Below are positions 1-64,000 of a stretch of 64,000 nt of DNA, piece by piece. How positions within the stretch are numbered: the stretch's first letter is position 1; every line of letters starts with the position of its first letter. Both the position numbers and the translations under genes were made by a program. The stretch is taken from assembly GCA_041671485.1 (NCBI GenBank), contig JBAZBL010000004.1, positions 14,445 through 78,444 of the forward strand, in the 5' to 3' direction. The DNA is from Minisyncoccota bacterium. Its GTDB lineage: Bacteria > Patescibacteriota > Minisyncoccia > Phycocordibacterales > PALSA-1337. The notes beneath the pieces are model-generated. The model was given only the letters and a program-made list of their open reading frames with translations. It had not been told where the DNA came from and made no database searches.

Positions 1-330
1 TTCAAAAAGATAGAAATAAGGGTGGGGAAGATAATCTTAGCTGAAAAAATACCTGATACAGACAAGCTTTTAAGACTATCTGTTGATTTTGCCGAGAAAG
101 ATGATCTTGGCAATACAAAACCACGACAAATAGTATCTGGTATTTCTCTTTTTTATCCAGATCCGCAAGTGCTGATTGGTAAAACATGTATGTTTGTCGC
201 AAATCTAGAAACAAGAATTATTCGTGGTTATGAAAGCCAAGGAATGATATTGGCAATACTGACACCAGAAGGAAATTTTTCTTTACTAGAACCAAATGCT
301 TCGATACCAGTAGGGGCAAGGGCGTCTTGA
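1..330 (+). CDS. tRNA-binding (EMAP/CsaA-type OB-fold) domain. 5'-partial, likely the C-terminal domain of methionyl-tRNA synthetase or a standalone tRNA-binding protein
   Basis: The frame is open from base 1. The VGKI...E...KL..L.VD motif and length fit the Myf/EMAP tRNA-binding fold. The annotated GTG at 22 is probably internal. Confidence 0.5.
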   Translation, partial: FKKIEIRVGKIILAEKIPDTDKLLRLSVDFAEKDDLGNTKPRQIVSGISLFYPDPQVLIGKTCMFVANLETRIIRGYESQGMILAILTPEGNFSLLEPNASIPVGARAS

Positions 331-342
331 ATTATGACATCA

Positions 343-365
343 ATACCGAGATCGGATCTCGGTAT
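343..365. repeat. 23-nt perfect palindrome ataccgagatcggatctcggtat. A second copy lies inside rsmE at 6705-6726
   Basis: Direct reading: 11-bp arms around a single central base. The same sequence recurs at 6705-6726. Confidence 0.8.
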
Positions 366-423
366 TCCGTTAGATCTTGTTACAGTAGAAAATACTTGCT
401 ACGATTGATCGTATCCATGAAAA

Positions 424-494
424 GCGGGATTAGTTAAATGGTATAATAACAGTTTTCCAAACTGTGGTCAGGAGTTCGATTCTCCTATCCCGCA
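424..494 (+). tRNA. tRNA-Trp (anticodon CCA)
   Basis: Cloverleaf by eye: acceptor GCGGGAT/ATCCCGC, anticodon stem CAGTT/AACTG with loop TTCCAAA, T-arm GGAGTTCGATTCTCC, discriminator A, and an encoded CCA at 495-497. Confidence 0.85.
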
Positions 495-505
495 CCATAG
501 AATAA

Positions 506-763
506 TTATTCATAGATATCGTGTCCACCTGCGGAATAAAACCTAAATATATTTTTATTTAATATTTTAAATATTATTCGATATTTTTGATCCAATGAAA
601 AAGCATAGAAATCACTAAATTTACCGTGTAATTTATGAGATTTCAGACTTGGATGAAATGGGTCTTTCCTGAATATTTCTTCTTTCTTTTCTGCAATGCG
701 TTTAATTCTATCCGGAAGCTTACGATATGAGCGCTCGAATAACGAAGAATACTCAATTATCAT
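506..763 (-). CDS. Type II toxin, RelE/ParE (YafQ-like) family mRNA interferase
   Basis: 85 aa; the KLHG...F..R..YRIIF...I.F...G.HDIY pattern is typical of RelE/YafQ. It sits immediately downstream of a small RHH-like ORF. Confidence 0.65.
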   Translation of the reverse strand: MIIEYSSLFERSYRKLPDRIKRIAEKKEEIFRKDPFHPSLKSHKLHGKFSDFYAFSLDQKYRIIFKILNKNIFRFYSAGGHDIYE

Positions 764-764
764 T

Positions 765-980
765 TTAAACGAGTGATTTTAACGACGTAAGAACCTTACC
801 TTTGCCTTGCTTGAATTCTAATTCGCTTCTTTCCAAAGCACGAAGCAAACGATCTTCTTTATAAGAACGAATAAGATGTCTGATGTATTCACTAACAGAT
901 GCAAAACCACCACTTTTGGTTTCATCTCTAATCTCTTCAGCCATAGAAGCTGGTAGGGAAATGTTTATGATATTTCTCAT
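765..980 (-). CDS. Antitoxin (ribbon-helix-helix/ParD-like) partnering the RelE-like toxin
   Basis: 71 aa. The N-terminal ISLPASMAEEI beta-strand motif is RHH-like. It sits 1 nt upstream of the toxin in the same orientation. Confidence 0.5.
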   Translation of the reverse strand: MRNIINISLPASMAEEIRDETKSGGFASVSEYIRHLIRSYKEDRLLRALERSELEFKQGKGKVLTSLKSLV

Positions 981-1072
981 ATTGAATATGTGTATTACTT
1001 ATTATTACTATATGTTACAGGATTAAATAATATTGTCAATAACTATATATAGTAATCTATATGTCACACAGT

Positions 1073-1100
1073 AAAAGACCGCCCTAGGGCGGTCTTTTAC
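1073..1100. terminator. Bidirectional intrinsic terminator downstream of hup
   Basis: aaaaGACCGCCCtagGGCGGTCtttt: a GC-rich 8-bp stem flanked by an A run and a T run. Confidence 0.7.
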
Positions 1101-1123
1101 TACAGAAAATAACTATTCTGGTG

Positions 1124-1396
1124 TTATTTCACTGCGTCCTTGAGTGCCTTTGCTGCTCGGAACTTTGGAACCTTCATGGCAGGGACTTTGATGGCCTCAC
1201 CTGTGCGAGGATTGCGTGCCTCACGAGCTGCACGCTGTTTTACCGAGAAGATACCGAGACCAGCTATAGAAACCTCTTCACCTTTCTTCAGGCTGTCAAC
1301 TATTGAGTTAATCACTGTTTCGACCGCCTGTTCGGCTTGAACCTTTGTTCCGCCGAGAACACCGTGCACTACATCTGCAATTGCTGCTTTGTTCAT
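1124..1396 (-). CDS. hup: DNA-binding protein HU
   Basis: 90 aa. The GFGxF arm and R..R.GRNP.TGE..I.A motifs are diagnostic of HU/IHF. Confidence 0.9.
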   Translation of the reverse strand: MNKAAIADVVHGVLGGTKVQAEQAVETVINSIVDSLKKGEEVSIAGLGIFSVKQRAAREARNPRTGEAIKVPAMKVPKFRAAKALKDAVK

Positions 1397-1563
1397 TGTT
1401 TTTATTATTAATTCTTATAATATGGTCTCGGCTCGCCTCACACTTTCGTTTATTGGTTACGAAAGGGTTATTCGAGTTTCCAACCTATAAGACTATTATA
1501 TAGTAAGCCATATATTACGCAATGGCCTAAAAACAAGACTGTGAATTACTCAAACTTGTCAAA

Positions 1564-3093
1564 TTACCTTGCAAATTCTATTGTTCTCATTTCGCGAATA
1601 ACAATAATTTTGATTTCACCAGGATATTTGAGATCTTTTTCTATCTTCATAGCCAAATCTCGCGCTAGATTGCGTGCCTCTACATCGCTTATTTCTTCTG
1701 GCTTTACAAATACTCGTATTTCACGACCTGCTTGTAGAGCATATGACTTTTCGATACCAGGAAAAGAGTTTGCAGTAGCTTCTAGATCGCCAAGACGTTT
1801 GAGATAATTTTCTATGCTATCACGGCGTGCGCCAGGACGAGCTCCCGATATAGAGTCTGCAGTTTGTACAATACGAGATTCAATTGTCTCATAAGGATAT
1901 TCTTCATGATGAGCTTGCATTGCTTTTATGATCTCTTCTGGAGCTCCAAATTTTTGTAGGATTCTGCGACCAATCTCTACATGTGTGCCACTTACTTCAT
2001 GGTCTAATGCTTTGCCTATATCGTGTAGAAGAGCACCAGCTTTTGCAACTTGGACATTTGCACCCAATTCTTCGGCTATCATACCAGCTATATGAGACAT
2101 TTCTATAGAATGTTGTAAAACATTGTGTCCATAGCTCGTCCTGAAATGAAGTCTTCCCAATATGAGTAGTATCCTAGGATCAAGGCCCAATACACCACAT
2201 TCATATGCAGCCTGTTCGCCTCTTTCTTTTATAGTCTTATTGATATCTTGTTTGGCTTTTTCGACTACCTGTTCTATCCTAGCTGGCTGAATACGGCCGT
2301 CTTTGATGAGTTCTTCCAGTGCATTCTTTGCAATATGACGTCGAACGGGATCGAATGAAGAAATGGTTATTGCGCCAGGAGAATCATCAACCAAGACTTC
2401 TGTACCACTGATACGCTCAAATGCTTTGATGTTACGACCTTCTTTACCGATTATTTTTCCTTTTACATCATCACTTGGTATAGGAACAACAGTAGACATA
2501 ACATCAGAGGCAACAGAAGTAGCAAGCCTCTGAATAGATACAGCCAAAATATCTTTTGCTTTATCTTCTAGCATCTCTTCGCCTTGTGTTTCCAGTTTCT
2601 TGATACGAATCATCAAATCTTCTTCTGCTTGCTTCTCAATAAGCTTAACAAGCTCTTCTTTTGCTTCATTTGAAGTCATCTTGCTTATCTTTTCTAATTC
2701 TTGTTTCCTATGCTCTTCCAATTTGTCTGCTTGTTCACGAATCACTTTTACTTCTGCTACACGTTGTTTGACTATTTCAACTTCTTTATCAAGATCTACT
2801 TGTCTCTTGTCCAACATATCTTCTTTCTTGATAATACGCTCTTCAGATTGACGAATCTTATTTTCTTTTTCACGAATCTCTACTCTAGCTTCTTCTCCTA
2901 GTTTTTGACTCTTTGCCTCGGCATCGGTAGTGATCTTCTTTGCTTCTTCTTTTGCAGAGAGAAGCATCTCTTTGATTTCCAATTCCATAGAACCTTTCTT
3001 GCCGAGAGAAATGATAAGTCGCAGATAATAACCTACGGCTATACCGGCAACTCCTGCTATGGAGAGGAATAATGCTACTAATTTTAATGACAT
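1564..3093 (-). CDS. rny: Ribonuclease Y
   Basis: N-terminal TM helix, long coiled coil, KH motif (GKEGRNIKAFE) and HD domain (HDIGK). Confidence 0.9.
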   Translation of the reverse strand: MSLKLVALFLSIAGVAGIAVGYYLRLIISLGKKGSMELEIKEMLLSAKEEAKKITTDAEAKSQKLGEEARVEIREKENKIRQSEERIIKKEDMLDKRQVDLDKEVEIVKQRVAEVKVIREQADKLEEHRKQELEKISKMTSNEAKEELVKLIEKQAEEDLMIRIKKLETQGEEMLEDKAKDILAVSIQRLATSVASDVMSTVVPIPSDDVKGKIIGKEGRNIKAFERISGTEVLVDDSPGAITISSFDPVRRHIAKNALEELIKDGRIQPARIEQVVEKAKQDINKTIKERGEQAAYECGVLGLDPRILLILGRLHFRTSYGHNVLQHSIEMSHIAGMIAEELGANVQVAKAGALLHDIGKALDHEVSGTHVEIGRRILQKFGAPEEIIKAMQAHHEEYPYETIESRIVQTADSISGARPGARRDSIENYLKRLGDLEATANSFPGIEKSYALQAGREIRVFVKPEEISDVEARNLARDLAMKIEKDLKYPGEIKIIVIREMRTIEFAR

Positions 3094-3331
3094 TGCGGTT
3101 TACGGATCCGCCTCTTTCAAACTAAGGTGAAATGCAAACTTTATGAGTCTTTATGTGAAACTCTGGCTCTATCCTTACGTTTTTTTCTAGCCTTTTTGGA
3201 ATCATAATTTTTATATTCACTAAGTATCGAAAAGGGTGAATCAAAATTTAATTTGGTAACACCATCATCTTATAACAGAGAAAGATATTTGTCTAGCGAA
3301 AGAGACGGTAGTTCTTATGGGATATTTTTGT

Positions 3332-4126
3332 TTAGCCTTCAGAAGGATTGTTTACTTTATTATCGAGCCTTTTGGCTTCCGACCAAGCTAACTCATATAT
3401 TTTTTTCATAACATCTGCGATTTCTTCACTTTCTATAATGATACCAAGCTTCTCACGCCATGAAGCGATCATAACTTTGTTATCGTAAATATTAATTTCT
3501 GGAGTGAATCTATATTTATCATATGGAACAAGAAGACTTTCTCTTTTTTCATCTTTATCCAGTGCTGAACGTTCATGTGCCAGGGGTGTTTCCGGAAAAA
3601 TTGCACGAATATGTATATTTTTCGATGCCCTTCTTTTGAAATATTCTGGAAAATAATTTGGAATACCGCTATTTACATCTTCTACTGATGCATATGCAAG
3701 AATTGTCTCTGAACTACTTAGTGTATCCTCATAAGCATATTTCAAACCATCAACTCCCTCATAGAAACGAATCTTTGGTCTATTTTCAAAAGTATAGAGT
3801 AAGTTTAATTCTGGAATAATATTTTCAGCCCTTTTAATGTTTTCTGTAGCTTGTGTAGCTTGTCTCTTTAAGTATTCAATAATAGCAGTTGGAGGCTCGG
3901 CTACGTATTCTTGCTTGGGTTCTTTTCCTGAAATACTAACAAGCTTCTTATTAACTAGGGAATTGAGGATATCGTAGCCAGTAGTTCTGTTTATACCAGC
4001 TTTATAAGAGATTTTCGTAACCGTTTCTCTACCTAATTCAAGAAGTGCGATATAAACATCGGTTTCTTTGGTACTAAGTCCAAAAGACAAAAGGTTTGTC
4101 TTTAATTGAACTAATTTATTATCCAT
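3332..4126 (-). CDS. TrmB-family transcriptional regulator
   Basis: N-terminal winged HTH resembling TrmB (LS.KE.DVYIALLELG..TV..IS..AGI.R...Y..L..L..K.LV). Confidence 0.55.
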   Translation of the reverse strand: MDNKLVQLKTNLLSFGLSTKETDVYIALLELGRETVTKISYKAGINRTTGYDILNSLVNKKLVSISGKEPKQEYVAEPPTAIIEYLKRQATQATENIKRAENIIPELNLLYTFENRPKIRFYEGVDGLKYAYEDTLSSSETILAYASVEDVNSGIPNYFPEYFKRRASKNIHIRAIFPETPLAHERSALDKDEKRESLLVPYDKYRFTPEINIYDNKVMIASWREKLGIIIESEEIADVMKKIYELAWSEAKRLDNKVNNPSEG

Positions 4127-4242
4127 GTATCAAGTCTATACTCAACTATTCATTGTGTCAATACTTTTCCACAAAAATATGGCTAATACTATAAATATGT
4201 TGGTAAATAAGGCTCTTTCGCTATGTTAATTGACGAATAGTA

Positions 4243-4271
4243 TTGACATTGAGTAAAAAAGATGATATACT
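4243..4271 (+). promoter_or_regulatory. Sigma70-like promoter (TTGACA-17 nt-TATACT) upstream of the 4347 ORF
   Basis: Perfect -35 hexamer and a near-consensus -10 with 17-nt spacing, about 75 nt upstream of the ATG. Confidence 0.45.
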
Positions 4272-4346
4272 GTTAGCAGGACGATAAGGTAAGTTCTTTG
4301 AGAACCTGCTTGCGTCATAACAGTAAACAATTAAAAAAGGGAAATT

Positions 4347-4823
4347 ATGAAGACTAAACTCATGATTTGGACGACGGTGAGAATCGGAACAATTAAGAGT
4401 CTCGAAAATGTGGATGATCTACTAGATGGGTTTGTGTCGATAAGGACATGGTTTAAGGATCAAACAATAGGTCTTGCCCAGTCCGAGCTTGAACTTGACC
4501 TGGTTAAGATCAAAGGCGGAGATCTCTTCATGACGGACCGTTACTCTAGAAGAGAAATCTGCACAATGGCGTTGACACTTGGTCTTGAATTGTGTCCAGC
4601 CGAGGTTGCTCTGGCCTTAGTAACACAAGACAAAATTCCGTCCAGGTCAACCGAGATCAATATTGGTTCGGAAGAATCTGTCGGCGGGCGTTCTGATGTA
4701 TTCATGAGTGTAAACTCAAGACTTGGTGCTATCTGTCTTAACTCCTATGTTGATCCATCCGAAGGATTTGACGATTACTCAGATTGGGTCTTCGTCAAGC
4801 CTCGCAAGCAGGAACGGCAGTAG
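4347..4823 (+). CDS. Hypothetical protein, GC-enriched relative to its flanks and probably horizontally acquired
   Basis: 158-aa ORF with its own strong promoter and terminator. Its composition is visibly more GC-rich than neighbouring genes. Confidence 0.45.
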   Translation: MKTKLMIWTTVRIGTIKSLENVDDLLDGFVSIRTWFKDQTIGLAQSELELDLVKIKGGDLFMTDRYSRREICTMALTLGLELCPAEVALALVTQDKIPSRSTEINIGSEESVGGRSDVFMSVNSRLGAICLNSYVDPSEGFDDYSDWVFVKPRKQERQ

Positions 4824-4872
4824 GTCTGCCAAACGCTTTGGAGTTCGCCACGGCGAAAGCGTCAAACTTCAA

Positions 4873-4902
4873 CCCTACACGAGAAATCGTGTGGGGTTTT
4901 AA
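4873..4902 (+). terminator. Intrinsic terminator after the 4347-4823 gene
   Basis: CCCTACACGAgaaaTCGTGTGGGG hairpin followed by TTTT. Confidence 0.5.
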
Positions 4903-4923
4903 CTTTTCAATGTGAAATATTTC

Positions 4924-5469
4924 CTACTTTTTACTAAACCCAATTGGTGCTTTCATGGGTACTGGTTCGTCAAGTAGGTGTTTGAGGATATTGAGAACTT
5001 TTATCAGTTGCTGGCCTTGTTTTTCTTGTTCAGATTCTAAAACTTTCATCTTTGCTGCCAATTCCTTGTGGGTAGCAAGCATTTCGCGTAATTTGATAAA
5101 TGCACGGACTACAAATACACTCACTTGTACCGCGCGAGGACTTTTCAAGACGGCAGACAACATCGTAACACCGTGTTCAGTGAAAGCATATGGCAAATAA
5201 CGGACACCTCCCCAACTTGAGGTCGCAAATTGCGACCTCAAGTTTTTGTATTCTTCATTTGTCAATTGAAACATGAAATCCTTGGGAAATCTATCGATAT
5301 TTCTTCGTACTTGTTCATTCAATCTCTTTGCACTCACACCATATAATCTAGCAAGGTCAGAATCTAACATTATTTTCTGTCCACGAATCAGAAAGATTCT
5401 ATGCTCAATAGATTCATCGGGAATAATCTGTAGATCCTTGGAATTATCAGACAATTTTAACTTTTTCAT
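4924..5469 (-). CDS. ORF6N-domain (KilA-N-like) protein, phage or mobile-element associated
   Basis: The IRGQK.MLDSDLA.LYGV..KRLNEQV.RN..RFP.DFMFQLT..E motif matches the ORF6N domain. Confidence 0.6.
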   Translation of the reverse strand: MKKLKLSDNSKDLQIIPDESIEHRIFLIRGQKIMLDSDLARLYGVSAKRLNEQVRRNIDRFPKDFMFQLTNEEYKNLRSQFATSSWGGVRYLPYAFTEHGVTMLSAVLKSPRAVQVSVFVVRAFIKLREMLATHKELAAKMKVLESEQEKQGQQLIKVLNILKHLLDEPVPMKAPIGFSKK

Positions 5470-5577
5470 GGCGACATTATAGCACAGAGAAAATCCACAT
5501 TATGAAAACTTGATTTTTTCGGTAAAAGTGTTATTATAGCGGTGTAGTATATAATAAATAAGACAAACTAAAATACT

Positions 5578-6168
5578 ATGTCAATATTAATACCAACAGT
5601 TATAGAGAAGAGCAATTTTGGCGAGAGGGCATATGATATCTATTCGAGGCTCTTGAAGGAGAATATTATATTCCTAGGCGGACCAATAGATGATCATATA
5701 GCCAATCTAGTTATTGCCCAGTTACTATTCTTGCAATCAGAAGATCCAAAGAAAGAGATCAATATGTATATCAATTCTCCGGGCGGAATGGTATCTGCTG
5801 GACTTGCAATAATAGATACAATGAATTCGATCAGGAATGATATTTCAACTCATTGTGTCGGTATTGCCGCATCTATGGCAGCAGTCATCGTTGCATCTGG
5901 TACAAAAGGGAAGAGATATGCATTGCCAAATGCAGAGGTTATGATACATCAGCCACATGGTGGGACAGAAGGACAAGCAACAGATATTGAAATTAGCGCA
6001 AAACATATCATAAAAATGAGAGAAAATCTGAACAAAATATTGGCAAAAGCTACAGGTCAAACATTGGCAAAGATAGAGAAAGATGTTGACAGAGACTTCT
6101 TCATGAGTGCAGAAGATGCAAAGAAATATGGCATTATAGACGATGTCTTGTCTCCAAACAAAAAATAG
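5578..6168 (+). CDS. clpP: ATP-dependent Clp protease proteolytic subunit
   Basis: Ser/His/Asp triad context (GxAASMA, HQP) and strong family similarity across 196 aa. Confidence 0.95.
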
Positions 6169-6173
6169 TCTGT

Positions 6174-6887
6174 ATGAGACTTCATAGATTTTATTATAGA
6201 GAATTGATAGGGAATAGAAGTGAGATAACTATCAATTCTCTAGAAATTACGAAACAGATTCGTAGGGTTTTCAGATTGAAGACAGGAGATCTGGTTATAA
6301 TCTTTGATGGTTCTGGTTTTGACTATGTTTGCAAGATAAATAACTTCACAGAAGATACAATGAAGCTTTCTATCAATGAGAAGAATAGCAGTCGATACAT
6401 ACCAGAGAAAGATATTGTATTGTGCGTAGCAATAGTAAAGAAAGATACTTTTGAATGGATTGTAGAGAAAGCAACAGAACTAGGAGTAACAAATATAATA
6501 CCGATCATATCTGAAAGAAGTGAGAAGAAATCCTTGAATATAGAAAGACTAAAAAAGATATCAATAGAAGCTAGCGAACAGAGTGGTAGAGGACGTGTGC
6601 CAATAATTGAGCCTATTGTGTCACTAATAGAAGCAATAAATACCTATAAGGATCAATACGGAGGTCAGACCTCCGTATATGCGTTTCACACAGAAGGGGA
6701 TACTATACCGAGATCGGATCTCGGTAATGATAGAAAAATTGTCATATTTATTGGCCCAGAAGGCGGTTGGTCTCCATCTGAAATAGATATGTTTCACAAA
6801 GATAAAATATCCATACATTGTCTAGGTAAACAAATACTGCGCACCGAAACGGCTGTAATCGCTGTATTATCTAGATTTGTATTCTAA
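6174..6887 (+). CDS. rsmE: 16S rRNA (uracil1498-N3)-methyltransferase RsmE. It carries an in-frame ~70-nt GC-rich double-palindrome segment (6657-6726)
   Basis: PUA-like N-terminal domain plus SPOUT C-terminal domain with a GPEGGWS.E motif. Confidence 0.75.
   Translation: MRLHRFYYRELIGNRSEITINSLEITKQIRRVFRLKTGDLVIIFDGSGFDYVCKINNFTEDTMKLSINEKNSSRYIPEKDIVLCVAIVKKDTFEWIVEKATELGVTNIIPIISERSEKKSLNIERLKKISIEASEQSGRGRVPIIEPIVSLIEAINTYKDQYGGQTSVYAFHTEGDTIPRSDLGNDRKIVIFIGPEGGWSPSEIDMFHKDKISIHCLGKQILRTETAVIAVLSRFVF
6657..6677. repeat. 21-nt palindrome tacggaggtcagacctccgta inside rsmE. Its reverse-complement twin lies at 39915-39937, upstream of polA
   Basis: Exact match to the reverse complement of the polA-upstream copy. 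Confidence 0.8.
6705..6726. repeat. Second copy of the ataccgagatcggatctcggta palindrome, in-frame within rsmE
   Basis: 22/23 nt identical to 343-365. Confidence 0.8.
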
Positions 6888-7988
6888 TCACTCTTTCTTC
6901 TCCAAGAATTGGAAAACCATTTCATTGCTTAGCATGGTTTCGACATATACTCTTACACTATCACGATCTGCATCTTTGTAATGCTCTAATATATGTTCCA
7001 CTTCATGTTCAATATCCTTATCTGAAGCAACAATCTTTTCTTTCCTAGCAATAGAGTTGAGTATCAATTGTATCTTTGCCTTCTTTTCTGCATGTGGCCT
7101 CCATTCTCCTCTTATATCTTCTATTGTCTTCTTTGCATGTTTCAAATAATCTTCCATTTTCACATTCATTTTCTCTATATCCGTCTTGAATTGGGCTTCT
7201 ATTCTAGAAAGTTCACTTTCAACTAATATTTCTGGTAAATCTATATTTGTATTTTCTACAAGAGAATCGGCTATCTTTACTCTCAATTTCTGATGTTCTT
7301 CATCTGCCTTCTTCTCTGTAAGCATAATGGAAAGTTTCTCTCGAAAATCTGAAACACTTTCAAAGGCCCCTAATGTTTTTACAAAAGCATCAGTTAGCTC
7401 GGGTAGACCGTCCTTGTCTACTTGCCCTACGTATACCGGCGCCGTATTTTTCTGTGGGTTCTGTCCGCCGGGACTGTCGACGGGAACCTTCTGGGACGAC
7501 GCATCGGATCTGATACGTGTAATTGTATTCTCAATTTCTTCAAAAGTCAACTTCACATCTTCAGGATTTTGTTGTCCAATTTCTTTTTGTGCCAAAGATT
7601 TGTAATCTGGAAGATTTATTTCTGGAACAGTTGCTATCTTTATCATAAACTCCAATGGATTACCTTTTGCGAGCTTTGTGATCTGTATTTGTGGCTTGCC
7701 AATAACATCGAGATTGTTATCTACAATAATATCAATAAAAGCCGGGGATAGAGCGAGTTCTGCCATCTCTTCTAGGATAGACATTTCTCCAATCTTGGCC
7801 AATAAAACATTTTCTGGTATCATGCCTTTCCTGAAACCGTCCATTGAAACTGATTCATTTATATTCTTCAATGCTTTTGCACGATATTTCTCCCAAATAT
7901 CACTTGATATAGAACCCGTAATTTCAACTTGTGATTTTTCGAGCTTTTTTACACTTGCAGAACCATAGTTTTTTATTTGCTCTGTCAT
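6888..7988 (-). CDS. tig: Trigger factor (reduced, no obvious FKBP/PPIase domain) with a GC-rich in-frame segment
   Basis: N-terminal ribosome-binding signature (GFRKGMIPE) and C-terminal chaperone domain. At 366 aa it is shorter than canonical TF. Confidence 0.75.
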   Translation of the reverse strand: MTEQIKNYGSASVKKLEKSQVEITGSISSDIWEKYRAKALKNINESVSMDGFRKGMIPENVLLAKIGEMSILEEMAELALSPAFIDIIVDNNLDVIGKPQIQITKLAKGNPLEFMIKIATVPEINLPDYKSLAQKEIGQQNPEDVKLTFEEIENTITRIRSDASSQKVPVDSPGGQNPQKNTAPVYVGQVDKDGLPELTDAFVKTLGAFESVSDFREKLSIMLTEKKADEEHQKLRVKIADSLVENTNIDLPEILVESELSRIEAQFKTDIEKMNVKMEDYLKHAKKTIEDIRGEWRPHAEKKAKIQLILNSIARKEKIVASDKDIEHEVEHILEHYKDADRDSVRVYVETMLSNEMVFQFLEKKE

Positions 7989-8094
7989 GCGCCACAGTCT
8001 AACGATTTATGGCTGGATGTGCAAGTAAAGTACAATAAAATGCAAAAACCTAGACTCTTTAGTCTGGATTCTCTGTATTTTACAAAAATTGTAT

Positions 8095-8454
8095 TTAGAA
8101 ATTCTGTGCATCGAGCCCATCGACTGCAGTGTTCAAATCTTCTTCTAGAGACTGAACATCGACATCGGTATTTGTTACTGGCTGTACAGACTCTTTTGTG
8201 ATTGTTCTTATTGTATCAGTATTCATGGCAGTATTAGTATTTATGTCTGTATTTTCAACATTGTTGCTTGTCCAGAGTTGTGAGGCAAATATATATAGTG
8301 CAGCAATTATCAAAACAAATACTACAACTAATATTGCTATGGTTGAACCAACTTTCTTATGATTATCACCTTCTGGCGAAGTCATATTTTGACTACTAAT
8401 ATCGATATTATTGATACCTCCTGTATTTGGGGGTATTTGTGTGTTTGGGTCCAT
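8095..8454 (-). CDS. Hypothetical single-pass membrane protein
   Basis: 119 aa with a central hydrophobic helix (AILVVVFVLIIAALYIFA). Confidence 0.35.
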   Translation of the reverse strand: MDPNTQIPPNTGGINNIDISSQNMTSPEGDNHKKVGSTIAILVVVFVLIIAALYIFASQLWTSNNVENTDINTNTAMNTDTIRTITKESVQPVTNTDVDVQSLEEDLNTAVDGLDAQNF

Positions 8455-8484
8455 AATTTTACAATTTAATATTTTAATAAATAA

Positions 8485-9219
8485 TTATTCCTGTGTAGAA
8501 GACGCTATATTGTCGTCTAATGTACCTGTCCCGAGACCCATAGAATGAGCGATTTCTCTTACTACATCTATGAGCGCATCCCTTGCTACTTTTATAGCTA
8601 TTATTGCTTCATCGGCGATTTGTCTTGGCTTCACAAGATCTACTGTATCTTCATTTGAGGCTTTATTTGTATTTGAAACTAATACTGGTTCATAATTTGA
8701 AAGATTTTTTATTGCTTGTTCTGCCAGACTCAACTTTTCTCTTGCAATAAGAAGGGCACCTTTCGCTTTTGTCATATCTCGTCCACTTGTCTCTGCTTTC
8801 TCAATTCTCGCAACTATTCGACTTGTTACTTGTTCTAGATTCTTGAAAGACAATCGAATCTGCCTTATAAGTGTACTATGTCGTATCTTGAAAGCTTGAA
8901 TCTTCATATTCTGAACATTATTCCTTCTTTCTATTGTCGTTGAAGCCCTCTCTGCCATAAGTTTATTTCGCAATTCGCTTTTTTCTTCTATATTATTTTT
9001 TATTTTCTCTTTGACTGGAGCATTGGCTCGTAACTTTTCTTTTATCGTATTTGTGACATTTGTCTGACTAGAGTCTGTACTTGTAGGAGTTTCTGCATTT
9101 ACTTGTCTGTAAATGACAAATACACAAGCTACTATAATTACCAAAAGAACTATTATTTTGAGTGTTTTCTTCATTATTGTTTCATTTATATTGCTAATTG
9201 CCACAATCTGATGTGACAT
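8485..9219 (-). CDS. Hypothetical signal-anchored coiled-coil protein
   Basis: An internal Met (MKKTLKIIVLLVIIVAC) gives a signal/anchor. The rest is Lys/Glu-rich and helical. Confidence 0.4.
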   Translation of the reverse strand: MSHQIVAISNINETIMKKTLKIIVLLVIIVACVFVIYRQVNAETPTSTDSSQTNVTNTIKEKLRANAPVKEKIKNNIEEKSELRNKLMAERASTTIERRNNVQNMKIQAFKIRHSTLIRQIRLSFKNLEQVTSRIVARIEKAETSGRDMTKAKGALLIAREKLSLAEQAIKNLSNYEPVLVSNTNKASNEDTVDLVKPRQIADEAIIAIKVARDALIDVVREIAHSMGLGTGTLDDNIASSTQE

Positions 9220-9283
9220 GGCTATTGTAGCACCGTTCTGTGATAAATAAAAAGGGCGGTATCATGTGATGAATTGACCAAGT

Positions 9284-9310
9284 ACAAAAAAAGAAGGGTT
9301 ACCCCTTCTT
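9284..9310 (-). terminator. Intrinsic terminator (minus strand) for the hppA-proximal transcription unit
   Basis: AAGAAGGGttacCCCTTCTT hairpin followed by a T run on the minus strand. Confidence 0.5.
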
Positions 9311-9649
9311 TGCGCTTTTGGCCATTCTCTTGTCCAACTTGTTTTGCTTTCTCTGCTTAATGGCTTGGCAATCTGGACACTGATCGGCATGTTTACCGAG
9401 ATATCCAAGTATCACATGGATACCACACAATGCCCTTGAACAGCATGGGATACAATGACTAGTCATTACATCCTTGCTCTTTCCACTCCTATGACATCTG
9501 CAATGGCATTTGTACGGGAATTTCAAGGGTCTAATTCTCCGATAGATGGAAAACTTCCACGATACTAGCATAAAGATCCTTTCTCTTTCTTTATTCCTAT
9601 TCAACAAAACATTAGCACAATAAATGCCAATTGCAATAATTAGGGACAA
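9299..9649 (-). CDS. Hypothetical Cys-rich small protein (possible zinc ribbon). May be spurious
   Basis: CHCRCH...C..CC...C...CPDC cysteine pattern; no recognisable family. Confidence 0.25.
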   Translation of the reverse strand: MSLIIAIGIYCANVLLNRNKERERIFMLVSWKFSIYRRIRPLKFPYKCHCRCHRSGKSKDVMTSHCIPCCSRALCGIHVILGYLGKHADQCPDCQAIKQRKQNKLDKRMAKSAKKG

Positions 9650-9697
9650 AACAAAATACCGGCTTTGAACCGATATTTTGTCTTCGAAAAATAAATA

Positions 9698-11683
9698 CTA
9701 AATAATGAAAGCCACGATCAACAATGCAACAATGTTCAATATCTTTATCATCGGATTGATCGCAGGACCAGCAGTGTCTTTGTAAGGATCACCGACAGTG
9801 TCACCAGTAACAGCAGCTTTGTGTGCATCAGAACCCTTGCCTCCGTGTGCACCTCCTTCAATATGCTTCTTGGCATTATCCCAAGCACCACCGCCAGAAG
9901 TCATTGAGATTGCAACAAAAAGACCTGTTACGATAGAACCAACGAGCATCCCGCCAAGTGCTACTGGACCCAATACAAAGCCAACAACTATTGGAGCTAA
10001 AACAGGTATGAGAGCAGGAACAATCATTTCTTTTATAGCAGCAGAAGTTACGATATCTACACATCTAGCATAATCTGGCTTTGCTGTACCCTGCATAATG
10101 CCTTTTATCTCCCTAAATTGGCGACGGACTTCTTCTACGACTTTACCAGCTGCTTTGCCAACTGCTTCCATTGAAAGTGCCGCAAAGTAGTAGGGCAAGA
10201 GACCTCCGATGAATAGTCCAACAATAACTTTTGGATCACTTAGACTAAATGCATAACCACTGCCAACTGCTTCTGTATATGATGCAAAGAGTACTAATGC
10301 CGCTAAACCTGCAGATCCGATGGCATAACCTTTTGTTACAGCTTTGGTCGTATTGCCAACAGCGTCGAGAGGATCTGTAACATCACGAACATTTTGTGGC
10401 AATCCTGCCATCTCCGCTATACCACCAGCATTGTCTGTAATAGGGCCATATGCATCTATTGCTACGACAATTCCTGCCATAGAAAGCATACTCATAGCTG
10501 CAACTGCAATACCGTACAAACCACCAAAGTGGAATGCAGCAAGAATTCCCAAAACTATTGTGATGAGAGGCCATGCAGTAGCTTTCATTGACATTGCAAG
10601 GCCTTGAATAATATTCGTACCATGACCACTCACAGAAGCGAGAGCAATAGACTTTACAGGATGATATCTAGTAGATGTGTAATATTCTGTAATGAATACG
10701 AGTGCTGCTGTAACGACTAAGCCAACAATAGTACAGAAATAAAGGGATAGATAATCATAAACCCCATTTCCATTCATCAATGCCTTTGTAATAGGTTCAA
10801 ATGCAATTGCTGCCAATATACCTGCAACAGCAAGACCTTTGTACATAGCACCCATGATATTTTGAGACTTACCCATACGGACAAACCATGTACCAATGAT
10901 AGATGTGATGATAGCAATACCACCTATAGCAAGGGGATAGATGAGAGCATTAACAAAGCCCGGAAATACTGTGAGTCCTAGAAGCATAGCTGCAATAGTA
11001 GTTATGGCATAAGTTTCAAATAGGTCAGCGGCCATACCTGCACAATCTCCAACATTATCTCCTACATTATCCGCTATAACTCCAGGATTTCTAGGATCAT
11101 CTTCTGGTATTCCTGCTTCAACTTTGCCTACTAGATCAGTACCAACATCAGCTGCTTTTGTGAAAATACCGCCACCGAGACGAGCAAATACAGATATCAA
11201 ACTGGCTCCAAAGCCAAGACCGATGAGAGAAGCAACATCTTTTGTTATGGCATAGAAACCAGCAACTCCTAGAAGAGCCAAGCCGACTACAAGAAGTCCT
11301 GTAACAGAGCCCCCCTTGAAAGCAAGTGATAGTGCAGGTGATAGTCCATCTCTAGCGGCTTCTGCAGTTCTAACATTTGTGCGAACAGATACATTCATGC
11401 CTATAAATCCAGCAAGAGCAGACAATACTGCACCTACGAGGAATCCAGCAGCAATCTCTATACCTAGTGCCCACCACAATATGATAAATAGAATAATTGC
11501 GATAATAGCAATGGTTCGATATTGCCTATTCAAATAAGCTTTTGCTCCATCTTGTATGGCCTTTGCAATTTCTTGCATCTTTGCATTGCCTGCAGGCTTT
11601 TTCATTATTGAGCTTATAAGGAAGGCGCCATAAGCGATGGCTATGACTGAAGATATGAGTGCAAACCAGATGTATGGATTCAT
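9698..11683 (-). CDS. hppA: Membrane-bound H+/Na+-translocating pyrophosphatase
   Basis: 661 aa, polytopic. The [15 protein letters not shown] and GDTVGDP motifs are diagnostic of V-PPase. Confidence 0.92.
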
Positions 11684-11984
11684 TTTGTTTATTTTAATTT
11701 CACGAGGTCGGACCTTGTATTGATAAATAACGATAATAATGGCGATTTTAGCAGGTATTCTAGGTAGTTGATAGTCTTGACAACAGAGATAATATATTAT
11801 AAGTTAATTATGAATAGTAACCGAACAATTCAACAAAGAAAGTATAGAGTTATGAAGATAGATGAGAAAGACCGGGCTTTACTCACCGCCTTCAAAGAGT
11901 AACAACCTAAACCCTGATTCATCATGTCAGCGAACCACCCTCGGTTCGCTGATTTTTTATTATCTATATCAAACATTTACAACA

Positions 11985-12278
11985 TCACACCAACTTTACT
12001 TGCTTACCAAAGGCACCAGCAATCTGATAAAGAGTGTTCAGAGAAAAGTTATGACGACCAGTTTCTAAACGGGCGATGACGGACTGTGGCATGCCAACTC
12101 TTGTGGCAAAACTTTTTTGTGTTAACTTTTTTGATCGACGAAGTTCGCGAATTTGACGTATCAGTCTAAGCCTGGCCAATCTAACATCAAAAATATCTCG
12201 ATATTTGTTTGACCTTAGAAGTTTTCCAAAGACTTCGTCAAATGTATTAAATTTTAATATTACTTGATTTTTTTTCAT
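11985..12278 (-). CDS. XRE-family HTH protein, HigA-like antitoxin
   Basis: LTQKSFATRVGMPQSVIARLETG is a classic HTH_XRE motif. It lies 1 nt downstream of a RelE/HigB-like ORF. Confidence 0.6.
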   Translation of the reverse strand: MKKNQVILKFNTFDEVFGKLLRSNKYRDIFDVRLARLRLIRQIRELRRSKKLTQKSFATRVGMPQSVIARLETGRHNFSLNTLYQIAGAFGKQVKLV

Positions 12279-12279
12279 A

Positions 12280-12600
12280 TTAATTATGTGGCCCTAATTG
12301 TTTCATAAGCAAACCATGCAAGTGTTCGGCGATTTTTATTTCTTTTGATGGAGTCTTTGTACTTTTCTTGAAAAATGCATGCAATATATAAAGCGTATTT
12401 CCATACACACAAAATATTATCCTGACTCTCTTGACTATCAACTCTTTTATTGGCCCTCGCAAAGTTTTTATATAAACTGTTTCAAAATCTCTATCACACA
12501 AAGACTCTATATCAACAGCAATCTTGATCTGGTCAGCAGAAGAGAGTTCGTGAACAAATGCAGTAACTCGACTTAACACTTGTAATACAAGTCTGCGCAT
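12280..12600 (-). CDS. RelE/ParE-superfamily toxin, HigB/Gp49-like
   Basis: 106 aa. The G.IKELIVKR.RIIFCVYGNTLYILHAF.KK pattern is typical of HigB-like toxins. Gene order is toxin-first, as in higBA. Confidence 0.55.
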   Translation of the reverse strand: MRRLVLQVLSRVTAFVHELSSADQIKIAVDIESLCDRDFETVYIKTLRGPIKELIVKRVRIIFCVYGNTLYILHAFFKKSTKTPSKEIKIAEHLHGLLMKQLGPHN

Positions 12601-12700
12601 GTGATATTACAGATGAAATTGTTAATACCTCGACCTTAACAAAGTATAGCAAAACTGCTATATTATTGTCAATTGGTACAATTGCCCATAATATGAATAC

Positions 12701-14776
12701 ATGCCCTCACTCAACCTCCAACAACAAAAAGCCGTAGATACGCATACTGGTCCTGTGCTCATAATCGCAGGAGCAGGGGCGGGCAAAACGCGTGTAATCA
12801 CTCATAGAATATTGAACCTCATCAAAAGTGGTATTGCGCCTGACAGTATTCTCGCAATAACTTTTACGAATAAAGCTGCCAAGGAAATGAAAGAGAGGGT
12901 TTTCGATCTACTAGAGAATGAAAAGAGTTTGAACTTGCCAATTACAGCAGATTGGCAAAATGAAAAACCATTTGTTAGTACTTTTCATTCGCTCGGCGTA
13001 TACATCATACGAAATCATGCGAAAGAATTTGGACTGAATAGGCATTTTACGATATACGATAGAACAGATTCGAAAAGGGCCGTGAAAGAGGCAATGATGC
13101 AAGCATCTGTTGATCCAAAAAAGTTTGATCCTGGTTTTATATTAAATAAAATTTCATTGACAAAGGGTGATGGACTCGGCCGACTACAATATCTAGATAG
13201 TTCGAAGGGATTTGTAGAAGAGATAGTCGCAGAAGTTTGGGAAAAGTATGATGCTATATTGGCGAAAGACAAAGCATTGGACTTCGATGATCTACTGTCA
13301 AAAACGGCTCAACTAATTGGCAGAAATGAAAGCCTGAAAAAATTCTATGGTAATAAATGGAAGTATATCCATGTAGATGAATATCAAGATACAAATAAAG
13401 TCCAATACAATCTCATCAAATATCTAACCGAAGGACATGTCTTGTCTGGACAAGAAAAAAATATATGTGTGGTAGGTGATATAGATCAAAATATATATAG
13501 TTGGCGAGGTGCAACGATAGAAAATATTTTGAATTTCGAAAAAGATTATCCAGAATCACAGGTGATCACTCTCGAGAAAAATTATCGCTCTACGAAGATC
13601 ATCTTGGCAGCAGCAAATGATGTCATAAAGAAAAATGTAATGCGTAGAGAAAAAACTCTTTATACAGACAATGTTGAGGGAGACAAAATATCTATCCTTG
13701 TTTCTTATACAGAAGACGATGAAGCTCGCTCTATTGCAGATAATGCAAGAAAACTGATAGAGAATGGTGTTGAAGCAAAAGAAATAGCTGTTTTGTATAG
13801 AGCCAATTTCCAGTCCAGAGCATTGGAAGAAGCATTTATCAAAAAAAATGTACCATATCAACTTTTGGGTACAAAATTCTTCGAAAGAAAAGAGGTAAAA
13901 GACGTTCTTGCATACATTCGAGCTGCACTGAATCATGGTAGCTTGTTGCAAGAATCACACTCTTCAAAAGGATTGCACGAAGCGAAGCGAGGGGTGGGTG
14001 ATATTTCAGAAAATGAAAGTTGGGGAGATATAGCTAGAATAATAAATATACCAGCAAGAGGGATAGGGAAGGTAACAGTTGCAAAGATACTAAATGCAAG
14101 ATCTGATCTTGTGACTCTTCCCATGCCAATACAAGATAAAGTCAGAGAGTTTTTCAAATTGCTTGAAGATATTGGTAAAGAAATAATAGAGAAAAAGCCG
14201 TCTGAAGTAGTCAAATTTGTGATCAAAGAGACAGGCATGGAGAGGATGTACAAAAAAGGAGATAGTGAAGATGAAGAGCGTCTTTTGAATATGCAAGAAT
14301 TGGTATCTGTTGCAATGCAATACGATAGTGCAACCGTTGCGGAAGTGCGACCTCCGCAACCTCCGCATTTAGAAGGAATCGAGAAAATGCTAGAAAACGC
14401 AGCGCTTGCAACAGATCAGGACGAAATCAAGGCAGATAAAAATGCAGTTAGACTCATGACTGTACATGCATCGAAAGGGCTAGAATTTGAGCATGTATTC
14501 ATTGCAGGAATGGAACAAAACCTTTTTCCATTCAAGCATATGGATGAAGAGAAAGTGAGCAAGTCCGAGGAAGAAGAAGAGAGACGTTTATTCTATGTTG
14601 CACTTACGAGAGCGAAGAAGAGGATATGTTTGAGCTATGCAATAGTCAGAACTATTTACGGTGCACAGAGAGTGAATACTCCTTCAGAATTTATAGATGA
14701 TATAGATAAGGGACTAATCGAAGAGCAGGTAGTAGAAAAACCAACAGGTGCAAAAGCGATATTTATTGATTTTTGA
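12701..14776 (+). CDS. uvrD: ATP-dependent DNA helicase UvrD/PcrA. It carries an in-frame GC-rich hairpin (14336-14360)
   Basis: Superfamily-1 helicase motifs: GAGAGKT Walker A, DEYQDT, and the VHASKGLEF region. Confidence 0.9.
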   Translation: MPSLNLQQQKAVDTHTGPVLIIAGAGAGKTRVITHRILNLIKSGIAPDSILAITFTNKAAKEMKERVFDLLENEKSLNLPITADWQNEKPFVSTFHSLGVYIIRNHAKEFGLNRHFTIYDRTDSKRAVKEAMMQASVDPKKFDPGFILNKISLTKGDGLGRLQYLDSSKGFVEEIVAEVWEKYDAILAKDKALDFDDLLSKTAQLIGRNESLKKFYGNKWKYIHVDEYQDTNKVQYNLIKYLTEGHVLSGQEKNICVVGDIDQNIYSWRGATIENILNFEKDYPESQVITLEKNYRSTKIILAAANDVIKKNVMRREKTLYTDNVEGDKISILVSYTEDDEARSIADNARKLIENGVEAKEIAVLYRANFQSRALEEAFIKKNVPYQLLGTKFFERKEVKDVLAYIRAALNHGSLLQESHSSKGLHEAKRGVGDISENESWGDIARIINIPARGIGKVTVAKILNARSDLVTLPMPIQDKVREFFKLLEDIGKEIIEKKPSEVVKFVIKETGMERMYKKGDSEDEERLLNMQELVSVAMQYDSATVAEVRPPQPPHLEGIEKMLENAALATDQDEIKADKNAVRLMTVHASKGLEFEHVFIAGMEQNLFPFKHMDEEKVSKSEEEEERRLFYVALTRAKKRICLSYAIVRTIYGAQRVNTPSEFIDDIDKGLIEEQVVEKPTGAKAIFIDF

Positions 14777-14784
14777 TTCCTTGA

Positions 14785-14891
14785 AAGCAAGGCGCAATAT
14801 TGTATTTGTATGGAAATTAAAGTGGACGGAAGTACACAAAACACATCTAATAATTTAATTTCCATACAAATACAATATTGCGCCTTGCTTT
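14785..14891. repeat. Large perfect inverted repeat (37-bp arms, ~32-nt loop) between uvrD and rsmA
   Basis: aaagcaaggcgcaatattgtatttgtatggaaattaaa ... tttaatttccatacaaatacaatattgcgccttgcttt. Confidence 0.85.
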
Positions 14892-14902
14892 ACTAGACAT
14901 GA

Positions 14903-15742
14903 ATGACTAATATCAAAGGTAACATGAAGATCCGGCCAAAAAAATCTCTTGGGCAACATTTCCTCAATTCAAAGCATGTACTTGAACGGATTATTGATAC
15001 TGCAAAAGTCGAAAAGGGTGGGGTTGTATTGGAGATTGGACCTGGTATGGGGGTTTTGACACAAGAATTATTGAAAGCTGGTGCCAAAGTTGTTGCTATT
15101 GAAAAAGATTCTTCAGTAATTCCTTTCTTGGAGAAAAAATTCTCTAAAGAGATTGAGAACGGGCAACTGAAATTGATAGTAGATGATATATTGGAGATCA
15201 ATCTGAATAATATTGGCACTAATCTGCAATCGAAAATCATCAATTCATCATATGCAATCGTTGCAAATATACCTTATTACATAACTGGTGCAATATTGGA
15301 AAAATTCCTAGAATATGAACCCCGTCCAGAGAAAATAGTACTACTGGTACAAAAGGAGGTCGCAGAAAGAATCATAGCAAGAAATGGTAAAGAGAGCATA
15401 TTGTCCATATCTGTAAAAGCCTTTGGTACACCGAGGATGATAGCCAAAGTTCCACGCGGAGCATTCACGCCACCCCCAAATGTAGATTCTGCAATTCTTG
15501 AAATATCAGATATTTCAGATGACAGATTTTCCTCGAAAAGTGTTGAAATAAAGCACTTTTTTGACATTTTGAAAGCTGGCTTCGCTCACAAAAGAAAATT
15601 TCTGATACGAAATTTAGAGACTATTTCTAATAAAGAAAAATTAGACTCTGTTTTTACAACATTAAATATCAATAGAAAAGTTAGGGCCGAGGAGATCAAA
15701 CAAGATCAATGGCTTGATATAACTAAATTAATTTTTGAATAA
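14903..15742 (+). CDS. rsmA: 16S rRNA (adenine1518/1519-N6)-dimethyltransferase
   Basis: KSLGQHFL, VLEIGPG.G and NIPY motifs of KsgA. Confidence 0.92.
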   Translation: MTNIKGNMKIRPKKSLGQHFLNSKHVLERIIDTAKVEKGGVVLEIGPGMGVLTQELLKAGAKVVAIEKDSSVIPFLEKKFSKEIENGQLKLIVDDILEINLNNIGTNLQSKIINSSYAIVANIPYYITGAILEKFLEYEPRPEKIVLLVQKEVAERIIARNGKESILSISVKAFGTPRMIAKVPRGAFTPPPNVDSAILEISDISDDRFSSKSVEIKHFFDILKAGFAHKRKFLIRNLETISNKEKLDSVFTTLNINRKVRAEEIKQDQWLDITKLIFE

Positions 15743-15754
15743 TCAATATGATAT

Positions 15755-16090
15755 CTAGAGACTTGAACCGTGATATAAGATAGGCATACCAGCTCCCTTA
15801 ACTACGGTTCCGAGAGTACAAGGGACAGGAACACTTAGAGCCATTCCCAGCAAATATTGTCTAGGATGAGGAACTACTCTCATAAGATATGGTAATTGGC
15901 CCCAATTCCACATAAATTGTTGTGGGCCTCTAAAAGGCACTTGAACAGTTAGAAGTAATCCATTGTTACACGGTTGAGTCATAGTAACCGCGCCACCAAA
16001 AGGCATTATTGCTGCATTTGAAATAACTGGTAATGAAATAGCTATAATTAAAACTAATATGATCAAAGCTAATATAAATTTATTATTCAT
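15755..16090 (-). CDS. Small secreted Cys-containing protein, divergently transcribed from the secretion cluster
   Basis: The internal Met at 16090 gives a signal peptide (MNNKFILALIILVLIIAISLPVISNA), a mature region of ~85 aa and two Cys. The upstream 93 nt of the long ORF looks non-coding. Confidence 0.4.
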   Translation of the reverse strand: MNNKFILALIILVLIIAISLPVISNAAIMPFGGAVTMTQPCNNGLLLTVQVPFRGPQQFMWNWGQLPYLMRVVPHPRQYLLGMALSVPVPCTLGTVVKGAGMPILYHGSSL

Positions 16091-16173
16091 AATACAATCA
16101 TAACATATATATCTTTGCACTATCCACAAAAAATAGGGCTTTGTACTCTTTTCTGCGATATAATTATAACAGT

Positions 16174-17025
16174 ATGCATGCATTTTACCCGCGCAAACAG
16201 ACAGTGGTGATTTTTATACTATGCATAGTTGTCGTAGTTCTAGTTACTTGGTATGCAAAGCCAGACTGGAAAATAGGAGAAATAAATTATAAGGGTCAAA
16301 ATGCAATAGAGAGTGGAAAATACGATCCTGTAATTGCTGATGATAATACAAGCTGGAAAGACCAATTTATATCTAGCTCAACAGGAACAATCAACTTCAA
16401 GTCGGCAAGTTCCGATAGTACTGCAAAGAATGAACCACTTACTTTGACAGATCAATTGGGTAGAGACTTCTTCGCGAAATTTATGCTTATGCAACAAGGT
16501 GGTATCGTGAATGACCCTACAAAGATACAAGAAGTCACAAATCAGTTGATATCAGACAGCATTACAAATGCACCATATCCAGAAACAATTTCAATAAATA
16601 AAATAAAGGTAAACAATAATATAATTACTAGTCAGATGCTCAAAAATTATGGAGACATGGTTATCAAGATACTAAACAATAATATGCCAAAACAAAATGA
16701 AGCAGAGATAGCAGATAGAGCATTGAGCGAAGATGATATGGAAATATTAAAAGAGATAGATACAAATATTTCTGGTTATCAATCGGCTCTATCGGCTATG
16801 TTGAATACCCCTGTACCTAAACCACTTTCGGAATACCATCTAGGTCTAGTAAATGGGGTAAATATTCAACTTTTCAATTCAAAGGCACTTCGTCGCCTAG
16901 ATACAGACCCTGTTTTGGCACTGAACGCCATAAACTATGAGATTTTAGGACTGCAGAAAATAAATGATTCTTTGGCATCTATTAAACAATATTTTATAAC
17001 AGCCGGAATACCATTTGGCTGGTAA
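16174..17025 (+). CDS. Hypothetical signal-anchored protein, first gene of the T4SS-like cluster
   Basis: An N-terminal hydrophobic anchor followed by a Ser/Thr/Asn-rich ectodomain. Confidence 0.45.
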   Translation: MHAFYPRKQTVVIFILCIVVVVLVTWYAKPDWKIGEINYKGQNAIESGKYDPVIADDNTSWKDQFISSSTGTINFKSASSDSTAKNEPLTLTDQLGRDFFAKFMLMQQGGIVNDPTKIQEVTNQLISDSITNAPYPETISINKIKVNNNIITSQMLKNYGDMVIKILNNNMPKQNEAEIADRALSEDDMEILKEIDTNISGYQSALSAMLNTPVPKPLSEYHLGLVNGVNIQLFNSKALRRLDTDPVLALNAINYEILGLQKINDSLASIKQYFITAGIPFGW

Positions 17026-17029
17026 TACA

Positions 17030-18733
17030 ATGAATATTTTCAATTTAACAAAAATAAAGATTCCAATAATTATCCTATGTATCGTTGCAATTGTAATTGT
17101 CACTATACCATTTCCAAAAAATGTAAATGCTCAAGAGGGCGCGGCTAGTAGTGCTGCCACAGTACCAATAAATACAGGTCTTGACTACAACACTACAATG
17201 CAAAAATTGAAGAGTTTTACTCTGGACAAGATTGCATCAATGATTGCAAAGAGGATACTTCATCAAATGACAATAAGTATTGTAAACTGGATCAATTCTG
17301 GCTTTGAAGGCAGTCCTGCATTCCTGACCAATCCTGAATCATTCTTCATGGATGTTGGGGATCAGATAACAGGACAATTCATATCTGAAACGGGCGTATT
17401 GTCCAAGCTTTGTACACCATTTGGCCTAGATCTTCGTCTTTCATTGGCTATTGGACAAGCACAGTTGATGGATAAGAGATATGCTTGTACTTTGTCCACT
17501 GTCATAGACAATGCCATGAATGCAAGAGCAAACGTCTCTATCAATAGTAGTCCTGGTGGTGCAACGATAGGGGATATAGTCAATGGAAATATACTCAACA
17601 ATCCAAATCAATTGAGTGTAAATGGGAGAAGTGCCAATAACACTAGAGATTTTATTGAGGGTAATTTCTCGAAGGGTGGTTGGCCAGCATTTATAGCACT
17701 TACTAGTCAGCCACAAAACAATCCTACAGGTGCATGGCTCATGGCACAAAGTGATTTGCAGTCATCAATTGCTAGAAAACAAAATGCTATAAATACAGAT
17801 CTCAATCGTAGTAGTGGATTCTTATCATGGCCAAAATGCGAAACACTTGAGACTCTCTATCCAGGAGATACACCTAATTATTCTTATGCATCTGATCCTA
17901 GATATACATTGAAATCAGGCTCTGACGGAAGTACAATCGTACAAGTCTGTTCTACACAAACTCCGGGTTCAGTAATCTCCGGAACACTCGAAAATCAACT
18001 TGGTAGTGCTGCAAGAGAATTGGAATTGGCAGACAATATAAATGCAATCATTGATGCTCTAGTTTCCCAAATGGTCACAAAAGTCTTGAGTAATGGTCTT
18101 ACATCTGTAAGTAGTAATACTGGTGGACGTGTCTCTGTTACGAGTCAAATACAGGCAAATTCGGTTTCGACTTACAATCAACAGATAATCTACAATCAAT
18201 CTCAAGCATCGGATATGACCTCTAGGGCATTGACTTCACTCCAAGAATACAAAGCTATATATGATAGGGCAATAGCATTGGTAAGAGATAGTCAACAAAG
18301 GTTTCAAACTGCAAGGTCGTGCTTTGTAAATAAGATAAATATACCATCTTCATCATTAACAATTAATGAAATATCATTTGCACAAAGGCAGATGACAAAT
18401 ATAGATGCTATTTTGAATCAAAGATTTCAACCGACCCTATCTCAATTGACGATAAAGAGTGCAGAAGCTGAAACAAAAATAACAAGTATCAGAAACTTAC
18501 CGAGCAATCAGCTTTCTTATACTACATATAATGTTCAGGGGCAAACAGACAATTATTCAAATGCTGTTGATGCGGCAATATCTGTCAATTCAAATGCTGC
18601 AGAAAATATGGTCTCTGCACAAAAAGATTTGGATGCTGTAGATTTGCAGGTAACTGGATGGAATGCAGAGGCGACATCATATCAGAGATCGTGTGATTTG
18701 TTCCCAGAACGTATCAAAGATCCTAGCCATTAA
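17030..18733 (+). CDS. Large secreted hypothetical protein
   Basis: Signal peptide (IPIIILCIVAIVIVTIPFP...NAQEG) plus a 540-aa Ser/Thr/Asn/Gln-rich region. Confidence 0.45.
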   Translation: MNIFNLTKIKIPIIILCIVAIVIVTIPFPKNVNAQEGAASSAATVPINTGLDYNTTMQKLKSFTLDKIASMIAKRILHQMTISIVNWINSGFEGSPAFLTNPESFFMDVGDQITGQFISETGVLSKLCTPFGLDLRLSLAIGQAQLMDKRYACTLSTVIDNAMNARANVSINSSPGGATIGDIVNGNILNNPNQLSVNGRSANNTRDFIEGNFSKGGWPAFIALTSQPQNNPTGAWLMAQSDLQSSIARKQNAINTDLNRSSGFLSWPKCETLETLYPGDTPNYSYASDPRYTLKSGSDGSTIVQVCSTQTPGSVISGTLENQLGSAARELELADNINAIIDALVSQMVTKVLSNGLTSVSSNTGGRVSVTSQIQANSVSTYNQQIIYNQSQASDMTSRALTSLQEYKAIYDRAIALVRDSQQRFQTARSCFVNKINIPSSSLTINEISFAQRQMTNIDAILNQRFQPTLSQLTIKSAEAETKITSIRNLPSNQLSYTTYNVQGQTDNYSNAVDAAISVNSNAAENMVSAQKDLDAVDLQVTGWNAEATSYQRSCDLFPERIKDPSH

Positions 18734-18735
18734 AA

Positions 18736-20622
18736 ATGATAAATCATTATTTGAAAAAATTTGTTCCAACCATCTTTATCGCACTTTTTGTGTGGTTGTG
18801 GATGACAGATGTGACATATGCAGCAGGCATATTTGACCTCGATCCTTGGAATTTTGCTTGGGCTTTAATGTCAAACCTAATGCAAGTATTCTTGACTATG
18901 ACTTCATGGTTGGTTGGTCTTACTGGAACACTGATGAATGTATCCATAGGTCTCACAACAAACATAGGTAGTTTCGTGAATGATACTCCTGTGATCTATA
19001 CAGTTTGGGAAATCATAAGAGATCTTGCAAGTATGGTTTTGATATTCTTTATACTTTGGGCTGCTATTCAGATGATCGTTGGTATCAAAACTCCAAATTT
19101 CAATAGTTTGATCTTCAGCATCATAATAATGGGTATCCTAATAAACTTTAGTTTCTTTTTCACTAGAGTACTGATAGATGCATCAAATATAGTATCTCTA
19201 CAATTCTTGAATGCTATTGCCCCCGGAAAAGAATACGTGAGTGGAAGTGGTATATCAGACTGGACATTAAAAGGTTTCAAAGATGGTGGTTTATCTGACA
19301 TATTTATGGGGTCTCTTGCAGTGAATAAATGGTATGACAATGCAAAGATAATAAATACATCAGCGTCTGGCGTCAATACAACTTCCAATCAGGATGCGGC
19401 ACCAATCAGAATAGTACTTGTAACACTTGGTGGAATGATCGTAATGATATTTGCTAGCTTGAGTTTCTTGGGCGCAGCTGCTGCAGCAATATTGCGTTTG
19501 GCAATGCTCATATTCTTGCTTGCCTTTTCTCCTATATGGATAGCTTCAATTGCTATGCCACAACTCAAGGATCTTACAAAAGATTGGTTTTCTCAATTCA
19601 AAGCTCATTTGCTATTCTTGCCTGTTTATTTGATGTTCATGTATGTTGCAATAAGAATACTGACAGAAAGCAAATTGAATATGCTGACAACTACAAATAG
19701 TGCTTTCTTGTCTCAAGATAATTTGAATGGGTATATAACTCTATTCGTCGGCTTTGCTATCGTCATAATAATGCTAAATCTGCCACTTATTGCAGCAGTA
19801 AAAGTCGCTGGAGCAGGATCGGCCATGTCTGAAAAGTGGTTCAAGGGTGTAAAAGGTGCTGTGGGCGGATGGATGGGGAGGAGTACTGTTGGTCGTGTGG
19901 GTTACAGTGCTGGAAAATACATTAACAAAACTTTTCCAGGATTCTCAAACACTTTGGTTGGTCAAAGCTTAGTACAGAATACAGCTGGAAGACTTGCTAA
20001 TGCTAGATTTGGTGGTCAAACATCAGCCACTGCGGCTGCCACCGCAGCAAGAACACGCGCATCTGCAAGAACAACTGCAGCTAGAAATCAAAATAATATT
20101 ACCGATCTCCAAAAAGCAGTTAACACAAACGACTCCGCATTAGCTAGATCGGTACTCAATAGAATGACAAACAGTGAAAAGGCTCAGTTGGACAAAGATA
20201 AATTCCTTAAAAAAGATGTAGTCTTGCAACATCTTGATGAAGGCGCTTTCAAGGCAATAGACGGAAATAGTACCCTAACCGATGCAGACAAAGCAGACAT
20301 CTCCAATACTCGTATGGGACTTCTTAAGAGTTCAGTTTCAAGTGGAAATACGGCAGTAATCGCAAACATGATGAAGAATGCCTCAGGGGCAACTCTTGCA
20401 AAACTCGACGATCCTAGCGACCCCACAAACCACGCAACTGTTAGAGATCAAAGGTTTATAACACATATTAGACAATCCCATCTCAAAGATATGGACCACA
20501 TTGACCCTAGTTTGAGAAAAGCTATCGGTGATGAAATTTATAACAATCCAACTTCTGGACCAACGGGAGGTGCCCACCCAGCATTTGATCATGTAAATAA
20601 AAATCGTGGCATATGGGGTTGA
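18736..20622 (+). CDS. Polytopic membrane protein, VirB6/TrbL-like candidate with a C-terminal soluble extension
   Basis: More than six predicted TM helices in the first 350 aa and a hydrophilic tail; position within a VirB4-containing operon. Confidence 0.4.
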   Translation: MINHYLKKFVPTIFIALFVWLWMTDVTYAAGIFDLDPWNFAWALMSNLMQVFLTMTSWLVGLTGTLMNVSIGLTTNIGSFVNDTPVIYTVWEIIRDLASMVLIFFILWAAIQMIVGIKTPNFNSLIFSIIIMGILINFSFFFTRVLIDASNIVSLQFLNAIAPGKEYVSGSGISDWTLKGFKDGGLSDIFMGSLAVNKWYDNAKIINTSASGVNTTSNQDAAPIRIVLVTLGGMIVMIFASLSFLGAAAAAILRLAMLIFLLAFSPIWIASIAMPQLKDLTKDWFSQFKAHLLFLPVYLMFMYVAIRILTESKLNMLTTTNSAFLSQDNLNGYITLFVGFAIVIIMLNLPLIAAVKVAGAGSAMSEKWFKGVKGAVGGWMGRSTVGRVGYSAGKYINKTFPGFSNTLVGQSLVQNTAGRLANARFGGQTSATAAATAARTRASARTTAARNQNNITDLQKAVNTNDSALARSVLNRMTNSEKAQLDKDKFLKKDVVLQHLDEGAFKAIDGNSTLTDADKADISNTRMGLLKSSVSSGNTAVIANMMKNASGATLAKLDDPSDPTNHATVRDQRFITHIRQSHLKDMDHIDPSLRKAIGDEIYNNPTSGPTGGAHPAFDHVNKNRGIWG

Positions 20623-20636
20623 TAAATAATTAAATT

Positions 20637-21173
20637 ATGTCTATATCTACAAACATACCGGACCAAATAAAAAAAGTCGCATCATCTATCGAGTTATCAG
20701 ATAGTATTGTCAAAATTGGAAATCGTTTCAGCCTACATGTAGATCAGATCGGAGAGCTCGGGGCTGAAATCAGAGATATTCTATTTGGCTTTAGTAAGTC
20801 ATCAGATTTCGTCAAACATGTTTCTGAACGACTCGAGGTAAATCGAGACTTGGCTGAAAAGATCGCAATTGAAGTAAATAAAGAAGTATTTGCTGTGATA
20901 AAAGCAAAGCTACAGAAAAATGAATCTTCAAAGGACGAACAAGATAATAAAGACTATTCCCCTCTCGAACGCGCCGGGAATATGGAGATCATTGAGGAAA
21001 ATGAACACGTTGATGCTATTCCTGACCATATGCTAAATGCTCCAGATGGAAAAACAGAAGAAAAACCAGCACTAGTAAAAGAGAACACAGGGGAAGGAAA
21101 AGGGGGTAGGATAGAAGAAAAAAGTATTGATGGAGTAAGTTTTAGTGATAGATATAGAGAACCTGTAGAGTAA
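20637..21173 (+). CDS. Hypothetical acidic soluble protein
   Basis: 178-aa ORF, co-directional and tightly spaced within the cluster. Confidence 0.4.
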   Translation: MSISTNIPDQIKKVASSIELSDSIVKIGNRFSLHVDQIGELGAEIRDILFGFSKSSDFVKHVSERLEVNRDLAEKIAIEVNKEVFAVIKAKLQKNESSKDEQDNKDYSPLERAGNMEIIEENEHVDAIPDHMLNAPDGKTEEKPALVKENTGEGKGGRIEEKSIDGVSFSDRYREPVE

Positions 21174-21213
21174 TACAGTGCGAAAAATGTAATCCATAGG
21201 GTATAATATAGTA

Positions 21214-21651
21214 ATGCGTTTCCAAGTGCCCCAATTTATAGAGGTTGAAGACAAAATATTTGGTCCTTTGACTTTGAAACAGTTCATATACCTGGCGGGT
21301 GGAGGAGGACTTTCATTTGTTGCATATATACTCCTCGGAAGTCTGGCATTGTCACTAATACCAATACTTATAATAATGGCAATATCTGTATCTCTCGCTT
21401 TTTACAAAGTCTACAATCATTTTCCACTAGTAAATATAGCCGAATCAGCATTCAAATATTGGAGAGGTGGTAAATTGTATATATGGAAAAAAGAAGACAA
21501 GATGAAAGCAACAACAAGCGCTGCTGCATCAAAGGATGTAAAAAATTATGCTTCTCTAATGGTTCCAAAAATATCCGATAGCAAGTTGAAAGATCTTTCA
21601 TGGAGTTTGGATATCAAAGAGAGTATTTATTCCGATAAAAATCAAAAGTAG
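21214..21651 (+). CDS. PrgI/VirB3-like small membrane protein of Gram-positive-type T4SS
   Basis: VPQFIEVEDKIFGPLTLKQFIYLAGGG followed by a double TM hairpin matches the PrgI family. Its position directly upstream of VirB4 is canonical. Confidence 0.55.
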   Translation: MRFQVPQFIEVEDKIFGPLTLKQFIYLAGGGGLSFVAYILLGSLALSLIPILIIMAISVSLAFYKVYNHFPLVNIAESAFKYWRGGKLYIWKKEDKMKATTSAAASKDVKNYASLMVPKISDSKLKDLSWSLDIKESIYSDKNQK

Positions 21652-21684
21652 CACTGTGTCAAACAAAATATTAATTGAATAATC

Positions 21685-21712
21685 TTGGATCCCCGCTTTC
21701 GCGGGGATGACA
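21685..21712. repeat. 28-nt GC-rich hairpin repeat tggatccccgctttcgcggggatgacac, identical to the copy at 29800-29827
   Basis: Exact 28/28 match. The ATCCCCGC/GCGGGGAT stem is followed by an ATG that serves as a start codon here. Confidence 0.8.
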
Positions 21713-22354
21713 CCATTGAATATGACAACCAAATCCAAAACAACACAAGACTTTGTACCCATTCAGGAAATACGTGATGGTGTAGTAATACTCCGAAATG
21801 GTGGCATGAGATCTGTCATACTCGCATCATCATTAAACTTTGCACTCAAATCGGCTGATGAACAGGCATCTATCATGTATCAATTCCAGAATTTCCTCAA
21901 TTCACTGGACTTTTCTATACAAATATTTATACAATCAAAAAAGCTAGATATCAGGCCATATATCGCTCTTTTGGAAGAGAGATACAAAGAGCAAGTATCA
22001 GAACTTATGAAGATACAGGTGCGTGAATACATAGAGTTCGTAAGAACATTTGTCGAAAATACAAATATCATGACAAAGAATTTCTTTGTTGTTATACCTT
22101 ATGATCCGCCTATCATAGGTGGTGGCAAGAATCCTATCTCAAGATATTTTCCTGGGAAAGACAATGTTGGTCCAACACCAGATGAAAAATTCCAAGAATA
22201 TCGCACCCAGCTAGAACAGAGGGTTTCTGTTGTGGAACAAGGACTAGTGAGGTGTGGTGTCCGAACTGCAGAACTTGGTACCGAAGAAGTGGTCGAACTA
22301 TTTTATAAATTATTCAATCCAGGAGAGACAGAGAAGCCGATACAAATCACATGA
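21707..22354 (+). CDS. VirB4/TraC N-terminal-domain-like protein (separate ORF)
   Basis: The F.PIQEIRDGVV.LRNGG.R.V pattern resembles the N-terminal domain of VirB4/CagE ATPases. It ends 46 nt before the ATPase ORF, in a different frame. Confidence 0.45.
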   Translation: MTPLNMTTKSKTTQDFVPIQEIRDGVVILRNGGMRSVILASSLNFALKSADEQASIMYQFQNFLNSLDFSIQIFIQSKKLDIRPYIALLEERYKEQVSELMKIQVREYIEFVRTFVENTNIMTKNFFVVIPYDPPIIGGGKNPISRYFPGKDNVGPTPDEKFQEYRTQLEQRVSVVEQGLVRCGVRTAELGTEEVVELFYKLFNPGETEKPIQIT

Positions 22355-22400
22355 ACCATGCACAATTATTACATCATATATCAATAGAGCAATCAATAAT

Positions 22401-24215
22401 ATGAGCATATTCAATAAATTATTTGGTAAGAAAGATCAATCGCCGATTGTTTCGGTTTTGCCCGAAGAAATATATCAGGCGGGTATCTTGGAATTGAAAG
22501 ATGTAATAGCTCCGTCTGCACTCAAGGTCAGTCCAAAAGAATTGAACCTAGGAGAAAAGGTGGGTAGAACACTATTTGTAATATCATATCCACGATTCTT
22601 GCAAGAAAGTTGGTTTGCACCGATCATCAATCTGGACAAAGTATTCAACGTCTCTATCTTCATACATCCCGTTGATACTGCAAAGATATTGCGTCATTTC
22701 CAGAAGAAGGTTGCAGAGGTACAAAGCCAAATATCTAGAAGAGAAGAGAAGGGTTTGGTGCGTGACCCAGGACTAGATACAGCATATCAGGATCTCGAAT
22801 CGTTGAGAGATCAGTTGATGCAGGCTCAAGAGAGACTATTTGATGTAGGAGTATATATAACACTGTTTGCAGATTCCGAAGGAGATCTCGATAAACTCGA
22901 ATCTGAAATCAAATCTATACTTGAATCAAAACTAGTATATGTAAAACCAGCACTTTTCCAGCAAGAACAAGGATTCAAGAGCGTGTTGCCACTTGGAGAC
23001 GATCAATTGAATGTTCATTCAAAGCTCAATTCTTCACCACTTTCAAGTCTATTCCCATTTGTATCATTTGACCTAACGTCAGATAAGGGAATACTGTATG
23101 GCATAAATAGACACAATTCATCACTGGTTCTTTTTGACCGATTCCTTCTTGGTAACTACAACTCTGTAACATTTGCAGTTGCTGGGGCAGGCAAATCGTA
23201 TTGCACAAAGCTAGAGATATTACGCACGCTCATGTTTGATACAGATGTTCTAGTTATTGATCCAGAAAAAGAATATGAATACATGGCAGAAGCAACCGGT
23301 GGCAAATACTTCAATATTTCTCTCAATTCAGAGCACCATATCAATCCATTTGATCTACCAGTACCAAGAGAAGATGAATCTACAAGCGATGTTTTGCGAT
23401 CAAATATAATTAACTTGGTTGGTCTATTCAGGATAATGTTGGGTGGTCTGTCCCAAGAAGAAGATGCGATCATAGATCGTGCAATAACAGAGACTTATGC
23501 ACTCAAAGACATTACTCCTGATTCTGATTTTCGAAATGTTGAACCACCACTACTATCAGATTTTGAAATGGTACTGGGTGGAATGGAAGGCGCCGACTCT
23601 TTGGTTGAGAGATTGTCCAAATATACAAAAGGTACATGGTCGGGCTTTATAAATAGACCTTCAAATATAGATATAAATAAGAAATTTATAGTATTTTCTC
23701 TAAGAGATATGGAAGATGAATTGAAACCCGTAGCAATGTATCTCATAACTCACTATATATGGAATGCTATACGCAAAAATCTCAAGAAAAGACTACTTGT
23801 CATCGATGAAGCATGGTGGATGATGAAGTCCGAAGATACAGCATCATTTTTGTTTGGCCTAGCAAAAAGAGGTCGAAAATACTTCCTTGGTCTTGCAACA
23901 ATAACCCAAGATGTGGATGATTTCTTGAAATCTCCATATGGTATGCCCATCGTCACAAATTCATCTATACAGATACTATTAAAACAGTCGCCATCGGTCA
24001 TTGACTATGTACAGAAAACATTCAACCTTACAGATGAAGAAAAATATTTATTGCTAGAATCAGATATAGGAGAAGGCATGTTCTTCGTCGGACTAAAACA
24101 TGTTGCAATGAAAATAGTTAGTTCATATACAGAAGATCAGATCATCACCACAAATCCACAGCAAGTTATGGATATAAAGAGGGCAAAAAAAGAGCTTGAA
24201 GACGCGGGACAATGA
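22401..24215 (+). CDS. virB4: VirB4/TraE/TrsE-family type IV secretion ATPase (C-terminal ATPase portion)
   Basis: Walker A (FAVAGAGKS), Walker B (LLVIDEAWW) and strong VirB4-family resemblance. The probable start is the MSIFNK Met at 22401 rather than the upstream 22254. Confidence 0.8.
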   Translation: MSIFNKLFGKKDQSPIVSVLPEEIYQAGILELKDVIAPSALKVSPKELNLGEKVGRTLFVISYPRFLQESWFAPIINLDKVFNVSIFIHPVDTAKILRHFQKKVAEVQSQISRREEKGLVRDPGLDTAYQDLESLRDQLMQAQERLFDVGVYITLFADSEGDLDKLESEIKSILESKLVYVKPALFQQEQGFKSVLPLGDDQLNVHSKLNSSPLSSLFPFVSFDLTSDKGILYGINRHNSSLVLFDRFLLGNYNSVTFAVAGAGKSYCTKLEILRTLMFDTDVLVIDPEKEYEYMAEATGGKYFNISLNSEHHINPFDLPVPREDESTSDVLRSNIINLVGLFRIMLGGLSQEEDAIIDRAITETYALKDITPDSDFRNVEPPLLSDFEMVLGGMEGADSLVERLSKYTKGTWSGFINRPSNIDINKKFIVFSLRDMEDELKPVAMYLITHYIWNAIRKNLKKRLLVIDEAWWMMKSEDTASFLFGLAKRGRKYFLGLATITQDVDDFLKSPYGMPIVTNSSIQILLKQSPSVIDYVQKTFNLTDEEKYLLLESDIGEGMFFVGLKHVAMKIVSSYTEDQIITTNPQQVMDIKRAKKELEDAGQ

Positions 24216-24339
24216 TATTACAGATCGCGACCGTCGAGGCGGCGACAAATGTCGACTTGGCGAAGCCAACGAAGACATTTAGTCGCGCCGAGGAGGGAGC
24301 GCTGTGTTTGGAGAAATAGTACTGTGTTATAATTTTGTC

Positions 24340-24774
24340 ATGGAAGAAAAGAAAAAACATCGAATGGGTGTTGGTGCTCTGATATTGCTCACCATAATAG
24401 CTATTATATGTGACACTATTGGGCTAATACCGGGCGTAGAAGATATTGCTGGTACTATATTTTGGGGTATTGCTGCTATCTACTTCTGGGCTTCAGGTAT
24501 GGGAGTGTTCAACGGTCGAAGATTGGCCACAATGTTGGTATCTTGGATCATTGGACTTATACCTATCTTGCAATGGTTGCCACAACTATCTGTAGGAATA
24601 ATAGCAATCTTTCTTATGTTGCGAGCAGAAGAAAAAACAGGTCTTCCAATATCTTCTGTAGCTGGAGGGAAAATAACAAATACAAGTAGTGGGCCGACGA
24701 GACTACCCAACAAAACTGCTCCATTGAATCAAGACGGTATAAGAATGCCAAATAGTGGATTGACAGAGAAATAA
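24340..24774 (+). CDS. Small polytopic membrane protein
   Basis: The probable start is MEEKKKHRMGVG; there are 3-4 hydrophobic helices. Confidence 0.4.
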   Translation: MEEKKKHRMGVGALILLTIIAIICDTIGLIPGVEDIAGTIFWGIAAIYFWASGMGVFNGRRLATMLVSWIIGLIPILQWLPQLSVGIIAIFLMLRAEEKTGLPISSVAGGKITNTSSGPTRLPNKTAPLNQDGIRMPNSGLTEK

Positions 24775-24823
24775 CTCTCCCCAACTATTTTCGCAACTTT
24801 CTCTTATTATTGGTAAAATATAA

Positions 24824-25876
24824 ATGATGAAATCCAAATCTGTACTGACCGTCCTCATATTTGTTTTTTCATATTTACTTTTTCAATTTGCATTTGCACA
24901 AGGGATACAATTGCCCGCACAAGATGTTGATCTGAAAGTTTCCCCAGAAAACCCCATGCCGGGGCAAACACTAACAATAACTGCAGAAAGTTATATCGTC
25001 AGTCTGACTTCATCAAATATTACTTGGAGCTTGAATGGTAATGTATATCAGAAGGGTATAGGTATGACATCCATACAAGTCATTGCACCGGATCTTGGTA
25101 AGAAATTATCAATTGGTGTAAATGCAATAACTGCAGAGGGGGCACAACTCAATGCAGAAATTGATATTACTTCTGGCAATATTGATCTTATTGTTGAAAC
25201 CGATGGTTATGTACCACCTTTCTTCAATGGCAAAATGCCACTTGTATATCAAAATAGTTATAGAATTGTCGCTATACCACATTTGGCCAATTCTTCTGGC
25301 ACTGAATATGATCCAAAGACCCTTGTTTATTCATGGTCAAAAGATACAAAAGTTATGCAGGATGCTTCTGGTTATGGTAAACAAGTATTCTCATGGAAAG
25401 AAGAGATCATACCTAGGTCTAGATTGATAAAAGTCAAAGCAACGACCAGAGATGGTTCGGCACAGGCCGAAAAAACAATAATATTACAAGCAAATAGTCC
25501 TTTTATACAGTTTTATAAAAATGATCCTTTGTATGGACCTATGTATAATAAAGCCATTATAAATAACACCGGTCTTGGTTCTAGTAGGGAATTGTCTATA
25601 CTTGCAGTACCATATGGCTTCAACAAGCCATTTAGTTCAGTTGGTAATCTGCTTTTCTCTTGGTCAATCAATTCTACATCGCAAGATGCTCTATCTACTA
25701 GTCAGTCAATAGTACTTCGTGCTCCAGTAGGAAAGACTGGTTCATCGAATATTGACCTTGAGATAAGGAATGAAAAAGATATACTTCAATCTGCAAGAAA
25801 TGCTTTTTCTATAATGTTTTCTTCTGGAGAAACAGAAATATCAACAGATAATATAAATAATTACAATGGTATATAA
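24824..25876 (+). CDS. Secreted hypothetical protein
   Basis: Signal peptide (VLTVLIFVFSYLLFQFAFAQG) and a 330-aa beta-rich-looking region. Confidence 0.45.
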   Translation: MMKSKSVLTVLIFVFSYLLFQFAFAQGIQLPAQDVDLKVSPENPMPGQTLTITAESYIVSLTSSNITWSLNGNVYQKGIGMTSIQVIAPDLGKKLSIGVNAITAEGAQLNAEIDITSGNIDLIVETDGYVPPFFNGKMPLVYQNSYRIVAIPHLANSSGTEYDPKTLVYSWSKDTKVMQDASGYGKQVFSWKEEIIPRSRLIKVKATTRDGSAQAEKTIILQANSPFIQFYKNDPLYGPMYNKAIINNTGLGSSRELSILAVPYGFNKPFSSVGNLLFSWSINSTSQDALSTSQSIVLRAPVGKTGSSNIDLEIRNEKDILQSARNAFSIMFSSGETEISTDNINNYNGI

Positions 25877-27161
25877 ACATCACAAAAATAAATATTGGTT
25901 GATTTCACTAACAATCGTAATGGCTCTTGGTATCTTTTCAATACAAACAAATATAACAAATTCTCAATCTCTTCCAGAACCTGTCGATCCAAATGCTAAT
26001 ATCTTTGATTATTCTGGTCTTGAACCATTGCCACCGTCAAACGTTTATTTGCCTGCAACCCAACCGACTCAAACATGGCAAAATACTGGAAAAACCTATA
26101 AGCTTCTCGAACCGTTACCGTGTTTGGACTCTCGTATGCCCGACTGTAAAGGCGGACAGATAGAAAACATAGATCTTGGCAACTTCTTTCAATACGCTTT
26201 CAACCTTTTGATAGCACTCTCTGCCGTGGCTGCTGTATTTATGATTGTTTGGGGAGGATTCCAGTATATGACTACAGATTCGTCGCCAGGTAAAAGTGAA
26301 GGCAAAGAGAAATTCAAAAATGCTATTTATGGCCTTCTCATGGTCATTGGTTCATTCCTCATCCTCAAAACCGTCAACCCAAAACTTGTTCAGATACCAG
26401 CTAGCATTCCGCCGGTTAGGGTAGATTCGTCACAGACGCAATCGCCTTTGAGTTTTTTTGATCAGATAAACAGAAAAGCTGAAGAATATAATACCAACCT
26501 GTCAAACATCCAGAATGATTTGATGCAAGCACAAACAAAACTTAATGGTTTATACCAACAAAAAACTGATCTACAGAATCTTTTAAATGGCCCATATGAT
26601 ACAGAATTGGCAGCCACATATGAAGTTCAACTTGAACAAATAAACAGCCAGATAGAACAACAAGAGGCTATAATTATCGGCACAGGAACAAATGAAATGA
26701 TGACACAAAAAGCCATGCAAATAATAAACGCCGACAGTGCCAAAAGAAATTTTCTCGGTGATCCTGCAACACCCAGGGAGATACAGAATAATATTACCGA
26801 GATTGACAACATAAAGACAGATGCGTTAATAGAGCTAGAAAAGTATGGTCAATCTGATATTGTAGAAAAACAAAAACAAGCTGTGATAGATCAGGCAAAT
26901 TATAAAAAAGCAGACATTGAAATAACTACTAGTATTAATGCAATCAATCAAATAAGTGAGACCTGGAAGACAACGGATACTGGTAAATTATTGAGTCCAA
27001 TGCCAGCTTGGACAAAAAACGAAGCTGAAACTGCTTTAAATAATGCTTTGATATTAAAAGGGCAGATGCAAGATCCTGTTCTGCAATCTAAATTGCAAAC
27101 ACAAATAAAAGACCTGAATACTCTACTAAATGAGAGGCTGTATGGTAAACCTTCAAGTTAA
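25866..27161 (+). CDS. Membrane protein with a double-TM hairpin and long coiled-coil tail (weakly pilin/VirB2-like)
   Basis: Two adjacent hydrophobic helices (LLIALSAVAAVFMIVWGG ... LLMVIGSFLILK) followed by a Gln/Asn/Leu-rich coiled coil. Confidence 0.4.
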   Translation: MVYKHHKNKYWLISLTIVMALGIFSIQTNITNSQSLPEPVDPNANIFDYSGLEPLPPSNVYLPATQPTQTWQNTGKTYKLLEPLPCLDSRMPDCKGGQIENIDLGNFFQYAFNLLIALSAVAAVFMIVWGGFQYMTTDSSPGKSEGKEKFKNAIYGLLMVIGSFLILKTVNPKLVQIPASIPPVRVDSSQTQSPLSFFDQINRKAEEYNTNLSNIQNDLMQAQTKLNGLYQQKTDLQNLLNGPYDTELAATYEVQLEQINSQIEQQEAIIIGTGTNEMMTQKAMQIINADSAKRNFLGDPATPREIQNNITEIDNIKTDALIELEKYGQSDIVEKQKQAVIDQANYKKADIEITTSINAINQISETWKTTDTGKLLSPMPAWTKNEAETALNNALILKGQMQDPVLQSKLQTQIKDLNTLLNERLYGKPSS

Positions 27162-27169
27162 TTATTGCC

Positions 27170-28465
27170 ATGAAAAAGCTCATAATCATAATCACAATAC
27201 TGATTCTCGTACTCGCTGGTGCTTTTGCTTATTGGTATTTTTTCTTTCGTATTTCAATTGACACAATTCCAGATGATGGTTCGGCAAATCCAGCAGATTC
27301 TGGTTTTATACCCTTTGACAGGCCAGGAATAGGTACTGGGCGAGGGACGGGAGGTGCAACGACAACAGGTACAGGTACAACACAGGGTGATGTGCCGATG
27401 AGAATACCAGCACTCCGACAGTTGAGTGCAACACCTATTGGAGGATACTCTGCAAGCACTACAGCAAGCACAACCGTTGTTAGGTGGGTAGATAGAGGTA
27501 GAGGCAATATTTATGAGGCTGGGATGGATTCTGTGACAATAAAGACTATATCAAATACACTCCTGCCAAAAGTATATGAAAGTTGGTGGAATAAGAATAA
27601 TACAACATTCATTGGTCAATATATGGCAGGAGACAGTGATGCCGTAACAACTGTTATAGCAAACATAATAAAAAGGCCTTCTATTACAACATCTTCTGGA
27701 ACATCATCACCGAATATACAAAATCCCAGTGAAACTATCTATGAATTGAAAGGTAAGATTGTATCTGGAAATGTAATAGGCACAGCGTCTTCTCCAAAAA
27801 GAGATAGGATATTAGTGATCACAAATGAAAATAATAATGCTGTCGGTTATATCTCAAACTTTGATGGCAGTAAACAAGTTCAAATATTTAGCTTGCCATT
27901 TGTACAACTCGTAGTTGAATGGCCAGAAGAGAATACAATAGCAATAACTACAAAAGCCGGTGCTTCATATCCTGGATATTTGTACTTTATCAATACAAAA
28001 ACTGGTGTAGTCAAATCTATTCTCGGAAATATACCCGGCCTAATCACCAAAGTTAGCAAAGATGCAAATAAAGTTCTTTATTCTTCTGGAGACAACAATA
28101 ATATAAGTACAGCATTATTTGATGTAAAAACCAAAAAAACTAGTCTTGTAATATTCAAAACACTGGCTGATAAGTGTGTTTGGTCAAGTACTTTCAAAGA
28201 AAATATCTATTGCGGAGTATCTTCACAAATACCAAACGGTACATATCCAGATACCTGGTATCTAGGAATAAACTCTTTTATAGATAGCGTATGGGCCTTG
28301 AATTCAAAAGATGGCGACGTTAGACAGGTGGCAGATCTCTTGAATCAAAACAGCGTTATTATAGACATAATAAATCCTAGTCTTAGTGAAGATGAGAATT
28401 ATCTTTTCTTCATGAATAAGAACGATATGTCACTGTGGTCGTTGGATCTGGTGGCATCAAACTAA
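27170..28465 (+). CDS. Signal-anchored protein with a Gly/Thr linker and a beta-propeller-like domain
   Basis: N-terminal anchor, a GTGRGTGGATTTGTGTT low-complexity linker, then repeated strand-rich segments. Confidence 0.4.
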   Translation: MKKLIIIITILILVLAGAFAYWYFFFRISIDTIPDDGSANPADSGFIPFDRPGIGTGRGTGGATTTGTGTTQGDVPMRIPALRQLSATPIGGYSASTTASTTVVRWVDRGRGNIYEAGMDSVTIKTISNTLLPKVYESWWNKNNTTFIGQYMAGDSDAVTTVIANIIKRPSITTSSGTSSPNIQNPSETIYELKGKIVSGNVIGTASSPKRDRILVITNENNNAVGYISNFDGSKQVQIFSLPFVQLVVEWPEENTIAITTKAGASYPGYLYFINTKTGVVKSILGNIPGLITKVSKDANKVLYSSGDNNNISTALFDVKTKKTSLVIFKTLADKCVWSSTFKENIYCGVSSQIPNGTYPDTWYLGINSFIDSVWALNSKDGDVRQVADLLNQNSVIIDIINPSLSEDENYLFFMNKNDMSLWSLDLVASN

Positions 28466-28487
28466 TAGGATAGACGGGGTGTCAAAA

Positions 28488-29240
28488 TCAAACTTTAGAA
28501 GTCATCAAATATTTTCTTTTGACGAATAATTCTTGTCCGAGGGTAAATAATGCACTTACTGACCAGTAAAGGGCAATAGTTGATGCTGCTTGTGGGAATT
28601 TGGCTGGTATAAGCCAATATATAGAAGCAAAAGCCAATATTGGCAACATATATTTCATCTGTTTATTCATCGAAGCTGCAATGTCTGGCATACCTTGGTT
28701 CTGCTTACCGGTATTTGATGATGTCTGAAATTGTTTTCCAGCCAAAGAATAATGTAGCTGAATATATTGTGCTATTGCAGTCAAAATAGCCAGTATCAAA
28801 CTTGGTTTTGTCAGGTCTATCAAACCAAGAAACATTGTATTTACTATTGGTATATCTATAAATGAATATAAATATTCTGGATTTATAGTAGGAATAATCT
28901 TATAGAAAACAGACAGTAGAGCTAGAAGTATAGGCAATTGAATAATAATCAAAAGAATACCAGCAAAAGGTTTAACGCCTTTGGCTTTGTACAATTCCAT
29001 TGTCTTTAGTCCTTGATTTTGACGATCATTTGCATATTGTTCTTTGATTCTCCTTGTCTCTGGCTCTATTTCTTTCATTTTTATCTGTGTAATTATTGAG
29101 ACTTTGGAAAGATGAAATAGTGCCAATTTTACAATAAGTGTAAAAATAATAACTGCGACACCTAGATCTGCCCACGGCAAAAAATCCATAATACCGACGA
29201 GGCCATTGTAAAGTGGTAAAAATATAAGATTGTGGTACAT
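28488..29240 (-). CDS. yidC: YidC/Oxa1-family membrane protein insertase (short form)
   Basis: 250-aa polytopic protein in the conserved rpmH-rnpA-yidC position. Confidence 0.75.
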   Translation of the reverse strand: MYHNLIFLPLYNGLVGIMDFLPWADLGVAVIIFTLIVKLALFHLSKVSIITQIKMKEIEPETRRIKEQYANDRQNQGLKTMELYKAKGVKPFAGILLIIIQLPILLALLSVFYKIIPTINPEYLYSFIDIPIVNTMFLGLIDLTKPSLILAILTAIAQYIQLHYSLAGKQFQTSSNTGKQNQGMPDIAASMNKQMKYMLPILAFASIYWLIPAKFPQAASTIALYWSVSALFTLGQELFVKRKYLMTSKV

Positions 29241-29247
29241 ATTTTAA

Positions 29248-29601
29248 CTATACACTATTTGGCTTTATAGTTCGACTTTGGGGTTTTGCAAAAATTGAGA
29301 TCAAGTCTTTTTTCATTTCTTCCTGTTTTATGCCAGAAATATCGCTTTTTGCAATAATGATTGCGTGTAAATTGGTTGGAATAGTATCAAAAATGCTTCC
29401 AACGGCTTCATACATCACCCTTCTTGATCGGTTTCTCTTTGATGCTTTACCTAGTATTTTCTTTGGCATAACAACTGAAACTTTGGTGTATTCTGCATCT
29501 TGTAGGACTCTTATAAGAAAAAACTTAGACGGAGTCAGTTTACCCCTCTTTATAACCTCGTCAAATTGCTTGGTATTTAACCTTTGGGATTTTTTTAGCA
29601 T
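29248..29601 (-). CDS. rnpA: Ribonuclease P protein component
   Basis: 117 aa, basic, with a conserved RNR motif; immediately follows rpmH. Confidence 0.8.
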   Translation of the reverse strand: MLKKSQRLNTKQFDEVIKRGKLTPSKFFLIRVLQDAEYTKVSVVMPKKILGKASKRNRSRRVMYEAVGSIFDTIPTNLHAIIIAKSDISGIKQEEMKKDLISIFAKPQSRTIKPNSV

Positions 29602-29602
29602 A

Positions 29603-29737
29603 CTAAACAGAGATCTTCCTCCTTCCTTTGGCTCTACGTCTAGATATAGCCTTCTTTCCGCCAGGAGACTTCATCCTCATCCTAAATCCGTGCTTTTTTG
29701 CTCGCTTTCTTCTATTTGGTTTATACGTAAATGACAT
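29603..29737 (-). CDS. rpmH: 50S ribosomal protein L34
   Basis: Hand-translated 44 aa: [44 protein letters not shown]. Below the 60-aa ORF-track cutoff. Confidence 0.85.
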
Positions 29738-29915
29738 AGTGAGATAAGTATTGCATTTTTATTATCTCCATGCAAATTAGAGAATCAATTCTCTAGACGT
29801 GGATCCCCGCTTTCGCGGGGATGACACAATAAAATAGTTCTCCACAGCTTATCAACATACTTTTGATGTCTCCACAAGTTCCCAAAATTATAAACAGGTA
29901 TATAATGCAAACAAT
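29738..29915. promoter_or_regulatory. dnaA upstream region with three co-oriented DnaA-box-like 9-mers and the 28-nt hairpin repeat; candidate oriC part 1
   Basis: TTCTCCACA (29838), TTATCAACA (29849) and GTCTCCACA (29868) against the TTATCCACA consensus. Confidence 0.5.
29800..29827. repeat. Second copy of the 28-nt hairpin repeat (see 21685)
   Basis: Exact match to 21685-21712. Confidence 0.8.
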
Positions 29916-31262
29916 ATGAATGACCATGAACAAATATGGCAAACAGCTTTGCTTGAGATGCAATCTATTGTTTCTTCGGCAAATTATTCTACATGGGTAA
30001 AGACAACAAAGATTGTACGCGAAGAGGGTGGTACTATTTTCTTGGGTGTTCCAAATGAATTTACACGACAGTGGTTATTGAAAAAGTGCCACAACTCTAT
30101 TTTGCGTATATTGAGACAATTGAATGAACACGTGAGGGCTCTTGAATACGTCGTTCTGCGAGATGAGGAGCAAAAAAGAGAAGAGGCCAGAAAGAAATCT
30201 TCATTGGCCCCGACAATGGCAATGCCTCTTGAAAATTACTATATCAATAAAGAAGATAATCTAAATTCTAGATATACTTTTGAGAATTTTGTTGTTGGCC
30301 CATTCAATGAGTTGGCCCATGCGGCTGCACATACGATAGTAAAAGCGCCTGGTCAGACGTACAATCCACTATTTATATATGGAGGTACAGGAAGGGGCAA
30401 AACTCATTTGATACAAGCAATAGGGAATAGAGTGAAGGAGCTTTTCCCAAATAAAAAAGTGTTTTATCTCACAGCCGAACGGTTTGGATCCGATTTTTTC
30501 GACGCACTTCAGACAAACAAGGCTCAACAATTCAAAGAAAAATACAGAAAGTACGATGTTTTGATAATGGACGATATCCAATTCTTTTCTAGTAAAGATA
30601 AATTCCAAGAAGAATTCTTCCACCTATTCAATGTTTTTCATGATAGCTCTAGACAATTGGTATTTTCGGCCGATCGCCATCCAAATATCATACCCGACCT
30701 CGAAGACCGTGTACGTGGCAGGTTCAATGCTGGTATGGTGATAGATATATCCGAATTGGACAAAGAATCACGCATGGCCATAATCAAGGCCAAATGTGCA
30801 ATGAGTAATATCACCTTGCTTGAAGAGATAGTTGACTATCTGGCTGTTGAAATTGAGGATAATATAAGAGAAATTGAAGGTATTATAAATATAATAACCC
30901 ATAATACTTTCCACAAAGGACGAGTTTTGAATCTAAATGAGATAAAGACTATACTAAAGAACAGCATAAAACCCAAAAAGATGCTCTCTGTAAAGGATGT
31001 AGTCAAAACTGTTTGCACTTTTTATAATATAGAGGAGGACAATATATATAGCAAAACTAGGAAAAAAGAGGTGGTTAAGCCACGTCAAGTGATTATGTAT
31101 ATTCTTAGAGAAGATTATAATATTTCATTCCCTTCAATAGGTGATAAACTTGGTGGTAGAGACCATACAACGATAATACACTCTTATGAAAAAGTTAAAG
31201 ATGATTTGAAAAGTGATAATTTACTAGCACAAGAAATATTACAATTAAGAACCATGCTTTGA
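29916..31262 (+). CDS. dnaA: Chromosomal replication initiator protein DnaA
   Basis: AAA+ motifs (GGTGRGKTHL; Walker B LIMDDIQF) and the C-terminal DNA-binding domain. Confidence 0.95.
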   Translation: MNDHEQIWQTALLEMQSIVSSANYSTWVKTTKIVREEGGTIFLGVPNEFTRQWLLKKCHNSILRILRQLNEHVRALEYVVLRDEEQKREEARKKSSLAPTMAMPLENYYINKEDNLNSRYTFENFVVGPFNELAHAAAHTIVKAPGQTYNPLFIYGGTGRGKTHLIQAIGNRVKELFPNKKVFYLTAERFGSDFFDALQTNKAQQFKEKYRKYDVLIMDDIQFFSSKDKFQEEFFHLFNVFHDSSRQLVFSADRHPNIIPDLEDRVRGRFNAGMVIDISELDKESRMAIIKAKCAMSNITLLEEIVDYLAVEIEDNIREIEGIINIITHNTFHKGRVLNLNEIKTILKNSIKPKKMLSVKDVVKTVCTFYNIEEDNIYSKTRKKEVVKPRQVIMYILREDYNISFPSIGDKLGGRDHTTIIHSYEKVKDDLKSDNLLAQEILQLRTML

Positions 31263-31507
31263 TTTATATAACTTAATGTTGGTAACCTGTTGATAAGATG
31301 TTAATAAAATTGTTAATAATTTATTAAAAAACAATATTATAAAAGTTATTATAAAAATAAATACAAGTTATCAGATAAATATAATGTTTCAAATATAGAA
31401 AATAGTAAGATAAACATAAACATATAAACAATCACTTTAACTTCTCAACATATCCACACTACTAATAATAAATATGTGTATATATTTTAAAAAATAATTT
31501 AACTATT
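31263..31507. promoter_or_regulatory. Very AT-rich dnaA-dnaN spacer with DnaA-box-like motifs; candidate oriC/DNA-unwinding element
   Basis: ATATCCACA (31451) and TGTTGATAA (31289, reverse orientation), both 8/9 to consensus. The 245-nt spacer is almost devoid of G/C. Confidence 0.5.
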
Positions 31508-32617
31508 ATGAAAATGGAAATAGGATTCCAAGAGTTTAAAAAGTCTATCATATCAGTAGATCATGTAGCGGGTAAGCATATGACATTACCAGTTTTATCA
31601 TGTCTTCTTTTTGATGTGAAAAAGAATTTCTTGACAATAAAAGCAACAAATTTGGATATTGGAGTAGAAATCATTATTCCAATAAAATCCGACAAAGAAG
31701 AACAAATTGCTATTCCAGCCTCTGTTTTATCTTCATTTATATCTCAAATTTCTGATTATGATGGTATTGTAAAAATTGAATTAGTATCAGGTAATCTACA
31801 AATAAATACAATAAAATCAAAAGGTATTGTAAAAACAGTGCCACATGAAGATTTTCCTAGTATTCCTACGGTTCAAAATGGACAAAAAACTGTTATTTCT
31901 CCTAATATGATAGTCAAAGGTCTTCGAGCAGTTTGGTATAGTGCCTCTGTTTCTAGTGTAAAACCAGAATTATCTAGTGTTTATATTTATTCCAAGGACA
32001 ATCAACTAGTCTTCACTTCTACAGACTCTTTTCGTTTGGCAGAAAAGAAAATACAATTGAGTTCAAAGTCAACAATTGGAGATATATTGATTCCGTTCAA
32101 AAATGTAGGTCATATTATAAGACTTCTAGAGTCATTTTCAGATAATGTAGATTTAGAAATAAGCAAAAACCTGATTTCTTTTGAAATAGCCAATAAAATA
32201 AAGGTAACATCTAGAGCTATAGACGGAGTTTTTCCTGATTATAAACAAATAATTCCAAAAAGTTATACAACAGAAGTTATTTTATTGAAACAAGACCTAC
32301 TTAGTGCCTTGAAGGTATCAAACGTTTTCTCTGATAAATTCAATCAAGTTCACTTTACAATAGATCCAAAAGCAAAGATATTTGAAATTCAAACAAAAAA
32401 TAATGATATTGGAGAAAATAAAACAACAGTAGACGCCGCTATAACAGGGGAGAAAATAGAGATAAACTTCAATTATAAATATATTGTTGACTGTTTCCAA
32501 TCTGTCGAGTCAGACAGCATGTCTTTGCAACTCTCCGGATCCAACCGCCCAATGGTTATCCGCCCAGTTTCTGGAGATCAATCATTTATGTATCTTGTAA
32601 TGCCGATGAATAGATAA
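31508..32617 (+). CDS. dnaN: DNA polymerase III beta sliding clamp
   Basis: 369 aa with a three-domain clamp pattern; the conserved C-terminal MPMR-like motif is present as LVMPMNR. Confidence 0.9.
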   Translation: MKMEIGFQEFKKSIISVDHVAGKHMTLPVLSCLLFDVKKNFLTIKATNLDIGVEIIIPIKSDKEEQIAIPASVLSSFISQISDYDGIVKIELVSGNLQINTIKSKGIVKTVPHEDFPSIPTVQNGQKTVISPNMIVKGLRAVWYSASVSSVKPELSSVYIYSKDNQLVFTSTDSFRLAEKKIQLSSKSTIGDILIPFKNVGHIIRLLESFSDNVDLEISKNLISFEIANKIKVTSRAIDGVFPDYKQIIPKSYTTEVILLKQDLLSALKVSNVFSDKFNQVHFTIDPKAKIFEIQTKNNDIGENKTTVDAAITGEKIEINFNYKYIVDCFQSVESDSMSLQLSGSNRPMVIRPVSGDQSFMYLVMPMNR

Positions 32618-32631
32618 TTATTTTTTCACAG

Positions 32632-32895
32632 ATGTTCAATATAAGTAATTTTCTAAAAAGGATTCAAAGTACTAGAACAAAAGAACTATATACAAGATCA
32701 CAAATTATAGACGTATTGAAGAAGCTTTTGCCTATAGATTTAGCAGAAGAAGGTATTATTATTAAAAATAATACAATAAAAATAAAAAACATCTCTCAAG
32801 GCGCAAAAACCACTATCTTTATGAAGAAACAACAAATTCTTGATGAAATAAACAAAACAGCAGGATCAAACTTGAAAGATATTTTATTTTTCTAA
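32632..32895 (+). CDS. DUF721/DciA-like small protein downstream of dnaN
   Basis: 87 aa. Its pattern (L.P.DLAEEG.I.KNNT.KIKN.SQGAKTTIFMKKQQILDEINK) resembles DUF721, and its position matches the conserved dnaA-dnaN neighbourhood. Confidence 0.4.
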   Translation: MFNISNFLKRIQSTRTKELYTRSQIIDVLKKLLPIDLAEEGIIIKNNTIKIKNISQGAKTTIFMKKQQILDEINKTAGSNLKDILFF

Positions 32896-35412
32896 TGAGA
32901 AATTGACGACAGCTTGGCCTTTATTGGAAACTTTATCATAAAGAATGACAGACAAAGTGTTGTTTTCACTCGTAAGATTACCAATATCATTTGGTATGAA
33001 AGAGAAGGTGAGTGGATTTGATACGGATGTAAGTATCAATTTTCCATTGACATATACTTCTGTTTTTTGTGGAGGGTAACTTCCTTCAGACTTCAATTCT
33101 ACGGATAATATTTGATTTGGATTGATTGGAGAATTGTTTATTGGTTTTACAATAGTTATTTTTGGTGATTTTTCTGGAGTATGCACGTCATCAGTTTCTG
33201 TTGGTATTACAATATTTGTCACTTCCTGAAGCTCTGGATGTGATACTTGATATTCTTTGAACCAGTTTCTAACTCCATATTCCCAACTTTCATACTGTGA
33301 GTCATTTTCAGGATGTTCTGGTATTGGGCCTGTGGGGTTATCTTTATTAACCCAGTGCAAAATTGAATGAACACTTGGGAAAATAACTTCTTCTTGTAAT
33401 TCGGCCGGAGTGTATTCGGTTGCAACCTTTCCAGAAACCTTGTCTTTCCAATAAGAGACTCCGCTCTGCCATATGCCACGCAGCGCCGGCTTTGTTTTTT
33501 CTTGTTGCGGAGCTGGCGGTACAAAAGATTCTTGTGGAAATTTCTTGATAACCTGGGACGTAAAAGAACCCCATAAAGGTGAAATGATAAGGCCAGCAAT
33601 ATTATGTTGCATCGGTGTATTGTCACTATTTCCAGCCCACGCACCAACGACCAAACTTGGTGTATATCCAACTGTCCAAACATCACGATAGTCATTTGTC
33701 GTACCTGTTTTTATTGCTACCTGGTTCCCAACACTATCGGCTATTGGTTTTAGACTATTCATCCTGATATTTTTATCAGATAGAATATCAGAAATTTGTC
33801 TTACAATCTCTGGATCTATGACCTGTGATGGATTTGTAGTACTCTTTTCCATCACATTTCCGTTGGAATCATAAACTTCCAATACTGAACGATATGGATT
33901 TCTTATACCATCGTTTGCAAATACACCATATGCACTCGTAAGGTCTAGGAGAGAAACCTCTCCACCGCCCAATACAAGTGTCAATCCATAACGATTGGGA
34001 TCATTTAGAGATGTTATGCCCATATCTTCTGCTGTTCGTATAGAATCATTTATTCCAGATAAATAAAGTGTCTTTACTGCAGGAATGTTCCTAGATTGAG
34101 CAAGAGCCTGCCTTATGGTGAGCGGACCCATAAAAATCTCATCAAATTCATCAGGAGAATAGCAGACTTTTTCTGGATCAGAGCCAGAGTTTTTTGGTGT
34201 TCCGTCTGGATTACATAGGGAAGAAAACTCTGTTCTTACATCAAAGAGCACAGTTTCTGGAGTATATCCTTTCTTGAATGCTGTTGCATATACAAATGGT
34301 TTGAAAGTAGAGCCGGGTTGTCTTTTTGCTAGGGCAACGTTGTAATTGCCATCAATAGAAGCGTCAAAATAATCTCTCGATCCAACCATTGTCAAGATAT
34401 CTCCAGTTTTTGGATCTATTGCAACCATTGCAGTATTGCTTGCATTGAAATTTGTAGACAGTGTTGGAGCAAACTTCGCAATAACTTCCTCTGCCTTTTG
34501 TTGCATTTCAAAGTCCAGCGTTGTTATTATCTTTAGTCCACTACCGTTAACCATTTCTTCACCATATTTTTGTACTAGATAATCTTTTACCATCATTACA
34601 AAGTGAGGCGCTCTTATACCAGAAGAATTTTTTGACAAGAATTGAACCTTTTCTTCGATAGCCGTTTTGTAATCAGCATCAGATATCATATTTTGTTCTT
34701 TCATGCGCAAAAGAACGGTCTTTTGTCTTGCATTCAAATCTTCTCTATGTGTTCCATAAGGAGAAAAATATGTTGGTGCTTGTGGTATTGCTGCTATATA
34801 TGCCGCCTCCGCAAGACTCACTTCTTTTGCTGGTTTACCAAAGAATGACATACTTGCTTCTTCGACCCCATATACTGTTCCTCCATAAGGGCTTTCATTT
34901 AGATATACCTCAAGAATTTGATCTTTCGTCATAATTTTTTCCAGTTTGACCGCCAATACCATTTCTTTGAGTTTCCTAGTAATTGTTTTGTCTTTTGTGA
35001 GAAGGGAGTTCTTTACCACCTGTTGTGTGATCGTTGACCCGCCCTGTTTTACAGATGCAGAAGTAAAGTTTGCTATAGCCGCGCGTACCATAGAGAGGGG
35101 TCTTATGCCAGAATGGGAATAGAAGTCAGCGTCTTCTATTGCTATTGTTGCTTTTTGTATGTATGGAGATATTTCGGACAAAGAGACGATAGTTCTTTTT
35201 ACATCGGTATTCAGATCATATAAAAGTATTTCACCTGTTCGATCGTATATTTTTGTTGATTGTGTGACTACACGATGTTCAAATGCATTCAGGTCAGGCA
35301 TTCGGAGAGTTGTAATCCACAGTGCAGATATACCAGCAATAATAAACATTATTGAAAAGACAAACATGATTAGGCCCCATAAAAAGCGCCTTTTCTTGGA
35401 ACGGTGAGACAT
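32884..35412 (-). CDS. Class A penicillin-binding protein (bifunctional transglycosylase/transpeptidase)
   Basis: GT51 motifs (EDADFYSHSGI, GGSTITQQ) and transpeptidase motifs (STFKP, SxN-like, KTGT); long C-terminal extension. Confidence 0.9.
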   Translation of the reverse strand: MSHRSKKRRFLWGLIMFVFSIMFIIAGISALWITTLRMPDLNAFEHRVVTQSTKIYDRTGEILLYDLNTDVKRTIVSLSEISPYIQKATIAIEDADFYSHSGIRPLSMVRAAIANFTSASVKQGGSTITQQVVKNSLLTKDKTITRKLKEMVLAVKLEKIMTKDQILEVYLNESPYGGTVYGVEEASMSFFGKPAKEVSLAEAAYIAAIPQAPTYFSPYGTHREDLNARQKTVLLRMKEQNMISDADYKTAIEEKVQFLSKNSSGIRAPHFVMMVKDYLVQKYGEEMVNGSGLKIITTLDFEMQQKAEEVIAKFAPTLSTNFNASNTAMVAIDPKTGDILTMVGSRDYFDASIDGNYNVALAKRQPGSTFKPFVYATAFKKGYTPETVLFDVRTEFSSLCNPDGTPKNSGSDPEKVCYSPDEFDEIFMGPLTIRQALAQSRNIPAVKTLYLSGINDSIRTAEDMGITSLNDPNRYGLTLVLGGGEVSLLDLTSAYGVFANDGIRNPYRSVLEVYDSNGNVMEKSTTNPSQVIDPEIVRQISDILSDKNIRMNSLKPIADSVGNQVAIKTGTTNDYRDVWTVGYTPSLVVGAWAGNSDNTPMQHNIAGLIISPLWGSFTSQVIKKFPQESFVPPAPQQEKTKPALRGIWQSGVSYWKDKVSGKVATEYTPAELQEEVIFPSVHSILHWVNKDNPTGPIPEHPENDSQYESWEYGVRNWFKEYQVSHPELQEVTNIVIPTETDDVHTPEKSPKITIVKPINNSPINPNQILSVELKSEGSYPPQKTEVYVNGKLILTSVSNPLTFSFIPNDIGNLTSENNTLSVILYDKVSNKGQAVVNFSLEK

Positions 35413-35435
35413 AGACTATATTATAGCAGAGTTTA

Positions 35436-35633
35436 TTATTGCTCCCATCTATCGTTAAATGGATCCAGGTCTCCGTCATCGAATCCAGCAACATCAGCAG
35501 TATCGGCCTCAACATCTTCTGTTTCCAGAGACGGATCATCAACTAGGACATCATTTACTTCTGCAATATCGCTCTCTAGTATAGCGATTTCATCTGTAGA
35601 TATTTTTCTTATATCATCTTTTACACTAGACAT
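35436..35633 (-). CDS. Small highly acidic hypothetical protein upstream of the PBP gene
   Basis: 65 aa rich in Asp/Glu; co-oriented and abutting the PBP start. Confidence 0.3.
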   Translation of the reverse strand: MSSVKDDIRKISTDEIAILESDIAEVNDVLVDDPSLETEDVEADTADVAGFDDGDLDPFNDRWEQ

Positions 35634-35719
35634 AACACTTTTATTATTTAACTAATAATCAAGTGTCTAATTTGTACCAAAGCTAATGGAAATTGGCAAG
35701 AACAAAGGGCTGTGGATAA

Positions 35720-36193
35720 TTATTTCCTTATCCTAGCACTATGGGTGAGAGCAACAGCTATTGCATCGTATTCATCATCGTGTTTTTTGTCTGAAATATC
35801 TACCAAGAGGTGTACCATCTTTATCATCCTTGTTTTATCACTTGTACCGTCGCTCGTAATGGCGGTTTTTATTTCCATAGGACTATATTCAAATACGTCC
35901 ACACCCATTTTTATTGCTTCATATATTATGATACCTCTTGCTTCGGCCACGCGCATGGCAGTTTTTTGATTCTTGGTTATAAAAAGTGTTTCTATAGCAA
36001 TTGCTTCTGGACTAAACTTTTCCAAAATACGAACAATCTCATCGCCTATCATTGATAGGCGTTTGTATATAGTGTCCTTCGAAAGGGTAGTGAAGCAATC
36101 TGAATACAGCACTACCTCTTTCTTTTTGGGCAGTTTTTCTATTATTGCTATACCGAGCCTGTCATAACCCGGATCTATTCCAAGGATTTTCAT
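35720..36193 (-). CDS. ruvC: Crossover junction endodeoxyribonuclease RuvC
   Basis: N-terminal ILGIDPG motif and RNase H-like fold signature. Confidence 0.9.
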   Translation of the reverse strand: MKILGIDPGYDRLGIAIIEKLPKKKEVVLYSDCFTTLSKDTIYKRLSMIGDEIVRILEKFSPEAIAIETLFITKNQKTAMRVAEARGIIIYEAIKMGVDVFEYSPMEIKTAITSDGTSDKTRMIKMVHLLVDISDKKHDDEYDAIAVALTHSARIRK

Positions 36194-36249
36194 TTTTTAT
36201 TGTTTAATATTAGTATCGTGATTATTTTATCAATTAGAGACAAACAATA

Positions 36250-36550
36250 GATACTAGACAAATCTTCTCATCTGTGCTAGGCTTGTTTTTGGACTTAAGT
36301 AACTGTTATGGTATAAACACAGTTGCGCCAAGAGGTTGTTCTTTAATGAGGCCCTGTGTGGCTGGCCAGTGCACAAGATCTGTCGAGAACATTGGTTAAT
36401 AAGTTGGGGTGGATCGGTACTTCCGTGACTCCACTATACCTTAGTTTGCGTTTTGTTACGTGGTATTCGGGACGCAATTCGTTTGGTGAAAACGAGTGTC
36501 AGACCACTGCATACTCTTTTGGAGCGACCTACCATCGCTCCTTTCTTTTT
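36250..36550 (+). ncRNA. Candidate structured ncRNA of unknown class in the ruvC-ruvB gap, ending in an intrinsic terminator
   Basis: 355-nt non-coding gap, GC-enriched relative to the genome, with multiple stems. The GGAGCGAcctaccaTCGCTCC+T9 terminator at 36521-36550 is on the plus strand, convergent with ruvB. Confidence 0.3.
36521..36550 (+). terminator. Intrinsic terminator (also usable by convergent ruvB)
   Basis: 7-bp GC-rich stem, 7-nt loop, TTTCTTTTT tail. Confidence 0.55.
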
Positions 36551-37559
36551 ATAATAGCCTTGCAGCCCCCTTGATACCCAAATGACCATATGCTCTATCG
36601 GTTGCGGTTCGGCCTCTAGGAGTACGCTCTATAAGTCCCAATTGTATCAAATATGGTTCATATACCTCTTCAACGGTTGCTTGTTCTTCAGACAGAGCGG
36701 CTGAGATAGTATTTAATCCGACTGGTCCACCACCAAACTTTTCAATAATTACTCTTAATATCTCTCTATCTGCTCGGGTAAGTCCAAGTGTATCAACACC
36801 AAGCATTGTTAGGGCCTTCTCGACAATGTCTTTGGACAGTGGAACTTTGTTTATTTGCGCATAGTCACGACAGCGCTTCAAATGGAAGTTTGCTGTGCGT
36901 GGTGTGAAGCGTGAACGAATAGATATTTCATCTACAGCGTGTTCGTGAATATCTACATCAAGTATTTTTGCAGAACGACGAACAATATCAGATATTTCTT
37001 CATTGGAATAAAACTCAAGTTTAAATACACCACCAGAAAATCTCGATCGCAAAGGTGCAGATATCATAGCAATCCTAGTTGTTGCGGCGATGAGAGTAAA
37101 TGGTGGCAGATCGAGCTGTATTGTTCTCGCAGAAGGACCTTTGCCTATGATGATGTCTAGAGTTCCAGATTCTAGACAAGGATATAAGATTTCTTCTATT
37201 GCTTTGTTTAGGCGGTGAATTTCGTCTATAAATAATATGTCACCAGCGGACAGGTTTGTTATGATCGCTGCCAGATCGCCAACCTTTAGTATTGCAGGAC
37301 CGGAAGTTATTTTCATTTGCGCACCAGTTTCTCTTGCTATTAGATGGGCAAGGGTAGTCTTACCAAGTCCTGGAGGACCATAAAATAGCATATGTTCTGG
37401 AGGGTGATTGCGCTCTTTTGCTGCGGTCAATAGAATATGAAGATTGTCTTTTATTGATTTTTGACCAATATAGTCATCCCAACGACGAGGACGCAAGGTC
37501 TGGTCGAGGAATCCAGCCTCTTTTTCGGTGGAATCATTGTTTTTTTGGCTTCTTGACAT
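36549..37559 (-). CDS. ruvB: Holliday junction branch migration helicase RuvB
   Basis: AAA+ motifs ([11 protein letters not shown]; DEIHRL) and overall family resemblance. Confidence 0.95.
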
Positions 37560-37832
37560 TTCGGTTTGAATATGATAGCATAGTCATAAACGAGCCTGTG
37601 AACCTCTAAGCAATGGCCTTCCGAGGTTTGGGCATGGTGCTAAGGACATTCTGGTTTTCTTTTTTATAAAGAAGTGACTGGAATCATCCTCGGGACCCTG
37701 CCTCGCTTGTCGCATCACGCGACAAGATATTGCTTAGAGATTTATGGGCTCGTTTTCTCTCTTTTGCAACACTAGCGCCACGACAATAAAAAAGCAATTT
37801 TTTCTGTGGATTACTTTTATGATATATTGGAT

Positions 37833-38165
37833 CTAGTGATAATCTAAACCTTTTACTCCAGAGGAATGGAGTTGTTTTGTGTAATCACTCCTGATATCTT
37901 CAAGTTTTGTGTGCATTTTTACTTGTTCAAGCCTGATCCGATTTATTTCAGACTTCAGTTTTGGTATATCTCTATTATTTTCTGAAATTTTACGTTTATT
38001 ATCATCTATTTTTCTTTGAAAATCTCTATTTTCTTGCTCTAATTTTGTATTTAGAGCCTCTTTTTCTTTTAATTCCATTTCTTTTGCCTTCATTTCACCA
38101 GTTTCTTTTTGCATTTGTGCTTCAAGTTCCTTTAATGCACTAGCAAGATCTTTTGTATTTAACAT
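37833..38165 (-). CDS. Hypothetical coiled-coil protein downstream of pilB
   Basis: 110 aa, Glu/Lys-rich heptad-like sequence. Confidence 0.35.
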   Translation of the reverse strand: MLNTKDLASALKELEAQMQKETGEMKAKEMELKEKEALNTKLEQENRDFQRKIDDNKRKISENNRDIPKLKSEINRIRLEQVKMHTKLEDIRSDYTKQLHSSGVKGLDYH

Positions 38166-38195
38166 ATTGATTAGAATTAATTTGAAATTAATTGA

Positions 38196-39869
38196 TTAAT
38201 CTTGTAATGATATAACCCTCTCCAATTCTTCTAGTGAAGTCACTCCTTGAAGTACTTTTACTATACCATCTTGTCTCATTGTCATTATTCCCTGACCTTT
38301 TGCTGCAAGCCATATTTCACGATCGCTAGAATTTGCTTCTACTACATCCTCTATATTTCTATTCATGATAATTGCTTCATATATACCAATGCGACCTTTA
38401 TAACCAGTGTGATTGCATTTGTCGCAACTGCCAGGCATCCACATTTTTGAGCGATCAATGGGTACTGCTGATTTGTCTTCTATAGACTCTATAATAGATT
38501 CGATATTTTGTTTTTGATTTTCTTCTACGGCCACCTCTTTCTTGCATTCACTACACAACACTCTGACCAAGCGTTGTGCCATAGATACACGCAGAGCAGA
38601 TGGAATAATGTTTGAACTAACACCAAGCTCTATAAGACGTGGGAAGGTACCTGCAGCATCGTTTGTGTGCAATGTAGAGAATACCAAGTGACCAGTAAGG
38701 GCAGAATTGACTGCAATATTTGCAGTTTCTCCGTCTCTTATTTCACCAACCATTATTATATCTGGATCCTGACGAACTGCCGCGCGCAGGCCCTCTAAGA
38801 AATTGTAACCCTTGTCATTAACTTGTGTTTGGACAATACCAGGCAAATGATATTCGATAGGGTCTTCTATGGTAATTATTTTTACTTCTGGATTGTGAAC
38901 CTTTTTCAGAAATGCATAAAGCATTGTAGTTTTGCCAGAACCAGTTGGACCAGTAGTTAATATCATTCCGTCTGGACGAGAGATTTCTTCTAGGAGAATG
39001 TCTAGTAATTTCTTATTGATACCCATTTCTTCGAGAGGAATGCTTATTGATTTTGGATTTAGCAATCGTAAAACTATTGATTCATTGTATGCTCCGGGCA
39101 AGATCGATGCACGAACCTCCATATCTCCATCTGTTAGCCGGATACTAAATCTTCCGTCTTGTGAATCTTTCTTTATATTCAATTTCATTCCCGACAGAAG
39201 TTTTATCCTAGAAAGGAGCAAGTTATATGTTTCAAGATCAAATCTTATAATATCTTGTAGCACGCCGTCCAGACGATATCTTAGACGAATGTAGCCTTCT
39301 TCTGGCTCCAAATGAACGTCAGATGCATTGACTGCAAGTGCTCCGGCCAAGACTGTTTCCAATATACGAGAAACTCTATAGCTTTTCTTGGCAGAAATAG
39401 TATTTTCTAGTATTGAAATAATACTAGGTAGGCTTTTGGCTTGTTCGATGATGGAAGCAATATCTTCACTAGATATTTCGAGCGAGCCGGCCTTGCTAAC
39501 ATATGCAAAAGAAAGATCTTTATACATTCCCCAAGCCTTTTCCAAGCCCTGTGTTGATGTAATATATATTATCGGCTCATAATTCTTGCTCTTCAGATCA
39601 TTCACAACAGCATTTACTTTTTCATCGTCTGGATTTCTAGCCGCAATCTTTATTTTTTTGTCTATAAGTGCAAATCCTGCTACTTTTGCGTCGCGAGCAA
39701 CTTGTTCGGGGATCAGTCTTATTGCGTCAAGATTTATAGGATTGCCCAATAGATTTATATATTCTACTCCGTACTTTACTCCGAGAATTTGCACCAAATC
39801 ATCCTCCTCTTTTCTGTGAATCTCATCTAATTTGCGATTTTGTTTGTCCTCATCAAAAGTGATTGTCAT
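38196..39869 (-). CDS. pilB: Type IV pilus assembly ATPase PilB (GspE family)
   Basis: Walker A (GPTGSGKTT), Asp box, His box and the tetracysteine CSEC...CDKC motif. Confidence 0.9.
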   Translation of the reverse strand: MTITFDEDKQNRKLDEIHRKEEDDLVQILGVKYGVEYINLLGNPINLDAIRLIPEQVARDAKVAGFALIDKKIKIAARNPDDEKVNAVVNDLKSKNYEPIIYITSTQGLEKAWGMYKDLSFAYVSKAGSLEISSEDIASIIEQAKSLPSIISILENTISAKKSYRVSRILETVLAGALAVNASDVHLEPEEGYIRLRYRLDGVLQDIIRFDLETYNLLLSRIKLLSGMKLNIKKDSQDGRFSIRLTDGDMEVRASILPGAYNESIVLRLLNPKSISIPLEEMGINKKLLDILLEEISRPDGMILTTGPTGSGKTTMLYAFLKKVHNPEVKIITIEDPIEYHLPGIVQTQVNDKGYNFLEGLRAAVRQDPDIIMVGEIRDGETANIAVNSALTGHLVFSTLHTNDAAGTFPRLIELGVSSNIIPSALRVSMAQRLVRVLCSECKKEVAVEENQKQNIESIIESIEDKSAVPIDRSKMWMPGSCDKCNHTGYKGRIGIYEAIIMNRNIEDVVEANSSDREIWLAAKGQGIMTMRQDGIVKVLQGVTSLEELERVISLQD

Positions 39870-39914
39870 ATTGATATTATTATATCAGAAAAAGATATAT
39901 AGGTCAGAGACCTA

Positions 39915-39937
39915 TACGGAGGTCTGACCTCCGTGTA
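39915..39937. repeat. Palindrome tacggaggtctgacctccgtgta, twin of the rsmE-internal copy, 10 nt upstream of the polA ATG. It is preceded by a second palindrome, aggtcagagacct
   Basis: Direct reading; reverse complement of 6657-6677. Confidence 0.8.
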
Positions 39938-39947
39938 GAATAATGAT

Positions 39948-42521
39948 ATGGATAAAAATAATGATCGAAATAGACTAGTTCTTCTAGATGTACATGCAAT
40001 ATTACATCGTGCATATCATGCTTTACCAGACTTCATGACAGCGAAAGGTGAGCCAACAGGAGCATTATATGGTCTTTCTTCTATGCTTATCAAGATTATT
40101 GACGATTTGAAGCCAGACTATCTCATAGCTTGCTATGATGTAAAAGGTCCAACTCATAGGCATGAATTGTATAAAGCTTATAAAGCCGACAGGAAAAAGG
40201 CTGAAGATGATCTCATAAAGCAGATAATCAAGTCTCGCGAAGTATTCATTTCTCTCAATATTCCTATATATGATAAACAAGGCTTTGAAGCGGATGATAT
40301 TTTGGGGACGATCGTTGAGAAGATCAAAAATCAAAAATCAAAAATAAAAGATAAAGGACAGAACGCGGGATTAGAAATAATTATTGCATCGGGAGATATG
40401 GATACGATGCAATTGGTAAAAGGGGATGATGTAAAAGTATATACTCTCAAAAAGGGTATAAATGACACAATTATTTATAATGAAAATGCTGTAAATAAAA
40501 GATTTGGTTTTGGTCCAGAATTGATACCAGATTACAAAGGATTGCGCGGAGATCCGTCTGACAATATTCCCGGTATCAAAGGAATTGGTGAAAAGACAGC
40601 AACTATACTTATTCAAAGATTTGGAAAGATTGAAAATATATTTCATGAATTGGAATTGGGTCATAAAGAAGAATTTGAGAAAATTGGTATTACACCTAGA
40701 ATGATAAAGATTATCGAGGAGAATAAAGAAGAAGCGGAATTTAGCAAAATGCTTGCCACGATAAATAAAGATGTGCCTATAGATTTTGAATTACCCACCA
40801 AAACATTCAAAGAAAATATTGATTCGAAGAAAATAGGGGATCTGTGGCGCGAATTAGAATTTAGAACATTGCCACAGAGGTTTGAGAAAGTTATTGGGGG
40901 ACTGTTTACAGGACGAAACCTTGAAGATATGGTTCCTTCACCCACTTCGCCCCGCGACTCCGCAAATATGGCTTCCTCACCCACGATCGGCCTCGCCGAC
41001 ACTGACAAAACGCTCGGCGAGGCCGTCTTTTCTCGGCGGGGATTGTCGGGCGATAGAACTATTGGTCTCCACCCCGCCTCCGAAGAGGGTTCGGAAGCCA
41101 TATTTGCGGAGTCGCGGGGCGAAAACGACAAATCATTCAAACAAACAGCAATTGCATTGTGGCTTCTGAATTCGAATACTACGAATCCAAAAATGGAAGA
41201 TGTGTTAAATTTTGCAGGCACAAATGATTTTGATCAAGCTAGTAAGATCATATTCAAAGAAATAGATCAAAAGGGATTGAGAAAAGTTTATGATGATATA
41301 GAATTGCCACTTATCGACACAATAGACAAGATGGAAAAGAGAGGAATCAAAATTAATAAGAGTATATTCGGAGAATTATCAAAAAAATATCATATAGAAC
41401 TTGAAATTCTAGAGAAAAAAATATGGGATATTGCTGGGTGTGAATTTAATATCAATTCACCCAAACAATTGGGAGAACTATTGTTCGATAAACTTGGTCT
41501 CAAGATAAAAAATGCAAAGAAAACAGGAGGAGGAGCGCGCTCTACGAGAGAATCAGAATTGGAAAAGATGGTGGATATGCATCCGATAATTAATTTTATA
41601 TTCCAATATCGTGAATTAGCAAAATTATTGTCTACATATATTGATGCAATACCACCACTTTTGGATGCAAATAACAGATTGCATACACATTTCTTGCAAA
41701 CAGGCACGACAACTGGACGAATGGCATCGCAAGATCCAAATATGCAGAATATTCCTATTAGATCGGACTATGGTAAAGCGATAAGAAAAGGGTTTGTTGC
41801 GGAAGAGGGTTTTAAATTAGTCGCTTTTGATTATTCACAGATGGAATTACGAATATCAGCATTTCTTTCTCTGGATGAAAAATTGATTGAAATATTCAGA
41901 AACGGAGAAGACGTACATACTTCTGTGGCATCTTTTGTATTTGGTGTTGATCATTCAAGTGTTACTAAAGAGATGAGGAGAAAAGCAAAAGTAATTAATT
42001 TTGGAATTTTGTATGGTATGGGAGTAAATGCATTGAAACAAAATTTAAAGACGAGCAAAGAAGAAGCACAAAAATTCATGGATGATTATTTCAGAACATT
42101 CAGTGGACTTGCAAGCTATATAGATAAAGTAAAAAGTGAAACTGCCAATCGTGGTTATACAGAGACATTTTTTGGACGCAGGAGATATTTCGAAGGTATA
42201 AAATCTAGAATTCCATATATCAAAGCGCAAGCCGAGCGTATGGCCATAAATGCACCCATTCAAGGCACAGAAGCAGATGTGATAAAGCTTGCAATGGTAA
42301 AAATAGAAGAATATTTTAGGCGTGAGGATATAGAGAATGATGCATTTCTCTTGCTTCAAGTGCATGATGAACTCATATGTGAGGTAAAAGAAGATATTAG
42401 AGAGAAAGTTTCTAGGGACATTAAAAATATCATGGAATCTATAATAGATCCAAAAGATATTTCTGGAATTGTTTTGTCTGTTGAGGTGGCGATCGGCAAT
42501 GATTGGGGAGAACTCAAATGA
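39948..42521 (+). CDS. polA: DNA polymerase I (5'-3' exonuclease plus polymerase domains), carrying a 174-nt in-frame GC-rich palindromic element
   Basis: N-terminal FEN/5'-nuclease motifs (LLDVHAILHRAYHA; EADD) and C-terminal pol motifs A/B/C (DYSQMELR; KAKVINFGILYG; QVHDEL). Confidence 0.9.
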   Translation: MDKNNDRNRLVLLDVHAILHRAYHALPDFMTAKGEPTGALYGLSSMLIKIIDDLKPDYLIACYDVKGPTHRHELYKAYKADRKKAEDDLIKQIIKSREVFISLNIPIYDKQGFEADDILGTIVEKIKNQKSKIKDKGQNAGLEIIIASGDMDTMQLVKGDDVKVYTLKKGINDTIIYNENAVNKRFGFGPELIPDYKGLRGDPSDNIPGIKGIGEKTATILIQRFGKIENIFHELELGHKEEFEKIGITPRMIKIIEENKEEAEFSKMLATINKDVPIDFELPTKTFKENIDSKKIGDLWRELEFRTLPQRFEKVIGGLFTGRNLEDMVPSPTSPRDSANMASSPTIGLADTDKTLGEAVFSRRGLSGDRTIGLHPASEEGSEAIFAESRGENDKSFKQTAIALWLLNSNTTNPKMEDVLNFAGTNDFDQASKIIFKEIDQKGLRKVYDDIELPLIDTIDKMEKRGIKINKSIFGELSKKYHIELEILEKKIWDIAGCEFNINSPKQLGELLFDKLGLKIKNAKKTGGGARSTRESELEKMVDMHPIINFIFQYRELAKLLSTYIDAIPPLLDANNRLHTHFLQTGTTTGRMASQDPNMQNIPIRSDYGKAIRKGFVAEEGFKLVAFDYSQMELRISAFLSLDEKLIEIFRNGEDVHTSVASFVFGVDHSSVTKEMRRKAKVINFGILYGMGVNALKQNLKTSKEEAQKFMDDYFRTFSGLASYIDKVKSETANRGYTETFFGRRRYFEGIKSRIPYIKAQAERMAINAPIQGTEADVIKLAMVKIEEYFRREDIENDAFLLLQVHDELICEVKEDIREKVSRDIKNIMESIIDPKDISGIVLSVEVAIGNDWGELK
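40948..41121. mobile_element. 174-nt GC-rich element with perfect 29-bp terminal inverted repeats, in-frame within polA (RPE/MITE-like)
   Basis: Left arm cgccccgcgactccgcaaatatggcttcc (40948-40976) is the exact reverse complement of the right arm (41093-41121). The length is a multiple of three and inner palindromes are present. Confidence 0.7.
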
Positions 42522-42979
42522 AAAACACCGTTTCAAATTCACTCGAAGAAACACAAAACATTGCCAGAAAATGGTTATTGTCAATTTCTGATAATTCAAA
42601 TAATACCGAAGCTGTAATTATCGGCCTTTTGGGCCACCTCGGATCTGGGAAAACCACATTTACGCAAGCAATTGCAAAAGAATTGGGAATTGAAGACCAT
42701 GTTACAAGTCCAACATTTGTGATTATGAAAACATATGAGACCAAGAATAAAAGATTTCCAAGACTTGTTCATATAGATGCATATAGACTTGAGTTTGGTC
42801 GAGAATTGGAAGTATTGGATTTCGAAGAAGTTGTATCAAACCCTAATAATTTGGTTTTGATAGAGTGGGCAGATAATGTCAAAGAAATATTGCCAGTTAA
42901 TGTGAGGTTTATTGAATTTGAAGCAATTGGAGAAAATGAACGCAGTATAAAGTTTATTTCAAATAGTATATTTGAGTAG
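42518..42979 (+). CDS. tsaE: tRNA threonylcarbamoyladenosine biosynthesis protein TsaE
   Basis: P-loop GHLGSGKTTF plus the TSPTF motif. The ATG overlaps the polA stop (ATGA). Confidence 0.75.
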   Translation: MKNTVSNSLEETQNIARKWLLSISDNSNNTEAVIIGLLGHLGSGKTTFTQAIAKELGIEDHVTSPTFVIMKTYETKNKRFPRLVHIDAYRLEFGRELEVLDFEEVVSNPNNLVLIEWADNVKEILPVNVRFIEFEAIGENERSIKFISNSIFE

Positions 42980-42993
42980 TTTCTATAAATATT

Positions 42994-43737
42994 ATGCTTT
43001 ATGTTTTTTTTGGTTCAAATATTGGGGTTAATGCGAAAAAAGCGCATTCACTTCTTGCATCTTTGAGGGACAAAAGACCTGATGCTGCATTTATATCCAT
43101 TGATGCAGATAGTTGGAGTGTGCAATTGATAGAAGAAAATTTGGGTGGACAAGGACTCTTTTCTAGTAAATATATAATATTTCTTGATCGCATCACAGAA
43201 AATGCAGAAGCAAAAGAAAAAATCCTTGACTTTATTCCTGCCATGAATGAATCTGCGAATATTTTCATTGTCTTGGAAGGAAAGCTGAATGCAGAACTAA
43301 AGAAATCATTTGAAAAGCATGCAGAGAAAATCGTTGAATCGTCTGATGACGGAGATGGTGCTTCGATGAAAGGGGAAGAATTGAATATCTTCACTCTCGC
43401 AGATGCCTTTGGTGCAAGAGACCCTATACGGTCATGGTCAATATATCGTAATGCAATTGATATTGGCATACCTGTAGAAAGTATTGTTGGTACGCTGTTT
43501 TGGCAGATAAAGTCTATGATCATAGCTTCAAAGACCAAGAATGCAGGAGAAGCGGGTTTGAATCCATTTGTTTTTGGCAAATCAAAGAGATATGCAACAA
43601 ATTTTTCGGACAGGGAATTGCAGAAATTATCGAGAGACCTTGTAGTTTTGTATCATGAAGGTCATAGTGGCACCGTAGATATTGAGATTGATTTAGAAAA
43701 GATGCTTCTTTCACTCAAACAAGATAGAACAAAATAA
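42994..43737 (+). CDS. Possible DNA polymerase III delta subunit (HolA-like), short form
   Basis: Weak resemblance to the HolA N-terminal and middle domains; low certainty. Confidence 0.35.
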   Translation: MLYVFFGSNIGVNAKKAHSLLASLRDKRPDAAFISIDADSWSVQLIEENLGGQGLFSSKYIIFLDRITENAEAKEKILDFIPAMNESANIFIVLEGKLNAELKKSFEKHAEKIVESSDDGDGASMKGEELNIFTLADAFGARDPIRSWSIYRNAIDIGIPVESIVGTLFWQIKSMIIASKTKNAGEAGLNPFVFGKSKRYATNFSDRELQKLSRDLVVLYHEGHSGTVDIEIDLEKMLLSLKQDRTK

Positions 43738-43775
43738 TTGTCAACAAAGCCAGCTTGATGTATCATCTTAATCAT

Positions 43776-43849
43776 GCGCCCATAGCTCAGCCTGGTAGAG
43801 CACCTGCCTTTTAAGCAGAGGGTCGAAGGTTCAAATCCTTCTGGGCGCA
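43776..43849 (+). tRNA. tRNA-Lys (anticodon UUU)
   Basis: Acceptor GCGCCCA/TGGGCGC, D-arm GCTC...GAGC, anticodon loop CTTTTAA, T-arm GAAGGTTCAAATCCTTC, discriminator A; CCA is not encoded. Confidence 0.85.
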
Positions 43850-45424
43850 CCCTTCGCTAGATTTTATAAACATGTTGGAAGCTATAGGTTTCTTCGTATT
43901 TTGGCTTTTTTGTGATGCATGTTCTAGCTTCAAAAGTTGGTCAAAAAGTAGGGAGGGATTTGATTTTATTATAAGTCCATCGGTAACTTGGAAATTGTTC
44001 CAAAAGAATCCGAGATATTGTCTTTTGAGAGCGTCTGAAGCTTTTTGATATGCGTCATAAATATTTCTTGTGAGGTTCAGGATTTCTTGGGCAATATCGA
44101 CATTCACATTCTTCTGTTTCTCAAGTTCTATCAATCTATCGTCTATGTTTTGGATTTCTTGGTCTATTTCGGTCTTTACTCTCGTGAAGTCATTATCGGA
44201 AATGATATTTGAAAATAACTTTTCCTCCGCCACCTTTCTTTTGATTTCATAAGCCGTTCGTTGATTGATACATTCCTTTCTTCTGCTGTCATACGCCTTG
44301 CGCCGTTCATAGAAGATAACTTTTGCTTTGCTTATTACCATATCAATGAATGTTTGGCTGAATTCTATGGTCTTGAATTTCTCCGCGACCATGTCTTCTA
44401 GCTTGCCGACTTCAATGTATTTGCCACAACCCGACTGATTGGTGCAATGATAGTATGCTTTGCTCTTATTCAAATGCCATTCTGCGGAGTAACGACATTC
44501 ATGTGTATAACAACGGATGAAACCGCTCAAAAGCCAAGAGTATTTCCTCCTACGACAAGCGTGTTTGTTTTTCGCCATGATTACTTCTTGCACCTTGTTG
44601 AATAACTCCTCGCTTATAAGAGGTTCATGCTTTCCAATTTTGATGTGAATATCGCTCCAATGTACTTCGCCAATGAAAAACCTATTTTTCAGTGTGTTAT
44701 AGAGCTGGGCGTCAGATCGTTTACCACCATGTTTTGTCTGTAACCCTTTCTCAAACATAATGTCGTTTAGTTCGTAAACATTGTAATTGCCCGTTGCGTA
44801 CAGTTTGAACGCTTCCTTGACCAATGGTCCGTCATGTGGGTCAACGATAATACTTTTCTGACCAAAACGTCCGATAGATAAATTGGGGGTGCTGACATTT
44901 TTGTAGCCGACTGGAGCCATGCAAGGGTAGTAGCCCGCTTTGGCTTTTTCTTTCATTGTCATACTCACTTTTTCGGAAGTAATATCTCTATGAAATTGAT
45001 TCATTGACGCCATGACAGTGCCGACCATTTTGGAAGTCGCGGAATCATCCATATCTGGTTGCTGAATACACTTAACCAACACCCCATTTTTACGGAACAA
45101 ATCCATGAGGTTGAGATGGTCTAGGGTGTTACGAGCCAATCGGTCGCTGTGGACGACATAGATAGCGCCGATAGACTTTGCCAAGACAAGTTTGATGACT
45201 TGCTGAATGCCTGGTCTTTTCAAAGTACCAGCACTTTTGCCTTCATCTTTTATAACTTCTAATATTGAATATCCGTCATTTGTAGCGTCTTCGGTACAAA
45301 TATTTTCCTGTGATTCAATCGAAAGTCCTGTACTAGCTTGGTCATCAGTAGAAACACGGCAGTAAATTACTGCAGTCTTTTTGACGGCTTCTGATTGGTT
45401 TTCAACTCTTTGTATTGGTGTCAT
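43811..45424 (-). CDS. Large serine recombinase (resolvase/invertase N-domain, recombinase domain, zinc ribbon, coiled coil)
   Basis: N-terminal catalytic-Ser region (AVIYCRVSTDDQ) and a long C-terminal extension. The last 13 codons run antisense across the tRNA-Lys 3' half. Confidence 0.85.
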   Translation of the reverse strand: MTPIQRVENQSEAVKKTAVIYCRVSTDDQASTGLSIESQENICTEDATNDGYSILEVIKDEGKSAGTLKRPGIQQVIKLVLAKSIGAIYVVHSDRLARNTLDHLNLMDLFRKNGVLVKCIQQPDMDDSATSKMVGTVMASMNQFHRDITSEKVSMTMKEKAKAGYYPCMAPVGYKNVSTPNLSIGRFGQKSIIVDPHDGPLVKEAFKLYATGNYNVYELNDIMFEKGLQTKHGGKRSDAQLYNTLKNRFFIGEVHWSDIHIKIGKHEPLISEELFNKVQEVIMAKNKHACRRRKYSWLLSGFIRCYTHECRYSAEWHLNKSKAYYHCTNQSGCGKYIEVGKLEDMVAEKFKTIEFSQTFIDMVISKAKVIFYERRKAYDSRRKECINQRTAYEIKRKVAEEKLFSNIISDNDFTRVKTEIDQEIQNIDDRLIELEKQKNVNVDIAQEILNLTRNIYDAYQKASDALKRQYLGFFWNNFQVTDGLIIKSNPSLLFDQLLKLEHASQKSQNTKKPIASNMFIKSSEGCAQKDLNLRPSA

Positions 45425-45677
45425 GTTGTTTTTCCTCTTTAACGATATCTAACTTGTCTTCAAGCTCCTCAAAGTTTGAATACATCTTGTCCTCAATATC
45501 TGCGAGGCGTGAATATATCCTACTTTCAATGGCGTCCATTCGTTCCTCAAGTCGCTCAAAGCTACGACCGATAGCGACAGCGACTTCATCGGTACTCTTG
45601 TAAAGAATGTGCTCGATTAATTCCAAGTCCTTTTTTGTAAGGTTATTTTTGTCTGTGATTATATTTTCTTTGTTCAT
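45402..45677 (-). CDS. Hypothetical small coiled-coil protein upstream of the recombinase
   Basis: 91 aa, co-oriented, overlaps the recombinase start. Confidence 0.35.
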   Translation of the reverse strand: MNKENIITDKNNLTKKDLELIEHILYKSTDEVAVAIGRSFERLEERMDAIESRIYSRLADIEDKMYSNFEELEDKLDIVKEEKQHDTNTKS

Positions 45678-45807
45678 TGAAGTATTTTTTAATCTAGTAA
45701 TACCTACATTTACCCCATATCTGCCCTATATTTTTATGGTGAATTTGACATGATAGTAAGCTAGTGTCTTTATATTTTATAAACTTACAAAGTAATATCA
45801 ACCATAG

Positions 45808-45816
45808 TTATCCACA
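45808..45816 (+). promoter_or_regulatory. Perfect consensus DnaA box TTATCCACA within the element's intergenic region
   Basis: 9/9 match, in a 345-nt non-coding spacer that also carries iteron-like repeats. Confidence 0.5.
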
Positions 45817-46023
45817 CTTGGTGGCTCAACAGAGCCGTATTATTAGATGAATTATTAGATTCTAATAACCATACTGAGCCTTTAGGTCTTCCTCCTTTAT
45901 GATTTGTTCCTGCTCTTGCCATAGATTGATTGAAAACAATAAAACATTATTCTTAGATTCTAATAATTCATTAAATGTAGGAAACTATTAACACACAGGG
46001 CTGTCTTTACTTTATTGATTCAA

Positions 46024-47646
46024 TCAATAAAGGGAATCAGCACCTGTGTCTTCAGTCGTTGTATCCTCTGAAACAGTAGGCGGTAATGTTGGGAGTCCTC
46101 GAATAGCTCTACATTCTTCGCTTAGGAACCATGCAAAGTCCTTGGATAGATGGAGTTTCTTTTCAGGTTCACCAACAAAACCATCACTTTCTGCTGTAAC
46201 ATTTGCGATATGAAGTATTTTGAGAGTCTCCATCTCTGTGTGAGCAGTGGGTGTGGAACATTGTAGCGATGCTTTAACTTCATGAGTTCTCATAAGACCG
46301 TTGTTCAAAAGCAAAGCTCGAAATAATTTCGCTCGCGTAGTCGGCGCACTTTCGATTGCAAGCTCAACAGCCAAGCGCAAATCGTCAGGCGATATCTGTT
46401 TTCTACCACATAGCACGGCGTGTCCTCTGCATAGGTTGTATAGTAACTGAGTAATTCGGTCAGGATTTTCGATAGTGGGAGGGTGATATTTATAAGATAC
46501 TTCGTTTGAACCAGAGGTTTTTTCCTGTACATAAATTACGCCACGCAGTTTTGCTAGTAATTTTGCACAACGTGCGATTATCTTTATATACAGGTGATCA
46601 TCTCTTTCTCTATTCCACTCCACACCATCAGGGTTTTTAGACCAGAGAGTGTGTAATAAATCTTTGGTTGCCTCTCTACACACCCTTTCCTTATCCTTAG
46701 TGGAACGGGTAATAATCTGCTCTGCAAGCTCATCCTCACTTTTTTCTTTTGTTCCCATGTTTAGGAAAAACAGTCTTGAACCAATATTACCCATCACTTT
46801 CCATACTCGTGGCTGGATTGGTGTTGACGCCGCCAACATCATGAATAGGTAATCACCAAGATAACCACGTTGTCCGTGAGTTCCTGAGTCAGTACTTAGA
46901 CCTTGACCATCAAGCACTCTGGTCAAAAGTCCAAGCGATTCGTTGAGAGAGTCATCACTCTTGGAAAAAATTGTTGCCAAATCTCGAATGAGAAGTGCTT
47001 TATATCTGATACGAAGTAACAAATCTATCCCAGCCAAATCCTCCTTTTTGATATTTGATGCATTTGAGACGAAAGATGCAGGTGTAAACTTATCGGTTGA
47101 GTAAGTGATGCCTTCAATTTGGTCAAAAAAGTTTAGTGTGATGGTTTTCCCAGATGAGGGCACATCAACAAGTACTAATGCGAATGGATTAGTTATTTCT
47201 GTAATGAGAATCTGCACAATAACGGACGCGGCGACTTCTGCTGGGAACATCAAGCCATGGAAATTTGTTTCTATCGTACTACTCCACTCATCGAATGAGA
47301 CTTCACGAGTAGGTTTATCAATTTTTATAATTCGTTTAGCTGGCGGAGGTGGCTCTTGTTTGGAAGTCTCCTCACTATTGTTTCTTTTTCCTTTGGAATA
47401 CTTTTTGCGTGGCTCGCTTACTTCTTCCTTATCTGATATTCCTAATTTTTCTAACCATACCTCTTTACCAACTGTTATTTGGCATTCACCACATTCACCG
47501 CGACTTGTATCCGGGTTAATCATAAAGGTCATGTCTAGATGTTTTGGTGCGCATTCCTGATCGCGATACGGACAATCGATATAAATCAAGCCTTCTGATA
47601 TAGCATTGAGTATATTATTGTCATTTAGTAATTTAATGATATTCAT
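46024..47646 (-). CDS. Mobile-element replication-associated P-loop NTPase (primase/helicase-like) with an N-terminal Cys-cluster
   Basis: CPYRDQEC...CGEC zinc-finger-like N-terminus and a P-loop (VDVPSSGKTITL). Its context, next to an integrase and iterons, supports the call. Confidence 0.4.
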   Translation of the reverse strand: MNIIKLLNDNNILNAISEGLIYIDCPYRDQECAPKHLDMTFMINPDTSRGECGECQITVGKEVWLEKLGISDKEEVSEPRKKYSKGKRNNSEETSKQEPPPPAKRIIKIDKPTREVSFDEWSSTIETNFHGLMFPAEVAASVIVQILITEITNPFALVLVDVPSSGKTITLNFFDQIEGITYSTDKFTPASFVSNASNIKKEDLAGIDLLLRIRYKALLIRDLATIFSKSDDSLNESLGLLTRVLDGQGLSTDSGTHGQRGYLGDYLFMMLAASTPIQPRVWKVMGNIGSRLFFLNMGTKEKSEDELAEQIITRSTKDKERVCREATKDLLHTLWSKNPDGVEWNRERDDHLYIKIIARCAKLLAKLRGVIYVQEKTSGSNEVSYKYHPPTIENPDRITQLLYNLCRGHAVLCGRKQISPDDLRLAVELAIESAPTTRAKLFRALLLNNGLMRTHEVKASLQCSTPTAHTEMETLKILHIANVTAESDGFVGEPEKKLHLSKDFAWFLSEECRAIRGLPTLPPTVSEDTTTEDTGADSLY

Positions 47647-47927
47647 ATTATTTAATTATTTTTAATAAGTTTTCCTTCTTCTCCTTTTCCATTTCGTCAA
47701 TGTGAGCAACTAAAATTTCTGACAATGTTGATATAGCCGTCTCAAAAATATTGTCCGTAGTCTTATCGACCTCTTTATTTTTTATTTGATTTTTTTCCAT
47801 AAAGAAAAGTACCCTTAAACAATAGGGTACTTGACTATGTATTACAACTATGGTGTGGTCAGTTAAACACTTCTTATGTGTCCTATGTGGATAAGACGAT
47901 TTTGTAAGATTATATAGTTATTCATGG

Positions 47928-48866
47928 CTAAAAAAAGACTATATCTTTTGGTTCATTTAGCCCAATATCATGTCCATAGACTATTTGTTTTTTAATATTA
48001 TCTGGTATCTGTTTTCCTGTTCCTAATAATTTCCTATACTTACTTCCAGCTCGTGATGATGCTCTTCTCAAACTGTCAGGAAGTCTTTTTATCTTATCTG
48101 AATATGCCCTGACCACATCTTCTATTCTTAGCCTCTGCCCTTGTTTCCCATATATGCTATTTTTCAAATCTTTAATTTCTATCCACCTATGCACGATTTC
48201 CTCTTTTGTTGTAAGACCTGAAATCTCAAAAGAGATGGTTGGTTCGTAACCGCCTCTATTATTTTTTAACTGTAAATTAATAACTGATGAATGGCGGGGC
48301 AAGTACCAGTCACCCGTTAGCAATAGAACAACTATTGATTCATACCAACAATATTCAAGACCATAATCTTTCATAAGACTAAGAAGATTTTTATTAAATC
48401 TATATGGCATATAGTCAATTGTTATTTTATTGTTTTTATATTTCTGCTCACATGCAATTAGCCAAAAAACATATTCTAATTTTGCATGCCAGACATTAAG
48501 TATGGGTAGGAAAGCAAAACCAAAGTCGAACCTGTCAAACTTGTATTTGAATCTTAGCAAATCATTTGCTTCAGCAAACTTTAACAGATCGCGGATAAAT
48601 CCTTTTTTATTTAGGACAACGACAGCTACATTTAAAAAGAACTTATTTAATTGTTTTCTATAGTCTTTATCTTTTTCGAACTCAGGCAGAATAGATGGTC
48701 TGATCAATTGTTTAATATCTTTATCTATAAGATTTTTGAACTTTTCTTCCTTTGTTGTGGGTATTTCATAAATACTATACATCCATTTTAGGGAGTTTAG
48801 TTGTGATTTTGTTGGAATTCCTGAGATTGACATGATAATGGGTATGTTTATACTTGGTTCTTTCAC
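47928..48866 (-). CDS. Hypothetical protein (element cargo)
   Basis: 312-aa ORF with no recognisable family. Confidence 0.35.
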   Translation of the reverse strand: MKEPSINIPIIMSISGIPTKSQLNSLKWMYSIYEIPTTKEEKFKNLIDKDIKQLIRPSILPEFEKDKDYRKQLNKFFLNVAVVVLNKKGFIRDLLKFAEANDLLRFKYKFDRFDFGFAFLPILNVWHAKLEYVFWLIACEQKYKNNKITIDYMPYRFNKNLLSLMKDYGLEYCWYESIVVLLLTGDWYLPRHSSVINLQLKNNRGGYEPTISFEISGLTTKEEIVHRWIEIKDLKNSIYGKQGQRLRIEDVVRAYSDKIKRLPDSLRRASSRAGSKYRKLLGTGKQIPDNIKKQIVYGHDIGLNEPKDIVFF

Positions 48867-49304
48867 GTAGAACTAAGTTATAACACATTCAAACTCGCTT
48901 TTGTATGGGTAACACTATTCTATCAAAATATTGTTTAAAAACATTAAAACAATCTTTTCTTAGAATCTAATAACTCGCTTTATCCGACATATATCATAGC
49001 TCTATCATAGGTCTTTCCAGTAACATCCAGTAACATTCATGGTTTTTTTATCTTTGAATCTTAGGTTTTCTTAGGTTCTTCAGAGTTATTCACAAAATAC
49101 TGTTTAGTGCTATTATAAGGCTACAACTGAATATGTAAGTAACCTAACCCAGTAAGCAATTGCTGGTATGGTGAAAAAGTCCTGACACGGATAAAGAACC
49201 CATCATATGGGGTTGCCGTGTCAGGCTATATCAGGAAACTGGTATAGAGGGCTTCGGTCCTCACCCATGTGGTGGGCTTTTTGCGTTCACTTCTTTAAAT
49301 ATTT

Positions 49305-49901
49305 ATGAAAAAGAAAAATCTAAATATACCAAAACCGTCACCAGAAGAAGTCCAGTACTATCTGAATTTTTGGGATTCTAATGCTGATCTTAAATTATCT
49401 GATAGTAGTCTAAAATATTTATTTTCGAAAACCTATCCGCAGAACAATAATCTTGAAGAAGTACTTATAAAGGTGTGTACACTGAAAAGTTTGTTTGGTT
49501 TGATTATATTTTCACCAATCACAGTTGCTAAGCATATCATATCCCTAGAAATAGACAGCAAATTTTTGAAAGACGACCTAATGATAGTAAATGAAATTGC
49601 TTCGGTTAATATCAGTACAAATAGAATCATTAACTTCTATTCATTTGCAACAAAATACTGTAGTTTTCATAAGCCAAATATATATCTTAAATATGATTAC
49701 CATGTATCAAAACTACTTAAGCATCATGAACAGACGGATAAATTTGATGAATTTACAGAGATGGAATTAAGATACTACGATAAATATCACGAAGTCTTCA
49801 TAAATTTTAGAAAAAAATATGGACTAGATCTATTTAGTTTAGAACAGATTGAAAGATACTTATATTTAGCAGGTAAAAAATATTTTCCTCAAAATTATTA
49901 G
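49305..49901 (+). CDS. Hypothetical protein (element cargo)
   Basis: 198-aa ORF, preceded by a structured leader with a terminator. Confidence 0.35.
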   Translation: MKKKNLNIPKPSPEEVQYYLNFWDSNADLKLSDSSLKYLFSKTYPQNNNLEEVLIKVCTLKSLFGLIIFSPITVAKHIISLEIDSKFLKDDLMIVNEIASVNISTNRIINFYSFATKYCSFHKPNIYLKYDYHVSKLLKHHEQTDKFDEFTEMELRYYDKYHEVFINFRKKYGLDLFSLEQIERYLYLAGKKYFPQNY

Positions 49902-49908
49902 AAATTTT

Positions 49909-50418
49909 ATGAATCCTAAAGAATACTATTACAACCGCTTTCGCCCCCAGTTTGATGAATGGATAAGTAAATTATCTTTACAGGGTTTTGTATTGGGTAT
50001 TTACAGAAATATTCCTATTCAATTCCTGCGAAAAGAAAATCTCTCGCACATTCCTCCAAAAGACTATATGTCGTTCTATCATGCACTTGCATACACTGTT
50101 TTAATTGATCAGGTCATGTATACCTACTTTAGGAAAGATTATCCGAAATTTGAGCAAATGACACATTATCCGAAAATTGAGTACGGATTAAGCAATACAT
50201 ATGCTCGCCCCTGGGATATTTCACATGGTAGCGGTGGTATTACAACATTTGAACAGTTTGCTGAATTTTTTGTTGTAGATATTAAGCAGTTTTTTACTGA
50301 TTACAAGTTTGAAACAGCGACATGGAACACAGTAAAGAAAGCAATGCTTAGTGATGAAGATGTTGTAGGTGGTTCACAAGGAGAAATCTTTAGAAAAACG
50401 TTAGAGAAAATAAAATGA
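49909..50418 (+). CDS. Hypothetical protein (element cargo)
   Basis: 169-aa ORF, 8 nt downstream of the previous gene. Confidence 0.35.
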   Translation: MNPKEYYYNRFRPQFDEWISKLSLQGFVLGIYRNIPIQFLRKENLSHIPPKDYMSFYHALAYTVLIDQVMYTYFRKDYPKFEQMTHYPKIEYGLSNTYARPWDISHGSGGITTFEQFAEFFVVDIKQFFTDYKFETATWNTVKKAMLSDEDVVGGSQGEIFRKTLEKIK

Positions 50419-50493
50419 TATCCACACAAAGGTTGATGTTTCTAATATAAGTATTTAATATATAAAAATGTGGATAACCTTACTTGAAATTAT

Positions 50494-51009
50494 ATGAATG
50501 AAAATAACAACATAACAAATGAACACGAAAAAATAAAAAACCTTGAATCAAAGATTTGGTTTCGTCTTCTAAAGGTAATTTTTATTTTTGTGTATCTAGC
50601 TATATTTTTATTTCTATTAGTTTTTGCGTACTCTAGTAAACCCTATGCTATCATTGATGAGTATAATTCAGTGATTGTGTGTGATAATGGAACGAGATAC
50701 AAAGCTGGAGATAATGGTATTAATGCCGAAGAAGCATGGGCTGAACAATTAGGTGCCACAAGGGTAGACCTAAATGGACTTACTCCAACAAAAATACAAG
50801 CAACACATTTATGCCTAGGTTATTCTGAAGGAAAGATTGGCTTTATTCCTGATATACCTCCCTATAAAGTAGAGATAGTGAGAAAGACTGTAGGGGATTG
50901 GAGTAGTTTTATTGGGTATACCGCTTTAGTATTATTCGTTACTATTATTGTCTTTGAGTTAGTCAAGCGATCTTTCTTCTATATTGTACTTGGGAAAAGG
51001 TTTTTTTAG
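50494..51009 (+). CDS. Hypothetical membrane protein
   Basis: 171 aa with two hydrophobic helices. Confidence 0.35.
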   Translation: MNENNNITNEHEKIKNLESKIWFRLLKVIFIFVYLAIFLFLLVFAYSSKPYAIIDEYNSVIVCDNGTRYKAGDNGINAEEAWAEQLGATRVDLNGLTPTKIQATHLCLGYSEGKIGFIPDIPPYKVEIVRKTVGDWSSFIGYTALVLFVTIIVFELVKRSFFYIVLGKRFF

Positions 51010-51018
51010 ATAATTAAT

Positions 51019-51927
51019 ATGCACCTCTGGACTTACATAAAATCTCGCAACGAAACGCTACTAGTAGTGGTTATTGCTGTAGTCGTGGTTATATCACTAA
51101 TAATTTGGTTTTTCCAAGATAAGGCACCAATACAAGAGATATCCGAACAATCAATCACGAATCAAAAAGAAATCACACAAAATGATAATTTCCAAAATAG
51201 TATGTTTATTAGAATTAGAGATAAACTTACCTTTAATAACGAACCCTATCATGGTCTTGAAGACGGGAGCTACCTTCCAGTTCTACGATTACCCATAAAG
51301 TATTTCCATAAGGATGATTTTCGAGGTGGGATATGGAATACTGCGGAAATAAAAGATAGCGATTATACCAATGCTACCCTTACTGGAAATGACGCATACC
51401 AGTCATTCCCAACAACTACGATAACTTTCCATAGTTGGTCATCAGATGCTGAACCCATACTACCAATAAAAACAAAAAGTCAAATAAGAGAAATCATAAA
51501 CACATATCCCGAACTCTATGAAGACAATCTGAAACAATACGGAGAATTTACCACTCGCTTTTGGCCTAATAGATATGTTACGGAAAAACAGTACTTTGAT
51601 GTTGATAATGATGGGAAAGACGAATCAATTATCTCCCTCTGTAGTAACATGGGTGGAAATATGGATTGCCCTGATAAAATCAATATCATAAAAGGAAATC
51701 AGATTATTTTCACAGCATCGGGTGAAGGAATAGGTATTTCGTCATCGAAAACAGACGATGGATTCTATATTGAATGGACAGATCGAGATACTCCTCCGAA
51801 TTTATTTATGGGCTATTGTTGTTCCGCTGGTAATAAGAAGACAAGGTTCATATTCTATAATAATGAATTTAAACCATTATACGAACAAGAGATACGATAT
51901 TTTGAGGTAATTGATACTCAATTTTGA
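51019..51927 (+). CDS. Hypothetical signal-anchored protein, paralogous leader family member 1
   Basis: N-terminus MHLWTYIKSRNETL plus TM. Its first ~40 nt are nearly identical to those of the next gene. Confidence 0.45.
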   Translation: MHLWTYIKSRNETLLVVVIAVVVVISLIIWFFQDKAPIQEISEQSITNQKEITQNDNFQNSMFIRIRDKLTFNNEPYHGLEDGSYLPVLRLPIKYFHKDDFRGGIWNTAEIKDSDYTNATLTGNDAYQSFPTTTITFHSWSSDAEPILPIKTKSQIREIINTYPELYEDNLKQYGEFTTRFWPNRYVTEKQYFDVDNDGKDESIISLCSNMGGNMDCPDKINIIKGNQIIFTASGEGIGISSSKTDDGFYIEWTDRDTPPNLFMGYCCSAGNKKTRFIFYNNEFKPLYEQEIRYFEVIDTQF

Positions 51928-51944
51928 ATCCCTAACAATCAAAC

Positions 51945-53147
51945 ATGCACCTCTGGACTTACATAAAATCTCGCAACGAAACATTACGGTTGGCAGTTAT
52001 TGCTATGGTCATAATTACCTTCTTAATCATTTGGTCTTCAATACATAAGACGCAAAATTCAATTTCTTCTGATTTCAAATGTCCCAATGACTACAAAACA
52101 ATTGAGGAGTATGTTGAGAGTCTCGCTAAATGGATTCGAGTTACAATGGATGAAAATCCCAAAATAACACCTGATGAGATACAGAAATTAAGAGATGAAG
52201 AAATTGCAGAACATAAATGCAGTTTAAGTAATTGGCTATCGGAAGATGATATGGCTATGTTAGATAAATCAGTAACTTCTTTGACAGAAAGCACGACTAC
52301 TACAAATGAACAGATTTTCAACTTGAATATTACGATAGCTAGAACACCGTATGAGCTTTCCGATTATTCACCAAATGGAGATTACTGGATAGCCAATTAT
52401 TATTCAGCAACCACATCATCCAACCAATTTAATCCTAAAATTATTGTTTTATATGTTCCAATCTATTCCACCTACGCAAACTCTGATGGAACAGAAGTTA
52501 CAGCGAAAAATGTAGCAGATAATTTTGCTTATCACACAAAAGAAGACGGTTTCACACTTCTCAACCCACTTTCATTTACTGACCCCAAAAAACCTGATAC
52601 AGATATTTATGTACTTACATCCTATAAATTACGCATGGATGAAGATTACAGCCCAATTTTCTTCACAGTTATTCGAAAGACCAAGTCTGGAGTTTTTGCT
52701 GTGCTTTATGATAAGGAAATTGAAAATGGTATAGATGAAACTTTAACAAGACAGAAAATACTAGAATGGCTAAATATCCATACAAAATACATGGAACAAA
52801 TTGAGAAATTCGATCCATTTGATTTCCTCCATGAAGACATGACATCATATTCTAATATCTCACAACATCAAGAAGTTAATATAACTGGAAGAGTTGTAGA
52901 TTGGATGACCTATGGAAGAATCTTGGTAAAAAATTCAGTTTCTGACTATCCGTTTATGTATTTTATAGCAGAACCAGATGATGTAATTTCTGAGGGTACT
53001 TCACGGTATAGTCCAACAACCAATGCAATCAAAAATGAAGCTACTATTAAAATAATTGGAGAGATAATTGATGGATGTTTTTGGAATGAAAAAAAATATG
53101 ATGGCTGTGTGCCATGGGTTACAATAAAGAGTTTACAACAAATATAA
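51945..53147 (+). CDS. Hypothetical signal-anchored protein, paralogous leader family member 2
   Basis: Same MHLWTYIKSRNETL leader with a different 380-aa body. Confidence 0.45.
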   Translation: MHLWTYIKSRNETLRLAVIAMVIITFLIIWSSIHKTQNSISSDFKCPNDYKTIEEYVESLAKWIRVTMDENPKITPDEIQKLRDEEIAEHKCSLSNWLSEDDMAMLDKSVTSLTESTTTTNEQIFNLNITIARTPYELSDYSPNGDYWIANYYSATTSSNQFNPKIIVLYVPIYSTYANSDGTEVTAKNVADNFAYHTKEDGFTLLNPLSFTDPKKPDTDIYVLTSYKLRMDEDYSPIFFTVIRKTKSGVFAVLYDKEIENGIDETLTRQKILEWLNIHTKYMEQIEKFDPFDFLHEDMTSYSNISQHQEVNITGRVVDWMTYGRILVKNSVSDYPFMYFIAEPDDVISEGTSRYSPTTNAIKNEATIKIIGEIIDGCFWNEKKYDGCVPWVTIKSLQQI

Positions 53148-53320
53148 AGAGTGATGGAGTAAACTGCATTTAAACACCCTGTTCTTACCGCTTATCTTCG
53201 CGTAGGACTGATTCATTCTCGAGATTGGTGTACTTTATGGCTGAAAATGAGGGCGCCTGTTATCTTAGGTTTTCTTAGGTTCTAGTTTTTAGATTTTTAG
53301 CGTATATAAGGGAGATAAAA

Positions 53321-53653
53321 CTATAAACTATTTTTCTGGTCAGAATGCCCATATATCTTATTGATTGAAGATGTCAGCACTGCGTTTAACTTTGCATTTA
53401 GTTGAAACTGTTTATTTTCAACATTTCCTAACTCTATGGTCTCTTTCGGTTTCCCAACTGAATATTCAAGCAACATCTTAAATGCTGATGTATTTGATTT
53501 CTCTGCTAATACAGTCTTAATCTGCGCATCTATCATTGGTCCGATCTGTTCATGGACTCTTTTTGTAATCTCCTCATTTATGCGTTGAGTTAGAAGTGTC
53601 TTTGTAGCAAGCGGTCGTCCCGCCCCTTCCCTTTTTCCTCCTCTATTTTCCAT
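53321..53653 (-). CDS. Hypothetical small basic protein (phage-like GGKREGAGRP N-terminus)
   Basis: 110 aa. The Gly/Arg-rich N-terminus is reminiscent of phage small DNA-binding proteins. Confidence 0.35.
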   Translation of the reverse strand: MENRGGKREGAGRPLATKTLLTQRINEEITKRVHEQIGPMIDAQIKTVLAEKSNTSAFKMLLEYSVGKPKETIELGNVENKQFQLNAKLNAVLTSSINKIYGHSDQKNSL

Positions 53654-53769
53654 GATACTTTAAGTTAGTTTAAATTCTCATACTTATTCAAACAATCAAA
53701 CTAATATTTAGATTATAAAGTAAGGGTGGGGATAATCAACCGAATAACAAAAATGTAGAATTCTTTGAT

Positions 53770-54273
53770 ATGATACTGTATATGATAAGACTTTGGTTTT
53801 TGGTTAGATATTTTGTCTATTTTCCAGCCACAAATGGTTATTGGGCGAACCAAAATGATGCGATAGAGAGGGATAAATTCATATGGTATATTGTTACGGA
53901 TAAGTTACTTTTTCAAAATATTATAGATACTATTAGAGAGTTCTATTTTAGAAAAATACAAGGACACTATAACAATGAGACAGATGAGGTTGTTATGGAG
54001 AGATTGCGTAGGCGTCTAAAAAAGATTGATGATCTTATTGATAGAGCTATTTCGAAAAATTACTTGGTACCCATAAATAAGAATGGATATCATCAAAATC
54101 TAAAAATTGAGTGGCAGGGAAAGAATTTTATTAAACTGTTACCGTTCTGTGAGGCGTGTCTAAAAGAATATGGGCAATCCGTGACTATCATTATTGCTTT
54201 GTTAGGATCTGGAATAATTTCGGTGATTATTACTAATTGGGGTAATATAATTTCATATTTTCATTCATTATAA
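53770..54273 (+). CDS. Hypothetical protein with a C-terminal TM helix
   Basis: 167-aa ORF. Confidence 0.3.
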   Translation: MILYMIRLWFLVRYFVYFPATNGYWANQNDAIERDKFIWYIVTDKLLFQNIIDTIREFYFRKIQGHYNNETDEVVMERLRRRLKKIDDLIDRAISKNYLVPINKNGYHQNLKIEWQGKNFIKLLPFCEACLKEYGQSVTIIIALLGSGIISVIITNWGNIISYFHSL

Positions 54274-54330
54274 AAAGTATATTGATTGATTTGCTGTTTT
54301 AAAATAAAGTTGTATAGTTAAATTACCAAA

Positions 54331-54612
54331 ATGCTAGAAGAAAAAATAATAAAAATTATCTTGAAAGTTGCTGGAATTTGTTTGATTTTCTTAATCATAT
54401 CTCCTTTCTTTATTACACCAGAAACGGGAAGTACACTTGAAACTATTATGCTTATACCTGTCATTCCAGTAATAATGGCAGGCGTGATTTTGGTTGTGCT
54501 TAGTCGTTCTCGTCACGATACAATACTTCCTCCATATCTTCGTGTAGTTGGTCTTATTCTCTTTGGACTATGGATTTTGTCATTCTTCATTGATAACCCT
54601 TTTCGTGGATAG
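54331..54612 (+). CDS. Small membrane protein
   Basis: 93 aa, three hydrophobic helices. Confidence 0.3.
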   Translation: MLEEKIIKIILKVAGICLIFLIISPFFITPETGSTLETIMLIPVIPVIMAGVILVVLSRSRHDTILPPYLRVVGLILFGLWILSFFIDNPFRG

Positions 54613-54619
54613 GATAATA

Positions 54620-54910
54620 GTGACGAAGTTATCTAAGATCTGCTATAGTTTATTCGGAGTAGTGAGAGTTGGTGTTTTTCGGTCTTAGATTGAAAACAAT
54701 GTTGTGTACTAAGTCCGTCATCCGCCTTTGTGCGGTGGATTTGCCCATTAGGGCGAAAGGTGCGGTTAAAAGCAACAGTGACCTACTGGGTACATCAAGA
54801 GTTCAGCCGAGCATAATGGGAGCATAAATGAGGGCTGAAAGGCGCAAGAGGATTTATCCTCCCGCTTGCTACTCCCACAAAGGACTTCTCTGACGAGGAG
54901 TTTTTTGTTT
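54620..54910 (+). ncRNA. rnpB: Candidate RNase P RNA-like structured RNA (reduced), or another GC-rich ncRNA
   Basis: Three motifs appear in the order CR-I, CR-IV, CR-V of bacterial RNase P RNA: AAGUCCG (54711), AGGGCGAAAGGUGCGGUUAAAAGC (54750) and ACAAAGGACUU (54887). It also has several perfect hairpins and ends in a T6 run. Confidence 0.35.
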
Positions 54911-55272
54911 GCTCACTTATTAAATCCTATGTATGGCAGAAAAATAGAGATTGAGATATTTCTCCTTGAATTCCATCTCTGATTGCGAAATCATTTACGC
55001 ATTATTTCTTTTTATGGTGGACCTCACGTTCGGTGGTACGAGGATGCTTAAGAGCGTATGCCTCCCTCACTCTTCTTCCTGTTACTGAACTTCGATAGAA
55101 TATAATCACCTTGTTCATTTTGGTTTTGGATTAAATATTTTGATAATTCATCTATTGATTTTTATCAGAGACGGAATTCAGGGAAAAATTAACAATTTGG
55201 TCCAACACCCATGGTGTATTATACCATTTTTATCTATTTGCGATAAGTACAAATTTGTTGTAATGTTGCTTT

Positions 55273-56193
55273 ATGTCTATTTTCCAGATCCAAAATTCAA
55301 AGCTGATCGCTATAAGGGATAAAGATGTAGAACTTGAGAAAGATATTCAGAAATTGACGGAAGAAAATCTTGAAACCGTATTTGGTTTACAATTTATCAG
55401 AACGGAGTTTCCTCTTGGTGATTTTAGAATCGATACTCTTGCTTTTGACAATGAGTCAAATTCATTCGTGATTATTGAATACAAACGAGATAGGAGTTTT
55501 AGTGTTATTGATCAAGGATATTCTTATCTTGCTCTAATGCTTAATAATAAAGCAGACTTTATTCTTGAATACAACGAAAAACTTCAGACCAATCTTAGAA
55601 AAGATGATGTAGATTGGTCTCAGTCCCGTGTTATTTTTCTGGCAAAGTCATTCAATCGGTATCAGCAAAATGCTATCAATTTTCGCGACCTTCCAATTGA
55701 ATTGTGGGAAGTAAAGAACTATGACAATTCAACTATTCTTTACAATCAACTTCTTTCTCCTGAAGCGAAAGAATCAGTAAAATCTATCACTAGAAATAAG
55801 ACTATAGAAAACGTAACCAAAGAGGTAAAAGTTTATACTATTGAAGATCATACTAATCATATAAATAAAGATACTAGGGACCTTTTTGAAATGATTCGTG
55901 AAAAGATTTTAGCTTTAGGTGGTAATATTGAAGAGAGACCTAAGAAAAAATATATCGCATATAGAACACATCAAGCATTTTTATATGTGCACATTCAACA
56001 GTCACAAATAAAATTACATATCATTATTGGTAAATCAAAATTAAACGACCCCAAAGGAATCACTAGGGATGTTTCAAAAGTTGGTCATTATGGTGGGGGG
56101 GTAACTGAAATTGTTCTAACTAAAATGGAAGAAATTTCATATATAATGACGTTAATTGAGCAGTCTTTTAATTCTTCTAAAAGTAGTTTCTAG
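55273..56193 (+). CDS. PD-(D/E)xK nuclease-fold protein with a C-terminal DUF5655-like domain
   Basis: The RIDTLAFD...VIIEYKRD motif places D...E.K in a restriction-endonuclease-like core. Confidence 0.45.
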   Translation: MSIFQIQNSKLIAIRDKDVELEKDIQKLTEENLETVFGLQFIRTEFPLGDFRIDTLAFDNESNSFVIIEYKRDRSFSVIDQGYSYLALMLNNKADFILEYNEKLQTNLRKDDVDWSQSRVIFLAKSFNRYQQNAINFRDLPIELWEVKNYDNSTILYNQLLSPEAKESVKSITRNKTIENVTKEVKVYTIEDHTNHINKDTRDLFEMIREKILALGGNIEERPKKKYIAYRTHQAFLYVHIQQSQIKLHIIIGKSKLNDPKGITRDVSKVGHYGGGVTEIVLTKMEEISYIMTLIEQSFNSSKSSF

Positions 56194-56235
56194 TGATAAT
56201 AGGAATTTCAGCTAGAGAGCTTTTTAAATAAACCT

Positions 56236-57285
56236 ATGGCTACTAAATCATTAAATAGTAATCTACATAAAGCAGGTAGAGCAAAGCAAGACGAGTTTTA
56301 TACCCAGCTTATTGATATTGAAAAAGAATTAAAGCACTACAAAGAACAGTTTCGAGGTAAGGTGGTGTATTGCAACTGCGACGATCCGTTTGAAAGCAAT
56401 TTTTTCAAATATTTTGCCACCAACTTTAATGCGCTTGGTCTCAAAAAGTTAATCACTACCAGTTTTACAAAGTCGCCAATTGCCGGAGGGCAGTTGCCGC
56501 TCTTTGAAGTCAAAGGTCTAAAACCGAAAGGTAAAGAGCCGTTTAAAATTGAGCTTAATGAAGTAACCGATAGCAATGCCGACGGCGCTGTTGGGATTGC
56601 CGATGTGAAATGGCTTTTGAAAAACGATGCCAACATCGCCACTGCTCTAAAGGGCGACGGAGATTTTCGCAGTGATGAGTGTATTGAACTGCTTAAAGAG
56701 GCAGATATTGTCGTAACCAACCCGCCGTTTTCGCTCTTTCGTGAGTATGTAGCGCAACTTGTGGAATATAATAAAAAGTTTTTGATTCTAGGCGACCAAA
56801 ATGCAGTAACCTATAAAGAAACCTTCGGTTTTATCAAAGAAAATAAATTATGGCATGGTTACGATAATGGTGGTACAAAATGGTTTCAGGTTCCTAATGA
56901 TTATGACATTGAAACAGAGTCAAGAATAAAAATTGAAAACGGTACAAAGTTTTTCAGTATGGGTAGAATTGTATGGTATACAAACCTCGACACTACAAAA
57001 CGTCATGAAAAAATAGAATTATATAAGAAATATTCGTCAGAAGAATTTCCTAAATACGATAACTACAACGTAATAAATGTTGATAAGGTAGCCGATATAC
57101 CAATGGATTATAAGGGAGTAATGGGCGTACCGATTACCTTTGTTGATAAATATAGTCCAGCACAGTTTGAAATATTGGGCGTTGCAAATTCTGCAAGATG
57201 GATCGGTTACGAATGTTTTACTTTAATTGAAGGTAGAAAAATATATAATCGAATTTTAATTAAAAATAAGAAGGTAAAAAAATAA
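56236..57285 (+). CDS. N6-adenine DNA methyltransferase, M.EcoRI family
   Basis: The IVVTNPPFS catalytic motif, plus N-terminal KQDEFYTQ and VVYCNCDDPFESNFFKYF regions typical of EcoRI-type methylases. GC-rich relative to the genome. Confidence 0.75.
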   Translation: MATKSLNSNLHKAGRAKQDEFYTQLIDIEKELKHYKEQFRGKVVYCNCDDPFESNFFKYFATNFNALGLKKLITTSFTKSPIAGGQLPLFEVKGLKPKGKEPFKIELNEVTDSNADGAVGIADVKWLLKNDANIATALKGDGDFRSDECIELLKEADIVVTNPPFSLFREYVAQLVEYNKKFLILGDQNAVTYKETFGFIKENKLWHGYDNGGTKWFQVPNDYDIETESRIKIENGTKFFSMGRIVWYTNLDTTKRHEKIELYKKYSSEEFPKYDNYNVINVDKVADIPMDYKGVMGVPITFVDKYSPAQFEILGVANSARWIGYECFTLIEGRKIYNRILIKNKKVKK

Positions 57286-57286
57286 T

Positions 57287-58396
57287 ATGAAAATTGATTT
57301 ACATAAAATTTCTGTGCGCGAAGTATTTGGTGGCTACAAAGACAGTGCCGAAGAAGGAGTGGTAGCTTATGGAGGTAAGCTAGATATTCGCCCAAAATAC
57401 CAGCGGGAATTTGTCTACAAGCCCGAGCAACGTGATGCGGTCATGCATACTGTTCAACATCAATTTCCGCTTAATGTCATGTATTGGATAGAAAATAGCG
57501 CCGGAAACTATGAGTTGCTTGATGGTCAACAGCGTACACTAAGCATTTGTCAGTACGTGAGCGGCGACTATTCCATTCATGACCGCTATTTCCATAATCT
57601 CACCAAGGAAGAAAAAGACCAGATACTCGACTACGAGCTCATGATCTACTTTTGTGACGGCACCGATAAGGAGCGCATTGAATGGTTTGAAGTTATAAAT
57701 ACAGCTGGTGAAAAACTTACCCCGCAGGAGTTGCTTAACGCCGTCTACACTGGACCATGGCTCTCGGATGCAAAACTCAAATTCAGTAAAACGGGCTGCG
57801 TATCCTATCATTTGGCAAATGATGGCGGAGCATTAGTCAGCGGATCGCCAATTCGGCAAGAGTATCTGGAAACCGCACTTTCGTGGATAAACAACGGTGA
57901 AGTGGCGGGCTACATGGCTAAACACCAGCACGACAAGAACGCTGACAAATTGTGGGACTATTTCCAAAATGTAATTGATTGGGTACGGAAAACATTTACC
58001 AATTATCGTCGAGAAATGAACAGCGTGGGGTGGGGTGAGTTGTATAACGAATTTAAAGACAAAAAACTGAATGCCGAGAAACTGGAGACCGAAATCAAAG
58101 AGTTGATGCAAGACGAAGATGTAACGAAAAAATCTGGTGTTTATCCGTATGTATTGACGAGACAAGAAAAATATCTTTCAATTCGTGCCTTTACCGATAA
58201 AATGAAGCGCGAGGCATACGAGCGACAAAACGGTATCTGTACAGATTGTAAAAAACAGAAAAAACAGAAAATAAAGTGGGATATTTCTGAAATGGAAGCT
58301 GATCATATAAAACCGTGGCATGAAGGAGGAAGAACAATTGCAGAAAATTGCAAAATGTTATGCAAAGACGATAATCGAGATAAATCAGGAAAATAA
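57287..58396 (+). CDS. DUF262 (ParB-like, DGQQR motif) plus C-terminal HNH nuclease protein
   Basis: The LLDGQQRTLSI hallmark of DUF262/GmrS-like N-domains, and a C-terminal CTDCKK...ADHIKPWHEGGRT...NCKMLCKDDN zinc-finger HNH. Its start is 2 nt after the MTase stop. Confidence 0.7.
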   Translation: MKIDLHKISVREVFGGYKDSAEEGVVAYGGKLDIRPKYQREFVYKPEQRDAVMHTVQHQFPLNVMYWIENSAGNYELLDGQQRTLSICQYVSGDYSIHDRYFHNLTKEEKDQILDYELMIYFCDGTDKERIEWFEVINTAGEKLTPQELLNAVYTGPWLSDAKLKFSKTGCVSYHLANDGGALVSGSPIRQEYLETALSWINNGEVAGYMAKHQHDKNADKLWDYFQNVIDWVRKTFTNYRREMNSVGWGELYNEFKDKKLNAEKLETEIKELMQDEDVTKKSGVYPYVLTRQEKYLSIRAFTDKMKREAYERQNGICTDCKKQKKQKIKWDISEMEADHIKPWHEGGRTIAENCKMLCKDDNRDKSGK

Positions 58397-58410
58397 AATA
58401 GACCAAGATT

Positions 58411-59103
58411 ATGACAGGAATATTCTTTGCACATCCACATACACTTCTAGATCAAGTAGGTAAGGTTATGGACAGAGTCGGTTCTGAAAAATTCTTTTCA
58501 AGTTCAGATGAAAAGGTAAAGAAAGCCAGAGAAGGATTTGTGGCATATTTCTTCACTCTTGCCTTAAAGAAATATACGAGGAGAGATTGGTGGTTGGCGC
58601 AGTATGACCAAGCCACAAGGGCTTACCCAGATTTCGATTTTATATCTTTTGCAGAAAATCCTGATGATATGAAAATGGAACCAGTGGAGCTAACTGGTAT
58701 TTATCCTCACTTCAAATCTTTTGACGAAGCTCTAAAAGTTGTTGAGAAGAAACAGAACCAATATGGTGATAAGTCAGTGAAGTTCAGTTTGTTAGTCTTT
58801 GTTAATCACGAGAAGAGCGAAGAATGGATCAGTCTACTTAGACAGAAAGTAAGTAGTGAGCATCCATTCTTGAGTATATGGACAATACACTTGCGTTTTA
58901 AAGATGGCAGAAAGGAAGTTGGCAAGGCAGTTGCCCAAAGGATTGTGCCATTACCATATCTAAGAGTCGAAGCCAGAACCGATGACCCTGAGATGCATAA
59001 AAGACAACCCCTTCCAACTTATATAGAACAACACCAAGACGGTGAAAATATTTATATTACATTCAAAGCTGAGTTTATTAATAAAATGCGAAGGACTAAG
59101 TAG
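58411..59103 (+). CDS. Hypothetical protein, fourth gene of the defence-like operon
   Basis: 230-aa ORF, co-directional, 14 nt after the HNH gene. Confidence 0.35.
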   Translation: MTGIFFAHPHTLLDQVGKVMDRVGSEKFFSSSDEKVKKAREGFVAYFFTLALKKYTRRDWWLAQYDQATRAYPDFDFISFAENPDDMKMEPVELTGIYPHFKSFDEALKVVEKKQNQYGDKSVKFSLLVFVNHEKSEEWISLLRQKVSSEHPFLSIWTIHLRFKDGRKEVGKAVAQRIVPLPYLRVEARTDDPEMHKRQPLPTYIEQHQDGENIYITFKAEFINKMRRTK

Positions 59104-59365
59104 TAAATACTTACAATCCGATAGATTAATCAATAAAGTAAATCAATCCGTGTGTGCCATCTCCAACTCCGCCTTAATCCCCACAAAGCTTGTATACAAC
59201 GATTCCATATATTCCCAATCTTCTAGTATACTTATAATACCATTTGGACAAGGACTCTTAAACACACATCGCCTTAATAAACATCAACCGATTGTACAAC
59301 CCCTGCATATAATCCCTATCCGAGAAAATGGTTATAATAATCTCTTGTTCGGGGCACCAACATAT

Positions 59366-59740
59366 TTACAACGGCATATCAAATGCAAAGAAACCTGCTC
59401 CTGTTACGAGAAGTGAAATTGCCATGATGAGTAGTAGGAGATAGTAATTGACTCCGTCTGTGAGGAAGGCTTTTCCTCGGATGCGATCTATGAGGCGAAC
59501 AATAAGGTCAATGAGAATAATTAGGGCGGCTAGTTGAGTCCATAGGCCGATAATGAGCATGATTCCCAACAGACCTTCTATGATCTGAATTATTTTAGTA
59601 TTGAGAGAGACATTGTTTGACGATTTGTTTGCACGAAAACTACGATATGCCCAGAATAGAAATACGGCACCGAGAGAAAGGCGGATCAGAAATGGAGAAA
59701 GTTGTTCATATGTAAGTAGTGAAGGGAATATTGAAAGCAT
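59366..59740 (-). CDS. DoxX-family membrane protein
   Basis: 124 aa, four TM helices with the DoxX-like pattern (RL.LG..F...G..K). Confidence 0.45.
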   Translation of the reverse strand: MLSIFPSLLTYEQLSPFLIRLSLGAVFLFWAYRSFRANKSSNNVSLNTKIIQIIEGLLGIMLIIGLWTQLAALIILIDLIVRLIDRIRGKAFLTDGVNYYLLLLIMAISLLVTGAGFFAFDMPL

Positions 59741-59790
59741 ATTGATGTATTTATTATTTTTAGTTAATGTCTATACGTCAAGGTTAGTCC

Positions 59791-60297
59791 TTGATGTGCA
59801 TATCTATGATAACAAAAAAACGAGACATACGCTTGTTGCTCGACAATATACGGAGTGTTCACAACGTAGGTTCCATATTTCGTACAGCCGAAACACTAGG
59901 TATATCAAAGATATATTGCCTAAATACTACCCCTACACCAAAAGACCGCTTTGGTCGTAAAAGAAATGATTTTGCAAAAGTTTCTCTAGGTGCAGAAGAA
60001 ATGATCGATTGGGAAAAGATAAATGATGAATTGTTAGCTATAAAATTGATCAGAACATTGAAAAGGGAAGGATTTGATATTATTGCATTGGAGCAAGCAT
60101 CAGGTTCTATTGATTACAAAAAAGTAAAAATTGGTTCAAAGGTCATGATTATTCTTGGAAATGAAGTCAATGGTATATCAGATGAATTACTAAAAATGGC
60201 TGATACAATTGCCGAGATTCCAATGAAAGGAGAGAAGGAATCTCTCAACGTCTCTATTGCTAGCGGAATATTCTTGTATAGGATTCTCGATAGATAG
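59791..60297 (+). CDS. SPOUT (SpoU/TrmH-type) RNA 2'-O-methyltransferase, TrmL-size
   Basis: Short SpoU fold with GNE..G and the C-terminal IPM.G...SLNVS..A.I motif. The true start may be the Met at 59806. Confidence 0.65.
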   Translation: MMCISMITKKRDIRLLLDNIRSVHNVGSIFRTAETLGISKIYCLNTTPTPKDRFGRKRNDFAKVSLGAEEMIDWEKINDELLAIKLIRTLKREGFDIIALEQASGSIDYKKVKIGSKVMIILGNEVNGISDELLKMADTIAEIPMKGEKESLNVSIASGIFLYRILDR

Positions 60298-60340
60298 TTA
60301 TCCATTCTAGGCTTGGCAAAAATCTGCTAAAATATGGAGG

Positions 60341-61597
60341 ATGAGACATCTCATAATCGCTTGTTTATTGTTTGCTCTTATCGGGGCTCCTTGGATAGTC
60401 AATAACTATCCTCTTCAGTCTCAATATATAACTGATGCAATCGCAAATATTGCTAGTCAACTTGCCGCGGTTATCATGCACAAGCCAAAAACTGTCGCTG
60501 GATTGCAATCAAAATACAATATTTCTGCTACTCGTGGTACAGATAAGATTCACATTCTCTTGGTTCCTGGACATGAGCCAAATTATGGTGGTGCAGAATA
60601 TAGAGATCTTAAGGAAAGAGATATGAATATTGAATTAGCGAATAATTTAGCAGACATACTGAGAAATAATAATAGATATGAAGTTATTGTTGTTAGAGAT
60701 GATAAGTCTTGGTTGCCAGAATTATCAAAGTATTTCAAAGATTCTTGGGGAGAGATAATTGAATGGAAAAATCTATATAAAGAAGAATTTCTTCGTCTCC
60801 AATCAATAGTTGGTACCAATTCGACGAAGCCAAAAGTATATCATAACAGTGCCCCAAATAATGTTGCTTTGCGCCTTTATGGCATCACAAAGTGGGCAAA
60901 TGAAAAGGATATGGATATTGTTATTCATATTCATTTCAATGATAATCCTGGACATTCATCGAATAGTCCTGGGGACCACAGCGGTTTTGCTATATATGTT
61001 CCAGAAGAACAATTTGCAAATAGTACAACCACAAAGACAATTGCAGAATCTATATTTCAAAGATTGGCCAAGTACAATGCAGTAAGTGATCTAAAAGGTG
61101 AAAGTGAAGGGGTAATAGAAGAATCAGAATTGATCGCTATAGGTGTGTACAATACTTCTGATGCACCAAGTATGCTCATAGAGTATGGATATATATATGA
61201 ACAACAATTTGCAAATGAAAGTACAAGAGATCTTGCAATCAAAGATCTTGCTTTCCAGACATATCTCGGAGTACAAGATTTCTTTGGTTCTGGCAATGAC
61301 TATAGTCTTGCTTATGATACGCTTATGTTGCCATATAAGTGGCAAAGGGAGATAAAAATAAATGATGGTCCGAGCAAAGACATTCTCGCATTGCAGACGG
61401 CATTACAATCAAAAGGATGGTACCCACCATCTTCAAGAAGTAAAAATGATTGTCCGAGAACTGGTACTTTCGGTTCATGTACAAAAGCTGCGCTTACTGA
61501 ATTTCAAAGCAAAAAGGGTATAAAAAATGAAAATGGAATAGTTGGCCCAAAGACACTTGATGCACTAAACATAGAATACGGCAATAAAGTTATATAG
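60341..61597 (+). CDS. N-acetylmuramoyl-L-alanine amidase (Amidase_3) with a C-terminal peptidoglycan-binding domain
   Basis: ILLVPGHEP...GA and DIVIHIHFN zinc-site motifs; a C-terminal PG_binding_1-like repeat (LQTALQSKGWY...GIVGPKTLDAL). Confidence 0.75.
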   Translation: MRHLIIACLLFALIGAPWIVNNYPLQSQYITDAIANIASQLAAVIMHKPKTVAGLQSKYNISATRGTDKIHILLVPGHEPNYGGAEYRDLKERDMNIELANNLADILRNNNRYEVIVVRDDKSWLPELSKYFKDSWGEIIEWKNLYKEEFLRLQSIVGTNSTKPKVYHNSAPNNVALRLYGITKWANEKDMDIVIHIHFNDNPGHSSNSPGDHSGFAIYVPEEQFANSTTTKTIAESIFQRLAKYNAVSDLKGESEGVIEESELIAIGVYNTSDAPSMLIEYGYIYEQQFANESTRDLAIKDLAFQTYLGVQDFFGSGNDYSLAYDTLMLPYKWQREIKINDGPSKDILALQTALQSKGWYPPSSRSKNDCPRTGTFGSCTKAALTEFQSKKGIKNENGIVGPKTLDALNIEYGNKVI

Positions 61598-61600
61598 TTT

Positions 61601-62902
61601 CTATTTATTTCTCTTACTCAATTCGTCCTCTATCTCTTCTCTAGCAATACGTGCATCGCTCCATGGTGTTTTGGTGCCACGTAATCCCATAATATATGGA
61701 TCTGTACCTTTGCCTGTTATAAGTATAGAATCTCCTGATTGTGCTCGGTGAATTGCTTCGCGTATCGCTTCTCTACGATCCATCATAATGGTTGGTGTTT
61801 GTGAAGTTATACCATGCGCAACATCGTCAACTATCTTTTTGGGGTCTTCATCATATGGATCTTCATCTGTTAGTATAATCTCATCACAATACTGGTCGGC
61901 AATTCTTCCCATTTCTTTCCTTTTCCAAGAATCTCTACCACCACCAGTACCACCAAGAACGCATATGTTTTTTGATGATTGGAATACCTGATATAGCTTT
62001 TCCAATGAATCTGGTGTATGAGCATAATCAACTATTACAGTAAAGTCTTGTTTGGCGAGATTGGATCTTGCCATATCTGCCTCGATCTTTTGTACTCGTC
62101 CTGGAATACCATCAAACTTTTCTATTGCACGAATTATTGTTTCGTCAGATACTCCCTGACTCTTTGCAGTTGAAGTTGCAGCCAAGATATTGTACAGATT
62201 GAAGAGACCAGACAGTTGCGAATTGACTATCCTATCGTTCAAAGCAAATGATATGTTTTCTCTTTTTATCTCATATGGTCGTGCATCATTTACAGAATAT
62301 GTAATCTTTCTATCGGCATTATATTCTAGGAAACGATAACTTTCTTTATCATCCGCATTTACTATAAGAGCCTTGTTTGGCTTCTTGGATTTGACCAACC
62401 TATCTGCAATAGAAAGTTTGGAGGATACATAATTCTCGTATGAGCCGTGTGCTTCTATATGTTCTGGAGCAAGATTTGTAAATATAAGAGCGTCTAACTG
62501 TATGAAGCGATGACGATATAGTAGGGAACCTTGGGATGTCATTTCTATGATTATATAGTCACATTTATGGTTTACAGCTTTTCTTATGAGTTTCTGTATT
62601 GCAAACCTGCCCGGCATAGTCATTTTGTAGAGATTCTCCGACGAAAGTTCACCAACCTTGAATCTGATTGTACTTGAAAGTGCTGTTTTGTATCCAGACT
62701 CTTCTAGGATTGCATTTAGTATTTCAACCGTTGAGCTTTTGCCTTTTGTTCCAGTAACACCAATAACCTTTATTTTGCGAGAAGGAAATCTATACCAAAG
62801 AGCTGCAAAAAAAGATAGTGTCCAGTGATATATTGGTTGAAAAGTCTTGAAGACAGAAAACGGTATTATACGACGAATTTTTTCTAGTGTATTGTCTATC
62901 AT
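61601..62902 (-). CDS. murE: Mur ligase, UDP-MurNAc-tripeptide synthetase (MurE-like)
   Basis: GVTGTKGKSST P-loop, DYAHTPDSL motif and C-terminal GKG..PY motif. Confidence 0.7.
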   Translation of the reverse strand: MIDNTLEKIRRIIPFSVFKTFQPIYHWTLSFFAALWYRFPSRKIKVIGVTGTKGKSSTVEILNAILEESGYKTALSSTIRFKVGELSSENLYKMTMPGRFAIQKLIRKAVNHKCDYIIIEMTSQGSLLYRHRFIQLDALIFTNLAPEHIEAHGSYENYVSSKLSIADRLVKSKKPNKALIVNADDKESYRFLEYNADRKITYSVNDARPYEIKRENISFALNDRIVNSQLSGLFNLYNILAATSTAKSQGVSDETIIRAIEKFDGIPGRVQKIEADMARSNLAKQDFTVIVDYAHTPDSLEKLYQVFQSSKNICVLGGTGGGRDSWKRKEMGRIADQYCDEIILTDEDPYDEDPKKIVDDVAHGITSQTPTIMMDRREAIREAIHRAQSGDSILITGKGTDPYIMGLRGTKTPWSDARIAREEIEDELSKRNK

Positions 62903-63492
62903 AGTTTTGAAGATGATTGCCCTAGAATTTTTAGAGCAGCTTTTAATTTTGCACTTGTATCATCTGTTGGACCAATATTAACCTTTTTCAAAGCTTGTCT
63001 CGCTTCATCAAGATCATAACCAAGAGATTTGAGAGCATCGAGTACATCGGCATTGCTAGACATTTCTTCACTCATTTCTTCATTACTATCGAAAGTACCG
63101 AGCTTGTCTTTGAGTTCCAATAATATCTTTTCTGCAGTTTTCTTTCCAATTCCAGAGACTTTTACCAAATGATTTATTGAACCAGTCCTTATTGCATTTG
63201 TTAGCGTATCACTCGATACAAGAGATAAAATGTTTAAAGCAGATTTTGGTCCGATACTAGAAACAGTTAAAAGAAGTTCAAAGAAATCATGATCTTTCTT
63301 TGTTGTGAAGCCATACAAGTCTTGTGTATCTTCACGTACCCTGAAGTGAATCCATAGAGATACTTCAGAATCTTTTTTGAAATCATGAATAGTACTTGGA
63401 GTTATATAGATTTTGTATCCAACTCCATTTGTATAGAGCACTATATCTTTTGTATTGATCTCTAGGATTTTACCTCTAAGAAATGCAATCAT
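62899..63492 (-). CDS. ruvA: Holliday junction DNA helicase subunit RuvA
   Basis: N-terminal OB-fold (MIAFLRGKI...GVGY.I), a double HhH (GIGKKTAEKI) and a C-terminal domain III. Confidence 0.9.
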   Translation of the reverse strand: MIAFLRGKILEINTKDIVLYTNGVGYKIYITPSTIHDFKKDSEVSLWIHFRVREDTQDLYGFTTKKDHDFFELLLTVSSIGPKSALNILSLVSSDTLTNAIRTGSINHLVKVSGIGKKTAEKILLELKDKLGTFDSNEEMSEEMSSNADVLDALKSLGYDLDEARQALKKVNIGPTDDTSAKLKAALKILGQSSSKL

Positions 63493-63534
63493 ACTTGCAT
63501 AATAGCATAGATTTGTGCTAATTTGAGAGTCGTT

Positions 63535-63798
63535 ATGGCTATTACTTCTTCTGCCAAAAAAGCATTACGCGCATCAGAAAGAAAGCGCATATTCAACCTA
63601 CGTAGTAAAGCATCTATAGAAAAGGCAATAAAAGCCTTTCGAAAATTGGTAAAAGTAAAAGACAAGGACGGAGCAATGAGTATTACCCCAACTCTATACA
63701 AAGCGCTAGACAAAGCCGCCAAGACTGGATATATCAAGAAGAATACTGCAAGCAGACTGAAGTCTCGGGCTATGGCATCTCTCAATAAGCTAAATTGA
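63535..63798 (+). CDS. rpsT: 30S ribosomal protein S20
   Basis: The N-terminal SAKKA.R.SE.KR. basic helical pattern of S20. The start is probably the internal Met at 63535. Confidence 0.8.
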   Translation: MAITSSAKKALRASERKRIFNLRSKASIEKAIKAFRKLVKVKDKDGAMSITPTLYKALDKAAKTGYIKKNTASRLKSRAMASLNKLN

Positions 63799-63805
63799 AA
63801 ATTAA

Positions 63806-63838
63806 AATCTTTGATCTTTAATCTTTGATTTATATTCT
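63806..63838. repeat. Upstream arm of tctttgat-unit inverted repeats bracketing tRNA-Arg
   Basis: aatctttgatctttaatctttgattt is complementary to 63921-63958 (aagatcaaagattaaaaatcaaagatcaaagatt). Confidence 0.7.
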
Positions 63839-63910
63839 GCCCTCGTCGTTCAACGGATAGGACTCAGGATTGCGGATCCTGTAATAGAGGTTCGATTCCT
63901 CTCGGGGGCA
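63839..63910 (+). tRNA. tRNA-Arg (anticodon GCG)
   Basis: Acceptor GCCCTCG/CGGGGGC, anticodon stem CAGGA/TCCTG with loop TTGCGGA, T-arm AGAGGTTCGATTCCTCT, discriminator A. Confidence 0.7.
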
Positions 63911-64000
63911 CCCGACTGAAAAGATCAAAGATTAAAAATCAAAGATCAAAGATTGATTCACTGTGGCGAACAAAAATAAGATCTAACAAAAAACATCCCG

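Follow-up and report, generated by a model that had tools for sequence, protein, structure and literature searches.

The two perfect palindromes that lie in frame inside the rsmE gene studied here are probably REP-like elements, members of a Patescibacteria-wide hairpin family that is paired with a RAYT-like (IS200-related, HUH/Y1) clade of single-strand DNA transposases. We favour this reading because the palindrome flanks a Y1/HUH gene in other CPR genomes, because the encoded protein finds its best matches in REP_Tyr_transpos and 4ER8, and because homologous genes are accompanied by lineage-specific palindromes. The window, by which we mean the whole 64,000-nt stretch that was analysed (36.7% G+C), comes from a metagenome-assembled genome of Candidatus Paceibacterota (Patescibacteria/CPR). 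Within RsmE, the elements are most likely tolerated, translated passengers in two surface loops and not functional parts of the enzyme.

A dispersed, self-complementary palindrome family of CPR genomes

The host gene is assigned to the 16S rRNA U1498 methyltransferase family, and its two palindromes, referred to here as type 1 and type 2, are separated by 27 nt (Table 1). As the original prediction had stated, both are perfect, in the RsmE frame and located before the GPEGG motif. The type-1 21-mer, TACGGAGGTCaGACCTCCGTA (6657-6677), is the inner part of a longer perfect stem and encodes QYGGQTSVY, the 23-nt stem reading (Q)YGGQTSV(Y), and the type-2 21-mer, TACCGAGATCgGATCTCGGTA (6706-6726), encodes IPRSDLG(N). 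The two peptides form two loops on either side of the 'AFHT' strand. When the two types are compared, two arm positions differ, and each difference is compensated in the opposite arm. The RNA hairpin of rsmE type 1 has a folding energy of -14.9 kcal/mol (z = -4.1), and the copies in the window, which are 21-25 nt long with stems of 10-12 bp, range from -11.6 to -14.9 kcal/mol.

Table 1. Location of rsmE and of the palindromic elements within the 64,000-nt window.
Feature	Position	Strand	Remarks
rsmE (16S rRNA U1498 methyltransferase family)	6174..6887	+	Pfam Methyltrans_RNA; NCBI name 'RsmE family RNA methyltransferase', Candidatus Paceibacterota
Type-1 palindrome, ATACGGAGGTC-a-GACCTCCGTAT, 11-bp arms	6656..6678		in frame in rsmE
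Type-2 palindrome, (A)TACCGAGATC-g-GATCTCGGTA, 10-bp arms	6705..6726		in frame in rsmE
Free type-2 copy, AATACCGAGATC-g-GATCTCGGTATT, 12-bp arms	342..366		intergenic
Type-1 copy, TACGGAGGTC-t-GACCTCCGTg, one mismatch, centre base complementary	39915..39935		between divergent genes
Shorter hairpin, TATAGGTC-aga-GACCTATA	39898..39916		abuts the polA-upstream copy

Copies outside rsmE are present in the same window, with some corrections to their first description. The free type-2 copy, which had been called identical to rsmE type 2 over 343-365, is identical over 22 nt (343-364), and position 365 differs from 6727. It begins 13 nt past the stop codon of the gene at 22..330 (tRNA-binding domain) and ends 59 nt short of a tRNA at 424-497, which had been taken for tRNA-Trp but is tRNA-Gly(UCC) according to ARAGORN, with the anticodon loop TTTCCAA. 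The copy upstream of polA is also real; the claim that it is the exact reverse complement of rsmE type 1 holds for 20/21 bases, the exception being the last base, G, and the perfect palindrome extends over 19 nt (39916-39934). Its extent had been given as 39915-39937, 10 nt upstream of polA, and is corrected in Table 1; the polA ATG at 39948 follows 13 nt after its end. This copy and the shorter hairpin beside it share a GGTC...GACC apex and possibly constitute a doublet; adjacent palindrome doublets are also found in the loci L009, L019, L038 and L130. A fifth copy (type 2) lies on the same contig ~3.7 kb upstream of the window start, so that the ~82 kb of genome read (window plus contig extensions) contains five copies, a density of ~1 per 16 kb.

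These numbers are far from what base composition would give, which was the check proposed with the original prediction. The degenerate 21-mer TACSGAGRTCNGAYCTCSGTA has four matches in the window and 0.00 in 100 dinucleotide shuffles, and perfect hairpins (stem >=10, loop <=3) occur six times compared with a mean of 0.35 and a maximum of 2 in 100 shuffles. Decayed copies in the window are unconvincing, with 11 one-mismatch half-sites beyond the four full copies where 5.7 were expected and the shuffle maximum was also 11. One candidate for such a decayed copy is found at 14338-14358, inside a UvrD-like gene.

Several simpler identities of the palindromes were examined and either rejected or left without support. 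They are not intrinsic terminators: the hairpins are followed by TATGCG, ATGATA, TTCCGT and GTAGAA (no T-run), and of the copies, two are intragenic and one separates divergent genes. When Rfam was searched with the window at gathering thresholds, only three tRNAs and LOOT RNA were reported, and the palindromes matched no known RNA family. A part of type 2 resembles an Illumina adapter by eye, but an assembly or adapter artefact is ruled out by the same in-frame copies in independent assemblies (ERZ27249449, SRR6484324 and SRR18595301) and by in-frame copies in a relative from SRR22216446 and SRR22216451. A phage origin is unsupported, as the motif has 0 matches in 2.9 M viral contigs.

The distribution of the family was determined by an exact scan for the motif TACSGAGRTC-N-GAYCTCSGTA in one genome per species (185,579 GTDB species genomes, 596 Gb). 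The scan returned 49 loci, 46 of them in Patescibacteria, including Paceibacterota, Saccharibacteria and Nomura-, Kaiser-, Ryan-, Azam- and Giovannonibacteria. By calculation, ~9 hits are expected by chance in 596 Gb; the three loci outside CPR fit chance, and the CPR loci do not. Several CPR genomes contain multiple loci; in the stretches retrieved, the number per genome runs from at least 4 to about 17. At the two positions left free in each arm, the arms are complementary in 67/67 matches, with four compensated variants and 0 mixed ones, and in many CPR copies the stem runs on into the locus-specific flanks. Together with the shuffle comparison and the five copies in ~82 kb, these counts bear out the original view of a dispersed family rather than a coincidence, and the 21-mers form a dispersed, CPR-restricted and strictly self-complementary family.

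With regard to genomic position, a rough ORF-based classification of 56 copies placed ~36 between genes, 4 across a 3' end and up to 14 inside ORFs. Many of the intergenic CPR copies lie 0-15 nt from a gene 3' end, others are located just before a ribosome-binding site, and some copies overlap a stop codon. The claim that such elements can sit in frame in essential genes was confirmed beyond rsmE by in-frame copies in Lgt, a MurD-like ligase, TsaD, LeuRS, a 6-phosphogluconolactonase-like protein and other genes of other CPR genomes.

The transposase gene beside the palindrome

The identical palindrome is found directly beside a RAYT-like gene in other CPR genomes. For example, locus L024 has a palindrome at 3158, 41 nt before an ORF at 3219-3887 (223 aa), and a second one at 3891, directly after the stop codon, and locus L036 has copies just upstream of, inside and downstream of an ORF at 3398-4057 (220 aa). 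A RAYT-like homologue is also found within 600 nt of a copy in L029 (a Saccharibacteria MAG) and in L023. Solo hairpins far exceed the genes (46 loci compared with 4 that have a RAYT-like gene). The same repeat on both sides of a RAYT gene is the REPtron arrangement (PMC3733652, PMC6006769). The inverted flanking copies of classical REPtrons are present in L024 and L036 but only in about half of the metagenomic loci, and were therefore rejected as a general feature.

The encoded proteins were characterized by domain and fold comparison. The L036 protein matches Pfam Y1_Tnp (PF01797) with E = 4e-9 and 37 bits, which passes the cut-off of 23, and the best NCBIfam model for both the L024 and L036 proteins is REP_Tyr_transpos (REP-associated tyrosine transposase, best hit E = 8e-12). 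Both miss the curated cut-off of the NCBIfam equivalog NF047646 (45.3 and 20.9 bits versus 80) and belong to a distant clade. The HUH motif (H79/H81, 'MPNHFHLL') and the tyrosine Y139 ('YIHLNP', YIHxNP) are invariant. When the AlphaFold model (pLDDT 89.9) was compared with PDB folds, the best match was 4ER8, the E. coli 'REP associated tyrosine transposase bound to a REP hairpin' (E = 1.9e-6, TM (target) 0.70), and IS608 and ISDra2 TnpA ranked lower; a sequence search against PDB gave no match.

The family is large, with at least 7,783 relatives at E <= 1e-5, whose named members are mostly CPR, and proteins of the clade are ~200-230 aa long. Among 80 metagenomic homologue loci, ~30 have matched lineage-specific perfect palindromes on both sides within ~100 nt, and in ~14 the palindrome is repeated within the ORF, at +119 to +176 nt; the internal copy of L036, at +165 nt, corresponds to a low-confidence loop of the AlphaFold model. 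The palindromes differ from lineage to lineage and follow a common architecture of a variable arm, (G/A)TC-N-GA(C/T) and the complementary arm. For the genome studied here, tblastn of the window and contig extensions (82 kb) found no RAYT-like gene (best E = 0.27), and the RAYT link rests on other CPR genomes.

Direct comparison of relatives shows that a copy of the palindrome can be gained. In L004 and L005, a third rsmE copy, TACGGAGGTCtGACCTCCGTA, replaces the rsmE stop codon, adds SEYGGLTSV to RsmE and sits in the space before the convergent trigger-factor gene. A third copy is missing at this place in the window, where the stop codons of rsmE and the trigger-factor gene abut, and the net difference is +27/29 nt. 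Target-site duplications, for which a search had been suggested, were not visible in this one datable gain beyond a possible TA.

By analogy with 4ER8 and IS200/IS605, we infer that the family is mobilised on single-stranded DNA by a RAYT. Such an enzyme, encoded elsewhere in the genome or since lost, would recognise the hairpin on single-stranded DNA and, like enzymes of the IS200/IS605 type, would spread it with no duplication of the target. Copies landing in or beside permissive loops would survive, all three frames being open except one when the centre is T, and the surviving in-frame copies would give short hydrophilic peptides (YGGxTSV, [R/P]RSDL[R/G] and TEVxPP). Once resident, the arms may be kept complementary by hairpin selection, by hairpin-templated correction or by both; this upkeep would account for compensated variants as well as for a centre base that flips, and the amino acids of the loop would follow the DNA palindrome.

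Age and upkeep of the copies in rsmE

The two rsmE copies of the window differ in character from the datable gain described above. The protein alignment runs through the second palindrome without a gap and shows 3-4 additional residues at most at the first, and an alignment to solved RsmE structures (4E8B and 5VM8) reveals no net insertion. Their length is thus no greater than in RsmE of E. coli or Neisseria, or in CPR orthologues. When rsmE DNA was read in six orthologues at 54-61% protein identity, palindromes were found in the same register at the second site: ACTGAGGTC-C-GACCTCAGT in L137 (19 nt, perfect), CGAAGGTC-C-GACCTTCG in L144 (17 nt, perfect), CGAGGTC-A-cACCTCG in L138 (one mismatch) and AGGTC-G-GACCT in L136, with a decayed site in L135. 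At the first site, L144 has GCGAAGGTC-C-GACCTTCGC, L138 has two one-mismatch palindromes and L139 has a decayed copy in which 15/21 bases match and which encodes YGSPTSL. Pairing can also be lost without loss of the gene, as only 4/10 pairs are kept in L135 and 5/10 at the first site in L139, and L052 has no palindrome at the first site. Of 120 RsmE homologues, 14 have 'RSDL' at the second site, 21 have SDL there, and other palindrome-like peptides (RRSDLR, EVGPP and GGLTSS) occur at both sites.

The pairing itself is preserved more strictly than the surrounding sequence. First, at the type-2 site 82.5% of the cells across orthologues are paired compared with 26-39% in slid controls, four pairs are changed on both sides, and 0/500 shuffles were as good. 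Second, the closest relative, L004, whose rsmE DNA is 87.9% identical, has one change in 42 palindrome bases where 5.3 were expected; the type-1 palindrome is identical, and the sole change is at the unpaired centre base of type 2, where C, the complementary base, stands in place of G. That all 40 arm bases stay unchanged has a probability of 0.006, and flanking codons show 12/57, 5/28 and 9/64 mismatches, so the rsmE arms are conserved well beyond the codons around them. Taken together, the in-register palindromes in orthologues of 54-60% identity, the conserved arms and the lack of net length gain indicate that the rsmE copies are old residents of normal-length loops and not fresh net insertions. 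The alternative raised with the original prediction, a conserved RsmE region without further copies, describes the data in part: several distant relatives do share both rsmE positions, but copies are present elsewhere in the genome, and the prediction is not overturned.

The two sites may also evolve in concert within a genome, a weakly supported suggestion from arm distances of 3-4 within and 5-7 between genomes, with one cross comparison at 3. Free copies of the L144 and L137 palindrome classes were not found among 144 loci. Elsewhere in the family, the centre base T/A is flipped to its complement between L008 and L030 with identical flanks, and this flip, like the G/C flip between the window and L004, fits hairpin-templated correction.

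Two observations at rsmE count against the REP-like reading. The intragenic copies show no net length gain, which simple insertion fails to explain, and covariation in a fixed register would be equally expected from an rsmE-specific hairpin, in RNA or DNA, that is under selection. Further points against it are the low copy density, the missing 5' tag and hairpin imperfections of classical REPs, the NCBIfam score under the curated cut-off, the inversion of flanking copies in only about half of the loci, and the negative RAYT search in the 82 kb read. A possible though doubtful extension of the REP-like reading holds that REP hairpins in essential genes are long-lived master copies, kept at fixed codon positions across deep divergence, which would seed the free copies. 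Their self-complementarity would be maintained without selection, by hairpin-templated correction or by RAYT-dependent short-patch overwriting that leaves protein length unchanged, and the loop residues (P..G, L..S and R..R covarying around RSDL) would be dictated by the DNA palindrome. The same process would perfect quasi-palindromes such as the one over NLRSQFATSS in ORF6N.

On another explanation, the rsmE palindromes are selected cis hairpins of the rsmE transcript or DNA that might, for instance, direct RNase processing or stability, make translation pause or offer a protein a landing site. Their likeness to dispersed repeats would then be secondary, the free copies being derived from them or one binding protein being shared. 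The same-register, same-codon palindromes with compensatory double changes in orthologues of 54-60% identity, the arms that stay unchanged in L004 while flanking codons diverge, and the stability of the hairpins (-11.6 and -14.9 kcal/mol) would all fit such a role. We nevertheless consider it unlikely: identical 21-22-mers occur at unrelated intergenic sites and in unrelated genes of distant CPR lineages, several orthologues (L135, L139 and L052) kept the gene and lost the pairing, and hairpin-templated correction gives the same covariation without function.

Quite unlikely, in our estimate, is an origin without any transposition, in which the palindromes were perfected in place from near-palindromic codons (AGR-TCN-GAY-CT for RSDL) by intrastrand template switching or short-patch conversion, and RAYT genes are merely another hairpin site. 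It would account for intragenic copies without net length change and for centre bases that flip to their complement, and the type-2 palindrome does encode RSDL, which recurs at the site in the orthologue counts given above. The window also contains a perfect 31-nt palindrome (5214-5244) with a GAGGTC...GACCTC core that lies over the conserved ORF6N motif NLRSQFATSS without an insertion, and this gives the idea some weight. Several findings stay unexplained by it: unrelated loci, and likewise distant CPR classes, agree at 21/21 bases; L004 has gained +27/29 nt cleanly where rsmE stops; and in dozens of lineages a palindrome particular to the lineage is tightly linked in position to the RAYT-like gene.

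Relation to known repeats and significance

Compared with known REP/RAYT systems (E. coli TnpA-REP and Pseudomonas REPINs), the CPR elements share several features. They are dispersed, GC-rich hairpins of ~21-25 nt, mostly at gene ends, and the same repeat flanks a single Y1/HUH transposase gene whose product best matches 4ER8 and REP_Tyr_transpos. The differences are that the CPR elements are perfect palindromes with a centre of 1 nt (sometimes 3 nt) and a low copy number, and that the CPR transposase falls below the NCBIfam curated cut-off and often has its own palindrome inside the ORF. A classical REP is an imperfect hairpin with an unpaired GTAG or CGTC tetranucleotide at its 5' foot (PMC3733652, PMC6006769). 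In contrast, the CPR elements have no unpaired 5' GTAG/CGTC tag; TAC...GTA lies within the stem, and the flanks have no conserved tag. Because of the perfect palindromes without this tag and a transposase clade under the NCBIfam threshold, we do not file the palindromes as classical REPs.

The location of the copies is also comparable with published cases. REPs have a preference for gene 3' ends (PMC3733652), and the CPR copies behave alike. Both in-frame REPs and RPEs have been reported before (PMC3733652): Di Nocera et al. (2013) described in-frame 'protein-decorating' REPs in DNA polymerase I, UvrD and tRNA synthetases, which encode short peptide segments and are sometimes found at the same site in related species. 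Those REPs are GTAG/CGTC-tagged, are often dimers of 20-30 aa and appear as insertions, whereas the rsmE copies are single 21-nt perfect palindromes in loops of normal length whose register is kept at 54-60% identity.

Rickettsia palindromic elements (RPE) resemble the rsmE copies in being translated palindromic repeats, in frame in essential genes of a reduced genome. RPEs are ~100-150 bp long and add 30-50 aa, and to our knowledge they have no association with a transposase. Their sequence is unrelated to the CPR palindromes, and the rsmE units are 21 nt, encode 7 residues and bring no net length gain. A separate 178-nt polA element in the window is nearer to the RPE description than the 21-mers are.

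With IS200/IS605, the CPR system shares a transposase of the Y1/HUH type. The IS200/IS605 enzyme binds subterminal hairpins of single-stranded DNA, and IS200/IS605 make no target-site duplication, just as none was seen in the datable L004/L005 insertion. They differ in that a whole gene-carrying, multi-copy unit moves, with two unlike end hairpins, while the CPR solo hairpins outnumber the genes. A classification as MITE was rejected, as the whole CPR element is one 21-25-nt palindrome without a core of at least ~50 bp and the 27/29-nt gain came without duplication beyond a possible TA.

Classical uptake sequences (Neisseria, Haemophilus) occur at ~1 per kb, and it is their sequence, rather than a hairpin, that is recognised. 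That the palindromes are recognition sites of something other than a transposase, either DNA uptake sequences (DUS/USS) or operators of a dimeric regulator, is very unlikely: they are phylum-restricted and over-represented, are found like uptake sequences both within and outside coding DNA, and in many cases are placed shortly before a ribosome-binding site or at the end of a gene, but ~1 per 16 kb is below the classical density, the arms are always complementary with compensated variants and mixed half-sites number 0/67, which a variant-tolerant dimeric protein would not demand, and each RAYT lineage flanks its own gene with a different palindrome.

In conclusion, the palindromes in rsmE are best explained as REP-like elements that belong to a REP/RAYT system of CPR. 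Such systems are known chiefly in Proteobacteria, and Patescibacteria have very small genomes with few recognised mobile elements. Our literature searches for REP/RAYT in Patescibacteria or CPR found no specific paper. If the reading is true, a REP-like family that spans the phylum and has a large RAYT clade of its own extends REP/RAYT to a major uncultured radiation, and annotators gain a way to recognise these hairpins and the peptide motifs YGGxTSV, RRSDLR and TEVxPP in conserved proteins. It would also be a caution that covariation in CPR coding regions can stem from such elements and need not mean a functional RNA. The in-register rsmE copies can be a natural system for asking whether a REP hairpin is kept up by selection or by templated correction, and they bear on how far a selfish DNA palindrome shapes protein sequence. 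The interest would be greater if their in-register persistence, and the way in which the palindrome seems to set the loop residues, reflect non-selective maintenance or overwriting.

Other repeats and RNA genes of the window

In addition to the dispersed 21-nt perfect palindromes, the window carries several inverted repeats and direct repeats, whose coordinates are collected with those of the other features in the table. The 38-nt inverted repeat is AT-rich and has no relation to the 21-mers, and it is flanked by the UvrD-like helicase gene on one side and an rRNA adenine dimethylase gene on the other. Both copies of the 53-nt repeat contain an identical hairpin, ATCCCCGC-tttc-GCGGGGAT, and may represent either another small family of hairpin repeats or a terminator that the two sites have in common. 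The 32-nt palindrome looks like a bidirectional terminator, and one copy of the 37-nt A-rich repeat lies within polA while the other adjoins tRNA-Arg. Among the RNA genes, the LOOT RNA is located upstream of an ORF starting at 49305. The tRNA at 424-497 had been called tRNA-Trp in the original prediction; this assignment has to be replaced, as ARAGORN gives Gly(UCC), with the anticodon loop TTTCCAA.

Features of the window and of one related locus
Feature	Position	Location or property
32-nt perfect palindrome AGTAAAAGACCGCCCTAGGGCGGTCTTTTACT	1070-1101	upstream of the 3' end of the HU gene
31-nt perfect palindrome AACTTGAGGTCGCAA-A-TTGCGACCTCAAGTT	5214-5244	within minus-strand ORF 4924..5469, which has an ORF6N domain
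Candidate decayed copy TGCGGAAGTGCGACCTCCGCA	14338-14358	inside UvrD-like gene 12701..14776; 4 mismatches to the pattern
Perfect 38-nt inverted repeat	14784-14821 / 14854-14891	32-nt spacer; -58.9 kcal/mol
53-nt repeat, two copies	21670-21722, 29784-29836	81% identical; both intergenic
37-nt A-rich repeat (TGAGAAGATCAAAAATCAAAAATC...)	40316-40352, 63917-63953	86% identity between sites
178-nt element	40946-41123	inside polA (39948..42521)
LOOT RNA (Rfam RF03000)	49141-49262	85.4 bits; full length
rsmE orthologue P0003	3001-3732 of locus L138

The insertion-like element of polA

The 178-nt element within polA is distinct from the 21-mers and looks like an in-frame insertion similar to an RPE or a MITE. 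Its G+C content is 62%, compared with 37% for the genome, and its two 37-nt arms, which are 95% complementary, are separated by 104 nt, with a predicted fold of -122 kcal/mol over 211 nt. The polA reading frame stays open throughout, and the element contributes approximately 60 residues (TSPRDSANMASSP...AESRGE).

Palindromes within coding sequences

The 31-nt palindrome in the ORF6N gene has the same GAGGTC...GACCTC core as the 21-mers. It encodes NLRSQFATSS, and because this motif is conserved in ORF6N proteins from many phyla, the palindrome is not an insertion. The three-gene block that includes the ORF6N gene (3332-5469) is missing from the close relative L004.

A candidate decayed copy lies in the UvrD-like gene. 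Half-sites of the degenerate 21-mer pattern are not significantly enriched within the window. In the rsmE orthologue of L138, the first palindrome site is occupied by a loop that is 8 residues longer, EVGLRPNLGDVGLRP. Two palindromes that belong to another class, CGAAGTCGGACTCCG and CGATGTCGGACTTCG, each with one mismatch, encode this loop, and the pair looks like a decayed doublet.

Many RAYT-like genes of CPR genomes contain their own cognate palindrome within the ORF, between +119 and +176 nt relative to the match start (L055, L066, L081, L085, L091, L095, L102, L108, L110, L124, L130, L133 and L036). The L036 protein is the only member for which a structure was modelled; its internal copy, at +165 nt, corresponds to the low-confidence loop of the model (residues 51-60). 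The presence of the palindrome inside these CPR ORFs may reflect autoregulation or tolerated self-insertion.

Follow-up and report, generated by a model that had tools for sequence, protein, structure and literature searches.

A Patescibacteria-clade type IV secretion gene cluster beside the replication origin and its six conserved accessory genes

The stretch of DNA analysed here, a 64-kb window, was found to carry a block of 11 genes at the replication origin that is an example of the published 'Patescibacteria-clade' type IV secretion system (T4SS). As the same relaxase-free, origin-adjacent system was described for the phylum in 2023–2025, the cluster is a good example of it and not a discovery. 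The addition to the published picture is a set of six conserved accessory genes without family, here designated g1, g2, g4, g8, g9 and g11. The whole is best explained, and in our judgement probably so, as a chromosomal, vertically inherited T4SS of Paceibacteria (Parcubacteria/CPR) that derives from the monoderm MPF_FATA conjugation machinery and has ceased to belong to a conjugative element.

In the open reading frame (ORF) listing of the window, the block occupies positions 16174-28465 of the + strand, with gaps of -11 to +124 nt between its ORFs, and lies in the order ksgA / 11-gene block / yidC-rnpA-rpmH-dnaA-dnaN. The initial annotation, made from the sequence alone, had described 11 co-directional, tightly packed genes abutting yidC-rnpA-rpmH and the dnaA origin. 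Both statements hold, the second by Pfam matches and the rpmH ORF, and its topology descriptions match the hydropathy profiles of the block genes. The features are as follows.

14903..15742, + strand: ksgA (rRNA adenine dimethylase; PF00398, E 1.1e-56), left neighbour of the block, in the same place in related loci
16174..17025, + strand: g1, first block gene, membrane-anchored protein of 283 aa, its extracellular part an all-helical bundle, no family
17030..18733, + strand: g2, secreted or anchored protein of 567 aa with a Cys-containing N-terminal domain and a C-terminal three-helix bundle, no family
18736..20622, + strand: g3, VirB6/TrbL-like polytopic membrane protein ('extended VirB6'), from topology, orthologues and gene position
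20637..21173, + strand: g4, small acidic cytoplasmic protein of 178 aa (21% Asp+Glu), no TM segment, no family
21214..21651, + strand: g5, PrgI/VirB3-like two-TM protein (PF12666, hydropathy)
21707..22354, + strand: g6, TrsD-like, stand-alone homologue of the VirB4 N-terminal domain (NCBIfam matches)
22401..24215, + strand: g7, VirB4 ATPase of the monoderm CD1110 type (NCBIfam, Pfam), its N-domain supplied by g6
24340..24774, + strand: g8, small polytopic membrane protein with 3 hydrophobic segments
24824..25876, + strand: g9, secreted protein of 350 aa with a signal peptide ending AFAQG, probably three Ig-like/beta-sandwich repeats
25866..27161, + strand: g10, VirB2-like T4SS pilin domain (PF18895) with a variable coiled-coil C-terminal extension of ~260 aa
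27170..28465, + strand: g11, last block gene, membrane-anchored protein of 431 aa with one N-terminal TM segment, probably a TolB-like beta-propeller
28488..32617, mixed strands: yidC(-), rnpA(-), rpmH(-), dnaA(+) and dnaN(+), origin-region markers from Pfam matches, their order kept in related loci
29603-29737, - strand: rpmH, ORF within this right flank

The block was compared with the best 80 related loci, all from Paceibacteria or Parcubacteria MAGs, with subsets (n=38, 72 and 79) used for single counts. The window's proteins are 100% identical to those of an NCBI 'Candidatus Paceibacterota' MAG. In essentially all of these 80 related Paceibacteria species genomes the gene order and context of the block are the same, its position between ksgA and yidC-rnpA-rpmH-dnaA-dnaN being kept. 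VirB4 is 77-92% identical among the 80, and its identity exceeds that of DnaA in 38/38 loci (medians 79% and 56%). The GC content of the cluster (37.6%) equals that of its flanks (37.4% and 36.1%). Judged from this sequence comparison, the system has been conserved vertically on the chromosome, next to the origin genes; the earlier view that it is core-chromosomal and not on a mobile element is thus upheld by its position across species and by its GC content. A divergent ORF encoding a two-Cys protein (15755-16090), previously placed with the cluster, has a counterpart in only 1/80 related loci and is therefore outside the conserved system.

None of the window's ORFs of 70 aa or more matched a relaxase family, no relaxase appears in the precomputed Pfam annotation of 10 kb past each end, and neither a coupling protein (T4CP: VirD4, TcpA) nor VirB11 was found over the same extent. 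The sole other secretion ATPase in the scanned region is of the PilB/GspE type (438 bits to PilB vs 49 to VirB11). The reported lack of relaxase, coupling ATPase and VirB11 accordingly stands for the window and ~10 kb on each side, which is a local scope. In most Patescibacteria genomes VirD4-like genes lie far from virB4 (Quiñonero-Coronel et al., PMC12102498), and a VirD4-like gene may likewise be present elsewhere in this genome, which would weaken any argument from its absence.

These data bear on whether the block could serve an integrative conjugative element or a degraded plasmid as its transfer apparatus, moving DNA between cells. Every recognisable part does descend from conjugation machinery, and an island carrying a serine recombinase is integrated 15 kb off (43.8-59 kb). 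The island, however, is separate, bounded by tRNA-Lys and devoid of T4SS genes; relaxase and T4CP were not found within ~84 kb; in dozens of species the block occupies the identical chromosomal site, flanked by housekeeping genes; and VirB4 is better conserved than DnaA, with GC equal to the flanks. Neither mobile-element boundaries nor a patchy distribution was found, the position between housekeeping genes being constant. A conjugative element is thereby largely refuted and must be regarded as very improbable.

The VirB4 assignment of g7 was confirmed by profile search: it scores 371 bits on the NCBIfam CD1110 model (cut-off 325), covering model positions 178-732 of 752, and matches P-loop_TraG (88 bits), AAA_10 and DUF87 in Pfam. 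Its Walker A (AVAGAGKS) and Walker B (LLVIDE) motifs are encoded at nt 23175-23198 and 23793-23810, and its start was corrected to the ATG at 22401. On the Mycoplasma Mbov_0397 VirB4 model g7 scores 254 bits, under the family cut-off. Its closest plasmid relatives are from Actinobacteria and Firmicutes, with 29-37% identity, so that the nearest VirB4s outside CPR are monoderm. The upstream g6 aligns to positions 98-233 of the VirB4_plasma model (E 1.8e-11), to TrsD (E 1.3e-6) and to positions 1-117 of the CD1110 model in NCBIfam, its scores on the VirB4 N-terminal and TrsD models being under the curated full-length cut-offs of those families; its best match is the Mbov_0397 VirB4 model. Across related loci g6 has a median identity of 62%. 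The gene had been read as part of a VirB4 split in two. The division into N-domain and ATPase is correct, but a disruption is not indicated: g6 and VirB4 are separate ORFs in 79/79 related loci, among which all three relative frames occur, and the VirB4/TrsD split is ancestral.

Among the membrane components, g5 passes the PF12666 cut-off (41.6 bits vs 27), in agreement with its original description as PrgI/VirB3-like, has two adjacent hydrophobic segments and is found in 38/38 loci with a median identity of 53%. The hydropathy profile of g3 displays ~6 hydrophobic segments followed by a hydrophilic tail of ~270 aa. The window copy of g3 gave no Pfam or NCBIfam match, and a PDB profile search with g3 found no VirB6. 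TrbL/VirB6 (PF04610) is matched by 7/54 positional orthologues (best E 6e-5), and g3 precedes PrgI and VirB4, which is the slot of VirB6 in a Clostridium MPF_FATA plasmid. The proposed VirB6-like identity of g3 is thus favoured by topology, position and these orthologues, the window copy itself being without a family match; as a family assignment it rests on the orthologues and is best called putative.

The protein encoded by g10, previously credited with weak pilin-like features, proved a firmer case. Residues 110-161 match PF18895 (T4SS_pilin) in Pfam at 34.6 bits, above the cut-off of 26.6, and the hydropathy profile shows a signal-like segment or signal peptide and 2 TM segments. PF18895 is matched by 48 of the 51 orthologues, TrbC/VirB2 by 3 and the Mycoplasma ICE pilin-like family NF045849 by 25. 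Conservation is confined to residues ~101-180, and the orthologues are between 210 and 628 aa long. A C-terminal tail of ~260 aa is unusual in a VirB2 that polymerises, and g10 may therefore not form a true pilus.

Published descriptions of the Patescibacteria-clade T4SS (PMC12102498; S. epibionticum SEML1_0006-0019, PMC10633639) agree with the cluster in VirB4, a separate TrsD, PrgI/VirB3, a VirB6-like protein (putative here) and a PF18895 pilin, in the lack of a nearby relaxase and T4CP and of an outer-membrane core, and in a chromosomal, origin-proximal location; the neighbours dnaA, dnaN, rnpA, ksgA and rpmH are precisely those reported for Paceibacteria. The loss of the relaxase, the TrsD and VirB2-like pilin components and the closeness to these five genes had already been published (PMC12102498; Wang et al. 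2023, PMC10633639), with ksgA as a typical virB4 neighbour in Paceibacteria (PMC12102498). A PF18895 pilin near virB4 is the distinguishing trait of Patescibacteria systems. Two differences were noted. There is one long-tailed pilin here, whereas arrays of 2-11 pilin genes are common in Saccharimonadia and Microgenomatia, and a VirB1-like hydrolase is not recognisable, whereas virB4-associated VirB1 homologues are reported in Paceibacteria. No such hydrolase domain was found in the 11 genes or in g2 orthologues; the nearest amidase (60341-61597) is 32 kb off. Apart from the six accessory genes, which are uncharacterised in the published papers, nothing essential differs.

Conjugative MPF_FATA systems of Firmicutes and Actinobacteria (CD1110/CD1112/CD1115 type, C. 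botulinum pCDC3875; pGO1 TrsD/TrsE; pCF10 PrgI) are related through the CD1110 model, whose cut-off is passed here, the core order VirB6-PrgI-x-VirB4 of the Clostridium plasmid and the TrsD-type split of the pGO1 subclass. The plasmid systems differ in encoding VirD4, a relaxase and an SLT/VirB1 hydrolase and in having no pilin, and their VirB4 is a single chain of 797 aa with only 29-37% identity. By the identity proxies (77-92% to the 80 Paceibacteria genomes, 29-37% to the nearest, monoderm plasmid relatives), the present VirB4 may belong to the monophyletic Patescibacteria clade nested in MPF_FATA. The Mycoplasma ICE T4SS shares the best match of g6 (Mbov_0397) and a pilin-like family (Mbov_0395) matched by 25/51 pilin orthologues, with every score under the family cut-off; these systems are conjugative and reside on mobile ICEs. 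The ComB system of Helicobacter pylori is likewise a T4SS without relaxase, VirD4 or VirB11; it differs in being of the diderm MPF_T type, with an outer-membrane core of VirB7-10, and it imports, whereas import is only proposed here. A PNAS perspective names ComB DNA uptake as a precedent for Patescibacteria (PMC11665869).

Four of the accessory proteins (g1, g2, g9 and g11) have a single N-terminal hydrophobic segment each in their hydropathy profiles. No VirB8-like bitopic protein was found among the 11 genes; g1 was the best topological candidate, with no VirB8 signal elsewhere. Its all-alpha bundle ruled out the NTF2 fold of VirB8. As VirB8 is rarely found in this phylum by a published survey (PMC12102498), it is not treated as defining for the clade. 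The N-terminal domain of g2 is highly conserved, with an invariant Cys. g2 was weighed as a VirB5/TraC-like pilus-tip protein, for which a secreted three-helix bundle with a globular appendage and TraC/VirB5-specific similarity were sought; no structural relative of g2 was found.

g9 and g11 were both found in 38/38 loci. Invariant W68, W171 and W280, spaced by ~105 aa, together with weak Ig-like signals (Hoc, E 0.0012; among 62 orthologues BiPBP_C in 8, Ig_3 in 5 and PKD_3 in 3), suggest that g9 probably consists of three Ig-like/beta-sandwich repeats. For g11, with invariant C336 and C348, the orthologue profile weakly matches many TolB chains (E 0.016-0.2) and a PD40 repeat is present in 3/54 orthologues. 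For the beta-propeller-like last gene of the initial annotation the TolB and PD40 signals are weak; it is probably a TolB-like beta-propeller.

Reasoning from the canonical T4SS, VirB4 docked on VirB3/VirB6 would extract the pilin from the membrane and polymerise a surface pilus or tube, with the ectodomain proteins g1, g2, g9 and g11 as possible wall-spanning or host-contacting parts. The apparatus would then serve the epibiont-host interface and not DNA conjugation. The role of Patescibacteria T4SS is still debated (PMC11665869, PMC12857230). In Saccharibacteria, epibiotic growth is reported to require the counterpart SEML1_0006-0019, in which coupling and relaxase proteins are not recognisable (PMC10633639), nucleotide uptake has been proposed as a candidate role (PMC11665869), and host-RNA uptake and tubular structures that 'may be T4SS pili' are reported for a cultivated phylum member (bioRxiv 10.64898/2026.06.21.733656). 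As to cargo and direction, we lean, short of an even chance, towards a conduit for the uptake of host macromolecules, with protein or effector export behind it and adhesion only or other roles making up the rest.

The initial annotation had seen a minimal Gram-positive-type T4SS repurposed for a new role. Its structural part is sustained by the monoderm, MPF_FATA-like character, the CPR/Paceibacteria genome and the lineage-specific envelope proteins; the role stays a proposal. Its preferred role was contact-dependent export, by which proteins or effectors of the epibiont would be delivered into or onto the host cell. Wang et al. suggest that the Saccharibacterial system 'may instead export proteins' (PMC10633639), exporters without T4CP are known (e.g. 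Ptl, Brucella VirB), and there are many neighbouring secreted proteins without family. These proteins are, however, kept in order and presence like structural parts and unlike variable effectors, and the analysis turned up no candidate for an effector, a chaperone or a substrate receptor. On balance, export is rather unlikely.

The block might instead build only an adhesive pilus or attachment organelle that moves no cargo. VirB4 with VirB3, VirB6 and VirB2 is the set that canonical systems require for pilus biogenesis (PMC12857230), and the ectodomain proteins (Ig-like, propeller and helical) might act as adhesins. Type IV pili are already available for adhesion, the PilB-type ATPase being encoded at 38196-39869, and the facts that VirB4 is so extremely conserved and that the system is reported as essential in Saccharibacteria suggest a role beyond that of one adhesin among several; adhesion alone is improbable. 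Returning to the uptake conduit, a bolder form of it, which we consider rather doubtful, is that the g1 bundle, the g2 Cys domain and three-helix bundle, the triple Ig-like g9, the TolB-like g11 and the tailed pilin form a Paceibacteria-specific extracellular organelle for VirB4-driven penetration of the host envelope and import of host macromolecules, RNA for example. If so, the chief feeding device of these bacteria would be a T4SS that works mainly by uptake.

The two remaining accessory genes are small. g4, without family matches in Pfam or NCBIfam, is variably conserved and was detected in 18/38 loci. Sequence homologues of g8 occur in close relatives only; its sequence is fast-evolving and its slot positionally conserved, since in 53/72 loci the gap between VirB4 and g9 holds an ORF that is 60 aa or longer and has two or more hydrophobic segments.

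The eleven tightly spaced, co-directional genes that the initial annotation had placed beside the replication-origin genes were recovered as eleven open reading frames at 16174-28465 (+), and the neighbourhood was as described. From g1 to g11 the intergenic gaps are 4, 2, 14, 40, 55, 46, 124, 49, -11 and 8 nt.

Left flank: uvrD, ksgA
16174-17025, +, g1
17030-18733, +, g2
18736-20622, +, g3, VirB6/TrbL-like
20637-21173, +, g4, acidic protein
21214-21651, +, g5, PrgI/VirB3-like
21707-22354, +, g6, TrsD-like
22401-24215, +, g7, VirB4
24340-24774, +, g8
24824-25876, +, g9
25866-27161, +, g10, VirB2-like pilin
27170-28465, +, g11
Right flank: yidC (-), rnpA (-), rpmH (29603-29737, -), dnaA (29916-31262), dnaN

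A simple hydropathy scan matched the topologies proposed earlier, with a single N-terminal hydrophobic segment in each of g1, g2, g9 and g11, about six segments ahead of a ~270-aa hydrophilic tail in g3, two in the PrgI-like protein, three in g8, and a signal-like segment plus two transmembrane (TM) segments in g10. Scanning the block for promoters and terminators gave no excess over shuffles. TATAAT lies 6-9 nt 5' of the ATG of g1, PrgI and g8 (16154-16173, 21194-21213, 24320-24339), which hints at possible leaderless sub-operon starts (g1-g4, g5-g7, g8-g11); in relatives TAnAAT is found before PrgI (33/75) and g9 (36/76) somewhat more commonly than before other genes. A hairpin, CCCCGC-TTTC-GCGGGG (21690-21705), stands directly 5' of the TrsD start codon and is GC-rich in a 37% GC genome; it was discarded as a conserved element, not being kept in the 25 related loci looked at first, in which almost no gap separates PrgI from TrsD.

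The VirB4 assignment was confirmed, as the 22401-24215 product passes the NCBIfam model 'VirB4-like conjugal transfer ATPase, CD1110 family' (371 bits, cut-off 325, model positions 178-732 of 752). It further matches P-loop_TraG, AAA_10 and DUF87 in Pfam and carries Walker A (AVAGAGKS) and Walker B (LLVIDE) motifs; ATG-22401 was taken as the real start because relatives align from residue 1 of that form. The 215-aa ORF upstream matches N-terminal stretches of VirB4 models (Mbov_0397 family, positions 98-233, E 1.8e-11; CD1110, positions 1-117) and also TrsD (E 1.3e-6), so that the two ORFs tile one VirB4 model. The initial annotation had described a VirB4 split into N-domain and ATPase ORFs. 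The two ORFs stand, and the split, judged from the relatives, is ancestral and of the TrsD plus VirB4 two-gene type: the ORFs are separate in 79/79 related loci and occur in all three relative reading frames, ruling out a frameshift or pseudogene.

The PrgI/VirB3 assignment likewise held (PF12666, 41.6 bits against a Pfam threshold of 27). The pilin-like features of the 25866-27161 product, at first called weak, proved firmer, with a match to T4SS_pilin PF18895 at residues 110-161 (34.6 bits, threshold 26.6). Among 51 orthologues, 48 match PF18895 and three TrbC/VirB2, while 25 match the 'Mbov_0395 pilin-like' family (NF045849, best E 1.5e-7) of Mycoplasma integrative conjugative elements (ICEs) and five the neighbouring MMCAP2_0566 family. 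Conservation is confined to residues ~101-180; the tail of ~260 aa varies in sequence and length, and orthologues range from 210 to 628 aa. VirB6 is the weakest of the component labels. The g3 protein itself matches no Pfam or NCBIfam family, and its family profile found no VirB6 in the PDB; in favour of the label are its gene position, which is that of VirB6 on a Clostridium MPF_FATA plasmid, and 7/54 positional orthologues matching TrbL/VirB6 (PF04610, best E 6e-5).

Six components of the block are conserved yet family-less, and neither a VirB1-like hydrolase nor a VirB8-like protein was recognisable among the 11 genes. An NCBI Candidatus Paceibacterota MAG encodes 'hypothetical proteins' 100% identical to g1 (WCW03_01400) and g2 (WCW03_01395), and sequence profiles of g1, g2 and g3 gave nothing significant against the PDB. 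The AF2 model of g1, from an 81-sequence alignment (pLDDT 85), shows a TM helix joined by a disordered linker to an ectodomain (88-280) that is confidently modelled as all-alpha, a fold that led us to reject VirB8; in many homologues the linker bears a TSP3 bacterial calcium-binding repeat. g2 has 568 homologues, all unnamed, and none was found on plasmids. Conservation is strong in its N-terminal half (invariant W87, G94, P96, C128, C153, C270 and C307). In the AF2 model of g2 (mean pLDDT 68) this conserved N-domain comes out poorly, the confident part being a C-terminal three-helix bundle at 370-557. A VirB1 hydrolase was rejected for g2, as 41 orthologues gave no hydrolase signal and one isolated DUF4141 match; VirB5 gained no specific support, the likeness to TraC being indistinguishable from that of generic helical bundles. 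In g9, three invariant Trp ~105 aa apart together with weak Ig-like signals suggest three beta-sandwich repeats. The beta-propeller proposed for g11 recurs in its profile as repeated TolB matches, though weak ones (E 0.016-0.2), and PD40 repeats occur in 3/54 orthologues.

With each GTDB species represented by one genome, at least 503 VirB4 relatives were recovered. The best 80 of these loci are all from Paceibacteria/Parcubacteria MAGs, with Taylor-, Zambryski- and Campbellbacteria labels; some ENA bins among them are labelled 'Saccharibacteria'. A synteny comparison, proposed earlier as a check, was run with all window genes against the 80 loci (tblastn), and the order uvrD-ksgA-[g1...g11]-yidC-rnpA-dnaA-dnaN was kept in essentially every adequately flanked locus.

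Presence and median identity in the 38 loci with full flanks
VirB4: 38/38, 79% (range 77-92%)
TrsD: 38/38, 62%
DnaA: 38/38, 56%
PrgI: 38/38, 53%
KsgA: 38/38, 50%
DnaN: 38/38, 48%
g2, g3, g9, g10, g11: 38/38 each, 29-37%
g1: 28/38, 27%
g4: 18/38, 32%

VirB4 outranks DnaA in conservation in 38/38 loci, and is also more conserved than UvrD, KsgA, YidC and DnaN; such purifying selection is unusually strong for a secretion ATPase. The g8 sequence is recognisable solely in close relatives, and a small polytopic ORF occupies its slot in 53/72 loci. The divergent two-Cys ORF at 15755-16090, considered as a part of the system, is present in 1/80 loci and was dropped as a component. The core-chromosomal, non-mobile character of the cluster was upheld by the conserved gene order, the VirB4 conservation and the matching GC content (37.6% against 37.4% and 36.1% in the flanks). 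On these comparisons the cluster behaves as a core machine, inherited vertically and under strong selection, and not as a mobile element.

All ORFs of 70 aa or longer across the 64 kb of the window were compared with Pfam, and for 10 kb past each end the precomputed Pfam annotation of other assemblies of the same organism was used. Within this scope no relaxase, VirD4/TcpA coupling protein (T4CP) or VirB11 was found, so that the absence claimed for the cluster and its vicinity holds to that extent. Conjugation is very improbable, given that neither relaxase nor T4CP was found in that range and that the locus is fixed in the chromosome. The sole other secretion ATPase in the scan, a stand-alone protein of 557 aa (38196-39869, -) between ruvB and polA with no adjoining pilus genes, was ruled out as VirB11: it scores 438 bits with the PilB model and 49 bits with VirB11, is PilB/GspE-type and belongs to type IV pili.

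By Tn-seq, Wang et al. 2023 (PMC10633639) found that epibiotic growth of the Saccharibacterium S. epibionticum requires its type IV secretion system (T4SS; SEML1_0006-0019). [quoted passage not shown] 2025 (PMC12102498), 2,425 VirB4s group into one monophyletic clade within MPF_FATA. The component most often recovered there is TrsD, which usually adjoins virB4, near which PrgI/VirB3, VirB6 and PF18895/VirB2-like pilins are common and VirB8 is rare; relaxases are almost absent, and VirD4-like genes exist, mostly distant from virB4. The Paceibacteria and Microgenomatia locus lies near dnaA, dnaN, rnpA, ksgA and rpmH (PMC12102498). As these two papers describe the same system, every element of the initial interpretation is already published. 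The feature exists, has clear limits and was read correctly; systems of its kind have been described before and its class has been surveyed, and its novelty is low.

The nearest non-CPR VirB4 relatives are on Actinobacteria and Firmicutes replicons (29-37% identity). Compared with a C. botulinum plasmid, which has the canonical order VirD4 - x - VirB6 - PrgI - x - VirB4 (797 aa, unsplit) - x - SLT hydrolase, the present cluster has lost VirD4 and VirB1, split VirB4, and gained the pilin and extra ectodomain proteins. Mycoplasma ICE T4SSs are tied to it through pilin-like two-TM proteins; with 25/51 pilin orthologues matching NF045849, such proteins are not confined to the Patescibacteria systems among monoderm T4SSs, and the published statement that VirB2-like proteins are missing from MPF_FATA needs qualifying.

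Gene content, conservation and non-mobile context of the cluster were observed directly. By analogy with canonical T4SSs, VirB4, held in place by VirB3 and VirB6, would pull pilin from the membrane, the extracted pilin would form a surface tube, and the conserved ectodomain proteins may be wall-spanning or host-contact parts. A large part of bacterial diversity belongs to Patescibacteria, and in the single species put to the test the T4SS is essential. As to its direction and cargo, uptake is a plausible, tentatively held answer: the substrate receptor (T4CP) is missing locally, competence is dispensable but the T4SS essential in S. epibionticum (PMC12857230, PMC11665869), and a cultivated phylum member takes up host RNA and has tubular structures that, in its authors' words, 'may' be T4SS pili (2026 preprint, bioRxiv 10.64898/2026.06.21.733656). 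Protein export, suggested by Wang et al. (PMC10633639), is somewhat doubtful and a live rival; a role in adhesion only is also live, and improbable. The present locus leaves this functional picture unchanged; as an example from Paceibacteria it is clean and complete, and its conservation is high. Its value is a defined 11-gene parts list, family-less components included, that could guide structural or genetic work once a Paceibacteria epibiont and its host become tractable, with residual value in the negatives for VirB8 (g1) and VirB1/VirB5 (g2) and in the Mycoplasma link.

DnaA-box matches numbered 32 against 22±4 expected, a count reached in 2/100 shuffles. Boxes with one mismatch occur twice 5' of dnaA and twice between dnaA and dnaN; the scan gave no clear cluster at dnaA (region 29740-29915), and the origin was therefore placed there by gene content only. 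The cumulative GC-skew minimum is at ~10-12 kb (window ~10000-13000), and gene orientation turns from mostly minus to plus at ~12.6 kb, ~17 kb from dnaA.

Elsewhere in the window, a probable integrated island of ~15 kb (43775-59103) holds mostly family-less genes and no T4SS, relaxase or T4CP genes; its GC is lower (0.32-0.34 at 48-56 kb).

43775-43852, +, tRNA-Lys, adjoining the serine recombinase
43811-45424, -, large serine recombinase, CcrB-like (E 1.6e-34)
55273-56193, DUF5655 protein
56236-57285, EcoRI-like adenine methylase
57287-58396, GmrSD_N+HNH nuclease

Two neighbouring island proteins (51019-51927 and 51945-53147), family-less and membrane-anchored, have the same first 14 residues, MHLWTYIKSRNETL, a shared start that suggests a local duplication after which the ectodomains may have diverged. 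Two small toxin-antitoxin-like pairs are found at 11985-12600 (-, Gp49/HTH_3) and 506-980 (-, an RHH protein and partner), and an H+-pyrophosphatase is encoded at 9698-11683 (-).

Follow-up and report, generated by a model that had tools for sequence, protein, structure and literature searches.

The closest described counterpart of the element analysed here is the Neisseria Transformation Sequence (NTS), CGTCATTCCCGCGMAVGCGGGAATCYRG, which extends the older dRS3 repeat (Chenal et al. 2025, PMC11893778). The NTS is bound by SsnA, a single-domain GIY-YIG protein of 94 amino acids, which recognizes it as single-stranded DNA only and on one strand only, cuts a few nucleotides upstream, and has no action on double-stranded DNA or RNA (PMC11893778). 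In N. meningitidis, SsnA reduces transformation by NTS-bearing DNA (PMC11893778). Mutagenesis has shown two features to be critical: cutting depends on GTC, the three bases 5' of the palindrome, and binding on the C immediately 3' of it (PMC11893778). More generally, Ssn proteins are small (~95-aa) single-domain GIY-YIG nucleases whose genes typically lie between inverted copies of the motif in an IS-like cassette, and the motif also accumulates as dispersed intergenic copies (PMC11893778). Such Ssn-related motifs (SRMs) flank ssn genes in other phyla, e.g. in Rhizorhabdus wittichii and Wolbachia (PMC11893778). The published degenerate search pattern for SRMs reads HGTCWYN(0-2)YYVSBRHN(0-5)WNVSBRGN(0-2)RNCYNB (Chenal et al. 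2025, PMC11893778).

REP/REPIN sequences with their RAYT (Y1) enzymes, and BIMEs, provide a second point of comparison. Like SRMs, they are short intergenic palindromes that act as single-stranded DNA hairpins, occur as singlets and as inverted doublets (as in the doublet of one relative described below), flank one associated small nuclease gene, and show presence/absence polymorphism between relatives. They differ in the enzyme, which for SRMs is a GIY-YIG nuclease and not an HUH/Y1 transposase, and in their distribution, SRMs being nearly identical across phyla whereas REPs are lineage-specific. In addition, the mobility of SRMs is putative only.

We analysed a stretch of DNA of 64,000 nucleotides, referred to throughout as the window, in which one short hairpin recurs at a type IV secretion system (T4SS) operon and beside dnaA. 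In all likelihood, both copies are dispersed NTS/SRM repeats, a family targeted by Ssn where it has been studied, and do not constitute a private switch between the secretion genes and the replication origin. Membership of the REP/REPIN-RAYT group was considered and rejected, as no Y1_Tnp domain occurs among the window genes and the gene linked to the motif elsewhere encodes a GIY-YIG protein.

As the first-pass annotation had reported, the window contains exactly two copies of the 28-mer TGGATCCCCGCTTTCGCGGGGATGACAC; both are on the + strand. Copy 2 lies where it had been placed, at 29800-29827, and copy 1 occupies 21686-21713, not 21685-21712. No further window site was found at up to 3 mismatches, and 100 shuffles yielded 0 matches. 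Read on the minus strand, the 28-mer is TGTCATCCCCGCGAAAGCGGGGATCCA. On that strand, both copies are SRM/NTS-like hairpins that include the exact 28-mer, copy 1 at 21685-21713, reading TGTCATCCCCGCGAAAGCGGGGATCCAA, and copy 2 at 29799-29827, reading TGTCATCCCCGCGAAAGCGGGGATCCAC and ending ...CCAC. An nhmmer profile built from 217 family instances recovers copy 1 with E=1.7e-10 and copy 2 with E=9.8e-11. The 8-bp GC stem described at first pass holds, with ATCCCCGC pairing with GCGGGGAT across a 4-nt loop; in copy 1 the stem arms span 21689-21696 and 21701-21708, and the minus-strand loop is GAAA. The hairpin is stable on both strands, both as RNA (61 nt; about -18 to -21 kcal/mol, z -2.5 to -3.8) and as single-stranded DNA (41 nt; about -10 to -11.4 kcal/mol, z about -3.9 to -5). 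Similarity between the two copies continues weakly past the 28-mer, with 81% identity over 53 nt.

Both copies are intergenic, share one orientation, and are each situated upstream of a + strand gene. Copy 1 begins 35 nt past the stop codon of a PrgI-family gene and overlaps the ATG at 21707, while copy 2 is located between rpmH and dnaA, 10 nt upstream of two DnaA-box-like 9-mers. Their separation of 8.1 kb within 81 kb does not amount to significant clustering (p ~0.19, simple geometry). The window has a GC content of ~37%, which makes the GC-rich hairpin compositionally foreign. As this DNA region is 100% identical across three independent samples, it is not an assembly artefact. The organism is present in the samples ERZ27249449, SRR18595301 and SRR6484324.

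Structurally, the window hairpin follows the NTS/dRS3 layout closely, consisting of a 28-nt semi-palindrome with the head GTCAT, a 6-nt GC core (CCCGC/GCGGG), a loop of the form GMAV (GAAA in the window) and the tail ATC-YR. It also shares the intergenic position, the orientation and the stable single-stranded DNA hairpin. Copy 2, read on the minus strand, is an exact fit to the published SRM pattern, and copy 1 departs from it at the final base only; simulated windows gave 0.07 matches on average. Compared to the Neisseria NTS consensus, each copy has 4 mismatches, two of which form a single compensatory change of one stem pair from T:A to C:G, so that the window stem is ATCCCCGC where the NTS has ATTCCCGC. 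The window copies start with T, where the NTS has C, and end in A or C, where it has G. The critical GTC on the 5' side and the critical C on the 3' side are present in both. From this correspondence, the functional strand would be the minus strand of the window, 5'-(T)GTCAT-CCCCGC-GAAA-GCGGGG-AT-C-CA-3'. The core of this strand is the mini-hairpin d(GCGAAAGC), which in work by Hirao and colleagues was reportedly unusually stable as DNA; such stability fits a role as single-stranded DNA. A further difference from the NTS lies in the setting, as the window host is a 37% GC member of the Paceibacterota (CPR) with 2 copies and no ssn gene within 81 kb. Within the explanation that we regard as very probable, both 28-mers would thus be solo copies of the NTS/SRM hairpin repeat family.

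The motif extends far beyond this genome. We searched with the relaxed pattern GGATCCCCGCNNNNGCGGGGATGAC, in which stem and flanks are kept and the loop is free (21 specified bases), and for which we estimate a chance expectation of ~0.3 in the 596-Gb genome collection at equal base frequencies. Matches were obtained in 73 viral-contig stretches and, among genome contigs, in at least 120. The hosts among the matches listed comprise Alpha-, Beta-, Gamma- and Deltaproteobacteria, Planctomycetes, Gemmatimonadota, Omnitrophota, Cloacimonadota, Chloroflexi, Hydrogenedentota and four Patescibacteria. Loops are mainly CTTC, CTGC or TTTC, and the flanks are conserved: position -1 is T in 89% of the instances, -2 is occupied by C or A, and +1 by G or A; this flank consensus equals the head and tail of the NTS. 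The exact 28-mer itself is present in at least 119 metagenome stretches with GC contents of 0.30-0.70, none of those listed being traceable to the organism of the window. The spread of the motif is pan-phylum, and its sequence is almost invariant.

In part of these genomes the motif is physically associated with Ssn-type genes. We built an HMM from 10 small GIY-YIG ORFs adjoining the motif in motif-fetched loci and scanned all 312 such loci (2.16 Mb). An Ssn-type ORF was present in 18 of the 312, with HMM E-values from 1e-27 to 1e-51. In all but one of the 18, i.e. in 17 loci, Patescibacteria included, the motif in the identical C:G variant flanks the gene at a distance of no more than 250 nt, usually on both sides. 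One of the contigs (L320, 38% GC) carries the exact 28-mer together with an Ssn-type ORF whose nuclease cluster is annotated as Candidatus Staskawiczbacteria. The layout SRM(+)-ssn(+)-SRM(-) is seen in the Staskawiczbacteria MAG GCA_026395295.1 and in the Patescibacteria MAG GCA_018818145.1, at GC contents of 0.37-0.41, and the C:G and T:A variants of the motif occur mixed inside one ssn cassette. The system thus exists, with the sequence found in the window, in low-GC CPR bacteria that belong to the same wider group as the host of the window. The motif-linked ORFs of the Patescibacteria cassettes match Pfam GIY-YIG, and their assignment as putative Ssn-type proteins, candidate members of CDD cd10448 (GIY-YIG_unchar_3) and putative homologues of N. 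meningitidis SsnA, relies on this match, on size and on the cassette layout; a search of the PDB for an Ssn structure returned only distant UPF0213 structures. In the Staskawiczbacteria-type contigs, ssn seems to be frameshifted or truncated.

The same loci bear on the idea that the hairpins are solitary CRISPR-repeat-like units of a type I-E-like kind, acting as a decoy or as a regulatory crRNA-like element. The only point in its favour is the resemblance of the stem, CCCCGC..GCGGGG, to what we take to be the E. coli/Salmonella type I-E repeat, CGGTTTATCCCCGCTGGCGCGGGGAACAC. Rather than being arrayed at ~60-nt spacing, the motif of the fetched loci either lies dispersed or borders a GIY-YIG gene. 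Within the window there is no array, the two copies being 8.1 kb apart with no tandem or regularly spaced repeats found, and the annotated genes include no cas genes. We rejected this identity on these grounds and consider its chance of being correct practically nil.

In contrast to the cassette-borne motifs, the window copies are solo and away from any ssn gene. The HMM of 10 motif-adjacent ORFs found no Ssn-type ORF in the window together with 8.4 kb to its left and 8.9 kb to its right (~81 kb); the best match in the window was a 309-aa ORF with E=0.022 that has no GIY-YIG motif. A phmmer search of the window with E. coli YhbQ, using an approximate query sequence, gave no match. Further SRM copies were likewise missing from the same ~81 kb, including degenerate ones sought by nhmmer in the window.

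Copy 1 resides at the junction of two T4SS genes. Upstream of it is the PrgI-family gene on the + strand at 21214-21651 (Pfam PF12666, E=1.9e-10), and downstream of it is a TraC-like gene encoding a VirB4 N-domain, also on the + strand (21722-22354, called start 21707; PF26593 on an identical product, and alignment of its N-terminus with those of 4 homologues). As had been described, the ORF 21707-22354 does open with the ATG at 21707, which is part of the hairpin. That the hairpin supplies the start codon of the gene is, by contrast, probably wrong. The in-frame ATG at 21722 yields MTTKSKTTQDFVP..., which aligns with the N-termini of homologues (MVAKSQTTQDFVP and others), while starting at ATG 21707 lengthens the product by five residues; the SRM-borne ATG of the relative L201 has the same effect. 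On this alignment, the true start is probably ATG 21722, and ATG 21707 was most likely called just because gene callers take the longest ORF. The ATG within the hairpin appears to be incidental.

We compared this junction with that of six relatives with a DnaA identity of 77-82%, of which those on the P0005 and P0007 contigs were compared by gene tables alone. All keep the gene order from prgI, the traC-like gene and virB4 to yidC, rnpA, rpmH and dnaA. In five of the six, the gap between prgI and the traC-like gene is at most 3 nt, e.g. TAAccGTG, TAAaATG or TAAcATG, and this abutment suggests translational coupling. The corresponding spacer of the window, counted to ATG 21722, has 70 nt and contains the SRM. 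Since this insert parts genes that abut in relatives, and since a strong hairpin sits 9 nt before the likely start codon ATG 21722, a side effect of copy 1 on the translation of the traC-like gene is possible.

The same junction informs the reading of copy 1, set between prgI and the traC-like gene, as a terminator, an attenuator or an mRNA-stabilising hairpin whose RNA would function in a REP-like way. Folded as RNA, either strand gives a stable stem-loop, and SRM-like hairpins can be transcribed, one being contained in the Francisella sRNA FtrB. Nevertheless, no T-run follows the stem on either strand, and a terminator scan reports neither copy. With coupling suggested by the abutting genes of the relatives, no terminator would be expected at this place, and copy 2 lies between divergent promoters and not at the 3' end of a gene. 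We find such an RNA function very unlikely, and an intrinsic (Rho-independent) terminator in particular was rejected. With regard to FtrB itself (Rfam RF02748), Rfam at gathering thresholds returned nothing at either hairpin site. FtrB holds the SRM-like hairpin GTCATTCCCGCGTAGGCGGGAATC, and the window copies match its 115-nt model weakly on the minus strand (23.1 and 21.7 bits, E = 0.11 and 0.22, against a gathering threshold of 66 bits). The hairpin alone is common to both, which accounts for these sub-threshold matches; membership was rejected.

When related genomes are examined for the hairpin, it proves to be conserved at neither locus. One relative that is not sister to the window, L201/L202, carries an inverted doublet at the prgI/traC-like junction, in a spacer of 72 nt with two inverted SRMs (TGTCATTTTCGCGAAAGCGGGAAT and its reverse complement). 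According to the nhmmer profile, these are the only SRM copies in the relatives. The SRM heads point outward, which is the geometry of an ssn cassette minus the gene. The window spacer aligns with this doublet: TGTCA stands 5 nt past the stop codon in both, and ATGACAC followed by 8 nt and ATG is found in both, with deletions of 10 nt and 7 nt in the left half of the window spacer. The TGTCA of the window, at 21657-21661 on the + strand, is a probable remnant of an oppositely oriented left SRM, matching the head of the left SRM in the L201/L202 doublet. From the alignment and the left-half deletions, we infer that the window insert is a decayed miniature SRM-SRM doublet with an intact right copy.

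The phylogeny does not group the two occupied junctions. In a seven-protein tree, 198 of 200 bootstraps pair the window with L197, which lacks the SRM, and L201 groups with the SRM-less L199 and L332. The SRM is thereby found in two non-sister lineages, which needs either two insertions at one spot or one old insertion and several clean losses. Its identical position in both lineages could reflect selection there. The SRM copies of L201 are degraded whereas both window copies are perfect, a difference that would fit selection and recent arrival alike.

These degraded and decayed copies raise the question of present activity. The window hairpins might be inert relics, that is, SRM-family copies left from a past invasion or a lost cassette in a genome without Ssn. 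We regard this as a real possibility, though not a likely one. It agrees with the decayed look of the left half of the prgI/traC-like doublet and the degradation of the L201 copies, with the seemingly frameshifted or truncated ssn gene of the Staskawiczbacteria type, and with the finding of just two copies and no ssn within ~81 kb. However, this span is a minor part of the genome. Furthermore, the two window copies are perfect, agree at all 28 nt and retain their stems and critical flank bases, whereas at 37% GC a GC-rich palindrome free of constraint would be expected to erode.

Copy 2 is placed in the spacer between rpmH and dnaA, next to DnaA-box-like motifs, as had been noted at first pass. 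The gene rpmH, encoding ribosomal protein L34, lies on the minus strand at 29603-29737 (Pfam PF00468), and dnaA on the + strand at 29916-31262 (Pfam Bac_DnaA and related domains; a Candidatus Paceibacterota MAG carries an identical DnaA, accessions MFA6404624.1 / MFA6974696.1). The hairpin belongs to a 52-nt block at 29777-29828 that is absent from the otherwise alignable spacer of L201 and comprises an AT-rich palindrome (TAGAGAAT-CA-ATTCTCTA, 29778-29795) and then copy 2. Just downstream of the insertion point, on the + strand at 29838-29857, are the two DnaA-box-like 9-mers, TTCTCCACA at 29838 and TTATCAACA at 29849, with one mismatch each and kept in relatives. They are accompanied by a dnaA promoter-like site, TTCCCA-16-TATAAT, at 29879-29906 on the + strand, which is also kept in relatives and lies downstream of the hairpin. 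Copy 2 is positioned upstream of this site and of the -35 of an rpmH promoter-like site (both being consensus matches), and thus falls outside both predicted divergent transcripts; it is probably transcribed with neither gene. Its ATG at 29821, which had been described as opening a frame of only three codons, is indeed followed by ACA CAA TAA.

At the same point of the spacer, L201 has nothing and L197 has a different palindromic insert of 29 nt, while L199 and L332 hold long inverted repeats where the window has its 52-nt insert. This point of the rpmH-dnaA spacer collects palindromes. On the basis of the aligned spacers, neither the origin nor the promoter region includes the SRM as a conserved component. 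The hairpin shows presence/absence polymorphism among close relatives at both window loci.

Taken across both loci, the comparison bears directly on the reading of the first-pass annotation, which proposed a common regulatory protein or RNA-level control. Such a shared cis-regulatory element, a protein operator or an RNA structure, would co-ordinate the T4SS ATPase genes with dnaA or the origin. In its favour, the copies do not differ in sequence, each precedes a + strand gene in the same orientation, and copy 1, located 9 nt before the likely start, could affect translation initiation as an RNA hairpin. Yet a conserved operator or RNA switch is expected at the orthologous sites of relatives, and its absence there counts against a regulatory role: the nearest relatives lack the hairpin at these sites and keep the genes, the DnaA boxes and the promoter. 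Copy 2 lies outside both predicted transcripts, and the identical 28-mer recurs across unrelated genomes and contexts, including the metagenome contigs counted above. Moreover, Ssn binds neither RNA nor double-stranded DNA (PMC11893778). With many copies scattered over bacteria in general and the motif absent in close relatives, the regulatory proposal largely falls, and we judge it extremely improbable. The other suggestion made at first pass, that of a mobile hairpin, was essentially right, as the element belongs to the dispersed NTS/SRM hairpin family.

We therefore return to the dispersed NTS/SRM repeat as the preferred reading, and propose the following course of events. The two copies would have arrived by a mobile-element-type process, the dnaA-proximal one at a spot where relatives hold other palindromes, and would have no locus-specific regulatory role. 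If Ssn is encoded elsewhere in the genome, it would bind the minus strand whenever this is single-stranded, i.e. during replication, recombination, DNA uptake or transfer. The predicted Ssn cut sites would be on the minus strand, a few nucleotides 5' of TGTCAT; in + strand coordinates, this places them near 21714-21722 and 29828-29836.

A more far-reaching proposal is that Patescibacteria harbour an SRM-ssn-SRM cassette which transposes through single-stranded DNA, and that SRMs and SRM-SRM doublets are its active, MITE-like derivatives, inserting, or excising precisely, at preferred intergenic sites. Insertion and excision at preferred sites would explain the occupancy of the prgI/traC-like junction in two lineages with identical offsets, as well as the palindrome-collecting rpmH-dnaA spacer. 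We hold this proposal to be speculative and quite unlikely. If true, Ssn would represent a new GIY-YIG type of hairpin transposase, and Ssn cut sites would be situated next to oriC and inside the T4SS operon of an episymbiont.

As a whole, the identification of the hairpin as an NTS/SRM repeat disposes of a reading that was attractive but wrong, in which dedicated regulation tied the type IV secretion operon to the replication origin. For annotation, it means that the ATG of the hairpin misleads gene callers into a traC-like ORF that is five codons too long. The pattern of filled and empty junctions, together with doublets that have the geometry of an ssn cassette, offers a testable handle on how SRMs spread, and the landing site for palindromes near the origin bears on the same question. 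Finally, the Ssn/SRM system, whose description in 2025 dealt mainly with Pseudomonadati, is placed by these observations in the ultra-small Patescibacteria, where its motif is identical to that of Proteobacteria despite a 37% GC background.

The DNA polymerase I gene of the window (polA, ORF 39948-42521) harbors a palindromic, GC-rich element roughly 180 nt long (40946-41123). Its 37-nt arms are complementary at 95% of positions, and the folded DNA has a predicted energy of -72 kcal/mol (z -12.8). The polA reading frame continues uninterrupted across the element, which is located between the 5'-3' exonuclease domain and the polymerase domain. It resembles the in-frame palindromic insertions (RPE) of Rickettsia. 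Two families of short perfect palindromic repeats are additionally present, each with two copies. The first, ATACCGAGATCGGATCTCGGTA, is found in exact copies at 343-364 and 6705-6726, while the second, TACGGAGGTC(A/T)GACCTCCGTA, occupies 6657-6677 and 39914-39934. As neither family shows sequence kinship to the Ssn-related motif (SRM), the NTS-like hairpin repeat at 21686-21713 and 29800-29827, the genome contains several hairpin repeat families. Genes for a UvrD-like helicase and an rRNA adenine dimethylase flank a perfect inverted repeat whose 38-nt arms are separated by 32 nt (14784-14821 / 14854-14891).

The second SRM copy of the window resides in the spacer between rpmH and dnaA, and we compared this spacer among three contigs of relatives, namely L197 (8340-8495), L199 (9740-10000), and L332 (9670-10000). 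All three carry palindromic inserts that differ from one another and occupy one common position, directly upstream of the DnaA boxes, which are conserved. The flanking GCAAG is re-used by the L197 insert, a palindrome of 29 nt; L199 features inverted repeats whose arms measure about 40 nt, and L332 contains two long inverted repeats together with an ATGACA/TGTCAT pair. In the window (21722-24215), VirB4 is split over two genes, one for a TraC-like N-domain (about 210 aa) and the other for a P-loop part (about 604 aa). The same arrangement is seen in all six relatives (6/6), including L197, L199, L201, and L332, and the split is therefore genuine and conserved, not a frameshift.

Further downstream, the end of a tRNA (43776-43849) lies within a large serine recombinase gene on the minus strand (43811-45424). 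The block that follows this gene has a low GC content of 0.32-0.34, is composed of ORFs mostly without a Pfam match, and includes a LOOT RNA (49141-49262). The region 43776-56000 is possibly an integrated element. At about 56236-58396, as read from the gene table of an overlapping contig (L331), an EcoRI-type methylase gene adjoins a GmrSD_N/HNH gene; the two may constitute a restriction-modification or defence pair.

On contigs of other organisms, we examined SRM and ssn, the gene for the small single-domain GIY-YIG nuclease linked to it. In Rhodopseudomonas pentothenatexigens (L081, 5847-7310), six SRM copies follow one another in a single orientation at a spacing of about 310 nt, forming a tandem array whose repeated unit is longer and holds the hairpin inside. 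In Staskawiczbacteria-type contigs (L320, 4909-5205; also L326-L328), the ssn gene is called with a length of no more than 76-87 aa. MGAKSYYV..., the N-terminus that would be expected, lies in a different reading frame, which suggests a frameshifted or pseudogenised nuclease. This short-called form is present on at least 17 contigs. An ssn gene with SRM flanks (5297-5581) is also located beside HK97-type capsid and portal genes on a 16-kb 'viral' contig (L029, IMGVR_UViG_3300009177_001485), which may represent a phage or a gene-transfer-agent-like cluster. Among the 73 viral stretches matching a relaxed SRM pattern, 10 carry an Ssn-type ORF, and viral-type elements could thus serve as vehicles for spread across phyla.

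Follow-up and report, generated by a model that had tools for sequence, protein, structure and literature searches.

A palindromic block within polA

The window analysed here is a 64-kb stretch of DNA. It holds a single copy of a palindromic element, which lies in-frame within polA at 40946-41123 and is 178 nt long. The features of the gene and of the element copy are as follows.

39948..42521, + strand: polA, DNA polymerase I, 857 aa (open reading frame; database protein P0001 is 100% identical)
40927..40945, + strand: 19-nt partial direct copy, ATATGGTTCCTTCACCCAC (direct repeat D1, 84% identity)
40946..40976, + strand: left arm, 31 nt, 5' strand of P1 (perfectly complementary to the right arm)
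40977..41092, + strand: asymmetric core, 116 nt, comprising a 2x2 loop, P2 and a three-way junction (fold, family alignment, covariation)
40979-40982 with 41087-41090, + strand: P2, ACCC paired with GGGT (fold)
40985..41027, + strand: hairpin A (P3), GA-T-CGGCCTCGCCGA / loop / TCGGCGAGGCCG-TC (inverted repeat, fold, covariation)
41028..41086, + strand: P4 / hairpin B (fold)
41093..41123, + strand: right arm, 31 nt, 3' strand of P1 (complementary to the left arm)

A preliminary description of this DNA had reported a GC-rich palindrome of 174 nt; the composition and the symmetry were borne out, but the length had been set slightly short. GC content was 0.62 in the element versus 0.34 in polA without it, in agreement with the reported GC-rich block in an AT-rich gene, and the block was the strongest GC island of the window (peak 0.66 in 80-nt windows, mean 0.367). 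The 29-mer CGCCCCGCGACTCCGCAAATATGGCTTCC was found at 40948-40976 on the + strand and at 41093-41121 on the - strand with 0 mismatches (0 expected from 100 shuffles). The perfect 29-bp terminal inverted repeats noticed earlier are thus real, and perfect complementarity extends to 31 nt (40946-40976 / 41093-41123), with 37 nt pairing at 95%. The nested palindromes that had been mentioned correspond to the inner 12-bp hairpin CGGCCTCGCCGA/TCGGCGAGGCCG at 40988-40999 / 41014-41025.

Folding, which had been proposed as a check, gave a predicted RNA structure of -122 kcal/mol for the polA block, compared with -69 +/- 4.6 for shuffled sequences (z = -11.6). The core contains the family motifs TCACCCACGATCGG, CCGTCTTTTCTCG and CTCCGAAGAGGGTTC. 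The partial copy ATATGGTTCCTTCACCCAC reproduces the inner end of the left arm and the start of the core, and lies 39 nt upstream of the original; similar partial copies also adjoin the copies at loci L008 and L022.

The PolA protein and its linker

PolA P0001, from a Candidatus Paceibacterota MAG, carries PF02739, PF01367 and PF00476. The reading frame is preserved through the block, as had been stated. The insert spans residues 333-392 and separates the 5'-nuclease domain from the domain that follows it. Residues 318-392 were modelled by AlphaFold as coil with pLDDT below 50; the element has added about 60 residues to PolA, and these are predicted to be disordered. The open frame suggests that the insert is read through into protein. 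The antisense frame had been said to encode a near-identical peptide, which holds over the arms (SPRDSANMAS... / ...AIFAESRGE) but not in the core, which reads differently. The identical PolA is recorded under two NCBI accessions and at JGI and ENA, and the insert is therefore not a one-off assembly artefact.

Comparison with orthologues showed an indel. About 90 of 119 PolA orthologues lack the element and some keep remnants of it, so a homologous but non-palindromic segment is not a general property of these proteins. The linker is hypervariable, ranging from 42 to 127 aa; the shortest versions measure 42-46 aa and the one studied here 104 aa. The polA homology set of element copies includes one in reverse orientation. 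At two further loci, L052 and L053, this polA site is still occupied by a strongly folding palindrome whose core has diverged, indicating that structure persists in resident copies. This persistence could reflect selection at the level of either the host or the element.

A family of copies in Patescibacteria

An exact 21-mer of the window arm had no match in species-representative genomes because the arms are copy-specific, and a pattern derived from the core was needed. Scans with such patterns identified 35 distinct copies, all in Patescibacteria (Paceibacteria-type) assemblies apart from one chance exception. The genome scan yielded 21 loci, all in Patescibacteria MAGs except for the one chance match, and the metagenome scan added 24 more. 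Groundwater samples from Hainich are among those with copies. Nineteen copies lie in ORFs and 15 are intergenic; the latter occupy short gaps, some of them between convergent gene ends. Several MAGs carry copies on 2-3 contigs. Copy number was nevertheless low, at 1-3 per genome or contig, with one 857-kb contig holding a single copy, unlike a proliferating repeat.

All copies share an architecture in which self-complementary arms of 22-51 nt surround an asymmetric core of roughly 110 nt, a three-way junction with near-invariant motifs between variable arms. Conservation is far higher in the core motifs than in the arms, in intergenic copies too, which would not be expected if a parasite were decaying purely neutrally. 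The motif-based searches themselves account for some of this invariance, although ACCCACGAT, which the first scan did not require, was invariant in 22 of 23 copies. The base of hairpin A is conserved and its upper stem covaries. P4 has a conserved base (TTTTC:GAAGA), an internal loop, and then a variable stem (GGCGGGG/CCCCGCC in the window copy) with a variable tip; the stems of hairpin B vary between copies yet remain complementary.

Searches of other kinds returned little. Neither the window copy nor six other copies, each on both strands, matched an Rfam 15 family, nor did the whole window, and PhotoRC-I scores of 12-14 bits were regarded as noise. No copy was found in viral contigs, GenBank phages or plasmids. 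In about 0.6 Mb of flanking DNA, an nhmmer profile detected no decayed copies and, beyond the known copies, no match at all, nor was there any longer element sharing the same ends. Three frames of the encoded peptide, concatenated, matched nothing in a protein search, not even the source protein, and a profile of nine forward-frame peptides matched one 65-aa fragment. Such searches are too insensitive for a low-complexity insert of 60 aa. Across 34 copies, no target-site duplication was found at the boundaries and no terminal nucleotides were conserved. Insertion is therefore read here from comparison of sequences rather than from a pair of empty and filled sites in near-identical genomes.

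The block thus belongs to a family of GC-rich palindromes in Paceibacteria-type Patescibacteria, with 35 copies in intergenic DNA and in at least nine host genes. The search for further copies that had been recommended located homologous ones in related genomes, both in the spacers between genes and within eight or more other host genes. A literature search gave no paper describing such an element in Patescibacteria, as had been presumed, and the family is apparently undescribed.

Host genes, reading frames and orientation

By Pfam, the hosts of the in-ORF copies are DnaE, UvrD, a PIF1-like helicase, SecA, RecG, UvrA, RecO and ArgRS, in addition to PolA; seven of these nine genes serve DNA replication or repair. 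The copies sit in-frame in interdomain linkers, and in 19 of 19 cases the frame was kept and free of stops. Relative to the host transcript, 9 copies are forward and about 10 reverse. Only two reading frames, which mirror each other, are used by in-ORF copies. The unused mirror frame was also free of stops in 13 of 19 copies, compared with about 20% for other frames; intergenic copies no longer keep it open.

Both orientations were found at the same site in four host genes (polA, uvrD, pif1-like and uvrA). The PolA proteins P0014 and P0034 are 82% identical, and the reverse complement of the right arm of locus L004 is the left arm of L050, and vice versa, so that arm-specific mismatches were flipped together with the core. 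Read from these sequences, a resident copy has been inverted in place, arms included, in one PolA clade. Locus L051 is a half-deleted reverse copy. Within PolA clusters of 90% identity, no flipped variants were found that would indicate flipping at the population level.

Pairing, covariation and strand asymmetry

In the family alignment, compensatory changes were seen in 36 of 48 pairs, and 89% of cells were paired, as against 66% in shuffled and about 44% in slid alignments. These statistics leave out hairpin B, which MAFFT could not put in register. Hairpin A (helix 2) was 96% paired, with changes on both sides in 8 of 11 pairs. Very few one-sided G-U intermediates were present, and pairing was almost strictly Watson-Crick. 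Because changes were almost always double-sided and Watson-Crick, and because copies occur in either orientation relative to transcription, we place the constraint at the DNA level.

Transition mismatches in the arms were unevenly distributed. On the element + strand there were 33 A.C versus 11 G.T, counted with no correction for shared ancestry (23 versus 4 in ORF copies, 10 versus 7 in intergenic copies). The skew tracked the strand of the element and not the transcript. The complementary strand of in-ORF copies folded about 9 kcal/mol better. Structural selection on the mRNA was rejected in view of the orientation ratio of about 50:50 together with a wobble skew that follows the element and not the transcript.

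Probable movement between sites

The relationships among copies depart from the orthology of their host genes. The arms of L001 in polA and L013 in pif1 agree at 22 of 26 positions (median between copies, 8/26), the closest cores to that of L002 in polA are those of recG copies, and three intergenic copies of one MAG are each other's closest relatives. Arms therefore travel along between genes, and partial deletions occur. Near-identical arms were present in different genes belonging to different genomes, and for this reason the idea that arms are copied from the target flank at every insertion was rejected as a general rule; flank copying may, however, extend an arm.

We consider it probable that the polA block is a copy of a family of non-autonomous palindromic DNA elements that works like the Rickettsia palindromic elements (RPEs). 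The earlier proposal of an RPE-like selfish palindrome in an intact gene is supported by the indel among orthologues and by the further copies. Complementarity of arms and hairpins would be kept by intramolecular templated correction of a hairpin or cruciform, through quasi-palindrome template switching at the DNA level and not through selection on the mRNA fold. Spread would depend on a putative machinery, or on a route of recombination, for which the conserved three-way-junction core is the part that is recognised and the stem may have any sequence as long as it is paired. Candidate routes are a strand-specific mechanism acting on single-stranded-DNA hairpins, of the REP/RAYT or IS200/IS605 type, and gene conversion among copies and among genomes. 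The copies seen today would then be the survivors, inserted in tolerant linkers of long proteins and in stop-free frames only.

A bolder reading is possible but doubtful. It takes the core with its arbitrary arms as the substrate of a novel, structure-guided and strand-specific system of DNA mobilisation or maintenance in Patescibacteria. Such a system would act without terminal repeats or target duplications as its traces and would end up preferentially in replication and repair genes. Alternatively, the host may have adopted the element in those genes, either as a module that is in-frame and invertible or as a signal at the DNA level.

Alternative explanations

As a specific version of the mobilisation step, the element may be a REPIN-like or IS200/IS605-like hairpin that an HUH tyrosine transposase (RAYT-like), encoded elsewhere in the genome, moves in single-stranded form. 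This would account for two internal hairpins within a long foldback and for the lack of target-site duplications and conserved tips. The strand-skewed A.C/G.T mismatches and the better-folding complementary strand are what a folded intermediate specific to one strand would be expected to leave, but the skew is weak in intergenic copies and uncorrected for shared ancestry. CCGTC marks the foot of hairpin A on its 3' side, and a CGTC tag occurs in RPEs and in one REP superfamily; here, however, the motif overlaps paired bases and varies (CTGTC, TCGTC, CCTTC), so that any match in geometry is tentative. Intragenic REPs show the same bias towards replication and repair hosts, but the CGTC REPs are themselves without a known transposase (PMC3733652). 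On balance we regard movement of this kind as unlikely.

The same host bias, in 7 of 9 genes, could instead point to a nucleic-acid signal that serves the host in replication and repair genes and is kept by selection, rather than to a parasite. Such a signal might act in the mRNA, as a hairpin to which a regulator or nuclease co-regulating these genes binds, or in the DNA, as a cruciform site for a DNA-binding protein. Near-invariant core motifs beside saturated arms, strong covariation, low copy number, recurring sites and the fold retained in the diverged residents L052 and L053 are consistent with it. Insertion in either orientation (9 versus 10, and both at the same site in four genes) means, however, that in half of the mRNAs the motifs would appear as their reverse complement. 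The near absence of G-U intermediates, a mismatch skew set by the element strand, PolA orthologues that mostly lack the element, half-deleted copies, copies between convergent gene ends and the lack of an Rfam family also argue against such a signal, which we judge quite unlikely. The orientation argument bears on the mRNA version and not on a double-stranded-DNA site, for which we found no positive support.

An ordinary MITE, that is, a deletion derivative of an insertion sequence whose terminal inverted repeats are recognised by a DDE transposase, would be small, with long terminal inverted repeats and multiple intergenic and intragenic copies, as observed. It is very improbable, since the tips are the least conserved part of the element (median 8/26 between copies) and the conserved part is internal; moreover, the 34 copies share neither terminal nucleotides nor a target-site duplication, and no longer element with the same ends turned up in the roughly 0.6 Mb of flanking DNA.

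Removal after transcription or translation, as by an intron or intein, would yield a protein without the insert. A highly structured RNA in a conserved enzyme would fit, and inteins also favour replication and repair proteins. We nonetheless find this hardly credible: a length of 178 nt or 60 aa falls short of that of group I and II introns and of inteins, neither strand matched an Rfam family, group I and II introns included, and the element works in both orientations. Splicing would not require open frames, so the stop-free frame in 19 of 19 in-ORF copies, mostly shared by the mirror frame, also counts against removal. A native, lineage-specific PolA linker that is palindromic by chance, or a foldback chimera of assembly, might be suggested by the hypervariable linker (42-127 aa) and the single copy in the window, but can practically be dismissed, having been refuted by the same core in eight other genes and in intergenic DNA of dozens of independent assemblies, by the identical PolA from several sources and by the GC contrast (0.62 versus 0.34).

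Significance

When protein-coding palindromes were first described, they were taken to be peculiar to Rickettsia. The Patescibacteria family is an independent case in a very different small-genome, host-dependent lineage, again in replication and repair enzymes, and the phenomenon looks less like a curiosity than like something to which reduced AT-rich genomes generally lead. It offers a clean system for studying movement without transposase hallmarks, the long-term matching of arms in palindromes, and the reasons why DNA-repair genes are favoured hosts. The inserts inflate and diversify the linkers of core proteins in Patescibacteria, and they confuse the alignment of orthologues, the placing of domain boundaries and the prediction of structures. 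Copies of the family can be located with the core motifs as a simple marker.

Comparison with known systems

In bacterial MITEs such as Correia/NEMIS, ERIC, RUP, Nezha and QMITE, the terminal inverted repeats are conserved and the target site, often TA, is duplicated (PMC2229807, PMC10969869, PMC5896051). The present family resembles them as small non-autonomous repeats with inverted-repeat ends, stable predicted hairpins and occasional in-frame fusion to ORFs, but lacks their conserved tips and target-site duplications. The palindromic GC clusters, or double-hairpin elements, of fungal mitochondria are about 42 nt long with putative target duplications (PMC4478555). They too are GC-rich palindromes in AT-rich genomes, with a sporadic distribution, constrained stems and spread by recombination or conversion with no known transposase (PMC4478555); they are, however, much shorter, organellar and eukaryotic, and share no sequence relation with the family.

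In-frame palindromic repeats outside Rickettsia that are biased to replication and repair genes have already been documented (PMC3733652). Intragenic REPs tagged with GTAG or CGTC are in excess in uvrA, uvrB, recB and tRNA synthetase genes (Di Nocera et al. 2013, PMC3733652). REPs are units of 20-40 bp, usually abundant, whose inverted dimers can form larger foldbacks, and the CGTC REPs are hairpins whose stems measure 8-9 bp and whose tag, at one end, is unpaired (PMC3733652). The likeness extends to hairpin repeats in a foldback, in-frame location within genes, the bias to replication, repair and tRNA synthetase genes, the lack of target-site duplications and perhaps the CGTC-like motif at the foot of a hairpin. 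In contrast, the Patescibacteria element is a single unit of about 170 nt with two different internal hairpins and long arms, and its CGTC motif is partly base-paired and variable.

RPEs are described as palindromic repeats of 100-180 bp that form long stem-loops and have arms of about 12 bp; R. conorii has 44 copies of RPE-1 (Ogata et al. 2000, 2002, summarised in PMC10969869 and PMC2229807). The window copy, at 178 nt with 31-bp arms, is likewise a palindromic repeat with a long stem-loop. Both groups are dispersed through intergenic and intragenic sites, at a low number per genome in Patescibacteria, both occur in small, AT-rich, reduced genomes, and both insert in-frame and leave the host ORF open, which in the present family would, judging from the frame, add a peptide. 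The accessible RPE literature yielded no description of in-place flipping with both mirror frames open. Beyond the host phylum, the two differ in copy number (1-3 per genome here versus the 44 reported for RPE-1), in arm length (22-51 bp here versus the reported 12 bp or so) and in the part that is best conserved, here an internal asymmetric three-way junction. As its hosts are Patescibacteria, the family is at most an analogue of RPEs; the RPE-like reading is supported, and the Patescibacteria family is distinct, with an architecture of its own.

The polA copy of the window

The GC-rich element lies in polA and is bounded by long terminal arms.

39948..42521, polA host gene, in which the element forms residues 333-392
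40946-41123, the element (31-nt arms at 40946-40976 and 41093-41123)

The perfect terminal arms of the preliminary description are real: the 29-mer occurs once per strand with 0 mismatches, and none is expected in shuffled sequence. However, the element is somewhat larger than described, since complementarity is perfect over 31 nt and the palindrome measures 178 nt. As had been reported, the block is GC-rich within an AT-rich gene (62% GC against 34% in the remaining polA), forming the strongest GC island of the window, and it encloses a nested palindrome, found here as a 12-bp inner hairpin. Its predicted fold reaches -122 kcal/mol, compared with -69 in shuffles (z -11.6). The proposal that the antisense frame encodes a near-identical peptide holds across the arms but not elsewhere. 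In the AlphaFold model, residues 318-392 are low-confidence coil, with the 5'-nuclease domain on one side and the next domain on the other. A 'Candidatus Paceibacterota' MAG protein, recorded by several sources, matches the window PolA at 100% identity. The window holds 1 copy; a partial copy of the core's 5' part lies just outside the arm in three copies of the family, this one among them (40927-40945).

The gene order T2SS-type ATPase, polA, tsaE, holA is conserved in three loci with a polA copy (L001, L002 and L004), with dnaN ~10 kb upstream, so that the polA copy probably lies near the replication origin. Some 1.3 kb downstream of polA in the window, the 3' end of a tRNA-Lys gene (43775-43852, +) overlaps an opposite-strand ORF (43811..45424) that encodes a 537-aa large serine recombinase; this region (43775-45424) resembles the border of an integrated element.

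A family of palindromes with a common core

Copies beyond the window were sought, and the element proved to be a family, with 35 distinct copies after removal of duplicates, as counted by motif scans that the subfamily at loci L052 and L053 (below) would escape. Searching species-representative genomes with an arm 21-mer gave no match. A pattern of two invariant core motifs yielded 21 loci in a genome scan, all but one from Patescibacteria MAGs (Paceibacterota, Nomurabacteria, Taylorbacteria, Parcubacteria and similar); the exception, in Entotheonella, does not align, and one such match is about the number expected by chance. With a three-motif pattern, metagenomes gave 24 further loci and viral contigs gave none; GenBank phages and plasmids held no copies. 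Several MAGs carry copies on two or three contigs. Each genome or contig has few copies (1-3), and an 857-kb contig has just one. A profile search of ~0.6 Mb revealed no further or decayed copies.

All copies share one layout: arms, a 2x2 loop, a 4-bp helix and a three-way junction. The outer arms span 22-51 nt with mean complementarity of ~91%, and are perfect in six copies. Inside the 2x2 loop, the helix ACCC:GGGT is invariant. From the junction extend hairpin A, with the base GAT-CGG...CCG-TC, and another arm, in which the variable hairpin B stands on a conserved base (TCTTTTCTCG...CCGAAGA). The search patterns imposed the invariance of TCTTTTCTCG and GAAGAGGGTT, whereas ACCCACGAT is invariant in 22 of 23 copies although the first scan did not require it. 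The core is conserved across copies while the arms saturate. Arm and upper-stem sequences differ freely among copies, yet are matched inside each copy: both sides changed in 36 of the 48 predicted pairs, paired cells amounted to 89% (66% when shuffled, ~44% with partners slid), and the covariation score was 0.63 versus 0.19. Rfam contained no family matching either strand of the window copy or of six other copies.

Host genes and reading frames

Nineteen copies lie within long ORFs. The ~15 others occupy short intergenic gaps, often where two genes converge or within a few bases of a preceding stop codon. The in-ORF hosts are as follows.

PolA, in the linker
DnaE, at the finger/HhH interdomain site
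UvrD/PcrA
PIF1-like helicase
RecG, after the wedge domain
UvrA
RecO
SecA
ArgRS

Every in-ORF copy sits in a loop or between annotated domains, and 7 of the 9 host genes function in DNA replication or repair. The same unexplained bias (uvrA, uvrB, recB, tRNA synthetases) was noted for intragenic REPs and Rickettsia palindromic elements (RPEs) by Di Nocera et al. (PMC3733652).

Only two frames are used, forward 'SSPTIG...SFL/VFS...SEEGSE' and reverse 'EPSS...PRKDG...PIVGEE' (9 and ~10 copies, respectively). These are mirror frames, in which the arms read identically in either orientation of the element. Of the 19 in-ORF copies, 13 have no stops in the unused mirror frame, compared with ~20% for other frames; in intergenic copies that frame contains stops.

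Insertion and inversion in PolA

The segment is an insert: ~90 of 119 PolA orthologues have nothing resembling it, and linkers across the 119 range from 42 to 127 aa (104 aa in the window). In orthologues P0014 and P0018 a homologous segment is present and faces the same way, and the linkers of P0058, P0034, P0036 and P0088 resemble the antisense translation. The DNA of those loci agrees, with a homologous ~125-nt core that is forward in L001 and L004 and reverse-complemented in L002. Related elements also occupy this site in the nearest PolA relatives of the window.

L052 2395-2685 and L053 2395-2694, variant element with core GCGTCTGGTTCTCG...CTCCGAAGC, lacking the ACCC:GGGT helix
L054 2350-2496, palindromic arms around a core fragment only

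The L052 and L053 elements have similar arms and a diverged core, and fold strongly, at -143 and -125 kcal/mol.

Both orientations occur at the same site across genomes in PolA, UvrD, the PIF1-like helicase and UvrA. The clearest case comes from a PolA clade of 82% overall protein identity, where the element is forward in L001 and L004 and reversed in L050. The left arm of L050 is the reverse complement of the right arm of L004 (signature ACAAAGATGC), and its right arm that of the L004 left arm (GGAATCTTTAGTTT). The same resident element, arm-specific mismatches included, has thus been inverted in place. A reverse copy, L051, has lost its left half. No flipped variants were found within PolA clusters of 90% identity; within this limited sample, inversion is thus evolutionary and not phase variation.

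A different in-frame palindromic family, reading ...AKAGIQ... and ...LDSRLRGND..., occupies the same linker in other Paceibacteria (P0070, P0078, P0115, P0029, P0043); the PolA linker thus collects several families of such inserts. This second family is also present in the N-terminal region of a SecA (L012) that itself carries the element studied here.

Possible movement or conversion between sites

The arms travel with the element: those of L001 (polA) and L013 (a pif1-like gene of another genome) agree at 22 of 26 bases, and the window arm resembles that of a uvrA copy at 19 of 26, the median between copies being 8 of 26. Core similarity does not follow host-gene orthology. The L002 polA core is closest to recG copies (83-84%, versus 60-66% for other polA copies), three intergenic copies in one Nomurabacteria MAG are mutually closest (82-93%), and copies of one genome have signature substitutions in common.

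Level of constraint

Three observations make a function in the mRNA unlikely: copies occur in both orientations with respect to transcription, hairpin A has very few one-sided G-U intermediates, and the skew of arm mismatches follows the strand of the element rather than that of the host. A signal serving the host is an improbable reading, despite the repair-gene bias. On the strand bearing TCACCCACGATCGG, transition mismatches in the arms numbered 33 A.C and 11 G.T (10:0 for in-ORF copies oriented as the host, 13:4 for those opposed, 10:7 for intergenic copies), a skew that is suggestive only, as counts are uncorrected for shared ancestry. The complementary strand of in-ORF copies folds ~9 kcal/mol better. 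Some process acting on the DNA may keep the palindrome matched; mutation by quasi-palindrome template switching is a known phenomenon. An activity specific for both structure and sequence, and possibly for one strand, would read the core. A RAYT/IS200-like single-strand route, one form that a selfish element could take, seems improbable.

Other palindromes and RNAs in the window

Further structured sequences were observed in the window.

14784-14891, perfect 38-nt AT-rich inverted repeat with a 32-nt spacer, filling the gap between the stop of a UvrD/PcrA-like ORF (12701..14776) and the next ORF
24226-24300, imperfect palindrome rich in GC, GGCGACAAATGTC...GACATTTAGTCGCGCC, in the gap that separates a VirB4-like ATPase ORF (22254..24215) from the following ORF
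37590-37750, intergenic, ~170 nt, with a long closing stem (-81 kcal/mol, z -8.6)
49141-49262 (+), match to LOOT RNA (RF03000) at 85 bits (gathering score 46)
63806-63954, tRNA-Arg (63838-63913) flanked by AT-rich inverted repeats, ATCTTTGATCTTTAATCTTTGAT and its complement

The first, the strongest fold outlier of the window, has no sequence relationship with the polA element. The second may belong to another palindromic repeat family. The third, which had no Rfam family at the gathering threshold, may represent either a further palindromic element or an RNA that lacks annotation.

Comparison with known elements

The preliminary description proposed a selfish element like the RPEs, and in-frame linker copies, further copies in other genes and absence from most PolA orthologues bear this out. 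The best reading, which we consider probable, is a selfish, non-autonomous palindromic element with RPE-like behaviour. In-frame copies are tolerated in linkers of long housekeeping proteins and would be read through as disordered peptide; resident copies can be inverted and partly deleted in place, and the element would occasionally move or convert between sites. Readings of the segment as an artefact, a native linker or an intron or intein are essentially excluded.

Conserved tips and target duplication are two defining tests of MITEs, and the element fails both: the copies have neither target-site duplications nor terminal nucleotides in common. The element may be related to CGTC-tagged REPs and RPEs. 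Our literature search found no description of such elements for Patescibacteria/CPR, and a large MITE census (PMC11602168) does not mention the phylum. In-frame palindromic repeats and their repair-gene bias are already known from other bacteria (PMC3733652). The element is therefore a new family, of distinct architecture and in a new lineage.
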